From the NCBI GenBank assembly GCA_965178125.1, contig OZ237739.1, positions 186,001-250,000 of the forward strand: DNA of 64,000 bases, given 5' to 3'. A program made the translations under genes and the position numbers. Positions within the stretch are counted from its first letter, which is position 1. Every line of letters starts with the position of its first letter. The notes beneath the pieces were generated by a model. That model had not been told where the DNA came from. It did not search any database and saw only the letters and a list, made by a program, of their open reading frames with translations. This document shows positions 1-64,000 of the stretch, piece after piece. This DNA is from Bilabrum cf. latius (taxonomy: Eukaryota).

Positions 1-2
1 GA

Positions 3-1256
3 GCGGGAGCGGGAGGTGCGGGTGGAGGCAGCAGAGACGGCGCACCAGGCAAGAGTGGCCAATCATGGGGTGGTCAAACCGGCATCCCCAGCCGGGGGCA
101 GTCGGCAGTCGGCCATGTTCGGCTGGAGGAGGCGGGCCACCGCTCTGCGCGAAGCAGACAGGAAGCCATCAACGCATCTCGAAGGGCGCTGGAGGCCGCC
201 AACCGGATCGAGAGGGAGCTCAGGGCACAGGCGGCTCGGATGCAGCAGCAGCAACAACAGCAGGGCAGCAATGGCAGCAGCAAGCACGCGTCTTCGCGGA
301 CCGTTCCGATCCCCACCGTCGGGCTAGAGGAGGCTAGGGCTGCAGCCAGCGCGGCCCGTGCCCGCGGGGACCATGGGCCCCACTCGGCCAGGAGCGGAAG
401 CGCCGAGGAGGCGCTGGCGCGGCTGAGGAACAGCGTGCACGGAGGTGGCATCAGCGACAGCAGCGGGGCTGGGGCTGGGGCTGGGGCTGGGGCTGGTGTT
501 GGCGGGCAAGCCGAAGCCTCCGGACCCCCTGGCGCCGCGCAGCCGAGGCCGGGACACTCCGGCGTGCAGGCGAGCGGAGCTCTTCGTGCCTTTGCGATGG
601 AGGGGGTGGGGCCTGAGAAAGGTGCATCGCACGGTGGTGGTAGTGGTGCCACTGCGGAAGCGACGAGCTCTGCGCGTGCCGGTTCCGCACCACCACCCGG
701 CAGGCGTGAGGCTGGGCTGGCGGGTGCAGGGCACGGTGGTGCGCAGCACCGCGCCGGTGCAGGATCCCTCGGTGAGATAGATGCGTCGCAGGATCCCTCG
801 GCGGGTGCAGGTGCAGGTGGCAGGTTGGCTGTGTCGGAGCCGCTGGCGCTGTAGCTGCATAGGCTCAAGCAGCTGCGGGCTGCGGGGAGCGGCCAGGGCG
901 GGTCAGGCGACCTAGATTGGGGAGACGACGATGAGGATGATGAGGATGGTGACGAAGATGAGGACGAAGCTGATGGGGAGGATGAAGATGAAGATGAAGA
1001 CGGCGGGCTTGCCGCCCTGCGTAGCGTGACACACGGGTCCGGCGCGGGCCACAGCGCGCACAGCTCTGCCGAGTCCTTTGCAGGAGGGGGTCACGCGAGG
1101 GGCACTGCATCAGGGGCCGAGGCTGGGGGTGCCCCCGACGGTGTGACGAGTGGGTCCCTGGGCGAGCTGGACCAGGCCGGGCGTGAGCTCCTGGCGGAGC
1201 TGACGCGGAGCAGGGAAGCTCGACTTGGGCCCTCGCCTGGGGAAGGGGGCCGGTGA
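3..1256 (+). CDS. 5'-truncated hypothetical low-complexity protein (poly-Q, Gly/Ala-rich, acidic tract)
   Basis: Frame is open from position 3. ORFs 240-854 and 1026-1256 are joined by one in-frame TAG (852-854) and a D/E tract. Ends TGA. Confidence 0.7.
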
Positions 1257-1486
1257 CGGTGCTGTTGGGAGCGTTGGTGGTTTCATTGGCGTTCGGCTGC
1301 TCTTGTCGAGGGAGGACGATGTCGCGGGCTCCTGGATCAGCTGACTTGGGATCTCCCAAGATTAGGTGAAGCACTGCCACGTCTGGGCGATGCTGCTGTT
1401 GCGCATTGTTCGTGCAGAATCGAATGAAAGCATGAAATAAACCCGATGCGTCTATCCGATCGTTGGTGGTCTTCCGCGTGGCTTCC

Positions 1487-2695
1487 ATGGAAGCATTTGA
1501 TCCGATCCTCGGTGACTCGGAACCGAAAGCGAAAGCTCCAGCTTCCACGTCGCAACCTGCTGCCAAAATCAAGATTCGTTCGTTCGTTCGTTCGCTGCCA
1601 CACTTTTGGCGATAGACGGTTATCATGGCGAGGCCAGTTTGCTGGAAGCAGGTTCTTTATATTACATTAGGAGTCTCGACAGTGATACTACCTCTTGGCT
1701 CGGCAGGTTTTCTCAAGTACTTTGGCTCTCTGGTTGGCCAACCTATCAGTCTGCTCATTCTCGTTCCTATTGTCGTGGGCTTGTTGCAGTACTTGATCGT
1801 TCCATTTCTATTGTTTCTGTCCAGCGGGTGGATGCTTGTGCCATTTGATCCTGACACGCGATGCGAACCGCGACGGACACTTGAGCGCGGTGTTTGCTGC
1901 TTCAGACTCGATGACGGTGTATAGCCGAACGAAATGGCAAAAATGCGGCAGACAGTTCGTGATTTGGAAAAAGAGGTTACAAGGCTAGCTGCGATTTCTG
2001 GTGCAAAAATCTTGGAGAAGCAAGTTGGAGGCAGCGTCATCGTTGCATCCGTGCCGGAAGTAGCTGCCCGGGTTCCGTCGCAAGATAGTGACGCAAGCGA
2101 AGCAGCCAAAGGGCCAAGCGCCCACGGCCCCCCTCGTCCGCATCCATGGAAGCTCGGCATAGCAACATTCCTCGGACTCTACCCTTCCTTGCTGTTCGCG
2201 GGTTTCCCTGCCTCGGATGCAGTGGTGGCGGCAGGGGGACACCCGATCGGCGGGCTCATGGTAACCATCCTGGTGGCAGTGCTCCTCGTCGTGGGGTTCA
2301 CTGGCCCTCTCATGACGCGGCTGCTCCGCGTGTGGATATTCGACGACGAGTCCGGGGAGGCTGACGCCCTGTGCTGCTGCCATGCGGGGGCGGTGTGCTG
2401 CAAGCGGGGCGTGGCGCCGGCATGCGGTTGCTCTGCTGCCCCTGCCCACAGCCCGGCTGCAGGCGAGCCAACTGTCCCTGCAAATGCACAGCCAGCCAAT
2501 GTCGGCTTCGACCAGCGATATGCTACAGAAACGAAGCAGCAGGACGAGGAGGAGGAGGAGGAGGACGAGGAGGAGGAGGAGGAGGAGGAGGGTGGGTCCG
2601 GCCTGCAGCGCGGTGCTCCGGCGGCGAGTGCGAGTGCAGGCTCCACGCAGATCGAGACGGGGGCTAGCCAGGTCGCTCTGGCCACCGCTGTGTGA
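1487..2695 (+). CDS. Membrane protein with two copies of a P-x-x-W-K helical-hairpin motif resembling the membrane C-terminus of bacterial ABM-superfamily (COG3224-like) proteins
   Basis: ORFs 1625-1924 and 1934-2695 share a frame across TAG 1922-1924. An upstream in-frame ATG at 1487 is reached via TAG 1613. Motifs RPVCWKQVLYITLG...LIVPFLLFLSSGWM and PHPWKLGIATFLGLYP...GPLMTRLLRVWI. Ends TGA. Confidence 0.6.
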
Positions 2696-2851
2696 TTGGC
2701 TGTTCGCTTGTTGTGCCGATTTTTGAATCTTTTGTAGTTGGCTAGATCTAGTTGGGTCGTTGCGTGTTCTAGGGCACCTTGGGTTGTGGATTGCTTCTCC
2801 TCTTCGACCATCAACATCAAATATGTGTCATCAATCACTGCCCCTCGCGAG

Positions 2852-5131
2852 ATGTCAGACCCCCAAGGCATCCTACTTGCACTTGAGGACGAAGAGATTG
2901 GGCCCGATGAAGCACTCCGCCAGCTGGCCCAGCTACCTGCTGTCAGGGCCCTCTCAGTTTCGGGCGGTGCCGGCGAGATTCTTGTTGGAGCTATTCGAGC
3001 GCTCCCTTGCCTAGAAGAGTTGGAAATTCTCGAAGTGCCGAATTAGAAAATGGGAGCAATCTGTAGTGCGCTTTCAATGCATAGTAGCGTCAGGCATCTG
3101 AGTCTGCCGGCCGCCTTCAGTTGCGAGCGGTAGCCTGATGCCGTCCAATGCCTTTGCAAGTGGCTTGCCGACGAGGGTGCTCGGCATTGGATTCAAAGTC
3201 TAGATTTATCGCGCATCAAACCGCTTCGGGCGGATTGCACAGCACTGTTTGATGCTCTTCGGCCATCGACGTCGGTGCAGAGGATTATTTTGGATCGCGT
3301 TCTTGCTGCAGACTCACTACGTGCCATGCTGCAAGTGAATACCTCATTGCAAGTACTTGATTTCCGACGCGCAGTGCTTGGCCCTAAAACTCGCCTTGCC
3401 CTGTTTCAAGGTCTGATCGAGAACACAGCGATCCGCAAACTCATTGCAAAGCGGTTTAGAAACGGATCCGAAGCTCAGGAGCGCGACATTGGCGCGGCAC
3501 TCCGTGACTGCTACGCAAGAAATACGGTCCTCGAGCATCTCGATTGCTTGGTAGGGACAGATGAGGGCCAAGCTTTGGCCATCACAGGGCTCGAGGGCAG
3601 GTGCTCCTCCCGCATCAGGTGCCTGCGCACCCAGTGCGCCGGGCTATCCGCGAGCACCGCGCTCTGCAGCGTCCTTTCTTCGCCAGCCGGGCATCCCCTG
3701 CGCGAGTTGCGCATTGTGGGTAGCATGCCGCAGGAGGGCCTGGACATGCTCGCCTCGTGCATCGCCGAGAACGCCGGCGATCTGCGTTCGCTGCGCCTTG
3801 AGACGCAGCCGCTCAAATACGCATCCATCGTCCGAAGCCTTGCCACCAATACCGCGCTGCGCCAATTGCGGCTCGAGTCGGCATCAGACGGTGACGGGCC
3901 TCTGCTGGAGGCCCTCGCAGCTGGGCTCTCCGCTGCTGGCAACCACACCCTGAGGCACCTGACCCTGCGGGCATGCCGGATCAACTACTGGGGCAGCGCC
4001 GAGAAACTCAAAGAGGTGCTCTAGGGGAACGTAGGCTTGCAGAGCTTGGACCTGTCAAGCAACTGCATCGGCGGGCAGGGGTGGCTTGCCGCGTTCCACG
4101 GGATCGCAAGCAACAGCACGATGCTGCAGCTGATCTTGGACAGCAACAGTCTGGACGGACCCGGCGCATACGACGCCATCCGAATGCTGGAAGGTGATGG
4201 CATGCAGTGCCTGCAGGTGCTTGACCTGGCTGACAACGGCTTCACTGAGGGTCTCGCTGAGGACCTCCAAGCTGGGCTGAGGCCGAACGCCGGTCTGGCG
4301 GTTATTCGGCTGCGAGGCAACCGAGACTTCGAGGAGAGAGGAGACGCTGCCCTCTGCGATGGGATGGGCCTTGACAAGGGGTCCTGCTGCGGGTACATGG
4401 ACGAATGGTCGCTGGCGTCAGCGGCGCCGGCCCAGGAGCACGGCCCGGGGGGCGTGAGTGGATCCTTGCAATCTCGGGGCGGAGGCATGGAAGCGGCGAG
4501 CCGGGCGATGGGTAGGATGCAGTACCGCGGGCAGGTGGCGGCTCGTTGGCTGCAGGAGTGGCAAGAGGCCGTCAGTGGTGGCGGCGATGCTACAGGTGAG
4601 GGTGGGGGTTTAGCTCGGGACAGCAAGAGTGTGGGTGGTCCCAAGGGCAGCCCCGAGTCCTCCGTGCTGCTGTGCCAGCGAGCGGCCTGTCTGCTGCACC
4701 TCGTCGCTCAGCGCGAGCCCCAGATAGATCCGGAGCTCGCTGCAGCCTACGCGAGTGCCGCGCTTGATTCCGCTGTCGGGCTGGTGCTGCGGCCGGCTAG
4801 GTTCCCCCCGGTTCCCTCGGCTTCGCTGGAGCGCTTCGGGCACTTGGTTGGACTGCTGCAGGCTCTGATCGATGTGCAGCAGCCGGAGGATCTGCGGGAG
4901 ATTCTGGAGCCGGTAGCGGGGGGCTTCTATCGCATTGATCGATTTCCTGAGCCACCCTTTCGACTCATCGGGGTGCGGGAGGCTGTGACAAGGCTTGTAG
5001 TAGACGCGCCGAGGGGGAAGGTTGTCGAGGCCGTGCGCTATCGGTGCCGGCAGCTGCTGCGGCTCGAGGAGGTCAGGAGGGCAGCGAGGCTGGCGCGGTG
5101 GAGGACGGCCGCCTGTCTTGATGGGGAGTGA
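2852..5131 (+). CDS. Leucine-rich-repeat protein (RNI/NLRC3-like LRRs), ~759 aa
   Basis: One frame with TAGs at 3044, 3131 and 4022. Repeated LxxLxL motifs (NTSLQVLDF, NTALRQLRL, LQSLDLSSNCIG, LQVLDLADNGF). Ends TGA. Confidence 0.85.
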
Positions 5132-5370
5132 AGCGTGCGAAATAGTACGAAAGAGGTGTCATTCAAGCAGTGTGTCATTCAAGCAGTGCGGGTCTCCATC
5201 TTGGACGGACAGGCCAGCCCCACTCATCCGTGCCATCAAGCAGCAGGCAGGTCCAGCCCGAGTCATTCATGCCTCATGTGCTATACATAGGATTCGGGCG
5301 TCAGGGGCGCTGCGGCCTACATGTCTCATCATCTCTCGAGTGCAGCACGAGCGGTATCGGCCAGGCCACA

Positions 5371-6492
5371 TCACATGTGGACCGATGATACGTGTTTATT
5401 GAGATTGCCCGCCAACCCGAAGCGCTTTCCACACACGCTGCACTCATGATTGCGCTGCCCCAGATGGACAGTCCTCATGTGCGTCTTGAGACTGCCTGCC
5501 TCCCCGAAGCGCTTGCTGCACATGTTGCACTCGTGCTTGCGCTCCCCCAGATGCACGACAGTCATGTGCTTCTTGAGACTGCCTGCCTCCCCGAAGCGCT
5601 TGCTGCACATGCTGCACTCGTGCTTGCGCTCCCCATGGTGCACAATGCTCATGTGCTTCCTGATACTGCCTGCCTCCCCAAAGCGCTTGCAGCACACGCT
5701 GCACTCGTGCTTGCGCTCCCCATGGTGCACAGTCCTCATGTGATTATTGAGATGGCCCGCCAACCCGAAGCGCTTGCCGCACACGCTGCACTCATGATTG
5801 CGCTCCCCCAGATGCACGACAGTCATGTGCCTCTTGAGACAGCCCGCCTGACCGAAGCGCTTGCCGCACACGCTGCACTCGTGCTTGCGCTCCCCCAGAT
5901 GGACAGTCCTCATGTGCGTCTTGAGAGTGCCTGCCAACCCGAAGCGCTTGCCGCACACGCTGCACTCGTGCTTGCGCTCCCCCAGGTGCACCACAGACAC
6001 ATGCTGACGAAGCGCCTGTGCACTCGACAGCACCTTACCATACACCTCGCATCCATGTCCCCTACTCCCACTGCCATGCATCGATGCTCCCACCCTCCTT
6101 CTCTTGCTGCCCGAGGCAGGCTACGGACAGTCTGCCACAGCTCCAGCATCCATGGCTTGCTTCGATGTGGCACGTGCCCGCTTCTGCCCCACGATACCTG
6201 TGCAGCTACTTGTGCCGACTGTTTCGAATGCCGATGAAGATGACCCTCCGGCAGCCGAAGCTGATCCTGCCAGTGCGCTTGACGATGCTGACTCGATCGA
6301 TTGGCAAGTGCCTTGCCCGCCCATGGATCCCAGCGCTCTGCTTCCTGCACTCGGGTCTGAAGCTAAACAGCCATCTTGCGTAGTCTTCACGGATACAGCA
6401 AAGTCTCCTTCCTGACGATCATCCTCGCTATCGCTGCTGTCGCTGACCAGGTCAATCACGTCATCAGGGCCTGGTCCTACCCCGGACGACAT
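5371..6492 (-). CDS. C2H2 zinc-finger array protein (7 intact + 1 degenerate finger) with acidic N-terminus
   Basis: ORFs 6121-6504 and 5371-6093 are joined across TAG 6121-6123. CxxC-x12-H-x4-H fingers with LGERKHEC linkers. N-terminal DVIDLVSDSSD resembles a SUMO-interacting motif. Ends TGA. Confidence 0.9.
5380..6000. repeat. 87-bp coding minisatellite (29-aa zinc-finger units, ~7 copies)
   Basis: Recurrent gaagcgcttgccgcacacgctgcactcgtgcttgcgctcccc unit at 87-bp spacing. Confidence 0.9.
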
Positions 6493-7373
6493 CGCTCTCT
6501 CCACCAGGCAGTATCGTCAATGCGAGCCCAGGACAAGCTCCAAGCAAGCTGTGGGGCACCAATTGAGGAATCGCAAGAAAAAGCAGAGAAAGTAATAACC
6601 AGCAGTCTGATGGCCTGGTGTCAGCAGCTTGGCACCCCTGACAGTATCCACAGTTCAGTCACCACAGTGTGATGCTCCACGTTGCACGCCCAACTGGCCC
6701 AGGGAGACTCGGGGGAGCGCAACGAAGTGCTTCTGACGAGGTGGAGGAATCCATGTAGATAGTGCTTTGGTTCCGCTGACGAAAGGCGCCGCGCAATACG
6801 GAAACCATACGCACCCTACCCCGCAGTCAGAATCCCTTCTCGAACCAACCCTCAAACTCGTCGTCACCGGGGTGACCCTTTGCCTCCCGATGTTGCCTCA
6901 GATTGAGCGATATCGGTTCACTGCTGCGAGGACTGTTGCCGATGTCGCTCGATCTGAGGTAGGCCTACCTTGGCCTGCTAAGTTTACCTTGGCCTGATAC
7001 AGTCCGTGTCGGAGTGATAGTCACCAATACCATGGACAATCATACTAACATGACGATTATGCGTCGAGAACGAGTGCAAACTGCAACTGCAGTGCACGCT
7101 CATCATGATGGATCCGAACGGAATGACGGTGTGCAAGAGTGTGGCTTGGCCCGCGATGAATCCATGCAATATATCTCGTCCGGTCTTGCGTTGGCTAGCG
7201 GTGCAAAGGCTCTCATGGGAGCGCAATAGAGACGATCCGCCGGCGACACGGGGCACAACCACCGCTTCTCAGCTCGGCTCCGTCTCGATTGCCGCTTCGC
7301 ACACACTTCACAATCAGCTCAATCCACCTCGACACATGTGACCCAGGCCGGTACCATCACCCGATCCCACGGG

Positions 7374-9930
7374 TCACGCATACCTGAATCCCCCCTGCCC
7401 CCTGCCGCCACCACCTCCCAGCGGGGTGCCATCGCTGTCAGGCCCCGTGGAAGCAGAGTCCTCGGGCAGCAGCACGCCGGCCCTTGAGCCCAGAGTGCCC
7501 ACCATTCCCACATCGCTGCCACGGGCGCCCCGCAGCCCGCCCCCCATAGAGTCCAGACTGCCCACCTGGCCCCCGCCGCCGTGCGTCCAGGACTGCTGCA
7601 CGAGCGAGGAGCCAGACTCGCGGCCCTGCTGTCCGCCGCTCCCACCCGTGCTCTGCGCTCCCATTGCGATGTCAAGCCCGCTGCTCCCTCCTGCCATGTC
7701 ACTCGTCACGCCAGGGACGTGCCCGGCGCCCAGCACCTGCATGTGTTCCCCGCCCCTACCCCTCCCACTGCCACCACCACCACCCCCTCGACCACGTCCC
7801 CCGCCGCCACTGCGTCTCGCATGACCCCCCGGCCTGGGCCCTCCCGCCGAGCCCGCCACCTCGCCGCGCACCGCTCCCGTGTCAGTCCCTGCGCGCCGGG
7901 GCAGCGACTGTCCCGCGCTTCCCCTGGATGTGCTCATGGGCGAGGTGGTCTGCGGCAGGGACAGCCCCTGCACCTGCTGCCCGCCCGTGCCGACGTACGA
8001 CCCCATGCCCATCTCCGCGTCGTTCTGGGGATGGTACTTCCCGCCCCCGGCCTCGTGTTCCCCCCTCCTGTTCCCTGGGAGGGGCACCCTCCAAGGCTCG
8101 TCACCCTGGGATGACGAGGGCGCGGGCACCCGAGGGGGGGACCCGTGCCCGTGCCGAGGCCTCTCGAAGGGGTCGTTCCCCTGGGAGGAGGGCCCGCCGC
8201 CGCCGCCACCACCCATGTCGTCCTTGCGCTCCCCTCGACTGTCATCCCCCGGGCCCACCCGCACACCGTCGTATGCCCAGCGGTCGCCCCTCGGCCCGCC
8301 GCCATTCTGGAATATGGGCGGGCCCACACCTCCTCCCCCTCGCTCCCCTCCCCCGTGCTCCATCGCATCGGGGCCATCTGGAGCCCCCAGCAGCGGGGTG
8401 TCGCTCCCGTTGTTCCCCGGCGTGATCCCTGCACCACGGATTTCATTCCCGCTGCCGCCCCCCCGCCTGCTTCCTTTCCTCTTCCCCGGCGACCTCGACC
8501 GCCGGCCCTACCGGCCCCTGCCCGTCCCCTGCTGTGCAGCCGTCCGCCTCTCCTGTCTCGTCGCGAAATAGAGGGCCAGGGCACACCCGCCCTCGCACAC
8601 AAAGTGCATGAACCACATGTAGGTGAACCACGACTTGGGCGTGCCCTGCATGCTGACGTCAGCCGCGGCCACCGCCACGACCCACGAGGCCAGGGTAAAG
8701 CCGAGTACCGTGGAGATGACCACCACCACGAGCGCGGTCAGCAGGAGCCTCCGCGCCCGCTGCTGCCTCGCGGATAGCTGGCTCGTCGAATGGTGGCCCA
8801 GGAGCATGTACAGGCTTGACAGCTGGCAGGAAAAGTACACGCCGCCGACGTTAAGGCAGAGAACGTAGAATGCGAGCACGGCGTCCGCGATGTTCGCGTA
8901 GATGTCCCCCTGGCGGTCCGTGTGGCTGTGTACCCTGATCGCATCTAGAATAGACACGGGAAGCACGATGAGCAAGAGAACCACCACGGCAACGACCACG
9001 AACACCTGGGCCCGCCGGCCGACGGCGCGCTGCTCCGCGGCCGCCAGAATGGCCGACCAAATCATGGTGACGAGGAGGAAGCTGCACACCCACAGGGCTT
9101 GCGGAAGGCGCAAAAGAACGCCATACACCACATCCCCGGACAACGCTGCGACAGATAGATTGCGTCAAGATGCGGCTGGGAGTGGCAGCGGAATTTTACT
9201 GCGGGATCAGTACCGTGCTGTCGCTACCACCACCGGCCGGTAGAATCGCGCACCGCATAGGTACTTTTAACTCACATGCTCTTGTAACATCGGAATCTGC
9301 GAACGGCAGGTAGGAGATGAAACGGCTCGCGGGGCGCTGGTGCGATGCTCGATCGTCGACGCTTCACATCCGACCCGCCGGTAATATCTCGTGTGGGCAC
9401 GCAATACGCGCGATCACCAGATGCGAGACACGGCATGACGCGCATAGAAATCCACTCAACCGCCACTCACCGATCAGCCAGGCGAATCGAAGTGCACAGG
9501 CCATCATGCAGCAGAAACTGGACATGTCCCGGTAGTTTAGGGGCTAACACTGCCGAGTTGCGGCCCATCGGAGATAAAAATCAACTGTAAATAAGCCCAG
9601 TACCACAGCATGGAGCACACAGACCAGTGCCATGAATACGTAGAAAGGAACGTCGCCACCTACATCCTCGATGAAGCTTTGAGAGCAGTCATCGCCTGAG
9701 AAGTACGGCTCACAAATGCACCCTTTCGAGGTACAGTGACCTGCAAGGTAGAAGAGATCAAAAAACGACGTTGGGATTGTGGATGCGCTGCAGGCATGGG
9801 AACGGCTGCTCATCGGATGCTTACCGTGGTGGCTGCAAGCCTGCGGGCATATATCCGACGACCCATTGGGGAGAATGCCCAACTGCTCCATACCAACAGA
9901 TGTTACAACACAAAGTGATTTGCACCCCAC
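7374..9930 (-). CDS. EGF-like domain + 7-transmembrane receptor-like protein (TOM1/GPR137-like) with long Gly-rich cytoplasmic tail; 5' end uncertain (could extend to ~10117)
   Basis: CPQACSHHGHCTSKGCICEPYFSGDDC followed by seven hydrophobic segments. Frame-consistent introns 9741-9824, 9297-9470 and 9146-9275. In-frame TAGs at 9544 and 8508. Ends TGA at 7374. Confidence 0.7.
9276..9296 (-). other. Predicted 21-nt micro-exon of the EGF-7TM gene
   Basis: Minus strand reads GCAG|ATTCCGATGTTACAAGAGCAT|GTGAGT. Phase 1 on both sides matches the flanking exons and gives ...WLI-DSDVTRAS-LSGD. Confidence 0.6.
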
Positions 9931-10168
9931 TAATGTCTACTGGATTATTTGCTCTATTACTGGGAACGCCGACGACGAAGGTCGCCGACGCGCCCAGGAT
10001 GACGAGGATGCCGTGAGGGCACGCGGCGCACGGTTCCAGGCCCTCCGGGAGCGAACCATTTGTAATCCTGGGGACGTATCGAAGCGACCCACTCGTAGCT
10101 GGAAAGTTCTAATTCATTTAAAGGCGCCACCAGCTGCGTGTCCCCCCACACGCAAAGAGCTCCCATGC

Positions 10169-11605
10169 TCATGTCCCAGTCGCAACACGCCGCCTCTTGG
10201 ACGTCCTCGTCCTCCTCTCCACCAGCACAACCACAGCCTCATCCTTGACCGTGCCCTTCGCCTTACCCCTGGCCTTGCCCATGCCTCTCGTCTCTTTGGC
10301 GCCCTTTGCCCTTGCAGCCGCTGACCCCCTATCCTCCTGGCCAGCCTCTACCACCGACGCCTCCTATTCGGCCTCTGCTCTTTGCCGCTTGCGGCCGGCG
10401 ACCTGCTTGGGGGGCTTGGGCGCGGCGGCGGCTCCTTTTCGGCCCCGTGCCTTTCCCTTGGTCTTGCTCGGAGTCGCAGTTTTCGCTGCTTTGGCTGAAG
10501 AGGCGCTTGAGCTCGCTCGCTTCTATGCCCATGCCTTTGCCTTTGCCTCTGCCTTTGCCTCGGCAGCAGCAGCACCGCCAGTCGCGGCACCTGATGCTTC
10601 GACGGTGGCCTCCTTCGTCGCCCCCCCGCCAGCGCCTTTCGCCTGCGCTTTGCCCTTGCCTTTGCCCTTGCCTTTGCTACTACCTTTTGTCCCCTTCTTG
10701 TCCGATTTTTTGGGTGGCTTGCCCCAGTCCTTCTTGCCCTGCACGGCCTCCACGATGGCTGTGGTGCGGCCCCCCACAGTGTCATACACCAGCCGGTTGC
10801 CCGCCGCGTCGGTCCCCGCCCCTCCCTTCCCCTTGTCCCAGCGGTAGTGAAACAGCCAGTCCTTCGGAAACTTGGTGTACTCCGCCCCCACATCGCAGGC
10901 AAACCCCACGACGTGCCCCAGCCTCTCCCGAATCCTCTCTGCAGTCATCCCGTCGATCGCCCACACCGGCCGCGAGGGATGCACCCTGGCCTGGTACAGC
11001 ACTTCGTCCGCGATGTAGTTCCCTACGCCGGCGGCAAAGCTTTGGTCGAGAAGCACTGCCTTGATTGGCCCCGATTTCCGCTGCAGCAGCTCATAAAACT
11101 CGCTGGGGGCCGGTAGCTCCAGCTGCGGGTCGAACCCGAGCTTGCTGATGGGAGGGGTGCCCTCGGGGTCGGGGGTCAGCCGCACGCGGCCGAACCGGCG
11201 GGAGTTGATGTACGCGAACTTGGTGCCGTCCTCGAAGCACACCTCCAGCTTGCTGAACCGAGGGGGCCACTCGTCAGCGCTCGCGCCCGTCGGGTTCCTG
11301 CGGTATGTCGCAGTCTTTACGCCTTTCACGCGAAACGCGCCGCTCATGCCCAGGTGCAGATGCAAATGCTGGTCGCCGCTCATCTTCCACCAAAGCTACT
11401 TGCCCTTGCGGCAGGCGGCTTCTATGGACTTCCCAAGCAGGTGCTTCTGTATATCCTCCGCTGGGCTCGCGAGGACCTTGTCGTCGACGAGCCCTGTCCG
11501 TGGGCCGCCCCCTTGCTCCTCTGTTACAACCTTGATAATTTTCTTACCAATGCAATGGTTGTGAATGGTCCGGCGTGCCACCTCAGCTTCGGGAAGCTCC
11601 GGCAT
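10169..11605 (-). CDS. fpg: Formamidopyrimidine-DNA glycosylase (Fpg/MutM, plant/fungal zincless-finger type) with Lys/Ala-rich tail, ~478 aa
   Basis: N-terminal MPELPEAE, RKGK[TAG]LWW, HLGMSG, H2TH motif IKAVLLDQSFAAGVGNYIADEVLYQARVHP, WLFHYRW and VGGRTT. TAGs at 11396, 10523 and 10364. Ends TGA. Confidence 0.95.
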
Positions 11606-11901
11606 GCTGGATCGGAGTTGGCTTGTCCTGTGTGACGTGGATGCTACTAGTACCAGGACCGGCCTTGGTATCAATAGACTTTCTTTATGGTGCGAGACTG
11701 CCAAAGCACACGCTTATACTTGTATTTTTCCTTTTGAAACTGCTCTAGGTTTGTAAATTACTTCGATTATGCGAGTTTATGCCCGTATCAAGTTAATTTT
11801 GGATCCTGGTTGGAGTGCAGTGCACGGTCATGCGGCTCGTCGGCCCGGGACCCGAGAGGATTAAATTTTCAAGCACAGAAAAACGCGGTGCGGTGGCTTA
11901 A

Positions 11902-13248
11902 ATGTCGGGAATTGGAAAGCTTAAAGTTACCACTCGAGAGAGAAGCCTGCGAGAAGAGCGGGCTAGGCGGTTCTAGGAGGAAGCTAAGCGCAGCAAACCT
12001 GCACAAACGAAAGTGTTTGCTCACAGAGGCGCCGAGGGCTCGGTAAAGCACAACAGAGAGAGCGCATAGCAGAAATTTTTCAATCGGCTGCTGGCAAGTG
12101 GGCGTCCTTTCAATGCGGTTCAGGTTCTAGGGTACGAGAAGCTGTTTCGGAATCCGTACCGGGGTCCTCGAACCGAAGACGCGGCTGCCGTCGGCATGAT
12201 CGCAGGCGACCGGGGTGCAAGCTCTGCCAAGCCCGAATCGACGCCTGCCACGTAGTCAGCCGCTCTGTCTCACCCGCCGAGCCTCCCTACGCCTAGCGCT
12301 CCATCGTCAGGCGCTGCTATCTGCAAAGCCGGGCCAGGCCCCAGCGGGTCTCCAACCGATGCGGCAGTGAGCCCAGAGGAAGAGGGGTGGGCGCTCCTTT
12401 CTCCCCGGCGCCGAGCAAAGCTGCGCTAGAAGCTCGGTGAGGATGGCTGGCCGGGCGCGGGTGCTGGTGCTGGTGCTGGTGCTGGTGCTGGTGCTGGTGC
12501 TGGTGCTGGTGCTGGTGCTGGTGCTGGTGCTGGTGCTGGTGCTGGTGCTGGTGCTGGTGCTGGTGCTGGTGCTGGTGCTGGTGCTGGTGCTGGTGCTGGT
12601 GCTGGTGCTGGTGCTGGTGCTGGTGCTGGTGCTGGTGCTGGTGCTGGTGCTGGTGCTGGTGCTGGTGCGACCAGAAGCAGCGACGCGGGCTCAGCGGCTG
12701 GGTTCTCCAGTGCCAGCGGAGCTAAACGGAGCCGCGCACTGATCGTCAAGGCTCTGCAAGATCGCCTGGAGCGAGTGGCCTCAATCGAGGCCCGGCTTGC
12801 CAGCGGGCTGGTCCTGGACGACGAGCAGTAGCAGGTGCTGGCTTCGAGGGCCAGCGTGGTGCGGGCGCTGGAGCGGCTTGGGGCGCCCCTCTACAGGCGG
12901 TCCAAGTCTGCCCACAAAAAGAGGGAACAGGCGGCGGCGGGGCTGGAGTCGGAGCTGAGGGTGCCCGCCGGGTGGGCCTACCGGACAGGTGGTGGGGCTG
13001 ACAGTGGCAGCAGCAGGGCTCCAGGTGGCGGGGGCAGGCGCAAGGGGAGTACAGACTCGAAGAAGCGCCGGGGTGGGGAGGGTGAGGGTGGGGCGGGGTC
13101 TTGGCGCACAGTGGCGGCTGGGGCGGGGGCGGGGGCGGGGGCACAGGGCCACGATGCATCGAAATCGAAATCCCGATCAAGCAGCGGGAAGCGCAGCAAG
13201 AGCCCCCGATCAGGCAGCTCAAAAGGGAAAAAACGTCGCATTGATTGA
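11902..13248 (+). CDS. Hypothetical protein (~448 aa) with (Gly-Ala)35 tract, helical hairpin and basic C-terminus; mostly absent from the standard-code ORF track
   Basis: ATG 11902 directly follows an in-frame TAA. The frame is open to TGA 13248 apart from five TAGs. Segment ALQDRLERVASIEARLASGLVLDDEQ[Q]QVLASR resembles PYM/eIF2A-type C-terminal helical hairpins. Confidence 0.7.
12460..12668. repeat. Perfect (GGTGCT)34 microsatellite, encodes poly(Gly-Ala)
   Basis: Directly visible uninterrupted hexamer run. Confidence 0.98.
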
Positions 13249-13506
13249 AGGGACAGGTAGAGTGTTTCGCCGAGGATGCACCGCAAGGCGCCGCGCACAT
13301 GCTTGATTGGTTCCGCTGCTCGAGGAAACAGTCTTCCGAAACGTCAGAACTCCCTCACAACAGCTGCAGCAGCTGCACTTTAGAGCGTAGCTTAAGCTTG
13401 TACATCTCATAGGCTTCTATCGCATTTCAGTTCGCCAGACGCCTTGCATAGCCCGTGGGCTGTATTTTAGGGGATTTACTGTGACTCAGACTTGATTGGG
13501 ATAACG

Positions 13507-14664
13507 ATGGCGACGTTGTCGGACTCGTTGCAATCTTTCTTGGCCGCAGAGGATACTTACAAAGTGTATGATTATATTTTCGAAGACGGCTACGCGGTAC
13601 ACTAGGATGATAGGCTGAAGCAGTTCGCCGATACGGAGAGGTGGATCAATGGATTCTTGTTTCCCGGTGGCCTGGCTGACTCTATGCCTCTCTTCATAGC
13701 TACATGGGCTCGCAACTTGATTGCCGGCTACGCGCTTTACTTTGGCTTTGGCTTGCTGTGGTCGTATCTCTGGTACGTCACGAAGCGCGAGGAGACGTTT
13801 CCGTTCGGAGGCATGCCCAGACAGAAGGACATCAACAAGCACATCAACGTGTCCTCCAAGGCTCTGGTTTGGTACACTTTCTTCCCTGCGTGCGCGAGCT
13901 GGTGCATCCAGCGCGGCCTGACGCAGGTCGTCCTGACGATCGACGAGCTCGGCGGGATCGGCCCCTATCTCGCGATTCACGTCGCGTACTTTTTCCTGGT
14001 CGAGCTGGGCATCTACTGGGTGCACCGCGCGCTGCACGACGTCCCGTTCTTGCGCTGGCTGCACCACGACCACCACGTGTACCACGCGAGGGAGATGATG
14101 TCCCCTTTTGCGGGGCTGGCCTTCCACCCCCTGGACGGGATCGCGCAGGCCAGCCCCTACGTGGCCTGCATCTTCTTCATGCCCATCCACTTCTGGACCA
14201 TGTTTGCCATGCTATTCGCCACGGCTCTGTGGACGGCCACCATCCACGACGCGGTGCCCAAGCAACTGGAGCCCATGATGGGTGCGGGCTACCACACCAT
14301 CCACCACGAGCAGTTCAACTACAACTATGGGCAGTACCTGACTCTCATGGACTGGATCTTCGGAACCCTGCTGCCCCCAACAGAGGCGGACTGTGACCCG
14401 GCTCTCAGGGCGCAAGAGAAGGGCCAGATCTCCGAGGGGGACCTGCTGAGGCTGAGGGAGGGCAAGGCGGCCGTCAAGGGGGGCAAGGTGGTTCCGCTGG
14501 AGGGGCGCCGCGCGGTGCCCATGGTCAGCACCGGCGCGGACCAGGAGGAGAGCAAGAGCGGCGGGGAGACCACTGACGAGAGCGAGGGCGAGGATGAGGG
14601 GAAGGGCGAGGCGAGGCGGCGGGGGCGCACCGGTAGCCGCCAGGCCCGCACTGAGTAGTCGTGA
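13507..14664 (+). CDS. ERG3: Delta7-sterol C5(6)-desaturase (ERG3/SC5D/DWF7 family)
   Basis: Three His boxes HRALH, HHDHH and HTIHH, plus SPFAGLAFHPLDG and NYGQY...MDWIFGTL. The only upstream ATG (13507) needs read-through of TAG 13603. Ends TAG-TCG-TGA. Confidence 0.92.
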
Positions 14665-15070
14665 GCAGGTGCTGCCACTGCCAGTGGGCCCGGTGGCTCG
14701 GCTGCTCCCTTCGCTTCGGGAGCCCAGTCCTCGTCTTGGATGCTCGACCCGCCCGCCGCTCTCCAGCTTGCACTGCACTGCCACTGATTCAATGAGTTGG
14801 TTTCGCTGCCACTGATTGTACGCGTGCTGCACCGCTGCACTGCGTGGCCTAGCCACCGCTGCGGCATGTCGACGACTTGAGGGCTGTCTGTTTGAATAGA
14901 ACAATTCGTTCCACTGATTTCTCTGGGTGTACCACGCTGGTCAATCGCAAGCGAATGTGTGTATGGATCCATGCATTCGAGATGAAATAATACCACAAGT
15001 CTCCGTGTTCAGGTGCTGCCATCTACATGCGGCGCAACGCTTGGTTGCTACAAGCAAGCCGCCATTCGGT

Positions 15071-16396
15071 TCACTCTGGCTTGTAGTACCTGCTGGGCAC
15101 AAAAGGCATCTTGCTCACCGTGGCCTGCCCCATCCTGCCGCGCACCTCCACCTGCAGCTCCGTTCCGTTCTTGTGGTGACCCTTGGTCACATACCCCATC
15201 GAGATGGGCTTCTTCAGGTGCGGACTGAACGTCCCAGAGGTCACCACGCCGATCTCCTCCCCTTCCTTGGAGAAGAGCTTGGCCCCGTCCCTGGCGGGTG
15301 CCCCCTTCACCAGGAGGCCCACCCTGCGGCGGGCCCACGACTTGCCCTTGATCTCGCCCACGATGCGGTCCGCACCCGGAAATCGCATGTCCTTGCGCCT
15401 ACTCTTCGCCACGGTCCAGCTCAGGTTCGCCTCCGCGGGGGAGGTCGTGCCGTCGATGTCGTTGCCGTACAGGCACAGCCCAGCCTCGAGCCGGAGCACG
15501 TCCCTGGCGGCAAGCCCCGCCCCCAGGGCACCCTCCTGTCCCATGAGCGACTGCCACACGTGCACCGCGTCCTCCTGGGCCACAGAGACCTCGAACCCGT
15601 CCTCGCCCGTGTACCCGCACCGTGTGACGAGCGCGCTCCTCCCCGCGACGGTGGCCTCGAACCCCCGCATGAAGGGGGTCTGCTTCAGGACCTCCTCGCC
15701 GGTTTGGCCACCCTGCTGGTCCAGCAGCGCCGCTAGGCCGCGAGCTGCCCCTGGTCCCTGCACGGCCACCAGCTGCCTGTCCCCAAGGTACTCGTACTCT
15801 GCCTCCACACCGTCCCTGGCGCGCGCAGCCTCGAGCCGCGCGTCGATGTGGGCCATGTCGCCTGTCTTGGTGGCGCCGTTCACGACCATGTTCACGAATC
15901 CGAGGGGCTCCTGCAGGTTTGTGATGACAGTGTCGTCGATGATGCCGCCGTCGTCGTTCGTGAGCAGAGACAGGCAGGCATCGCCGCTGCCCAGGCCGGC
16001 CACGTCACCCACCACAAGCGACTCGATGAAATTCACCGCGTCCTTGCCTCTCCACCTGAGCTGACCCATGTGGGACACATCAAACAAAGAAAAACATCCG
16101 TCTGTTCTGGTGTGAACAGTGCTCTGCACTACGCCGTCCTTGTACTGCACCGGCAGCTCGTACCCCGCGAACGGTACCATCTTCCCTCCCAAGGCCACGT
16201 GCTCGTCGTACAAGGCAGTGCGTAGCAATGGTTCAGAAGATAAAGCCCTAGCCTGCGAAAATTACTCTCACACAAACGAAGCTCAAACGTAGACGCGTGA
16301 ATAACGACGGCTCTTCTGCAAGATGGCGATCCTCACTCCAAGTCTTCCATTCCGCGCAGCGAATCGTGCCACCGCCAAAGCCCTGGTAGCAAGCAT
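15071..16396 (-). CDS. gcvT: Mitochondrial glycine cleavage system T protein (aminomethyltransferase); join(15071-16252,16337-16396)
   Basis: RTALYDEHVALGGKMVPFAGYELPVQY, FDVSHMG, TRCGYTGEDGFE and GLAARDVLRLEAGLCLYGND. An 84-nt phase-0 GT-AG intron removes an in-frame TGA and attaches an Arg-rich presequence. No TAG codons. Ends TGA. Confidence 0.96.
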
Positions 16397-16988
16397 TCTA
16401 TCAAGCGGATTCAATTGATAATCAACGGCGGATGCTGCCGAATGAAGGTGCACGACTGAAAGATTCTTCCCAAAAAACAGAGCACCGCCAAAATCGCATT
16501 TCGCACGCTACATGGCGCAAGTGCAACTGTTGCACTTGCGCGTGTCTTCACCCGAACGCGAGCCTGCAGCTGCCTTTCATGCCATTCCAGCTTTGTTTCC
16601 AGGCTACCTTGTGGCAGAGCGCACCCGGACCCCGCGTGGAGGTCACTGGCACCGGTTCGCCCGTTCATGGCAGATCCAAGGGGCCCTTGGCAAGGGCCCC
16701 AAGCAGGTCCTCTCCCAGGCAGTTCTTTCTTGTTTATCCGGGCAGTTACACGCACATTGGCGGACAGTGCCCGCATAGTGCCAGACCAATTCTTGGGGCT
16801 CCACATTTGTGACTGCTGCTGCCGCTTGAGATCGCACGACGGTCGAACGTGTCAGCCAGGCTTGCAGTGTCAATGCCAGCTCGACCTATCTGCAGGTAGG
16901 GTGAGCACGCACGATGATCCATGGCAAGATATTTTACTGCGCCGGCTGATCTATCCGCTTGCATCTCCGTCATGTGCCGCAGTCTCCG

Positions 16989-17540
16989 TCATCGCCTCGT
17001 GGCCCCCGCATCGGCGGCCTCAGCCTCCTTCAAGCTGGACTCGCTCCCGCTTCGAACCATCCGGAAGCGCCGTCCTGCTGCCTGCTGCTGCACCGCAGCG
17101 GCCCTCCGTCCCTGGTCCTCTGCCAGCGAACCGCCGCTCCTGCTCATGCCCTCGCCGGCGGGCGGCTGGGGCTGCTCCAGCGCCGTGCTGCTGGGGACGC
17201 TCTAGGAGCCTTCCCGTTGCATCCATGCATCATCGACAAGTGCTCTGATGGACGCCAGCTCCGCACTGGCCCCCTCAGCTTTCCTAAACTTGGCGTCCTG
17301 CGCGTGCTGTCCGGACGAGCTCTCGCTGACCTTCTTCGCCGAATCCAGAAACTTTTGGGACGCAATCTATTCTGCCTTCATGACATTGTCGTGATCACCT
17401 AGCTCCATAAGCCACTTTGGAAGCTTCCGTGCTCGCACGGCGTCCCGCAGCCGCTCGAAACCTAGAGCAAGCACAACACTACCCCCCAGCATACCGCCGG
17501 CGAGATACGCCATGACAACCGCGTGCTACTTTGCAGCCAT
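16989..17540 (-). CDS. Hypothetical 183-aa protein with one N-terminal hydrophobic segment; invisible under the standard code
   Basis: MAAK[Q]HAVVMAYLAGGMLGGSVVLALGFERLRDAVRARK..., with three in-frame TAGs and a TGA end. Head-to-head with DDX41 (165 bp between ATGs). Confidence 0.65.
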
Positions 17541-17705
17541 CACGTGTGATTTAACAAACTTTATCTAGCAGTCTAGATGGCTGATAGACTTGTTGTCGTG
17601 CAGCACGATGATCAAATGTGGTGAACAGCACGGCGGGAACCGGAGCAAAAATCGCAGCATGCGTCCGTGCCGCCCCGAAGCACAGCCTCCAATCCTTCTA
17701 CAAGC

Positions 17706-19820
<2,115 letters not shown>

Positions 19821-19967
19821 ACTTGATCTTTATCATGATTTTGATCTTCATGCGGTTCTCCCCAGGATCGTGGACTGCAGTGCAGACGCTTTCACCACGC
19901 ACACTCATATCTTGGTAAATCACCCTGGATCAGGTATGCTACTCTAAACCAATACCAGTAGTATGGG

Positions 19968-21278
19968 TTACTCTTCATCCTCATTTGCGGCGGCATCTCG
20001 CTTGCCAACGTCGTCTTCTTCACCCCCTGCGAGCCGAGCTGCTTCCCCGCCCCCTCTGCTGCTGCTGCTGCTGCTGCTGCTAGCTGCCTCATCGTTTGTG
20101 GCGTGGCCGAGCTTTGAGACGGCCAGTGGCGGCTGATCGCTTCCATCCTACCCTTCAAGTTGTGCCTCGACCTGTGCGAGGGAGGCCGCTGCCAGCCGCG
20201 CGGCGGCCGCGGGCCCTTCCTCTTTGAGCGCATCCCGGTACGCCCGCCCCGTCTTGTTGGCCGCGAAGGCCGCGTCCACATCGATGTCCGCGGGGGGCTC
20301 TAGCCCGTGCTCGCGCATGGCTGCCGCGATGCTCCCGTGCTTCCTCGCCAGTGTGACGAGCTTGCCCCTCGTCTATATGTTGCTGCGCTTCCCTTCCATG
20401 CACCGGGACAGCATGTTGGCGTCGGTTGAGCCACCCAGCTTCACGATGGACTCCAGCAGCTGCTTGGTCTCGGCTCCCGACCACGCCCCGAAGCGGAAGG
20501 ACTGAAGGTCCTTGGACCGAGCGCGTGACGAGTGATCGCCACTGCCTGTGTCCACGGCAAACCTGTCCTTTGGGTCCCCGCTGCATGCCTGCTGCGCCCC
20601 ATCGCTGGATCCTGGCACCGGCTCAATTCCATCGGTCAGGTCGCTGGTGTCGAGCCCCTGCGCCTCCGCCGCTGCCCGCAGCCTGGATTGGGCGAGCCGG
20701 GCCACTCCAGCCGGTACCCCGGTGTGGCTTTCCGCTACCTGGCTTTGGACGGTTGCGAGCACATCCGGGTCGGCAAATTTAGATGGGACTCTTGGCGCAA
20801 TTTGGTTCCAGGCCAGCATATGCTGTGTTGCATCGTGCACCTTTTTGGCCCGCTCAGTATCGCTCCAGGAATGCGCTCTTCGAGCGCGACGCTCAGGAAA
20901 CTCCCCTGCAGTGTACGCCTGGACATCTCTGATCTTCCCCAACATTTTTACGTTCTCCTAAAGCCTCTCCATATATCTGCGAGTTGCGAACAAAGGCTGG
21001 AACTGCGGATTGGTGTGTGTCTTGAAGCTCGAGAGCAATGGCACGACAGCTCAACAATCTTACAACAAAGCAGAATGGATGGCCCCAGCCTCTATCGTAT
21101 CCTTTATCGCAATAATGAGAGCCTCGTTCTCGAGCAAAACCTACAGCGCGCGAACGGTAGGGAGGGTTTGATTGTTTTGCTGGTTTGAATACGAGAGAAA
21201 GTTGCAACTGGGACACAGCCTGTGGGAACTCACGTGATCCACTGCATCGCACACAACAGGTGGAACTTCCTACTGCAT
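19968..21278 (-). CDS. SSXT/SNH (SS18/GIF-like) domain + Myb/SANT-like protein; introns 21141-21233 and 20977-21063; start uncertain
   Basis: Spliced VLLENEALIIAIKDTIEAGAIHSALLYMERL[Q]ENVKMLGKIRD fits the SSXT pattern (LDEN..LI..I...G....Y...LQ.NL). GAWSGAETKQLLESIVKLG is Myb-like. Ends TAA. Confidence 0.7.
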
Positions 21279-21597
21279 CTGTTCGTGTCAAGTAGCCAAC
21301 GAGCACACCAGGTTCTGTATACCGAAAAGTGGGACGGATTCATCATCCCATCAGTTTGTCCTCTTTCTCATTTGAAATCATCATCATTGGGATTTCCACT
21401 TGTGTTCTGTGTTCACGTTGGAAGGGGTATTGGTGTTGGTAGCTTTGCTTGGTAATGGTTACGTGTTAGCCACATTTAGTGCTAGCACCCCAGGAGAAAC
21501 AATCTGCAAGTAGACTCTCACGGTCAGCTTTGGCCACGGGTATAGAGGCGACGGGAGCTCCCGCACACGAACACCACAACAGAGTAGTTCGCAAAGC

Positions 21598-22630
21598 TCA
21601 GTCCAATGAGCCTGGTGTTTGGTATTGCAGGGAAGGGTTACGCAGCCCACTCGATTCTGCAGGCAGAGGCCCCATGCCACTAATACCTCCCCCCGTTGGC
21701 ATCATCTGGTCGAACTGAGAGTCCTGCGACATCCCAGAGCTCTCCCGCCTGGCCTCAGCTTGGCCCAGCTAGGGAGGGAAGCTACCCATTCCGCCGCCGA
21801 GGTGCATCGATGCGGGCTATGGCGCCTGCCGCACTTGCCCCTCCCCCTCCACGCCCCGGCTGGGTTGCCCTGACCCCTGCCGGTACTTGCTGCCCGAGCC
21901 TCCTCCAACACCCGGCACAGCGAGTGGGCCGGGTGTTGGAGCATCAAATTCCGTGGCGTGTCCAGGCTAGGGCCGCAACTGCCCCTGCCCCTGCCCCTGC
22001 CCCTGCTCCTGCTCCTGAGGCTACAGCTACATTTGACCATGCCTATGACCACGACCACGGCCCTGCATTGTTTCCTGCGCTGCCCCTTGCGACCCTTCTG
22101 CTGCGCCGTATGACCCGCCCTCAAAGCTCTGCATTTGCGGCATGGGGCTGGTTGACCACCCAGGGCCTGCGCCGCTCTGTGGAACAGCGGCTGCCACTCC
22201 CCCAGCCCCTTGCAGAGCGTCCTCGGCGCCCACATCATCGTAGTTGGTGGCCATGTTCACGTCGGAATCCTCCCTCCGTGCAACGGGGGGCTGGCCGCTG
22301 CCATCGGAAGGCAGCTGTGCCGTGGGTACAAGTCCTACCAAACTCTAGGACCTGTCCTGAGACACAGTACCAGAGCCGTTGGAGCCGACCGACGCAACCC
22401 TCTGGCCGGGCTGCGGGCGCGTCATCGCAACTGGTTGGTCCTGCGGCATGTGCGATCCAGTGAAGTCATGACTGTGCTGGTGCACTGGCTGCGACGCGGA
22501 GGACCGCATCTTTGGTGCCTCCAACAGGTGCGCGCCTGGTATCTGCGCCATCATCTGGCCGGCGCCCGTGCTTACGCGACGGGCGTTGACGTGCGGTCGC
22601 CTGTCGGTGCTCCAGTCTTGCTGTTGAAGC

Positions 22631-22662
<32 letters not shown>

Positions 22663-25600
22663 GGCCTGCCACTGTTGTTGCCTTGCATCGCCAGTCGGGA
22701 TTGACCCCCCACTCGAACCAAATCCGGTACTGCCCCCACCCTGGGGGGCGCCCCCACCCTGGGGGACAGGCGAGGGAGTACCCCTGCCTGTCATGAACCC
22801 CCCCGCGCCCGGGTCGCCCGAAGATACATGACGGGCGGGTGTGCCCGAGCGCATTTGCTGCGTCTCCCGGGAGTCCTTCGGCGGGACAGCGCGTTCTGCA
22901 GACCGGGTACTCGGGTCAGGGACGCTTGCCCCGGCTCCTCTGTAGGCTCCATGCCGCCTGCTAGTCGACGGGCGAGTGTGAGCGCTGGGGGTTGGACGCA
23001 CGGAGGAGGGTCCCATTCCGGCGGCTTGCTTCTCGCCGCCCCAGTCATCCAGATCCAGCCCATCCAGCCCCTCATCCTCCCCCTCTTCCGCATGCTATCC
23101 GCCAAATGTTCCGCTTGCACGCTCCAGTTCTTCGAGCTGGGCGGCTCGCTGCTCTGCCAAGTCTTTGGCCGCCAGCAACAGCACCGCCGATGTGAGGTGC
23201 TCGTCGCTCAGCTGCCGGCTCCCCCCACACATAAGCCGGTCGGCGCGGTGCTCAAGTTCCCTAATGAGTGCCCTGGCTTCAGTGGAACGCGACAGCAGGC
23301 CGACAGCAGGGAGGGTGGCGGCCTCTGGCGCGCGGCCTGACTCGATGGCCTGCTGCATCGCGGCTCTGTGCGATGCCCATTGGGCCAGGTCGATCGATCG
23401 GATCTTGACGTAGCCCACACCCAGCATGTCGAACGCCTAGCAGCATGCGCGCAGTCCCTCCATCTGGCGCCTCACGTACCGCCCGAGGCCGGGCAGCTGT
23501 TTCTCAAGTAGCTGCTTCTCGCCTTTCGAGCGCGATGCTATACTTCGCGTGACCTGAACCTTGGTGACGTAGTCCCACAGCACGTGGTGCAGGTCGCCAA
23601 CACCCAGAAAGTCGCTGCTGGGCAACGCCGACGGCTCTTCACCATCGATGCCGCGTTGCCCTGCCTCTGATTGGTCCCCGGCACCCGACGATGCACTGTG
23701 TTGATGCGTGTGCCGCGAATCTGCGCGGGCAGAGCGCCCGCTGCTATCTGCCTCATCCCCTGATCCGTCGCTCTCCGGGCCGGTCTACGACGTGCTCCCA
23801 CGAGATCGACGGGATCGGCCTGACCTGTCGGTGCCGATCGCGATGCCGGGGCTGCGGCCCTGATTCCGATCTGGATTGGGGGTGTGCTGATGCGGCTGCT
23901 GCTAGGACGCACCGATGGTTCTCGGCCTGTCGTCGATGGTGTCGTCGTACCCCCCGCCTGGCTCATTCGAGGCCTGCCGCTGCACAGCCCCAGAGAATCG
24001 CTGCGCGTCATCACCCGGGCCAGCTGTCACTCCATTATGACCAGCCCGGTGGTGCTGCTCCCCAGCCGCTGCCCCGTACTGTCCACCTGGGAGCGGGACG
24101 GCTTGCACCTCGGGCACAGAGGCAGTCGCCCTGGCTGGCCTATGGCGCGGCGTCTCGAGAGCTTGCGAGCCCTCCATTCCGCCTGCTCCGGCACCACTCC
24201 CAGGCATTGGTACTGCTATCGCTTCGGACTGGGATACTGACCGAGCACCCTCGTTGGCAGCTGCCAGGTCAGCCCCTGTGAGCTCGCGAGTGAGAGTGAG
24301 GCTCACGCAATCCGGCATACGGCTGCTGAATGCGTTTTGCATCACGTCACTCACGGCGTCAGTCTCCCTGCACATCTGTACTGACCCCGCAAGCGATTTG
24401 CACGCCCGTTGCATCCCTTCCAGTAGCTGGTACACCTACCGTACATCCTCCTCGAAGCCCCCGCAGACACCGACAGGCGCGACCGCGCCTCTCGATGCGC
24501 CACCAGTGGCCGCGCCCGCGCCACCGCTGCCAGCGCCACCGGACAGTGCCTGGCCCAGGCCCAGCCGCGTGTACTCGGGACGGTGCTCGTCCAATGTGCC
24601 AGCTCCCTTCGGCCACGTGGTCTGGAGCCCGCTCGTGAGCCAGCCGCCGGGACCGTCTGTTGGACCGAAGCCCTGCACCCACTCAGCTGCGGTCAGGTCG
24701 CCCCCCTGGAGCTTCTCCCGGTCCACCGGATGCACCAACGGCTCGCTGGGGGGCATATCCAGTCCTCTAGTGTCCTGCACCAGCAGGCCAAAATCCAGGC
24801 AGCTCCGCACGCACTGGCACGCGTGCTCCCAGCGCTCTACTGCTTCCCAGGCTTGCAGCAGTGGGTTGGTAAACTGATTAACGTCTGAGCTAGATCCCTT
24901 CCACCGGTTTGCGGGCACTTCCATCATCCCAGATAAGGGCCCGGGTGATTCCTCTATGGCGGCGGCTTGGCTGGCGGCATCTCTGAACCTCTGCCTGACT
25001 CCGTCCAGATCGCCGTGCTTCTCCTCCGTGCTTCCGTCCTTGGGAGTGGGCATCAGCCGCAGCTGCGACGGGTCCTTCTGCTTGGAGTGCACGAGCGTCA
25101 TGATCGTCTTGTCTACGCTACGGGAGCAGTACACCAGCACGATCCGGCTGTGCTCCTAGTCCGACATGGAGCGCCTCAGCATGTAGTACCCGTGGTAGCC
25201 TGTGCCTGCAGTCCCCGACCGTGCTTTCTCCCGTCTGCACAGCGTCTCTACGTGCCCCCGAGCAAGCACCTTGTCCTCTTGAGTGTCTCGGCACCTGGTC
25301 AATGCCCTCCTGTGGGTGCCCTGCACGGGCAGCGGCATCTCGAACTTGGGATCGAAACTCAGCGTGCCCTTCTCCAGCAGGAGCTGGTCCAGCAGCTCGT
25401 CTGCCTGGCGACTCAGCCTCTCCAGTATCGCTGGGCTGCCCGGGTAGTGCTCCGGAGCAGTGCTTCGCACCGAGCCGCCAGGGTGTGCTGAAGCGGCGCT
25501 TGGACCCGCCGTCTCTCCCCTTGCTGCTTCGAGGGCTGGCAGCCTGATCCTAAGAGTTCCGTCGCTCGCGACGTCTAGCACCACCCGAAAGTGCACGATG

Positions 25601-26833
25601 GCCGGCGCGTGCCAGTCGCGCCGGTTCAGGTCGGGCCACTGGAAGAGAGCGTCTCTGATCCTGTGGGTGGCTCTCGCCCACAGGTCCCTCCACCTCATGC
25701 GACACGCCACGTCAGACCCGTCACCAGCGACGGCCCCCGCATCGGCACCAGCACCGAAGGAGACCTCTGTGTCGGTGCCCCGGGGGTCCGTGCCTGTGCT
25801 CGACCCTCGGCTGCTATCTCTCTGCGGAGCAAATCCGCTGGCAGTCCCAGGAGTCGATAGCTGTGGGCTGGTGATGGCGAAGCTTGCAGGCCGGTACCCT
25901 GCCCCCGGCACAGCGGAGGAGGCGGCGGCAGGGGCAGGGGCAGGGGCCGCTCTGGGTACGCCCGTGCTGCCACCGGGTAGGTGCTCCGCAGAGTCCTTCC
26001 CAGTGGCCGCGGCGGGCAGGCCCAGGCCGGGCCAGAGTAGACCGTAGGGCAGGCCCATCCTCGCGGCAAGGTCTTCGCCTCCGCCCGCGCTGTTGCCAAC
26101 CTTTAGACCGATGCCGCCCGCCGCGGCGATGATGGGAGCCGGATAATTCATCACTTTTGGCGTGCCGCTCTAGTCGGGGGACTGTACCCTCACTGAGAGG
26201 ATGAGCCCGGCGTCGTGCTCCCAGGGGCAGAGCCGGAGCAGGAACGCGCCCTGCTGCTCGCTCTAGCCGAGGATCAGGTCTGCGGCCGGGCGTGTTTGCA
26301 TCCCTTGGAAGCCCGTAAATGCTAAATCTAGCACTAAAAGCCTGTAGCTGGCGGCACATATGCACTCTGCCATGGAGGAGCAGCGTCCGCCTCGAATTCC
26401 AGTTTCAGCACCCAGGCATGTCAGCACGCCAGCAAAATCCACCAGAGCGCACTGACTCGCGGGGTCCTGGCTGGCACGTCTAGACAGATAGTAGGGCGAG
26501 TAACTTGACTTGTCCAAGTCGGGTGGCCTTGCGACTTCTGGCAAAGTGGCCTGCCCGACGCAGCCAAGCGCATGCTTCCACGCAGCCAGCACCCTGGGAA
26601 TAGCTCGCCCAAAATCGGAAAAGGAGCGGTCCTCAGACAATATAGTTTGTAGTCTATTCGACACCGCAGCCCATGGTAATGTTGGGGGTATCTTCGATTT
26701 ACCAGCACTGCGAACGATTGGGTGTTGTCGTTATGGTAAATATTGGATCTGGCGAGCTTTCGTTCAAAGCAGGGTAAACACCGCCAACTCACGCCCTCTA
26801 GATGTATCTCCATAATTCTAGTGCTCTCTGCAT
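21598..26833 (-). CDS. ~1700-aa protein with N-terminal Cbl/Shk-like EF-hand-SH2 module and a second SH2-like module; paralogue A; intron 26708-26792; start uncertain
   Basis: Eight ORF-track fragments lie in one frame, separated only by TAGs (at least 13). Motifs GFQGMQTRPAADLIL...GAFLLRL...GLILSVRV and GYYMLRRSMSD. Ends TGA. Confidence 0.7.
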
Positions 26834-27258
26834 TGGTGGTGGTTCACGGCGCGAACGTGGTGAGCTTGCCGGAGGTCCGGAGGCTAAAGTCTGCGGAACC
26901 AAATCCGAGGAGAACGGCGCTGCGCAATTGTGTCATTTCACCCACATTCTCTAGGGGCGCCTCTGCTGGGTGCGATAGTACCTATCGGCTAATTTGTGCG
27001 CCTTGCTTGTGGCCACAAGCAGGCCGCTGCCTGTCGCGGAGGGGCCAAAATCAAATCGAGCCGTGGATGGCTCCAGCTACAGACGTGCTGCTACAAGCCA
27101 CGTGCAGACCATAGTGCCGACCAACCCGTCCAGATTTGGGGGACGAGGACAGGAAATCACTCCGCCAGACAACCTGGAACGCCCACCCCCCGAGCAGAGC
27201 CCTGTAGCCCACTCAACCTGGCCTAGACCCCTTCAAAGTTTACGAGCTACATCTCATT

Positions 27259-29712
27259 TTACTTCTACTCCAGCTGCTACTAACCCTGCTGCTTCAGGAG
27301 CGCCTCGGTCGCAAGCGCGATCAGGCCGGCGCTCGGCCTCTTGGCCCCTGCCTCCAGCAACACCCTCGCGCACTCCTCGTGCCCAAACAGCATGGCGGCC
27401 TCTAGCGGGGTCACTGCGCCGCATCGGGGGGTCTCGCCCTCCATCTCCAGCCCGCCTGCCAGCTTGCCCAGCCTCAGCCGCTTGCCCAGCTCCAGGGGCC
27501 TGCCATTGCTCGCTGCTCGGAACACCCTCCCCGCGTCCCTGTGCGCCTCATGCGCCCGCCTGAATGCAAGCAAATCGTGCTTCCTGACGGCCGCCCTCGC
27601 CGACTTCACCCCGCGCACCCTCCCAGCCAGCCTGCTCCCCACCAGGAACGGCGAACTGCCTGCCGACAGCACCGCATCCATGATCCCTTGCTTTGCCATG
27701 GTCCGCAAAGCGTCCAGGCCCAGCGTCACGCGGCCAGGGCGGGCCATGCCCCGTTGCTGCCAGTGCTGCAGTTCCTCTCGCGCCGTGTCAACGATCCAGT
27801 TGCTCAGGCTGCACATGAGTGCCTCAAACTCTAAACACCACCGGGGTATGCCGGGCTGATCGAGGGGGTCGTTGTTACTCGGCCAGAGGGGTATAGAGGG
27901 GTCTCGAGCAGCCTCGGTGATGGACTGCTGACGCGCTTCCAGTGTCTGGCGCGCCTTCAACGCCGCCCCTTGAAGCTCTCGGAGGGACGAAGGGGCTGCA
28001 GCTGGCAATGGCGCCGGCTTTGGCGCTTTATGGGCACCTGAGTCTCTTCGAGAGGCAGCGCGCACGGCGGCCGCAGCGGCCGCAGCGGCAGCAGCGGCAG
28101 CAGCGGCAGCAGCGGCGGGCCGGTTGTGCGATTCAGCAAAATGTCCGGCGGAAGCTGTGTGGGCTGCAGCAGCTGCAGCGGCAGCAGCGGCAGCAGCGGC
28201 GGGCCGGTTGTGCGATTCAGCAAAATGTCCGGCGGCAGCTGTGTGGGTGAGTGAAGCCCTAGTAAATGCAGCAGGCTTAGATGTAGATTTATACGCAGCG
28301 ACCACCGCTGAAACAGCGTCTGCACTTTTTTTGGTGTGCAACCGTGTCGGGGCGGGATCCACGACGTGGTCTAAAGCCGCCTGCTCGAAGAGCGTCAGTG
28401 TCTGCGCGAAAGCAGGCTCGCTTGCTTCGCTCGAAGTGTCCTCAGTACTCTGCTCTGCCTGCGATCGTGGCTCGTTGCCTGCACCTAGGGCCTGCATGAA
28501 ATCGAAATTTGCTGCGCGAATGTCCGCGGCGAGCGCGCTGCAGCGACACGTCAGTACCTCACTCTCGACCCTCGGGCCGCTGCAGCGACACTTCAGTACC
28601 TCACTCTCGACCCCGCTACCACCACTGATGGGGCCATCGATGCCGCTGGCAATCCGAAGTAATCGGATCCTGAGAGCCAACTTCTAAAGCGATGTGTCAG
28701 ACTTTGCGCGAAGCTTGGCGCTCTCGTCGTGGCTGCATTCTGCCCTCTCTACAAGCACAGCGTTTGGCTTGTAGCCGTCGGGACAGACCACCACGCTGCG
28801 CAGCATCGGGTGCCTGGCGAACGCAGACGCTGATTGCGATTTAAGGCGCTCGTACGGGTCCGGCTTGGGCTCCCTTTCTTCCTCCTCTGCGCGGTGCCCG
28901 TACATCGCATAGTAGTCGTCATCCACTGGTGGACTCTCTTCCTCATCCTCGTCCTCGTCCTCGTATAGATCCCGCGACCAAATGACCAGTTCCCGCAGAG
29001 ATACCATGCCTGCTGCCTAAAGCAAATGCGAAGTCTCGAGGGAAGGCTCTTCATAGGGCTACGAGATGGCCCCGATGTGAAGCACCCGAAGCGAGCAGTT
29101 CCTGCTCACCGACGCCATGAACTCCGTCAGACCCGAACAGGTCGAGAACATGCACGGCCCTCTAACAAGACTAGGTTCTAGCTGGAGTCCAAACGCGGGC
29201 AAACAGCTGCGGGTGTCGCTGGTGAACCGCAGATCCTCGATGGTGTCATTGCGAGCTAGGGCAGCTCCCAAACTGGCTCCGGTTTCTGTATGACGATCTA
29301 AAGCCTCGCATTCTTGTGTCAACACCACCTGCAAATGCTTCAGAGTACGACTCTTGAGAAGCAGGATCGCTAGGTCGGCCCAAATACCGAAGTTGCCCGA
29401 GGCAACGATCTGCAGGCTTTCTAGCTACGCCGCCATAGCCGCAAGCTTGAAGATGGATTGCAGCATGACATCCGGAAGGGCGACATCACATTTAAATTGC
29501 CGAAGTCTTTGGGTGGCAAACAGGATGGGCAGGAGGTTTGCAAGCAGTTCTTGCCCACAGGTGCCATACTTCGATGACAGTATTTGAATAGAAGTGATAG
29601 CTTTGCTAGACGCCAGCTTGTCAAGGATGCCTTGAATGTAAACATCGTTTTCCAGATGCTGGACATCTACTTCTAACCAATGCAAGCACTCGATCACGCG
29701 GGGAGAGCTCAT
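27259..29712 (-). CDS. N-terminal LRR-like + C-terminal ankyrin-repeat protein, ~817 aa
   Basis: Four ORF fragments in one frame joined by TAGs. LRR-like SRTLKHLQV, NDTIEDLRF and NCSLRVLHI. Ankyrin TPLEAAMLFGHEECARVLLEAGA. Tail KQQG-TAG-TAG-QLE-TAG-K-TAA. Confidence 0.8.
28070..28250. repeat. Internal tandem duplication encoding HTA(A/S)AGHFAESHNRP + poly-Ala twice
   Basis: gcgggccggttgtgcgattcagcaaaatgtccggcgg occurs twice about 81 bp apart. Confidence 0.85.
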
Positions 29713-29847
29713 CGAAAATAGTTGCCAGAACTGATGAGGCCAAGCTCCGGCACTACAGTGCAGTGCACTTTTACAAATAGCACACCGTGCCTCAACACCC
29801 CCACTGCACCGTTTCATTCGCTTCACATCGATGCAGATCGACGCATC

Positions 29848-32800
29848 TCATTCAGGTCCTGTCTAAGCACCGCCCACGAGCTGCACGCCGAAGAGTCTAG
29901 CTGCCACGGCGAGCGCGAAAGGCTCCACGCCAGCCACGCGACCACCGGCATACCCAAAAGCACCGGCACTTTCGGCTGCGTCAAGCCCTCTTGCCGACTC
30001 CCAGCGAATCCGGCCCGCAAGCAGCATGGCAAGCCCACGACCAGCATCAGCGGAACCACTGGCAGATTCGCTCCCAGGTGGCACGCCACCACGCAGCCCC
30101 ATACCCCGTGCTCCACCCCACACCAGACCCGTGCACCATCCCCCCCCTTCCTCCTCCTCCTACTCCCGGGCCAGCCTGAGTACTGCCTACACCAAGGCAG
30201 CACCGCCCGCCCCACCGTCCCGCAGCATCCGTCCAGGCAGCCGCATGGGTACACCCAGGGAACACAGCGCCCCCCACACCGAGGCACTCCCCGCGCGCAG
30301 CTCACGACACGCCCAGGCGAGGCACCCTGGAGCAGACCGCTCGGCCGCCCACGCGACCTCCTTGAGCCATCCACCGCCGTGGGATGCACCTGCACCACCG
30401 TGCAATGCATCCGCGCAGCGCTCGCACGCAAACAGCATCGTTTCCTGGAGCGCGGCGCGCCCCACGGACCGCTGGATGCCGGCCAGCAGCGCAAGTGAAC
30501 CAGCGCCGATTCCCATGCGCCCAGCAGCACCCGCACCGGCACCCTCGTCCACGCCCACCGACTCGCATGCGCGCAGGGTCGCCGCACCAGGGGTGCCGGG
30601 CACCGGCGCACCCCCAATAGAGGGGTCCGAAGGCAGCGGGTGGGCGTGGGGCCCGCTGCCCCTTCTGCGGACCGCACCCGGTCCTGCGATGCATAGTGTG
30701 ACGAGTGCGTCCAGCGCTATGCCAGGAGGTGCATCAGCTGCCCCATGCCCCTGAACGCCTGCGCTTGCAAAAGTGGGCGAATGGGGATGCGGCAGCCGAA
30801 ACCTGGATGGCCCAGCCGGTGGCGTGCGCCGCCCATCTTCCGATGTTGCCTACGATGCACCTGCAATGCTGCTGACCATGCTTCCCGCCGGAGAGGGCGG
30901 CTTCGGCTACGTATTCGGCAGCGCATGCTGCGCCGCACTGCCGCCCGTCAATCCGGGAGGCTGCATGGCGACGGGAGCGTCCACAAGAAGCGAGGACGGA
31001 GGCGCCCGAAGGCCGCGCACACCCACAGTCACGCTTGTTGTCACGCTGCGCTGCAGGTTCCTGCCGCCCTAGGACCCCTGACTCCCGCCTTGCCAGTGGC
31101 CTTGCGGGTGTCCAAGCGCCAGAAGAGAGGGTTCAACAGCGCCAGTGCCAGCACCGCCGCGGATCTGCAAGTCGGCGCCCTCCAGGCTGATTCCCCGGGT
31201 GGCCCTGGAATGGTGCGTGGGTGGCGGTTGATGCTGCTCCAAGCGAGGAGTGCCCAGAACGCTGTGCTCCGTGCTGTGCGTTCCCGCCGTGTCGCTGCGG
31301 TGCGCGACGGGCGCCGCCGGGCGTGCAGGCTGCGAGGCGGCCATCAGTTGGACCTGCGGCCGGGACGTGGCCACCACCGACCCGGGGGGTGGCATGGCCT
31401 CCAGCTCCTGATCAAGCTGTCTAATCGCGGATATTTCTGCCTTGAGTGCCGATTCGGCCTCGCGCATGGGCACCAGCACGAGCGGCGGTTCCCGCGCCGC
31501 GGCAGGAGTCGCTTGCTGCTGCCAAGCACCCGTCTGTTTGCTCTGCCCACCCGCCGCACCTGGTGCTGCGGCGTGCCCGTACAGCCGCAGCACGGCCGCG
31601 GTCGCCCTGCTGCTTCCCTCTTCTAGCTCCTCACACTCCTCCACCGAGGGCAGCTCGTCCGCGATGCAGTCCAGCATGGCGCGCACGTCTGCGCCTGCTG
31701 CCCTGAACGCGCCGTCCTGCAGCTGTTCTTCGCCAGTCCCACGCGCGGTTGCACCCCCTGCCGCACCGGACAAGGCACCGGCACCATGGTCCGTCGGCCG
31801 GGATACATCTAGTCTGGCGCACCTCTCGATCCGAACGTCCGACCTGTGTGCCGGCACGGAGACCTGCCACGCGTCGAGGATCTGGGAGCGCAGGGGCCCG
31901 CCTTTCGCCAGGTCCATCCGGGACTGCTGCCACGTGGTGGAGCGGAACATGTCTTCGGCGCCGCGCTGCTTGGAGTCCGACACGCACCTCAGGGGAAAGG
32001 GGCTGAGGTGGAAGTCTGCCTCTCGGTTCAGAGAGTCCTCCGGACCGGGGGCTGGGAGCACCCGGGGCGGCCGGCACGCGCGGCATGCGGAGCTTCGTCT
32101 CGATTCTGCGATCATGGACTCCAGCGGTGGCAGCAGCATGCCCTCGGCACCCTACCGCACGGCGTGCGCGGCCGCTCTCGTCCTCCACTGGTCGCACGCC
32201 CTCTCCCATTTGGTGATTTCGTCCCAAGGGTTTCGATCCGGCGGCCACGCGCGCACGGGCCAGTGCATGGGGTCGCACCGGTGAGAGGTGACTCCTCGGA
32301 ACGCAATGTTGATCGCCATCCTCATGTCGTCCAAGTTCGCCGCCTAGATCGCCTTGAACGCCTCATTTTCGATCGGCGCCTTGTGCAGGCCTTCCAGCTC
32401 CCGGTGCTTCCGCTTCACCCTGCCGGCCTTCACGCCATTCGCATGCGTGCTGATCAGCATGAAGTCCATAGTGAACGCCGATCTGGATCTCTCGATATTG
32501 CTGGGATCCGTGGGCCAATACTTGCGCGTGGAGGACTGCCGCAGCGCATAGGCACCCGGCAGCTTGGGCTCGAGTGTGGGGTGCACACCTACTCCCTACA
32601 TGGCTGCCACACGCCTTCTCACCTCGTCACTGTGCTGCAGCAGACGGTCGCTGACAAAGGGGCGAGGGGACTGGTGCTGGAGCGCAGCTGCCGTGTCCTC
32701 GATGGCCCGATCCAAGGAATCGTCGCCCCTTTGCCTCCTGGCGAACGCCCGCCTGTGATACCCTTGCAGACACAGGGGCACCTGGCCGCGGATCTCCAGT

Positions 32801-34447
32801 CCCAGCGGAGGCTTCTCCGCCGCTTGTGCAAAGGCGCGCTCGATCGAGGCTCCCAGGGATCTGGCGTGTTCCAGCAAGGCCTTGTTGTGATCCTCCGTCG
32901 GCCAGTCGCCCAGCAGTGCCACATAGCCCCCTGTTGGGCGCAGTCGATCCCGCAGCAGGCCGCCTGATCCCACTGCTGCGGCGCCCTGCACTGCGGGGGT
33001 CGCGCCTGCAGAGCTCCCCCACTCCACATTGTCTGCGCCCAAGCTACCAGCAATACTTCCTGACGCGCGGTCCCCTGCCTTGTTCCCTGGGTCACGCGGA
33101 TCCCCGAACACTGGCTCGAGAGAGAGCTGTCCGTCCACTGCGGATCGCCGCCACGCGAGCCTCACGTGCAGCACCTCGGACCCGCGATCGCTCACACCAG
33201 CAGGACCACCAAGCACCGGCCCGAGCGAAGTCGGAGCGGCTCGGACGGGATCAGCCGCAGCTGCCGCCGCCTCGCACTGTTCCCTGGTGGGCCAGCACCA
33301 GCTTGCGGCCGCGACGGAGTTCACCGCGTCGGCCCAGCGCTCCTGCATTGTCTTACCATTACTCTGTTTCCCTTCGCTGATTCTGCCCGCATCGGCTGGT
33401 GCGTCCTCACTTGCTGTTGCTGCCACCATTCCCACCCCTGCCCCCACCCCTGACCCTGACCCTGCCTGCTCTCCATCGGTGCCACTGGTGGGCGCAAGCC
33501 CGCCCCAGCCGTCCCCGGTCTCGTCTATGCCGGTGGCTGGATCACTTGTTGATGGGGTACATGTGGTGCCCCAGTAGTCGTCATCACCGGCACCCTGCTC
33601 CGATGCGCCCCAGGGCGACGGCCAGCTGTCGCCCCCGCCTGCACCAGTGGCAGCAGGAGCTGCTGAGATTCTCGCTCGCCAGTGCGACTCGGCGCTTCTG
33701 ACGGCCTACGGTGGAAACACAGCGTCAAGCGGTACCGCGGTTATTTCTGCAGCCTTTTCTGTGACTCGGCGCGCGGCAACAATCGGTGGCGGCAGCTCGA
33801 TGCGCAGCGGACACCTGCCATCGGAGACCCTCCACGACAAAATCAAGCCGTCTGCGTACTCCAGGGTAGAGAACCGGACTAGCCACGATCCGCTCTCCAG
33901 AGTTTGAGACAGAATCAACTCCGAGGCTGGCCGGTACTGCCGCCCCTGAAAGCCGGCAAATGCGCTTTCCAGGCAGAGCATGCGCCACGCCGCGGCGGCC
34001 ACCACCCATCCAGCGTCTGGTGGCCCACCACCGCGACTAGCGGGAGAATCTCCCACTGGCAGCTGGATCATCAGTCCTAAGCATTGTATGGCATCAATTA
34101 ATGACGAAAGATGCACGAGGCCTGTCTCGCGTTCCTCGTGGCTCACTGAACCCTCTTCACCCATCGCGCCGACTGCAATCTTCCAAGCGCTGACCCCTCG
34201 GCGCACCTGCGCTGACGGCCAAGCAGGTAAATGCTTGCGAATGCATGCCTCTATTTGACGACTCAAGCTCTGCCATGTGCGGCACTGCAGCTGCCGGGTA
34301 CGCGACCTGCGAGGCGTGGAATCCGTCAGATTTCAGCACTCCGGTGAGGCTTTCACAACTGAAGAGGGCCTGCGCCGATGAAGTCAAGGCTTACTAATGG
34401 GTTGTTAAGGTCGGTGTGCACCACCAATGCAAGATTTGCGGTAGCAT
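29848..34447 (-). CDS. ~1500-aa protein with two SH2-like modules; paralogue B of 21598-26833; intron 34307-34394; start may be 34447 or 34516
   Basis: One frame with only TAG interruptions. GFQGRQYRPASELILSQ...GSWLVRFST...GLILSWRV and SDEVRRRV...PGAYALRQSST, with several blocks collinear with paralogue A. Ends TGA. Confidence 0.7.
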
Positions 34448-34726
34448 CGTTGGAAACACGCTGCTAGAAAAGCTGGTTATGAAAGGTGGCCATGTGCAGC
34501 GCATTGCATTATCCATAGACACTGTGGCATAGACAAGTCTAGACGCTAGTGTTTTTAAGCAAGATAGCAATTGCAAGTCGAACCATACGACCCGCAAGTG
34601 TGCTGCGGCAGCCTCACAACACATCGTGCGCGCTCGTCCACTCCCCCCATTCCACAGCAGGAGACGGGCGCGCATTCAAGAAGCCGCTCGACGCTGGACC
34701 CGGCTGGCCCTTCACCACTGGGACCC

Positions 34727-37700
34727 TCACTGCGCGGTGGCCGCCAGCACCACCGCAAATGCGATGAGAGCTGCCGCTAGCGCAGAAGCTCCCTGCACGG
34801 CGGGAGAAGCCCCATCATCGTCAAAGAGACCCCCTGCAGGGTCATCCACCGAGCCCGCCGCATCGTCAGCCCCCCCGCCACCGCCCTCCGAGTCGTCACC
34901 CTCGTCCGCCTCACCCCCATCGTCATCCCTGGGCCCGGTATCGTCCTATTGCGGAAGATTTGCATCATCAGCGCTCAGGTCATCGTCTCCGTCATCGTCC
35001 GCGAAGACTGGCGGGAAGCTGCCCGTGGTGCTGGCCGTGGCGCCCGCAGGCCTCGAGGGATCTGCCAGCGCGGTCCTGGAGTTCTCGATCAAAAAGCTCT
35101 CCGCAAACTCCATGTCGAGGGCGCCGTCCTGGGCCAGCTCGTTCACGTGGGTCGCGGCGGCAGACGTCGCGGCGTCCGACTCTAGCCTCAGGCTCACCGT
35201 GAACGTGATGGTGGAGGCAGCCGCACTGCCCGACTGAAGCGAACGGCGGCGGCTGCTTTCAATCCCGCTGCCTGAGCTGCTACCGCCGGCCGCGCCACTA
35301 CTGCTGCTACTGCTGCTGCTTGCTTCCTCTGCCTCGGGGGCGATGCTTATACCAGTGACTGTGCACTGGTCCATGCGCGCACCCACCTGCCTGGTCACGT
35401 CCTCGCATACCCTGGTCTCCAGCATGGCGCGCACCTCGGGGTTCTGCACGAAGCTGGCGTTCATGTTGGTGAACCGGATCTGCACGTCCTGTGCGGCACT
35501 GGCCCTGCAAGTGGCCGGAAAATCCGAACTCTGCAGCCCTGTGCACGCGTTCAGGAGACGTTCCCTGACGCTATCGGGCGAGGGCTCGAAGTCGTTGTCG
35601 GCGGCGCGGGTGCCCATCACGGTGGCCTGATACAAAGCGCCGTCGGCGCAGCAGCCGGCGGCCTGCACGGCTGCCTTGATTGCCATGGAGCAGTTGGTGG
35701 AGCAGGTGGCGAGCGTGTTGAAGTCGAACAGGTTGGTGGGTCTGCCCTTTGACCCCCCCGCCGGTGCTGTCTAGCATGCCTTCATCATGGCCCGGGCCTG
35801 GACATCCATGGTTCCGATGCAGTAAGAAGAAGAGCTGCCCTGCTGCTGCCCGCACCCGTAGCTCAGCTGCAGCAACTCCTGACCGCTGGCTCCGACCTGA
35901 TCCCTCCCAAAACTCAGGACCGCCCTGCCACACTGGCTGCAGATCTATCCCATCTCCGCGTCCGTGGGCACGTCATGGGTCTCGTCGTCGTCCGTGGTAT
36001 CGTCATCGTCCGTGGTGTCGTCATCGTCCGTTGTGTCATCATCGTCCGTTGTGTCATCATCATCGCTCTCATCGGTGAAAAAACCGGCCTCAGCCAGCTC
36101 GGGGAGGCAGTACTCGCCTCCCGCCCTGAGGCAGACGAGGTCGATCGACTACTACAACTGGCTGAAGAAAAACAGCGGCCCGACCCCGTCATCACCATCA
36201 TCATCATCATCGAAGAAGCTCGTATCGTCATCGAGTCCAACATAGTCGTCGTGACTGTGGGAACCGTTGCCGTGCGTGTGGGTGTCGTCGTCATCCAGAA
36301 TGGTGTCGTCGGTCCCGTTGCCGTGCGTGTGGGTGTCGTCGTCATCCAGAATGGTGTCGTCGGTCCCGTTGCCGTGCGTGTGGGTGTCGTCGTCATCCAG
36401 AATGGTGTCGTCGGTCCCGTTGCCGTGCATGTGGGTGTCGTCGTCAATGGTGTCGTCGGTCCCGTTGCCGTGCATGTGGGTGTCGTCGTCATCCAGAATG
36501 GTGTCGTCGGTCCCGTTGCCGTGCATGTGGGTGTCGTCGTCATCCAGAATGGTGTCGTCGGTCGTATCGTCCGTGGTATCGTCGGTCGTATCGTCGGTAT
36601 CGTCGTCCGTGGTATCGTCGGTCGTATCATCACCGTCGTCTTGGAAGGAGTCAAGAACGGCAGTGACCAGCTCGAACTAGCGGACGAGGCTGCGCCCGAT
36701 CTTGCGGCCGCAAGAATCCCTGCCCCCGTCGCAAAGGGTGCCGATGTCTGTGGTGAGCTGCTGCTGGTCGATATCGCCCCCATCTCCGCCGATCTGATCA
36801 AACACGTTGCTCATGCCGTCCATGCAGAACTGCCCGTTGGGAGCCTTGAGGCACACGCTGCGAGGGGGCATGCCAGTGGGTTGGGCAGGGGCGGTGATGC
36901 TGGACGTGGGGCAGGGGCAGTGGGCATCCAGTGCCTAGATCTATCGAAGTCGGGGTAGGCCATGCAATCGTGCGATTGAAAATTGACCGCCACGCACACA
37001 GCACCCTACACACCAACCAACATACGAAAGAACCCCAAGCTGCAGCCATGGGCAGCAGCCGAGGACGCACCCCCAGGCCCGCCGCGTCCTCCCCACCAGG
37101 CAGGGAGCAGCACAGCTGGGGTAGCAGGCGAGGAGATGCCCCCAAGGGCCTAAAAGCCAATCATGCGCGACAAATGCAACAAGGCCAATCCAAACATCCA
37201 AGCAATAACTGTTAAACTCACAGGTCGAATTGCAGCATCTGCAGCACCACCTGCGGACACAGCCCCTGGCTGGCCATCTCGGTCGTGATGCTGCTTTGCG
37301 CAGCGAGCAGTTTCTGCGCACAAGTACTGGTGCACGCGGTCTGCGGGTCAAAATCGTCGTCGTCTGCGTCATCGCTGTCGTCTGTGTCATCGGATCCGTC
37401 GTCTGTGCCATTTCCCTGCATGAGCTGGCGCCTGGCTGCCAGCGGTCCCACGGGCTAATCGTCCGTGTCCGTGTCCTGGTGAGGCCGCCCATCGTCATCA
37501 ATTATGGGCAGCTGCGTGTCGTCAGACCCATCATCATCGTTAAAATGCTCGTCGCAAGAGTCTCCGATGTCGTTTATGATGCTGCAGCACATGGTATTGG
37601 GCTCGTTGGCGCAGATCTGCAAGGGGTCCTCCAGGACCCGAGCCTTGGGCAGGGTTCCGCCAACAAGGTGGGGTCCGTATCCCAATTGGCGATCAATCTG

Positions 37701-38237
37701 CGCAAAATCGATAGAATGGCACTTGATTACAACAAAGTCGGTCGATACTGGGCACTCTACCTTGATCACGAGACAGTGAGGCGTGGAAACTCTTCTGAGG
37801 CGTTGGGTCACAGGTTTCGCCAGCTACACGTGGGCTACACAGGCTCAAGCCCTGACAACCATGGATGTATTTACTGACACATACAGTAATGTACAGCTGC
37901 TCTGGAACTGAACTGACAGACCAGCGAATCACTAGCAAAAGACCATCGAGACTTGTCCGTCAGCGAGAACAGGTGCAAGGTGTCGAGCAAGGGCCTTGCA
38001 AGGCAATCGATTGCAAACTAGACAAAGAAAAAGTTGCAGTAGATTGTGCTACATGCTAGGTCTGCTGGCTATTCCAATCTCCAACCAGCCCAAAGCTGCT
38101 AAACGTGCCCTCACCAAAGCCAGCGCGCGCTGCAAGGGAGAGCCGGTGCTCCCATGAGACAGTCCTTTCGGAGAATCAGCTGACAGTGCTGTTGAAACAG
38201 TAACTATTACTGATAGTGTTGGAATTAAACTTCGCAT
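34727..38237 (-). CDS. Secreted, probably GPI-anchored Cys-rich surface protein with Asp/His/Thr-rich repeats; several 5' introns unresolved
   Basis: Signal-peptide-like MRSLIPTLSVIVTVSTALS. One frame from ~36940 to TGA 34727 with TAGs. Cys motifs (CSTNC...AGCC) and a hydrophobic terminus ASALAAALIAFAVVLAATAQ*. Confidence 0.65.
36253..36560. repeat. 51-bp coding tandem repeat (~6 copies, one 45 bp) encoding H(T/M)HGNGTDDTILDDDDT on the minus strand
   Basis: ccgttgccgtgc[g/a]tgtgggtgtcgtcgtcatccagaatggtgtcgtcggtc repeated. Confidence 0.95.
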
Positions 38238-39325
38238 CACTTGCCTCTAGACTATCCTTTTTGTCCTCCAATAGCTTGTGTTTTAGTGCCGATAAACCAG
38301 ATTCACACTTGCTGCACCGGAAATATCACGCCACAATGCTGCCACGTGCGGGAGGAATTATTCTGGTATTCTGGTATTCTGGGAGGATGAGAATACTGAA
38401 TACCTACAGGACGAATCACCATGCAGCAAGGTCGTTTAGGCAGCCAACCATTCGCCTGTACAAGGCAGCACGAGGAGCTCGCGAAACTCCCTTGCCAGTG
38501 GCTGCAACCACGCGATGCGACCTATGAGCCGCATGTCCTGGTCGCATCACTCCAGTCTAGAATGAGGCAGAGCAGCCAGAACCACAGCCAACCTCAAGAT
38601 TGCAACGGACCAGCCAACCACGCATGCTGAGCAGTGCGGCTCACCCCTTGCGTGTTCGACCAGCCTCACACCTCTGCAGTGCCTGCGACTCGTCAGTGCA
38701 CTGCACCCCGGTGTTAGGTCAGTGGACAAAACATTGCCAACACACCCCGGCGCTGCTCGCCCGCAGATGATGCCTTCGTTTGCCAGCGACTTGCAAATCA
38801 TGATGCTTCCTGCTTTAAAATGAGCGTGCGAGCTCCTATTCATAGTTCTCAGCTCCGGCTGGGCCGCGTGGCATGGTCCGCACGGCTGCGGTCTGCTGCT
38901 CCACCGTGATTGCAACAGCGGGTGCGACCACTGGCCCACCAGTGGTCGCGCAAGTTTGACGCCCACAACCACCGCCACCATCGCTTGTGGCTCGACGAGT
39001 CCACACTTCCCCGCCGATTGATTCCGGCTGTTCGGCTCGAGGACAGAGCGGTCTGCCGCCCAAGCACACGGCCCATGGTGCTTTCCCCGTCCGCTGAACA
39101 CACCAGTGCAGCTGCCTGTGGCAGTGGTGTCAAACCGCCTGTCGCGCTGGTTCTACCTGCAAGTTCTTACCAGTTGCGCTTGTATCATCTGCGGTGCTGC
39201 CACAAGCCCTAGACCACGGTGGTCCTTACCTCGAGTAATGCATATTTTCTGTCAAGTGCTCGTTACAATATCCGATCATCAACTGGTGAAATAGGTTTCT
39301 CAGGGCATTTCTTACCATTTATCAC

Positions 39326-42256
39326 ATGGCGGAGGCCAGATCTTTCGGATTCATAAATGCACTGAAAAATAAATTGGGGTGAGGTGCATCGATCCCGGAC
39401 CAAGAAGGCAGGTCTTTGCAGATCCACATTTTACCCTGAAGCCCACCGGCCTCTTGAAATCGCTGCAGACTGGACCCGGCTCAGGAAACATGCGATTGGC
39501 TGAAGTTGCGAGAAGCTATCAAAGAGCGATCCAAAGACAAACCGTTCAAGATGATTTGCAGGGCCTACCGGGTTGCACTCGGATTGGCCTTCCCGGCGGC
39601 CCGCCGCGACGGCGAAGGTGGTGCTGCAAGTATGCCCTAGGCAGAGCGATTCAAGCTGAGCAAATTGCTACAAGTTCTGACCGTAGTTTGTGGCGATGAG
39701 ATCGGTGCATTCGAAACGCAGAAAGACGTCGGTGCGGTACTAGTTCTAGCAGGGCGTCGAGTGGATGCTTTGCGAACGGCATACGGTCTATTTGGATTCC
39801 AGGGGGCTTGTGACCAAGACACAGTCGAGGCAATCGTAGATTGCTGCCAGCCGTAGCCTGTGTTCCGGGGCAGTGGCGACGGCAGCGCCGTTTGGCGCGG
39901 AGGGAGGTGGGCAGCGCACATCACGAACACCGACGACGATCCGGCGTGCCTGGCTGCGACACTGCACGCCCGCAGGGGCCTCACAACGCAAGCAGGCAGC
40001 ATGATGGACGCAAGAGACAGCTTCGAAGCATTCCGGCAGATCTTCGAGCACAAGCTAAGCTGCAGCGACGAACAAGCAGATCTTCGGGGTGCAGCCGGCC
40101 CCTACCGCTGTTCTGGGCCCGACACCATGGTGCAGGTGCAGATCCGCATGCAGAAGAAAACAGGCGGGGCTGCATAGGGCGGCGCAAGCGACTCAAGGGC
40201 AGGTGATCGAGCAGCAGTCGACGGGCAAGCTAGTGATGCCGACTCGGAGGACCCGTTCGCCGGCTACGAGTGGGTCCCTCATGTGCCCGGTCTACAAGAG
40301 GAGCAGCTGCAGTGGGCCATCGGGCGGTTCCAGCGTGCCATTTTTGGGGCGCGTGGCGGTGGCAACGCATGGGGTGGGACCGATGCAGAGCTGAGCATCC
40401 CCAACGGGCCCGGCACGCCCATCTTCGCCATTGCTCTTGCGTTCTTCCTGTCGGACGCGCACAGCTTCCGGCTGTGCATGCAGGTGCCGATGGTGTTTCA
40501 AGGCGAGGCACTCAGGGCACTGGCTCACGGCATCAACCCCAAAGCCCTCAACCACGCGGTCTTTAGATTCGAATCGGAACACTACTAGGAGGATGACACG
40601 CCACTGGCCGGTGCCGCCAGTGCTGGCATCCCTGTTTCCTCCGGTGCCCATCGGGTCGCATTCGCCATTCGCATGGCCAATGGCGTGGGCAGTCCACCAG
40701 CTCTCTCGAATGCACGGAGCCGCCTGGACACACGCGACCTCTACGCCTACCTGCACGTCAGGGGCGACGGTGACGCGAAGAGCATCCACAGGGAGAAGGA
40801 TGGCGCTTGCAACGTGACAATCATCCACAACACCCACCAAATTCTCGGGTCCGACGAAACCCTGGCGAAGCAGGGGGTCATTGTGACGGGTGCAGACATG
40901 GTGTACCTAGAAGACCTCCGGCCCAAGGTACCGGTTTGGCAGCTGCACGGTAATTTGCAGCTCGTGCCTCTGGACTGGTACGCAAGTCCTCTCGAAGTAG
41001 ACCCGAAGCACACAGACGGCATGCGGATGCAACAAGTTCGGCTGAAGCAGATGGGTGTGCGCGTGCCGGTCCGTGATGCTAGCGGCGGTTCAGGTTCATT
41101 CGCAACCAGCGCGGTCCATCGACCGCACGTGGTCCAGAGAGAGGTAGGAGGGCAGTTTGAGGCAGAGGTGGCGGCGGCCGCGGTCCGCCTGGGTGCCCAT
41201 GTGCAGGTGCTGAGCGCGCCGCCAAACGCCGTCGGTCCGAAAGAAAGCTCGCTCGTCGCATATTCCGAGGCAGCCGCCAGGACCAGTCGTGGGCTGAAAG
41301 GGGTGCTAGAGGAGGCCATGGGACAGGGGCGTGGTTTCGACGTGCTGGAGGTACAGTTCTCGGGGGCGGGCGAGGCGCACCGATTGCGGGAAATGGGCAA
41401 GATGGCGCGAGAATCCCAGTCTAGGGCCAGAGCGAGGGGAACCCAGGGCGCACGGGCTCGGGCACAGGCAGGAGGCGGGGCACCACCGGCACAGAGTCGA
41501 GTCGAAGTCCACGATCCTGCTCACACCCGGCGGGCCCTTGCATCCGCTGGTGTGTCCCCTCCCGCGATTCCAACGCAGTTCATGGCCGTTGACGAGGACG
41601 AGGGAGAACGGCCTCGGTCCGGTGATGCACCTTCGTTCGCACCTGCACCTGCGCCTGCATCTGCACCTGCGCCTGCGCCTGCACCTGCACCTGCACCTGC
41701 ACCTGCACCTGCACCTGCACCTGCACCTGCACCTGCACCTGCACCTGCACCTGCACCTGCACCTGCACCTGCACCTGCACCTGCACCTGCACCTGCACCT
41801 GCACCTGCACCTGCACCTGCACCTGCACCTGCACCCGCACCTGCACCTGCACCCGCACCTGGTACTGGGGCTGGTGGGGAGTGGGCGGACGCAGAGAATG
41901 AGGTTGGGGATGGGTCGGGCCGGTAGCGTTGGTTCCATGGCCACCAGGGAGGAATCGCAGCCGTGTGCCCGAACTTCTTGGATAAGCTCGGCGACTTTGC
42001 AGCGAATGAGGTTTCGGGGGGCGGGGCCGGTTCGTCCAGCGATGAGGGGGAATCCCCGGGGGACGGGGAGTCTGTACCGCTTGTTCGCCGCGCTATGGAG
42101 AACCAGCCGCAAGGAGCGCCAGCCAAGGGCGCAAAACGGGCAGCAGGGGCGACCGCAGGCACCGGCAGCCTGCTGCAAGGCGCCTGCGCTCGGCTGCTGG
42201 CCGGCGGTCACTCCTTCACAATGGTAACGGTTCGCGGTGCACCCCCTCCGAAGTGA
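39326..42256 (+). CDS. Unrecognised family, tandem paralogue 1 (~946 aa); join(39326-39378,39469-42256)
   Basis: 53-nt first exon, 90-nt phase-2 GT-AG intron, then one frame with TAGs only. Core DPFAGYEWVPHVPGL...PNGPGTPIFAIALAFFLSDAHSFRLCMQVPMVFQGEALRAL. Ends TGA. Confidence 0.8.
41639..41860. repeat. (GCACCT)~37 microsatellite, encodes poly(Ala-Pro)
   Basis: Directly visible, with a few variant units at the ends. Confidence 0.97.
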
Positions 42257-42409
42257 CTGATTCACACAAATATTCAGCCCTTCTCTAGCCGTAGACAAGT
42301 CCAGCATTGCGAATCTCCGATCCGATCGGTATTTGATGCCTCAGCCAGCAGACTGGTCAACCCAGGTGGAGCACATTCTCGCGGCCCTGCAGAACCAATT
42401 CGGGCAAGC

Positions 42410-45400
42410 ATGGACAAGCGGGGCCTTGATGCATGTATGGATGAGCCACAGCTTGTAGCATCCCTGCGTACCGCGCTAGGTCAAGCATTCGGTCGGCGCG
42501 AAGCTTCAAGTAGCACTGAGGAGCTAAGGACTGCGCTTTCGGTGTTCCCAGCGAAGTACCAAGACTTCAATAGCAGTGTTAAAGAGGTAGCTCACATGGT
42601 CTTAGAGCTACGGAGCAGGTTTGGGCTTCACGGGTTCCAGGGATTGAAGTCGCCAGGCGAAGCCGAGGCGATCTTGGAATGCACATAGCCTGCTCTTGCT
42701 AATTCGACCCATCGCGGCGGCAGATGGCTTGCATACATTGACAAAACAGCACCACGATCCCGATACGTGATCACCGTTGCAATGCACTCTCGATCTCATG
42801 GGGACGATTCTGCCAGAACGGACAGCGGCGACGCCGTGCTCAAGGCTAACGCGGAGCAAGCAGCCGCCCCTAGTACCACCAGCGGCGGAACAGGGTCCTC
42901 AGTAGAGCCTGTGCAAGCTGTTCAGCCCAAGGGCGCGCCCACGGTCGCGTGGTAGCTGGATAAACCCGCTTTCGAGGCAAAGCTGGTTCCATCGGATGCG
43001 GCTGTACACGGTGGTGCAGCGACAGCGGCGACACACGATGCGGAATACCCTCGCGTGGAGCTGTTCCGTGAGCCGTTACCGCCTTTACAGGTTTCTGGCC
43101 CGCAAGGGAGCGAAACAGGCGCGCAGTGCAAGCAAGCCGGCCTAGACCTGCAAGACAAGCTGCAGGGGGGCGCGCGCGGCGTAGCGGCAGATCTCTACCG
43201 CTGTCGCCACCCCGATGGCATGGTGCACGTTCAGATCCGTCTGCGCAGAAAGGTGCAGAGAGGCGCGGCAGCCCCAGCCTCTATCGGTGCTGGTGGCGGG
43301 GCTTCCGCCGCAGATGCAGACTAGGCCGCTTCGGCGGCTGCGGAGCCCCAGGACCCGTTCGCCGGCTACGAGTGGGTCCCTCACGTGCCCGGGCTAGAAG
43401 AGGAGCAGCTGCAGTGGGCCACGGATCGGTTCAAACAGCACTTCGAGGAGAATCTCGGTGGCTTCGGGAATGCGTGGGACGGGTGTCGCAGCGATTTGAG
43501 CGTACCCAACGGGCCCGGCACGCCCATCTTCGCCATCGCACTGGCATTCTTCTTATCGGACGCGCACAGCTTCCGGCTGTGCATGCAGGTGCCGATGGTG
43601 TTTCAGGGCGAGGCACTCAGGGCGCTGGTATTGAGGAACTTCGACCTTCCTGGGGCGCTGGTGCAGCAGGCGCAAGTGCTTTAGGCGCGAGGGCGTGAGG
43701 GAGACCCCGAGCGGATTCCATTCGCGATCCGGATGCCGTCTAGCACAAGCTTGGGGCAGGAGCTCGATGCCCGCGACCTGAAGGCCTCGCTGTTCCTCGT
43801 TGGGTCCAAGCGGCTCGGTGAGGATGGAGTGGAGGTCGCCGCCGCATCACAGATCACGGTAGAGTACATCCACCCAGAGCCGGGCGAATACGGAGGCGAC
43901 GGCGAGTACTACAGAGAGTCCAAAGACCCGATCGACCTGCTCGCCAAAGGGATGGACACGCTGTGCGCAGCGGTCACCATGCAGGACATCCTCCAGCTGG
44001 CAAGCAAGGAATACCCGAACGGCATCGCAAAGTACGCGGCGAGGGCAGAGCCGCTCGATGTGCACGCCCGGTCTCCTCCCAGCAAGCCTACAGCCAGCAT
44101 GCGCATGAGGGCGGTCAGGCTGGGCGCCGGCGAGGCGCTGCGATCGCTCGGAGTACAGCCGCTGCCGGTGCCCGCAGCAACTGCAGCCGATGTCGATGCT
44201 GCAGTTCGACGGACTATGTGCGGCTCCTCGGGTGGCAAGCGGCCTGGCAAGCGCGTTGTTGTGAGCCGTGCTGCAGGACAAAGGCCTGGCGCACTGGGCC
44301 TTGCCGATGCCTCTCCAACCCCCCATGACACTCATGACAGCCTGTTGAGGGCTGCGGTCAGGCACGGCAGAGGGATCATGGAGGTCCACTATGCGGGCAA
44401 CACTGTCGGTCAGGGTACAAGGGGTGGCGGCCCGGGAGCTGCAGGGGACTCTTTAGAAGAGGGAGCCGTTGGGGCCGCGATGGCGCACAGGAGACCGTTC
44501 CGGCTGGCGCATGTCGGGGCGGGGGCGGCGCTGGGGCCATCGGCCGGTCTGGCTGGCCTGCAAGGGACATCGGTTCCTGCGGAAACAAGGCATCTGTTCG
44601 GTGGTTGTGCAGGCACGAAACGTGGGGAGCAGGTCGGGGCGGCTGAGCCGAGCGGGGGCTCCAGCGGCCCGCTTCACAGCATCCCGCATCCAATGGGAGA
44701 TGTCAGGCGCGGGGGCGGCGGCAGCGGTGGACCTGGCAGCGGAAGCAGGGGAGGAAGAGGTAGAGGAGGAGGAGGTGGACGCGGTAAACCTGGCAGCGGA
44801 AGCAGGGGAGGAAGAGGTACAGGAGGAGGTGGAGCGGCAGGTGGTGCTGCTCCAATGGAATCGGGCGAGTCGGATGGTGACGAAATGGGTGCAGGTGCAG
44901 GTGCAGGTGCAGGTGCTGGTGCTGGTGCTGGTGCTGGTGCTGGTGCTGGTGCTGGTGCTGGTGCAGGTGCAGGTGCTGGTGCTGGTGCTGGTGCTGGTGC
45001 TGGTGCTGGTGCTGGTGCAGGTGCAGGTGCTGCTGGCTGGCCTCCAGACGGTTGGGCGGCTCAGGGGCATTGGGGTGGGGTGCCACAAGGGGGGCAGGCT
45101 GCGATGGATGGCGATGATGGTGATGATGGTGATCACGATGATGGTGACCAGAAAGAACCTTCGGGCTGGGGTCGATTCTTTAGTTTGCCAGTAGTGCTGC
45201 CGACAGCATAGGGTGGTGGCAGGATGGATGACGAACCGGAGGAGGTGCCCCCCGATGCAGAAGAAGCTGCCAGGCAGCTCGCATTCGAAGAGTGGCAGGC
45301 ACGACAGGAGAGGTTGCAGGACGAACGGGAAGCGAGGGCTCGCGGGGTTCCCGTCGGCGCCGTGTTCTCTGGGAATACGTTGCCCTGGGAAGGCATTAGG

Positions 45401-45607
45401 CGGAGCATCGGGCGTGGGGGCCAAAGAGGTGGAGGTGCCCGCGCACAAGGGGGGGTCGCAGGGGGCCGCGGCTCCGGCTCGGTGCGCTTGCCAGGCCGCC
45501 GTGTTGTAGGGGCCGGGCGTGGTCTCGTCGAGTGGGCGGGACTTTCTCTCCTGGCCAGCGGCCAGCATTTCACGATCGTGACCGTGTCAGGCCCAGCCCC
45601 ACAGTAA
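42410..45607 (+). CDS. Unrecognised family, tandem paralogue 2 (~1065 aa); start uncertain
   Basis: Six ORF fragments in one frame joined by TAGs, with the same core and the same C-terminal motif. Ends TAA. Confidence 0.8.
44888..45031. repeat. (GGTGCW)24 microsatellite, encodes poly(Gly-Ala)
   Basis: Directly visible mix of GGTGCA and GGTGCT. Confidence 0.95.
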
Positions 45608-46312
45608 CGGGTGATGCTCGTCCCACTACTAGACCTCTCTAGAGGCCCCGCACTCAGATTCGGATGCATAAAGCAAAGCAGAAGAGCCACATCAATGAAA
45701 AAACCTGTGTACCGGGCCTTGGCTCTCGAGTCCGGAATCCAGAATCTAGATTCCAGAAATACAGAAATACAGAAATACATTGTTGGGTAAAGATTCCGTA
45801 AGCACCCAGATGCACCGTCACCCCCGAGGGGGTTTGGGTGATCACCTAGATCCAGAGGAGCCCTAAAACAAAGGACTACAAGACCCCCGACCCTTTCAGG
45901 CCAAGGGCCCCCCGTTCTCAGCCTATGCCGCCGAGTTCCCATTCTTCGCCATCAATGTGGTCCCCCACAGGCCCCCAGCCTGTTGCCTTCACAAGGAGAA
46001 AGCATACAGGTGCGGAGCGTGTGCCCGGCACAAGGCGCGGTCCAGTCCCACATCAGGGTCCCCGGTCGAGACCCACCATTTCCTCCTCCATGACCGTCTC
46101 TGCGTCTCACGATCCTTCAGAGAGGCGAGCATGCACGCGCTCATGCCTTTGGCCCATTGCCTCTCTATATCCTTTAGCAAGCCGTGGGGTTTGAAAATCC
46201 GTCGTTCCAGATTTTGGACGATTAGTAACGTGCCACAGTGCCATCACCATGATGCGCGATTCTGGTTTTCATGCACCGTCTAGACGATCTTTACACTTTG
46301 AGTCAAATAAGC

Positions 46313-49300
46313 ATGTCTACAGCCAGCACAAGAGCGCAAAACCGGCAGAGGATGGATAATTAGTCGTAAGTTCCCTCAATTTTGGCGTTCTTAAAGGTAT
46401 GCGTGGGCCCAGCAGGTATTTTCCAAAATGCCCATGCCGGCATCTAGCGCAGTCCGACCAAACCAACGCACTTCAAGGTCCAAGATCTATTCGAGATCAT
46501 CGATAAGACCGGATGTGCTGATAAGGACCCCATCAAAGCGGCTTGGTGCGTTGCTCTCGGAATCGCGTTCGATGTACGAAAGACGGCTAGGTACAGCGAG
46601 CTGTTGGCGGTCCTCTCCGCTCTGCACCCCCAGTCTGACAATCTGGAGGATGCTCTGGTTGAAGTGGGCCGGAAGCTGCATCAGCTTCGATCCTCACTCG
46701 GCGTGTTTGGATTCCAGGGCGTCTGCAGCCGCGCCAAGGCGAGTGCGATCCTCGAGCTGACTAGACCCCATGGCTACGGTGGCCGGTGGTTGGTGTACAT
46801 TGACCGAGACACTGCTTTGAGTAGTCGGTGTCTATCGCTGTTGGTGGACTCACGGCGGTCCGAAGGACCAAATGTCATCGCCTTTGACCCCCACCGCCTG
46901 GACCAGGAGGCCTTCGAGAAGAAGCTCAAGAACGCGCCGGCGCCCAAGCAAGACACAGGTCCCCCGAGCAAGGCAGCACCCGGCAGCAGCCAGGCTGCAA
47001 CGGCTAAGGATGCCAAGCTCGCTCACGGCGCAGCGCTGCTGGGCAAGATCGTGGGGATGCATCCGGAGAGTCCTATCCTCGCGCACATCCGCATGCGGGA
47101 GGCAACTCGGCCCAGGGCCCCGCAGGTGGTGCCGTACCAAGGAGCCGAGGATGTGCCTGCAGCCAGCGGCGCAGGGGCGAGCACGCCGGTGGGTGCATCT
47201 GCGAAGAAATCTGCCCCGGGATCACCTGGCCAGGCCGCGGGGGGAGCCGCAGCCGCGACTGCAGCCACCTCGAGTACTTCATCAACCGATGGCGATGCTG
47301 CGGACCCGTTCGCCGGCTACGAGTGGGTCCCTCACGTGCCCGGGCTACAAGAGGAGCAGCTGCAGTGGGCCGTGGACCGGTTCTAGGGTGCAATCCTTGG
47401 GCAATACGACGGCGACAACGCATGGAAGGGCACCAAGACAGGCTTGAGCGTACCCAACGGGCCCGGCACGCCCATCTTCGCCATTGCTCTTGCGTTCTTC
47501 CTGTCGGACGCGCACAGCTTCCGGCTGTGCATGCAGGTGCCGATGGTGTTTCAGGGCGAGGCACTCAGGGCGCTGGCGAAGAAAGACCCCAAGAAAGAAT
47601 TTGACATCGAGAAGGCCTTGGAACAAAAGGTGGAGGTGCTTGGGGATGGCTCCAAGTCTGTTCCATTCGCGATCCGGATGCGGACTGGAGTACACGACAA
47701 GCCATAGCTAGCCGCGCGCGACCTCAGGTCCTACCTGTTCGTGTGGTGCGAAGACTTCTCGGGCTGGAACGATGCAGCTTCGGCGTCGCTTCAGTACCTC
47801 CACCCGGAACCGAACAAGTACGACGACGCGGAATTTGTCAAGCAATCGGCGGAGGCTCTGACACTGTGGTCCAACGGGCAGCACCTGGGGGCCATGGCAA
47901 TTACCACGGCTGACCTGTTGGCATTGACCCGCAAGGACTACGTCAACGGAATCAGGAAGTACGCCGACCGCGCTGTGCCCCTGGACGTGTACAGCCAGCG
48001 AGACGACCCCGTTCCGGGCACCGAGCAGATGCTCATGCGGGCAGTCCGGCTTGGCGCCCACAAGGCCCTCCGTGATCTTGGGATCGAGCCCGAAACGTCC
48101 CAATCGGGCGAGAAGCAAGACGCTCCTGATGCAGCCTCATCGTCGGCTGCACGGCCTGCTTTCAAGGCGGCAGCAACACCGGCAGGGACAGCGGCGGGCG
48201 GCGGGGCCAAGTCAATGCCGGACAAAGGCGGTGAGACCGACCCCGAGGTGGAGCTCGGGGCGTCCTCCAGCTCTGGAGACAAGACTGTGACACAGACAGC
48301 AGGGATGGTGGGTGGCCAAGGCGACAAGGAGGTTGTTCATGTTGTGGGGGGTCGTGCCGAAGACGGTGATGGTTTGGAGCCTCAGGAAGGCTGGGAGACT
48401 GGCAGCCAGGCTGGTGCTGAGTAGGGTGGAGGCGGGGGCGAAGGCTGGCCGACTGGCGAAGGCAGCGGAGGCCCTGGCTCTGGCTCTGGCTCTGGCTCTG
48501 GCTCTAGCTCTGGCTCAAGGTCTGGCTCTGGCTCCGGTCAGAGGCGGGCCGGTGACCCACAGGGTGAGCCGACTCCGAGTCTGAGTCTGAGTCCCAGTGA
48601 TATGCATGCCCTTGCCATGCGACTCGGAGCAGATGTTGACCTGACGGAGGCGCCTGCGTCTGATCCATTGACTCAGCTGCAGGCGCAGGGTGCTGGACCA
48701 GGCACTGTCATCCACGGAGACCCAGTTGGTACAGCGATCGTGCAGGCCACTGTGCTCGGCAGGGCACTGACAGTGTTGGACTTCGGAGCTTCCTAGGGCA
48801 CTGCTGGTCCGGTGCGAGCAGCTCCAGGCGATGTCTCTGGTGATGGTGGCGTCGGTGCTTTTCCAGAACTGCCTTCCTTTCCTGCAGAGGGCAGGGGGGC
48901 TGCTCCCGTGCCCGGCGAAAATCGAGCGGGTGATGGCACTGGGGGCGGCACACCTGGAAGGACAGATGGGGCAGGTGCGGCAGGTGGGCAAGGAGGTATA
49001 GCAAGAGACGAAGGATACAGATTACGTGACAACGAGGAACGGGAATTGCGCTTCGGCGATCGCATCGCTGACCCCGGCGTCAATGTGCCTGATGACGCCG
49101 TAGGCATTTGGGCGGATGCCGCGGAGCTAATGGCAGGGGTGGGGCGCGGCGAACCAATGCCCCGCCACAGGTGGGAACTGTTGCCTGACTATGCACCCGG
49201 TCAATAGCAGGGTCCCGACGTGGACGCCGATAGCGTGGGTCCGATCGACCGGGCCCAGTTTGAATCGTTCTTCGAGTAGGAGCAGCGGAACCGGGGGGAT

Positions 49301-49576
49301 GCACACAGTGACGATGGCTCTGGTGGCGCTGCGTCGGGTGCCCGGGGCAGGGTGAGGAGGGATGGGGTTGGGCCAGGATAGACGAGGCCGGGCACGGCGG
49401 GGGCATCACTGGGAAGGCTGCCTGCTGTGCCCCCTGCTGCTGATGGTGCCATTGCTGCTCGAGGGGGTGCGACTGGGTCGCGGACCAGGGGGGTAGCGGC
49501 GTGGGCGGCTTTGCTGCAGGTGCGGGCTGGCAGGCCGTGCACGTTTGTGTCCGTGAAGGGCGCGAGGCCCCGGTGA
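46313..49576 (+). CDS. Unrecognised family, tandem paralogue 3 (~1058 aa); join(46313-46365,46453-49576)
   Basis: 53-nt first exon and 87-nt phase-2 GTAAGT...CGCAG intron, the same layout as paralogue 1. One frame with TAGs only. Ends TGA. Confidence 0.8.
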
Positions 49577-49740
49577 CCGGGCTAAGAAGTGGTAACGCCC
49601 AATCATGATGGCAGCCTGATCGCATCTGGCAGTAGCAGACCGGAAGCACGCGGCTCTGTCTCAATGAAAAAACCGCTCACAGAGCCTCAGCATCAACATT
49701 TATTCCCCCATCCAAGACAATTGTAAAACTGTTACAGGCA

Positions 49741-50388
49741 ATGGAGTACATTAAGAAGCAGCTTGAGCCTCTCAAAGTGGACCGATCAAAGTACGACGAT
49801 GATGCTGAAATGCCGGAGTATCCATACCTCGAGGTGGTGCGGCACGTTAGCTTTCGCAGTGAGATGGCAATTGCAAATCATCTTCAATGATAAATTCATT
49901 CCAAATTGTTTCAAGCCGCGCAGTTTCATGTCCCTCTCCAGTGATACGCAGCGGCACAAGTTGGGGCGGTCGTCGGCTTGACTTTGGCACCACTCGTGTC
50001 CCGGCTCCGAGGCAACAGGCTGTCGTTGCGGTGGGGCTCAATGCTTGGGACAGTTGGGGGTGCATTGGCAGGGGTGGCTTGGGCGGCCGGGCGCATGAGA
50101 CAGTTGGAGGTGGACGAGGTAGACGACAGAGCGTATCGAATCGTTCATAACAAGGGTCAGGTGCGCCTGGATGAGCTATCTGGCATGGGAGCAGCAGCTG
50201 GATTCTTCGGCGGCCTAATTTTTATGCGTATGCCGATCGTGGGTGCGTGCGTGGGCCTCGCAAGCGGGCCGGTGCTGCTCGCAGCAGAAAAGGCGGGCGT
50301 GGAGTTTCCCGCGCTGCCGGATAGCGCTGCTAAGGCAAAGGCGGAGGCTAAATAGATTGCTCGTGAATTTTCGGAAGGGAGACAGTGA
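49741..50388 (+). CDS. DUF1757-like small membrane protein; join(49741-49858,49952-50388)
   Basis: EMPEYPYLEVVRHVSFRTAQVGAVVG...DDRAYRIVHNKGQVRLD resembles DUF1757. 93-nt phase-1 intron. TAG 50353 is read through to TGA. Confidence 0.65.
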
Positions 50389-50566
50389 ACTTGCATCGGA
50401 TCCATGATGATGTCCCCGTCTTGCGACCAACCGCTGGCGTACGGATCGGTCCGTTGCTCCAAAATCTCGCCCACTGTGATTCTTTGGCAGCCTGTTCTTG
50501 GTCACTGACCCGTGCGCAAGCACAAGTGAAATTGAATCCGCCTAATAAAAACAAAACTCAAAGCGA

Positions 50567-52594
50567 ATGGGAGAGCCAATGTGGACCGACCGTCGGATGG
50601 CCTTCGATCCTCCCGAGCCATCCGGCAGCCGAGCCAGCGATATTGCAGACCAAACCGTGATGGTGGGGCCGATCGGTTCAGCAGAGGACGTCGCAGTGGG
50701 TAAATTGGTTCCATGGCTAACGAACCGCGCGAGGGCCCTAGAGGACGACAAGGCTCGGCTGAGGCAGCTCCTTACTCAAGCGCACTGCGCTATCGAAGCA
50801 GAGGAAGCGAAACGAAGCTCGGTGTCTGTAAACCTGAAAGTCGCCAAAACGAACATCGACAATTTAAATAATGAGCTTCGTGTGGCAAAAGTTCGAAACA
50901 AGGAACTCGTCAAGGTAGTTGAGTCGCTCAGAGGCGCGGACACCGAACGCGGGGGCTATCACGCAAAAGTCGTGGAGGAGCGTCGCACTGAGCGCAGAAT
51001 GGTGGAGCGGATGGCCGACAAGCAGCAAGCCACGGAGCAAAGGCTCTCACAAATGCAAGAGTCCCACACAAAGGAGGTGCAAGACTTGGAAGGGGCGCTG
51101 CTGTCCCTCCGCGAGACGATGCAGCGCGAGATCGACGGGCTGCGAGAAGGCGTGGACGAGGCGGCCAGAAGGGAAGCGGCGCTAAAGGCGCGGTGCGACG
51201 ACGTGAAGAGCGAGCTGATGCGCGAGCAGGCGCGCCACCAGGACACGATGGCTCGCCTGGCCGTCGCGAAGGAAAAGGAGCAGGCGGCCATCCGACAGGC
51301 TCACGCGGTAGGCAGAGAGGCGGAGGAGGAGGTGGAGCGGTGCGCTGAGCTGAAGCGAGCGGCCTCTGAGCGTGTGCGTGGCGTGGAGGACACGGAGAGT
51401 CGCCTCTCGGAGGCCATGGCGCTGCTTCGGTCCCTCGAGGCGGAGAACGCCGACCTCCGGAGGCAGGTGAGGGAGCACCAGCAGAGGGAGGTGCGGCTGA
51501 GCGACCTGCTTCGGGACAGGTCCGGAATGGTGGCGCAGGAGCAGGCGAGGAAGCGGGAGGCGGAGCGGCAGCGTCGGCTGGAGCACATCGCCGGGGTGGA
51601 CCGGAGGCGGGAGGCCGAGGTGCGAGCAAGGGAGCAGGAGCAGCTGCTCCGGCAGCAGCACAGGGAGCAGAAGGAAGAGGAACAAGCAAAAAAAGAAAAG
51701 AAGAAGATTATCGCGCTGCAGCGCATCATGGGTGGACGCGTCTCCGCATGGAAGCCCGGTGCGGGAGGTCGCGGAGCAACTGCTCGGCTGCTCCGCGCGC
51801 TCGGCACTGAGGCGCCCAAGGCCTCCACCATGTCCAAGGCCGGTGGCAGCGGCGGCGGGCAGCAGAAAAAGCAGCGCAAGACCATTTCGAAGACGTCCCG
51901 CGGTCGAGCGCAAAAAGCGTCACCTTCCAAGAGCAAGCACAAGGAGGCAAAGGCAAAAGCAGGGAAGCCCGGTGCCTCAAAGGTGCAGCATTCGCCATCC
52001 ACATCGCAGGAGGGGCTTGGGGACTCCGCCGCAGCGCCCGCTGCATGCGGCCGGTGGATCAGAACGGGTGCTGAGGCGGTGTAGGTGCGGCTGTGCGGAC
52101 CCGACGACAGGGAACCGGAGCCGTTAATCCCCGCCACGGGCCCCGGCGGTCTCAACGAGCTCAGGGGCGGCAGCAACCGCCCTGCCCCGAGCGAGGTGTG
52201 GCGCAGGAGCAGGGCCAGAGCCAGGGCCAGCAGCGCGGAGAGGGCGAGGCGACTGGGGCCCGCTGGGCTGCCCAGCGGGGTGAAGGGCGTGCAGCGGCAA
52301 TACTATGACTAGCCGGTGGCGCAGGGGCGAGGGCATCCTGGCTGTGATGAAGCCGCAGCGGTGGAAGGTAAGGGCGGTGCTGCGGGTGAACCCACTGGCG
52401 GCTGGGCGGTCTTTGAGGGCGAGGTGGATGGCAGTGGCCACGCGCACTTCAGCCGTGCCGCGGGTGAGCACGAGCCCAGGCATGGGCGCCCGGTGTAGGT
52501 GGTGTCGACCAGGGGCAGAGGCCGCAGTGGTGCTGAAGAGGGCGAACGAGGCATGCCTGCAGCGGATCTGAAGTCGCCTCGTGTGTGGAGGTAA
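50567..52594 (+). CDS. Coiled-coil protein with basic/low-complexity C-terminus
   Basis: About 350 aa of E/R/Q/A heptad-rich sequence. The frame continues through TAGs 52082, 52310 and 52496 to TAA. Confidence 0.75.
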
Positions 52595-52671
52595 GAAAGT
52601 ATACAGCCAAAGGAATTTTTCACAGATCCGAGTCGTAGCGAAGGTATTGACTGTAGAAGAGCAAACAGTAG

Positions 52672-55242
52672 TCACCAGAGTTGCCACCAAGGCTTCTTCT
52701 TCTTCCTGTTGGCTGCTGCACGAAGGGCCGCAATTTCCGCATGCATGCGTTGCCGGTACTGCTGGAACTCCCTGTCCTGTTTCGCCATTTCGGCCTGCGT
52801 CTTCTCGTAAGCCTCCTTGGACTCCTGCATGCTCCTCTCGTGCTCCTACTAGAACTGCGCTGCATCCTCCTGCTGCTGACGGATGCTCTGCTCAAGCCTC
52901 TCTCTGTCGTCCTTGAAGCGCTCGGCATCCTCCACGCTGCGCTTCGCCGCGGTGACCTGCATGCTCAGCTGCCTCATGAATCGATCCATGTCAGACTCTG
53001 CGTGCTTGCAGACTGCATCGATGCCCTCGTTCTCGTCCACCACCTTGGTCAGGATGCCGGACACGTCGGCGGGATCGGCCTGCACTGTTCCATCCTCGTC
53101 AACGGAGAGACAGTCCATGGCCAGCAGTAGCTGCACCATGGGCTACAGGCTCGGCACAGCACTGGCAAAGCCACCCGCAGCGGCCTCAGCAGCGCCACCG
53201 GCTGCAGCACCGCCAGCTGCTGCACCTGCCCCTGCGCCAGCATCAGCCTCGTGGACCGCAGCCCCATCCAGTGCCACGCTGCACAGCTGCTAGCAGGCCT
53301 GATGCCGTACCATTGTGAAGGTAGTACTGCAAGCAGCTGCATGACCATCATCGCCTGCAACTCCACGGAGCTGGCCCTCGGCATCTGCCAGCAGCTGCAC
53401 GCACACGGCACGCGTCCCCTTTGCTACCTCCCTCGCAATTGTGATACCACGTAGCTCTTCTTGCAGCTCCTCCAGATGGACCACCCGCATCTTTCGAGAC
53501 GTAATCACGGCTTCGGGATCGCTCGCATCTTCTCCGTCGGTGCTGCTCATGGTCTCCTGCAGCTTGAGCTCCAGCTGCATCATCTGCTGATGCCTTGCGT
53601 TGTCTGCCTCCCCACGCAGAATCGTGCACACAGACTGCAGCAACAGTGCCTGCCTGTCCCGTGCTTTGCTGATCATCGCCTCTTTCAAGTTGCGGAAGGA
53701 CTCAGCCACATCACCACCATCTGCAGTCACGAGAGCTCGCGCGTCCTCCTCCGAGGCCAATCGATAAGACGCCCGCATGGTCTCGAGAGCCACCTGCACT
53801 GCACGGTCCTGCAGAGCAGCCATGGCGTGGGTTGCTGTCCCCGGCGATGCCGTGCAGTCCATGCGGACAGGTCCGTTGAGTGCCACGAGCGCTCGCTCGA
53901 TAGCCTCGCACAGCTGCTTGGCCGCCGCTGCCCCTGCCTGTGCCTTCATGGTCTCGAGGATGCCCATGGGGCGGAGTGCGTCCGTGGCATCGTTGGCCTG
54001 CTGCACTACTGCAGCCATCACTGCGCCGTAGTGCTGCGTATCGCAAGGCATGCCAGGATTGCCCAGCAGGCACCTTGGTGTCTCGTCCTGCAGAACCGGG
54101 ATCACATTGCGATCCACCATGGCACCGATGGCATCGAGGGCGGCAGAGAAGTCCTTGGGGTACTCCTGGCCGGGACGCAGACCAGCCACGCTTGGAGGAG
54201 GAATACGCGCCTGCCTGCACTGCACGAATACGCTCCGAATCATGGCCCTGGCTCGGTTCCTCTGCTAGGCTGCATCGGCTTCGTAACCCCCGAAGGGGTC
54301 CACGTGCTCTGGCCTCATGAGGGCCTCTTCCGCCTCCTCGATCGTTTGTGTGGACTCTAGCGACATATCACGAGCCACAAGCACAAATGTGGACCGATCG
54401 TTGCTGGTTGCGGCACGGTCACCCGCTGCGGCCCCCCCTTGTGCCGCAGTTCCGGCAGCACCAGCTGCTTGCTGGTCCATCCTGCGGCCCCTGCCCACGA
54501 TGAGAGCGGCATCCAGGATCTGCTTGATGGTATCGAGGACTCTGCTCGTCATGAGCGGGTTCTTCATGTTGGCCATGAACACGCCGCGGCTGCACAGGGC
54601 CAGCCCAGGCAGGACGACCTTCGCGTCGTGCGCCTCGTCCTAGTCCCCGGTGCCCTCAGAGTCGATGACGGCGACAACGCATGCCTCTGATCGACCGAGT
54701 GCGCCTTGCGGGAGGTGAATGAAGCACCCTTTACCACCTTTTGTGCATGACTTGTTGCCATCCCCGACTTCGAACGCAAGCGGCACCTACTCGCCGGACG
54801 CCGGGCACTCGCCGATGCGGACAGCGGGCACGTCTGGATGCAGCTGCTGCAGCCGGACAGCGTCCAAGCTCCCGAAAGCCCGAACCAGAATGGTTTTCAC
54901 GACGTGGTTCAGCATCGTGCTCTTTCCGGTCTAGACACTGCCGTGCACCACGACGGTGAGAACGGGCAAGGCTCGCGTGCTACCCAATCGTAAAATAGCT
55001 CGCAGCTTCTCGGGCTACGTGGCCTCGAATGCGCCCGACTCCAGGTTGGTTCCATACAAATGCACGACACCTAGCCGAACATGGGCCTAAGTTGCCTGCG
55101 CCAAGATAGATTCAGGTTAAGGGCTACTTGGCTGCAGGGACAGTTTCATGAAATCGACCGGAAATCTGAAAGCCTATCGCGTCGAGCACAGCAAAGAATG
55201 GAATCGATGGCTATAGTAACTTACTGGTGCAGCTTCTTCCAT
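52672..55242 (-). CDS. Guanylate-binding-protein/atlastin-like (GB1/RHD3-type) GTPase A; join(52672-55095,55225-55242)
   Basis: P-loop VVVHGSV[Q]TGKST, G2 FEVGDGNKSCTKG, G3 IDSEGTGD, a helical/coiled-coil body and C-terminus KKKKPWWQLW*. The G domain is visible only with TAG read-through. Ends TGA. Confidence 0.85.
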
Positions 55243-55351
55243 GGAGCGTCGTACCGCTAGCTGGTGATTGTTGAGTGCTTCGGTATTATCCAAGAGATTT
55301 TTGATGTCAATTGTTGGGGTGCAGCACTTCCGGTGACGCCGTGTTTCCTCA

Positions 55352-55374
55352 CCCCCCACCCCCCCCCCCCCCCC
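55352..55374. repeat. C6-A-C16 homopolymer tract in the divergent intergenic gap
   Basis: Directly visible. Confidence 0.9.
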
Positions 55375-55433
55375 GGGAACGCATCAGTACACACTTTCAA
55401 ATAGATCTCAAAGGTCCAACAAGCTCCCAAGCC

Positions 55434-57851
55434 ATGCAAACAGACTCCAAGATGCTGATTAATCTGGCAGCCGCCCCGTGGACTCGCCGCAAGCCCGGCC
55501 CTGAGCTACGGTTTGAGTCCTGCGAGGGTGGCATCGTCAAGGCGCTCGAGGCGGTCCCAGGTGAGACACAGGTGTGCGTTGTATGTGTGCAAGGACCAGC
55601 ACGTATCGGGAAGAGCACTCTAATGAACTCGATCGTGCGCTGGGTGCTCAATGGCGTGGCTCGCTCCGACTCCGGCTCTGACCTGTAGGACAAAGTGCAG
55701 CTTTGTCCCATCGTCAAGGAAATGCCCGCGCCTGGCTGGAACCGATGCAGGGCCAGTGACAAGGAAGTACCATCTTGCTTCCTTGTGGGACACAAGACGG
55801 ACCCATGCACTGAGGGAAGCGACGCTTGCCTGGTTCGCGTCCCTGCTGGCGCGTTCGGCCGCAAGTCTGACCTGGTGGTGATGGTCGTGGACACAGAGGG
55901 ACAAGGCGACCGGGGCGGAGACTATGACCAGCGCATGGCACTGCCTGCGCGTCTGATGACTGCAGGGGGTGTGAACATCATGCACGTGGGCTTCAAGGCA
56001 CCGGTAAAGCGAGCTACCCGCAAGATGGTCATCCAAGCTGCGGAGCAGGTGGAGTACTTCTGGGGCGCACCTCCAAAAGAAGCCGCAAAAGGGGCCGCAG
56101 ACGATGCTGATGCAGTACGTCCTAAGTTGGGACACGTAGTGGTGCTTCGGGCAGGAGCCAGCACCGATCCAGGTACCCGCGAGGACGCCAAAGCTCTGCA
56201 TGAGAGCGAGATCTTCGAGGCGATGCACGGGCAGGCGGCAGCAGGTGCTGCACGAGGCGGCGCAGGCACGCACCCGCATGAGGAAAGTAAAACTGTTGGC
56301 GAGCATGACGATGGTGATAGTGGCGAAATAGACGTCTTTCGCCGTGTGTTCGAGTCGGGCAGCGTGGAGCTGCTGCCCGCCGTCGAGCTCGCACCCACGG
56401 ATGGCTCCGCCGATGCCCACCCCGAGGCAGCCTCGGCCACTCGAGTTGCCTTCGCGCGATGCCTGGAGTCAATGCTTGACCGCGTGCTCCTGCCCCGGCT
56501 ACAAGATGAGGCCGTCAGGGTCATGCACGGAGGAGTGCCCATGCAGGCCGGTGCGCTGGCCCGATACATGCCGGTGGCAATCGAGCAGTGCGACCAGCGG
56601 GGTACCAAGCTGACGGGTATGCTAGAGGGATACAACCAGCGTGCACTGCAGGCAGGCGTGCAGGCCATGGCGCGCTGTGTGGAGGACGTGCTGGGCCAGC
56701 CTGGTGTTCTGGCGGGGTGCCCTGCCGCTGCAGCAAGGGGTGCATCAGCCGCCGAGGCCCTGCTGCAGGGGGCCTTCCTGGCCGGAATGGGACCCAGCAC
56801 GCTGAACAGGGAGGAGGCCCTGGGGTGTGACGAGTGCAAGGAGGCGCTGACAGCGAGCGTGGAGCGGGTGAGGGAGGGGCTGCAAGGGGCGTTGCAGCGG
56901 AAGAGGGAAGATGCGCAGCAGGCAGTGATGCAGGCCGGCCGTGTGATCTGGACCGAGGTACAGCAGCAGTATGTGCTGGATGCCACCAAGGAGTTTGAGG
57001 ATCTGCAGGGGGGGGCAGGGGAGGCAACGTCCTTTGAGACCAAGCGGGAGCTCGGTCAGCAGTTCCAAGCGTTTGCCACCAAGCACCGGTCCGATGCATC
57101 AGTTGCTGTCAAAGCCAAGGCGCAGGAAGCCGCGGGCAAGTGCGCGACCGATGCAGCTGCAGCTGTGCAGGGGTCCATCCAGCGCGTGGGTGTGGAGGTC
57201 CCTGAGGCTCGGCTGGCTGAGCTGCGGGCCAGTCACCATGGGGGGGAGAAGGGGGGGGCTGACTCAGCTGGGGCAATGGGAGGCGGGGCTGGAGCAGGGG
57301 AGACGGTCCGACAGTCTGCTTGCCAGGCGTTGATGCTGTGCAGCGTGGAGGAGGCCGCAGGCGCATGTCGGCTGGGCGTGGATGCAGCTGCAGCCTGCGC
57401 GATGCTACTATCTGATGCCGTAGAATAGACCCGGGTGATGGGTCAGCTGGACGAGCAGGTGATGGACGGTCTGTGCGCTGGGGCAGACGGTGAGGCTGCG
57501 TCGCTGCTGCGGGAGGCAGACAGGATCGAGCAGCAGAAGAAGGCCGAGGCAGAGGCAGCCGAGCAAGCACGGAAAGCCGCCGAAGCGCAAGCTGAGCAGG
57601 CGAGGCAGCAGCAGGAGTAGGAGAGGAAGAGGAAGGAGCAGGAGGAGACAGCTGAACGCGAGGCGAAGGAGCGAGATGCGGAGAAGAAGAGGATAGAGGA
57701 GGAATAGAGGAAGGCTCAAGAAGAGGCAAACCGCAAACCGAAGCCGAGCACAGGAAAGAAGGTCGAGCGCGAGGTCAAACGGATCGGCAAGCAGGCAGAA
57801 CGAGTTGTCACGGCTCCAGTCAGAGCAATTGCAAAGGTATTCGGACTGTGA
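55434..57851 (+). CDS. Guanylate-binding-protein/atlastin-like GTPase B, ~805 aa
   Basis: P-loop VCVQGPARIGKSTLMN, G2 FLVGHKTDPCTEG, G3 VDTEGQGD, a charged coiled coil and an amphipathic end PVRAIAKVFGL*. Four TAGs. Ends TGA. Confidence 0.88.
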
Positions 57852-57971
57852 AGTGGATCAGTCGTAGAAATGTTGGTTCGAAGGCAACGATGCCCAACAA
57901 GGTGCATCATCGATGCGCTCGAAAATACCATCATGGTACCGCTGGCCCAGAACCTGGAACCCAAGAGCTTG

Positions 57972-58709
57972 TCAAGTCAATGTTGGCGCACTGCCACCGC
58001 TGCTGCTGGTTGCACCACCCAACTGTACCGCCGTGGAAGCAGACAATGAATTGTGTTGGTCGATACCAAGTCTGCTGCTGCACTCTGCCCACGCCTTGAT
58101 TGCGAAAGGCTTATATTTCGCAGTCCACTCGTCCACCATCCGCTGGGCGCAGTCTGTCACAGGATGCGTAGGCCCATTGACTTGGGCCGAATTCGCCCTG
58201 ATGAGACGAATATGATTCTCAAACTCGTCAATGGAGCGATAGTCTCCTTTGGAGACGGCTTCTTGAAGCCGCGTCAAGTCCATCACGGTTTCAACAACCT
58301 CAAAGTATCGTGGCAGTCCTATACGCTTCACGCTAACTTTTGTAAGCTTCAGAAGGAATGGGTTGCCCCAACCAGCCCATGTCATCGCACGAAGGCTTTG
58401 CACGGCGGGTGCCAATGCCTGAGAGTTCAGTACTCGCCATGACTGGGCTGTTGCGGTGCTGCCGGTTGCTGCAGGCTTTGTCAAACCCTGCTTCGCTGGA
58501 ATCTTCCGTACAGCGGGTGCAAATACCTCTAAATCTGCTATTGATGATGCATCAAAGTCATCAAGCTGGTGGCCTGGCCGTGACATTGCCAAAATGCTCG
58601 ACAGCTTGCCGTCAGGACTTCGAAGCTTGTCATTCCAGCTCAGATCCGTTTCATCGGTCCCGAGGCTCAACTCAGGCGTCCACTCCAGGAATGAAGATTT
58701 TGATTCCAT
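57972..58709 (-). CDS. Single-bromodomain protein, 245 aa
   Basis: NPFL...LPRYFEVVETVMDLTRLQEAVSKGDYRSIDEFENHIRLIRANSAQVNG matches the bromodomain pattern. Ends TGA. Confidence 0.85.
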   Translation of the reverse strand: MESKSSFLEWTPELSLGTDETDLSWNDKLRSPDGKLSSILAMSRPGHQLDDFDASSIADLEVFAPAVRKIPAKQGLTKPAATGSTATAQSWRVLNSQALAPAVQSLRAMTWAGWGNPFLLKLTKVSVKRIGLPRYFEVVETVMDLTRLQEAVSKGDYRSIDEFENHIRLIRANSAQVNGPTHPVTDCAQRMVDEWTAKYKPFAIKAWAECSSRLGIDQHNSLSASTAVQLGGATSSSGGSAPTLT

Positions 58710-58897
58710 GGCTGCCTTACTGATACATTGCTTGGTACTAGTAGGGTTACAGTTAGTTGATCTTCCGTGTTTTTCCCGGTTCGGTTGCGTGTTATTTCGG
58801 AGCGGCAGCTAGCGAGCGAGCTGAACCGCCTGAGCTGTGCTGCCAACGTCAATTAGCCATGAACTGAAATTGCTAGTGAATCAACGCACTCATACAA

Positions 58898-61800
58898 TCA
58901 CGACCCGTTTTCCTCTCTCTCCCTACTACCTCCTTGACGACTGTCTTGCCCCGGTCCGTCCATCCCTTCCCCGAGCAACCCGCCCACTCCACCAAGCCCA
59001 ATCCCCATTCCGAGCCCGAGACCCAGCCCAAGCCCACCACCCTCCGCCATCGTCTCATCGTGTCCTGTCCCGCTGCCTTCTCCAATGGCACCCCACTGGG
59101 ACGTGCTCAACAAGCCGCCGCCATCGCTCCAGCCACCAAAGCCAATGGCCGCAGCACCAGCCCCAGCCCCAGGGGCACCCAAATCGCCGCCTCGCGAGCC
59201 GGCATGGCTGGGAGAAGGGGGTGCCTGCGATGCAAGGCCGGCTGCAGTCTCCCTGCCAGCACCACCAAAACCGTGGGAGCCCGTGCCCGCACTCATCCCC
59301 GTGCTCACGCCACCCAGACCCACCTCCATCCCTAGGCCAGTGCTAGTGCCACTGGCCGTCAGGCCAGGGCCAGGTGCTGCGCCTGCAGTGTCAGGAAACG
59401 CGTGCGTTTCAGCTCCATACCCCTGCGAAACGCTTCCAACGTACTGATATGCCGGTGCAGTCCCTCCGAGACCCGTGGAAAACGACGAAGAAGATGTTCC
59501 TGCGCTCGCAGGGGCGGTCCAGCCTGCCGACACGGCACCCATTCCCATCTCTAAATTCATATTCATGCCTATACCCATGCCCATGCCTCCCCCCGCCCCT
59601 TGGCTGTCTGCTTGGACTCTCCCAGCTCGCGCATGCGACTGCGGGAAACCGCTCTCTCTGGGGCTCGGGTGCGCACCACCGTTCGCTGTACCCGGCTCGG
59701 GGAACACGACCTCCGGCCCTAGCCTCGGACTCTCCACGGAGCCACCGGCGCCGCGGAAGCCCTGCAGATCGATGCCCCCGCCCGCTAGATCGGACCCCAG
59801 CAGATGCGACAGGTCTGGTACAGCCATATCCTCCACGCTGCTGCCTGCAACGACACCACCACCAGCAGGACCGGCCCGCGGCTGGTTGCCGCTGTACCCC
59901 TCGGAGCCCTGAGAGGCCTATCCAGGCGTGACCTGCCCTCGGTATGTCACAGCAGGGACTGCTGTGGAGCGGGGCAGGTTGTCCGCGGTGTCGGCTTGCT
60001 GCTGTGGCAGCCCAGGCAGATGCATGGGCAGCGGCGGAAGCTGCATAGGCAGGGGCAGCCCTCGGCCTGACCCCGGAGTGCCGCCGGAAGCGGGCGGCAT
60101 GGGCAGCATGGTAGGGGTGGTCTGCATCGGCGTCCCGCCGCCCACAGACGCGGTGCTGCCAACCACAGAGCCACCCGCAGATCCATACCCAGACAGATCC
60201 TCGGCGTGTGGCTGGTGGCGGTGCACCGAGTGCACACCGCCAGAGGCAGACGCAGAGGCTGACGCAAGGGCAGGAGCAGGAGCCGGAGCTGGGGCGGGGC
60301 TAGAGGCAGGAGGTGCATCAAACAGGCTGGCCCCGATGAGCATGTCCTCGTCCATGCTGTCCTGCCTAGACGAGCTGCTCTCTCCGACGGCCTGGTCGAT
60401 CTGGTGCTGGCTTCCTACCGGAGCAGAGCTCTGCCTGGGCATGGGCGGGTCGTCAAAGCCCGATGTAGGGCGCCCGTGTTGTTGGCCGCCCGGCGTCGAC
60501 AGCGCCGCCGGCTGACTCGCAGTGCTCCTTCCGGTGTCTTCACGTCGCAAGGCCGCTCTGCTCGCTGCCTCCTATTCCCGCTTGCTCTGCTTGGCTTCCT
60601 CCAGCCGTTTCATGGACTGGTGCCGGAAGGACGCCAAGGCGTCGCCAACAGGTGAGCCGAGCTTGGTGCTGAGCTCGATGCCACCGCCAACTGGAATGTC
60701 TCCGGGCGCATCGCGCTGGGACATGCCGCTGCCCACAGTGCGGTCGCCGACTGGCTCCGCTTTCGTTGGCGTGGCATACGCTGCTCCAGCTTCTGGCCGC
60801 CCTGACTATCGATCTTGCGAAGGCCCGTCATCCAGCTTGGCGGCCCTGTCTGCTTCTGCGACTGTGCTCACGCTAGGGCGCGGCGTTTCTTGCGGCGGTT
60901 TCGGGGTCAGCCCGCCGATCGCAGCGACCTGTGACCCGGACACGGTGGAGGCTGGAGGATCGACAGCGCGCTGCCCAGACTTGATCCGTCGCGGCGGTGC
61001 TGCCGACGCGTTGCCGTCTGCGACTGCGACCAACTTGTGCTGCCCACTGGCACCGCCACTGGATGCGCCCCGCGGCTTCGGCTCCGCTCGTTCCGAGAGA
61101 CCGTTCGCGGCCTTTCCCCCTTTGTTCGCGTCGACCACAGAGGCAGGCCGGGTCTTCTGTCCAGGCGACGCCTTCTTAGGCTTGCTAGAAGAGCCTGCTA
61201 TTCCAGCAGCTGCTGGTCCCACACTGGCCCGCGCGTGTGAGCTGGCAGAAGTCGTCTTTTTGGAGCTGCTCTGAGCAGCCTTCTGAGTCGCAGCCCTGGG
61301 TCCTCGTGCCGCATCCTGGGCGCCTGGTGCTACAGCTTTGGTCCTGCGCGGTACGGTAACGTCTGCCGCAGCTGCAGCCGGCTTTGCATTATCGAGAGTG
61401 CTTGCATGAGTGCCCGTGGGCTGTTCGAGCAACTGAGCAGCAGGAGGCGCTGTAGCCGCACTTCTTGCCGGCTCCCTGTCTTTGCCCTTGCCCTTACCCT
61501 TACCTTTGCCCTTGCCCTTGCCCCGGCGACCATTTCTGCCCTTACCGTGGCTGCCTGGCACGCTTTCCACAGTGGCCTTAGCAACTTGCTACCCGGCTTG
61601 CTTCGCATGGCTGTTGCCTGCATTGGCCAGTGCAAGCTCCCCGGCCTACCCCGCCGCTTGCTCAGGATGCTCGGCTTCACTAATCTCTGCTTTCGATGCT
61701 GGCTTGGTATTCAAGCTGCCCTGTGCGCTGCCATCAAGAGCAATAGCACCGTTCTTGCCGCCCTGCGATGGGCTGAACTGTTTTGCAGTCGCAAGTGGAT

Positions 61801-64000
61801 CTGCAGCGGCTCCATCGACTGAAGGCTCGGGGTCGTGGGCTTCAGCCTCGCGCTCTTGTTTGTCGCGCGGTACCTCGGCCACACCTAACACCTTTTCGTT
61901 TGATGAAACACTGCCTTCTGAAGCCGTCGTCGAGGCAGAAGCATCGACTACGGGCTGGAGAGCGCCGTTTGGATCCGATGACCTGGCCTGCGACTACATG
62001 TTGATGACAATGTAAATGACTATCGCCCCGACAGCCATGCTACCCAGAGAGACACTCGCAAGCGTTGCAGTAGACCACATCGTGCTGTTGGAGTCTGTAC
62101 TCTCCTATTCACCACCGGAGGGTCCGCCGCCGTTCGAGACAGTAGCACCCTGCCGAGATGGCTTCCTGCCGCCGTTCAACGCCCAAGCCGTTTCGCTTGC
62201 GCGGCGGGTCCCGGGCTCAGGACCGGGCGATTTCACCGGGGGCGGTGGAAGGGCATCACCCTTTGGCAGCGACGAGTCGAAATCAATGGTGGGCTGGGGT
62301 TCTCGCTCCCAGGCCGGAATCCCCTTGCCATCCTTGTCATCCTTGTCATGAAGGCTGCTCTGGTCTCGCTCCTCGACTGGATCTGCTGCAAGCACCTGCG
62401 CTCCCGCCCCTCCATCGTGTGCCAGATTGCGCTGCCAGTCAAGCAAAGCGTACTGTGAAGTGCCCGTTGACACCACCACCAGCCCGATCCTGAACTGGCT
62501 AGACCGCGGCCACGGGGTCGCGCCGCCCTACTCCGGCCTGGGTCCGCACACCTGCAGCATCCAGTCCATGGGCTCGTCGTGCGTGAGCCTGTAAGGGAAC
62601 GCCAAGGACGCGTTGGCCGGCCTCGCTGTCACGCGATAGTCCATAGGAACCTCGATGCTCTCGGTGTTGATGCCGTCAGCGAACCACTGCGGCTCCTGGC
62701 CCGCGGGCCGATCCGCCAGCAACACGGCGAGGGCCACGTGCTGGATCAGCAGGGGCATGCCCTCGCGCTTGTTGGTGATCGGGAAGAACGCCCGCCAGCA
62801 TGCGTCGTCCTCGTCCTCTGCATCGACGCCGTCCACGTCCTCGCCGTCCTCTAGCGAAGCAGGCGAGTCGTCGCCGCCCGGAGACTTGCCAGCATGCTCC
62901 TACGCTTGCAGGTTGACAATGGGCCATTCCTGCCTCAGGCTGGGCATCGTGTCTAGCTGCTGCACGTGCACGCTAAGCTTCTCGTTCCCCACAGCAACCT
63001 CTGGCATGACGGCCTGAAAGTGCATCGTGACGCTCTCAACCTCGCTCAGGATTGAAGAGCTCAGCAGTAGCTGCACCGCACTGTCTCCTGCCTTGGTGGG
63101 CTCAAAGGCGAACGGGCCAATTAGCTTTGTCTGGCTCTGGGCCAGCCTCTGGCGGGTAGATAGCACGACGGGGACCGTGCTGCCGTAGCGATTGCTCTGC
63201 GACTGCCGCCACCACTGCAGCTTGACGCTGTTGCGGCGCTCAGCCGGGATTGCCGAGGTCTCGTTCACGCCCGTCCCATCCGACAGGAAGCCCCGATCTG
63301 CCGTTCGGAACGCCTCTTCGCCCGCACCATGAGCGACTGCAGAGAAGCGGAGGCCTACAGAGATTCCTAGCCCAGCATCACTCAGCGCACTCACCCGAGA
63401 CCCGTTATTGCGCAAGGCCCAACCGGCCATGTATGCAGCGGGCACGCCGTGACCCCCGCAGCGCGATTCGAGCGTCTCGCACGACAGGGCAGTGGACGAC
63501 ATCATCGAGTAGCAGTTGGAGAGCACCTCGTCGTTGATGAACTGGGCCATCGCGTGGTTTGGCTCCCCCTCGCACTCGGGGCAGCGGTCTCCGGCGGCGC
63601 TCCGCAGGAAAGCCACGTCGATCCGTTCCTCTTCCTGCTTGCCGACCTGCTCGAAATGCTCCCACAAGGCGACCTCCCCAGGCACGTCTGCCATCCACTC
63701 CCCCAGGAAACCGAGACCTAGGACACCCTGCAGCTGGTACAGCCAGGACTCCCGGGCGCGCATGGAGGCCTCGAGCGCAAGCCGCTCGGCATTCGATCTG
63801 AGCACAGCGCAGATGTGCATCGCATCCGCGCACACGGAGGGCCCCGCCGCGGCATGGCTGCTCCTGTGTGTGTCCAGCTCGTGGGCAATGCAGGCCTTGG
63901 TGGCGGCATCGAAGCTGCGGACAAGCGCTCTTTGGTTGCGGTTGATCTGGACCTGGTCGTCGAGGTTAGAACGGTGCAGGTTCGCGCTCGTGATCCTGTT
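58898..64000 (-). CDS. 5'-truncated >1700-aa protein with one predicted TM helix (~62000-62080) and a long low-complexity C-terminal half
   Basis: One frame from the window edge to TGA 58898, broken only by TAGs. Hydrophobic segment LASVSLGSMAVGAIVIYIVINM. Confidence 0.7.

Follow-up and report, generated by a model that had tools for sequence, protein, structure and literature searches.

In the GC-rich, intron-poor eukaryote studied here, UAG very probably encodes glutamine and UAA and UGA both remain stops, UGA as the main terminator and UAA as a minor one. This reading of UAG as sense and UAA as a surviving stop, already proposed in the initial annotation, is borne out by all tests made within the 64 kb stretch of DNA that was analysed (hereafter the window), and one contig from a relative agrees with it. 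The comparisons below demonstrate that UAG is translated, and as glutamine. UAA does not occur in coding interiors and is located where genes end, an observation that covers the window only, with four terminators. The code is of a known kind (UAG as Gln, UAA and UGA as stops), and this organism is a further case of it.

The window has a GC content of 62% over its whole length and holds about 25 genes on contiguous DNA. Joints in RNA-like contigs give GT..AG introns of 87-93 nt, and Pfam recognizes C2H2 zinc-finger, bromodomain, DDX41-like, Fpg and GCVT genes. Because of these spliced joints and this gene content, its origin is eukaryotic and nuclear: the window belongs to a cellular nuclear genome that carries housekeeping genes and spliceosomal introns. 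Genes are separated by very short spacers and have very short apparent 3' UTRs, and hexamer repeats occur in the region 38500-45099.

In-frame TAG codons

Building frames between successive stops, TAG being read through, gave 22 long frames of 17,497 codons containing 109 in-frame TAGs and neither TAA nor TGA, these two zeros being by construction. The initial annotation had reported dozens of in-frame TAGs against no TAA, which holds at 109 against 0, and its four TAA terminators (19968, 27259, 45605 and 52592) were reproduced exactly. Its count of 21 TGA and 4 TAA in 25 gene models stood for TAA, but the recount gave 19 TGA in 23 models, namely the 22 long frames (18 TGA, 4 TAA) and one small spliced gene. 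With TAG read through, frames of 300 codons or more hold 31,002 codons in all, up from 10,684, whereas reading TAA through instead yields 12,992, hardly any gain; frames of 900-1,700 codons stay open only with TAG read through. TAG positions are uniform along the frames (KS p = 0.28), at least six in-frame TAGs precede the first ATG in their own frame, and TAG makes up about 12% of the glutamine codons in the window.

Two genes have conserved C-termini that could be tested against homologues:

17706-19820, forward strand: DDX41-like DEAD-box helicase, intronless (Pfam DEAD, Helicase_C), seven TAGs, ending in TGA
15071-16261, reverse strand: glycine-cleavage T protein (aminomethyltransferase, GCVT; Pfam GCV_T, GCV_T_C), no TAG, ending in TGA

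Both end at TGA where their homologues end, the helicase with a C-terminal GDY that lines up with the ends of its homologues. Two of the seven helicase TAGs fall in the alignable core (19059-19061 and 19179-19181), and both stand at columns occupied by glutamine in 9 of 9 homologues, the invariant Q479 and Q519. The best DDX41 matches are 59-65% identical, the named ones being diatoms, brown algae, streptophytes and chytrids, and GCVT has homologues at 99% and 80% identity; neither protein closely matches any named group. A GCVT tree of 37 rows out of 120 listed matches (all 19 nameable ones plus the top unnamed) sets the window clade outside the ochrophyte clade and joins it weakly to unnamed records and one labelled Symbiodinium, which gives no placement. 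The GCVT search of prokaryote genome contigs kept 80 loci, all of them bacterial gcvT at 42-48% identity, and that of viral contigs none.

A relative was found on contig L001, the sole locus from a second scan of JGI metagenomes, with the 80% identical GCVT relative as query. It carries a 705-codon frame with four TAGs and no TAA, adjoining syntenic GCVT and sterol-desaturase-like genes that both end in TGA, and one TAG of the window frame 21598-26730 aligns to a CAG of L001. No TAA terminator occurs on this contig.

Three tandem paralogues, followed by a small spliced gene, carry further in-frame TAGs:

39458-42256, forward strand: frame of paralogue 1, five in-frame TAGs, TGA at 42254-42256
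39326-39378 and 39469-42256, forward strand: proposed exons 1 (ATG at 39326) and 2 of paralogue 1, as read from the letters
39379-39468, forward strand: proposed intron of paralogue 1, 90 nt, GT..AG, frame-preserving and of a size like that of introns elsewhere
42257-45607, forward strand: frame of paralogue 2 (ATG at 42410), five in-frame TAGs, TAA at 45605-45607
46370-49576, forward strand: frame of paralogue 3, TGA at 49574-49576
46352-46365 and 46453-49576, forward strand: exons 1 (ATG GAT AAT TAG TC) and 2 of paralogue 3, with eight coding TAGs including the fourth codon
46366-46452, forward strand: intron of paralogue 3, 87 nt, GT..AG, joint 46365>46453 in run X7, frame kept
about 49745-50300, forward strand: small spliced gene ending in TGA, its one TAG lying 11 codons ahead of the stop
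49859-49951, forward strand: intron of the small gene, 93 nt, GT..AG, joint in runs X5, X6 and X7

Among the TAG-bearing columns of the paralogue alignment, 3 of 17 have CAG in another paralogue. The TAG at frame residue 26 of paralogue 3 falls within the intron. Pfam assigns no family to the three paralogues, and a profile of their alignment, run against 1.84 billion representatives, found a single match, a 113-aa fragment nearly identical to paralogue 3; a JGI metagenome scan with the same alignment returned 379 pattern matches and no relatives. To judge from these searches, the paralogues form an orphan family. From the three-row alignment AlphaFold2 gave an unusable model (mean pLDDT 31.7), and an SH2 identity for the common N-terminal block was rejected, since Pfam SH2 matched 1 of 5 members and did so at E = 0.14, short of any threshold.

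Runs X5 to X7, available as assembled contigs, were guessed to be RNA, X6 bearing the tool label 'RNA? (probably DNA)'. In X6, RNA-like contigs extend over six of the TAGs in paralogue 3 and over the TAA at 52592, and agree with the window there (0 differences).

Gene ends and competing readings

Besides that of paralogue 2, three TAA terminators were found, and none of the four belongs to a gene with a conserved C-terminus:

52592-52594, forward strand: TAA ending the frame 50549-52594
27259-27261, reverse strand: TAA ending the frame 27259-29847
19968-19970, reverse strand: TAA ending the frame 19968-21050

The C-termini of the three paralogues, ...SFTMVTVRGAPPPK (TGA), ...HFTIVTVSGPAPQ (TAA) and ...PCTFVSVKGARPR (TGA), align column for column, and the TAA at 45605-45607 occupies the homologous position to that which TGA holds in paralogues 1 and 3, in agreement with the initial annotation, which had called these ends homologous. 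The sequence downstream of paralogue 2 enters a high-copy repeat. At 27259, TAG codons lie 7, 6 and 2 codons upstream of the TAA, and with three TAGs in the last seven codons the true end of this gene is less certain.

Base composition changes at the TAAs as it does at TGA terminators. Across paralogue 2's TAA, GC over 90 nt drops from 0.67 to 0.53; the drop is from 0.66 to 0.43 at 52592, from 0.67 to 0.57 at 27259 and from 0.63 to 0.47 at 19968. The mean goes from 0.656 to 0.500 at TAA terminators (n = 4), from 0.654 to 0.548 at TGA terminators (n = 18) and from 0.626 to 0.630 at in-frame TAGs (n = 98), the change at TAA differing from that at TAG (Mann-Whitney p = 9e-4) and not from that at TGA (p = 0.33). 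A log-odds score of codon usage, taken over 40 codons, failed to tell coding sequence from what lies downstream, and stop-codon context showed no pattern.

Could UAG be both, glutamine inside genes and a stop near the 3' end of the mRNA, as in Condylostoma or Blastocrithidia, with some genes ending at TAG? Very short spacers and 3' UTRs recall organisms with position-dependent termination, TAG lies within 7 codons of the terminator in 3 of 22 frames where about 0.9 would be expected from TAG density by our own arithmetic, and the frame end at 27259-27282 reads ...GGT TAG TAG CAG CTG GAG TAG AAG TAA. In ambiguous codes, however, the reassigned codon is depleted near frame ends, and here TAG is not, with 5 in the last 30 codons of frames against 4.1 expected. 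Both conserved C-termini lie at TGA, and a triplet-frequency estimate puts at about 1e-3 the chance that three TAG-ended genes would each meet a second in-frame stop within 7 codons. We regard a dual UAG as quite improbable.

Slightly further down stands a code in which UAA and UAG both encode glutamine, as in table 6, the four TAA terminators being sense and their genes running on to the next TGA. UAR codons are usually reassigned together, according to the text available of PMC5304391, TAA ends number only four, and TAA would be very rare because the genome is GC-rich; at 62% GC, TAA is indeed the rarest of the three stop triplets counted over all frames. Rarity falls short of the zero, however. 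Scaling by CAA/CAG (0.32) predicts 34.9 in-frame TAAs (Poisson P of zero 7e-16), and even the lowest comparable ratio, TTA/TTG (0.175), predicts 19.1 (P = 5e-9), so that at least 19 would be expected and none is seen, with other NNA codons common in frame (192 CAA, 267 GAA, 143 AAA). In a non-circular test, in which TGA was the sole stop and the 19 frames first chosen summed to 16,908 codons, all 16 in-frame TAAs of the TGA-delimited frames were marginal, lying no more than 88 codons from the start or 96 from the end of a frame. Paralogue 2 would moreover acquire a 77-codon tail lacking in both neighbours, and GC falls at all four TAAs. At 52592 the next in-frame TGA is 94 codons downstream, and record 20 of X6 (50527-52606, 0 differences) stops 12 nt past the TAA and 270 nt short of that TGA, contig ends being weak markers of transcript ends. 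Shared reassignment of UAA and UAG is in our judgement highly improbable.

That the TAGs are not translated as such, being pseudogene lesions, assembly errors or RNA-edited codons, is the default suspicion for in-frame stops, with nothing specific in its favour, and can be considered negligible: decay is excluded as their source because the same frames hold 109 TAG against 0 TAA or TGA, housekeeping genes carry TAGs too, the letters are the same in independent runs of three study codes, TAG is unchanged in RNA-like contigs with spliced joints, and in-frame TAG is common to the relative on L001.

Proposed decoding mechanism and known codes

Glutamine at UAG with UAA kept as a stop would call for two changes, which known codes suggest (PMC5304391, from the text available). 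UAG would be decoded by a tRNA-Gln bearing the anticodon CUA, which a single base change separates from tRNA-Gln(CUG) and which would be unable to read UAA because of the C:A mismatch; no tRNA with anticodon UUA would exist. A single eRF1, altered in the GTS, NIKS and YxCxxxF region of its N-domain, would have lost affinity for UAG and kept it for UAA and UGA (PMC5304391). The window contains no eRF1 gene, and ARAGORN and Rfam detected no tRNA genes within it. The code change is common to the window organism and at least one relative.

An origin independent of the ciliate and fornicate cases is likely, and is made plausible by the 62% GC, the GT..AG introns of 87-93 nt, and the DDX41 and GCVT sequences without a close named match, and it is unlikely that the lineage is among those already reported with a UAG=Gln code. 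A bolder version, which we hold to be improbable, is that a GC-rich eukaryote without a close named relative in the databases searched split UAG from UAA alone and offers a cellular example of the 'TAG=Gln' giant-virus code, with UAG perhaps position-dependent, a sense codon in gene interiors and a stop where a very short 3' UTR lies only a few codons away. It is very rare for UAG and UAA to change meaning separately, so each independent split tests why: a tRNA(CUA) can split UAG from UAA, and eRF1 must distinguish both codons too. The lineage is worth comparing with the code-15 giant viruses of unknown host described in PMC13524828. Standard-code gene callers would shatter its proteome; in the databases the paralogue family has no relative beyond a fragment of 113 residues. 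Since the genomic DNA is contiguous and runs of both DNA and RNA-like type are public, one could directly read the tRNA set, eRF1 and stop usage across the genome.

To our knowledge, cases in which only UAG became glutamine are mostly ciliates, with Iotanema the one non-ciliate; full-text searches of the main text of openly available articles turned up no report of a GC-rich non-ciliate eukaryote with this code. Ciliate genomes are AT-rich, with tiny gene-sized chromosomes in the Phyllopharyngea, in contrast to the contiguous 64 kb of the window, with about 25 genes at 62% GC. In the available text of McGowan et al. (2024, PMC11687900), Protocruzia tuzeti, Hartmannula sinica and Trochilia petrani read UAG alone as glutamine and UAA as a stop, and the ciliate reassignment of UAG to glutamine is described as repeated and recent, with cognate suppressor tRNAs. 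The initial annotation had rightly named Iotanema as a precedent for a split code and had left out these three ciliates. Amoebophrya sp. ex K. veneficum was dropped from the comparison, being AT-rich with all three stops read contextually, as far as PMC12005148 describes it.

The closest parallel in code is Iotanema spirale (Fornicata), for which the text available of Panek et al. (2017, PMC5304391) gives the same table, with only UAG reassigned, to glutamine, and UAA and UGA as stops, and predicts the same mechanism of a tRNA-Gln(CUA) with an eRF1 of weakened UAG recognition. That paper also reports T32G in the eRF1 of Iotanema. In Iotanema, however, most genes end at UAA and the evidence comes from a transcriptome, whereas here TGA predominates (19 of 23) and the evidence is genomic DNA of 62% GC; the window's DDX41 and GCVT show no unusual divergence, and their best matches are found among stramenopile-labelled records. 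The table 6 systems, where UAR is glutamine (many ciliates, Hexamita, Streblomastix, ulvophycean algae and Amoeboaphelidium, as listed in the text available of PMC11687900 and PMC5304391), share the change of UAG from stop to glutamine but differ in that TAA is not sense in the window, being found in 0 of 17,497 codons and ending four genes. Finally, giant viruses (GVMAGs V2, PMC13524828) and crAss-like phages (PMC9523058) annotated with code 15 use, by the text available of these reports, the same table as the window, with TAG as glutamine and TAA and TGA as stops, but these genomes belong to viruses, for which the host is either unknown or a user of the standard code, whereas the window is cellular nuclear DNA.

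Gene content and nature of the DNA

The longest frame bounded by standard stops has 580 codons, while reading through TAG opens frames of 1,711, 1,701, 1,495, 1,117, 1,069 and 933 codons. Frames of 300 codons or more thereby come to hold 31,002 codons in place of 10,684, against 12,992 when TAA is read through instead. The genes in these TAG-read-through frames that match Pfam are eukaryotic, and the majority of the large frames are without any Pfam family. The Pfam-matched genes are as follows.

2696-5131, + strand, leucine-rich-repeat protein
5371-6516, - strand, C2H2 zinc-finger array
10169-11713, - strand, Fpg glycosylase
13396-14664, + strand, sterol-desaturase-like hydroxylase
15071-16261, - strand, glycine-cleavage T protein (GCVT)
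17625-19820, + strand, DDX41-like DEAD-box helicase
57972-58880, - strand, bromodomain protein

The GC content is 57-64% in each 4-kb bin, and no match to tRNA or other Rfam families was found within the 64-kb window. Gene spacers are very short. One TGA is followed after 30 nt by the first ATG of another frame in the same orientation (in 29815-29850), the first two of three tandem paralogues are 153 nt apart (42254-42410), and the stops of two convergent frames are separated by 77 nt (52594-52672).

Four public sequencing runs (X1, which is DNA, and X5, X6 and X7, taken as RNA-like by guess) were compared with the window over 45100-58499, and three of the four contain spliced joints with GT..AG ends. 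The joint 46365>46453 (87 nt intron) is seen in X7, and the joint 49858>49952 (93 nt intron, 49859-49951) in X5, X6 and X7; X1 crosses the latter site unspliced. These joints identify the window as nuclear DNA from a eukaryote with few introns, not from a virus or a prokaryote. Many single-base differences from the window (40 listed and 97 more) occur at 52900-56950 in X5-X7, which carry other organism codes, and in a second form inside X1, so that several strains or alleles of the organism are present in the public data.

UAG as a glutamine codon

In the 22 long frames, drawn stop to stop with TAG read as sense, there are 109 in-frame TAG in 17,497 codons, evenly spread along the frames (14, 13, 8, 12, 11, 4, 8, 10, 9 and 20 by decile; KS p = 0.28). 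At least six of the 109 lie upstream of their frame's first ATG, because the frames extend from stop to stop. The helicase frame has seven TAG, two of them inside the alignable core, and both core positions are Q in all nine aligned homologues (..HQRQT.. and ..DVIQEVEY..); its C-terminus, terminated by TGA, is level with the homologues' ends. The three tandem paralogues (+ strand, within 39326-49576) have 17 alignment columns that hold TAG, of which three have CAG in another paralogue and 14 have variable residues or gaps. One TAG of frame 21598-26730 is opposite a CAG of L001, a metagenome contig from a relative. TAG is translated, and these alignments show that it means glutamine.

Two X6 contigs (47547-48460 and 48540-49706) carry six TAG of paralogue 3 with zero differing letters. 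The TAG codons are thus not edited away in X6, a run labelled 'RNA? (probably DNA)' which we treat as RNA-like because it has the 49859-49951 intron spliced out and because its contig ends coincide with the limits of genes.

The relative was reached through GCVT, for which one database match is 99% and another 80% identical. The 80% entry leads to L001 (4,915 nt, 57.7% GC), where the T-protein and a desaturase-like gene lie tail to tail, arranged as in the window, and each ends in TGA. A 705-codon frame, open at the contig edge and belonging to one family with the large frames of the window, has four TAG and zero TAA, the contig being too short to bear on TAA. The relative thus shares the UAG change.

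The paralogues are 34-36% identical overall and have in common a near-invariant block of about 90 residues (core at 47300-47580). This core is near-identical as DNA too, with synonymous differences at only 14 of 72 invariant residues, a likeness that suggests recent duplication or gene conversion, or else very strong constraint. The three paralogues, frames 21598-26730 (-) and 29848-34332 (-), and L001 1-2115 (-) have a block near the N-terminus in common (..GFQG..P.A..L(I)L.. followed by ..[FW]L[LVI]R..), whose likeness to SH2 domains is faint (one of five members matches Pfam SH2, at E = 0.14). No relative of the family was found in 1.84 billion representatives, bar one fragment from the same or a near-identical organism, and structure prediction gave no usable model (pLDDT 31.7); what the paralogues do has no consequence for the code. 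In paralogue 3 the start is ATG 46352, the fourth codon is TAG and the 87-nt intron has RNA support, while the start at 39326 proposed for paralogue 1 in the initial annotation would fit a frame-keeping 90-nt GT..AG intron modelled from sequence alone. Hexamer microsatellites lie in the coding regions of paralogue 1 (41639-41861, GCACCT x37, (PA)n) and paralogue 2 (44888-45032, GGTGCT x24, (GA)n), and (GA)n runs of like kind occur in further frames.

UAA at gene ends

The long frames end in TGA in 18 cases and in TAA in four (19968, 27259, 45605 and 52592), the same four TAA terminators that the initial annotation had listed; one additional small spliced gene ends in TGA. The usage of other codon pairs (CAA:CAG 192:599, GAA:GAG 267:786, AAA:AAG 143:430 and TTA:TTG 31:177) predicts 19-35 TAA beside the 109 TAG, and none is observed (Poisson P 5e-9 to 7e-16). 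Because TAA bounds the original frames, 19 frames were re-read with TGA as sole stop (16,908 codons); all 16 in-frame TAA found in this way fall within the first 88 or last 96 codons, 10 on the 5' side and six on the 3' side. In non-coding shadow frames, TAA does occur mid-frame.

Base composition changes at TAA as it does at TGA. Mean GC goes from 0.656 in the 90 nt before TAA to 0.500 in the 90 nt after it (a drop of at least 0.05 in 4/4) and from 0.654 to 0.548 around TGA (13/18), against 0.626 to 0.630 around in-frame TAG (22/98); Mann-Whitney tests separate the change at TAA from that at TAG (p = 9e-4), not from that at TGA (p = 0.33). A simple codon-usage score did not distinguish the 40 codons after the stop from the 40 before. 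The X6 contig 50527-52606, which spans frame 50549-52594 with no differences, stops 12 nt past the TAA and 270 nt short of the next in-frame TGA, while X1 continues past; this is a weak hint of termination at 52592. TAA is not a sense codon and is located at gene ends, as seen at only four terminators, each in a lineage-specific protein; both of the genes whose ends are conserved terminate in TGA.

The paralogue C-termini align in register (paralogue 1 ...FTMVTVRGAPPPK-TGA, paralogue 2 ...FTIVTVSGPAPQ-TAA, paralogue 3 ...CTFVSVKGARPR-TGA), which bears out the proposal that TAA occupies a homologous stop position; paralogue 2 is the best single case for TAA as a stop. Reading beyond its TAA adds 77 codons that are missing from its neighbours and that enter lower-GC sequence and a high-copy repeat. 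This repeat (45757-46204, between paralogues 2 and 3) has X1 word depths of 2,585 and 779 in two bins vs about 30 elsewhere, and loose ends at 45872, 45913 and 46204 are abundant in all four runs.

There is a small probability that UAG takes on a second, position-dependent meaning near gene ends. Three frames do have TAG within seven codons of the terminator: one frame on the - strand has the end GGT TAG TAG CAG CTG GAG TAG AAG TAA (27259-27282), with three TAG in the last seven codons before TAA, and TAG lies two codons ahead of TGA in frame 13396-14664 and five codons ahead of TGA in frame 29848-34332; spacers and apparent 3' UTRs are moreover very short. However, TAG density predicts about 0.9 such frames, so the three may be due to chance, and the last 30 codons show no depletion of TAG (5 vs 4.1 expected).

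Lineage and comparison with known codes

The best DDX41 matches have 59-65% identity, the named ones being diatoms, brown and yellow-green algae, streptophytes and chytrids, and GCVT identity past the two close entries is at most 59%. In a GCVT tree of 37 rows, chosen from the 120 matches listed, the clade that holds the window (100/100) is separate from that of the ochrophytes, and its grouping with unnamed records and one labelled Symbiodinium is weak. These results give no lineage placement. Membership of the ciliates or fornicates is unlikely, judging partly by general properties of these groups: GC is 62%, introns are 87-93 nt long, many genes lie on one long contig, and conserved proteins show ordinary divergence.

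UAG-only reassignment to Leu and to Ser was previously known. A full-text search of openly available main texts found no report matching this organism, and the code itself is already known; we therefore file the window as a further case, probably an independent, genome-backed and non-ciliate one. As here, Iotanema spirale is reported to read UAG as Gln while retaining UAA as a stop (PMC5304391), and a second report describes the same code in Protocruzia tuzeti, Hartmannula sinica and Trochilia petrani (PMC11687900).
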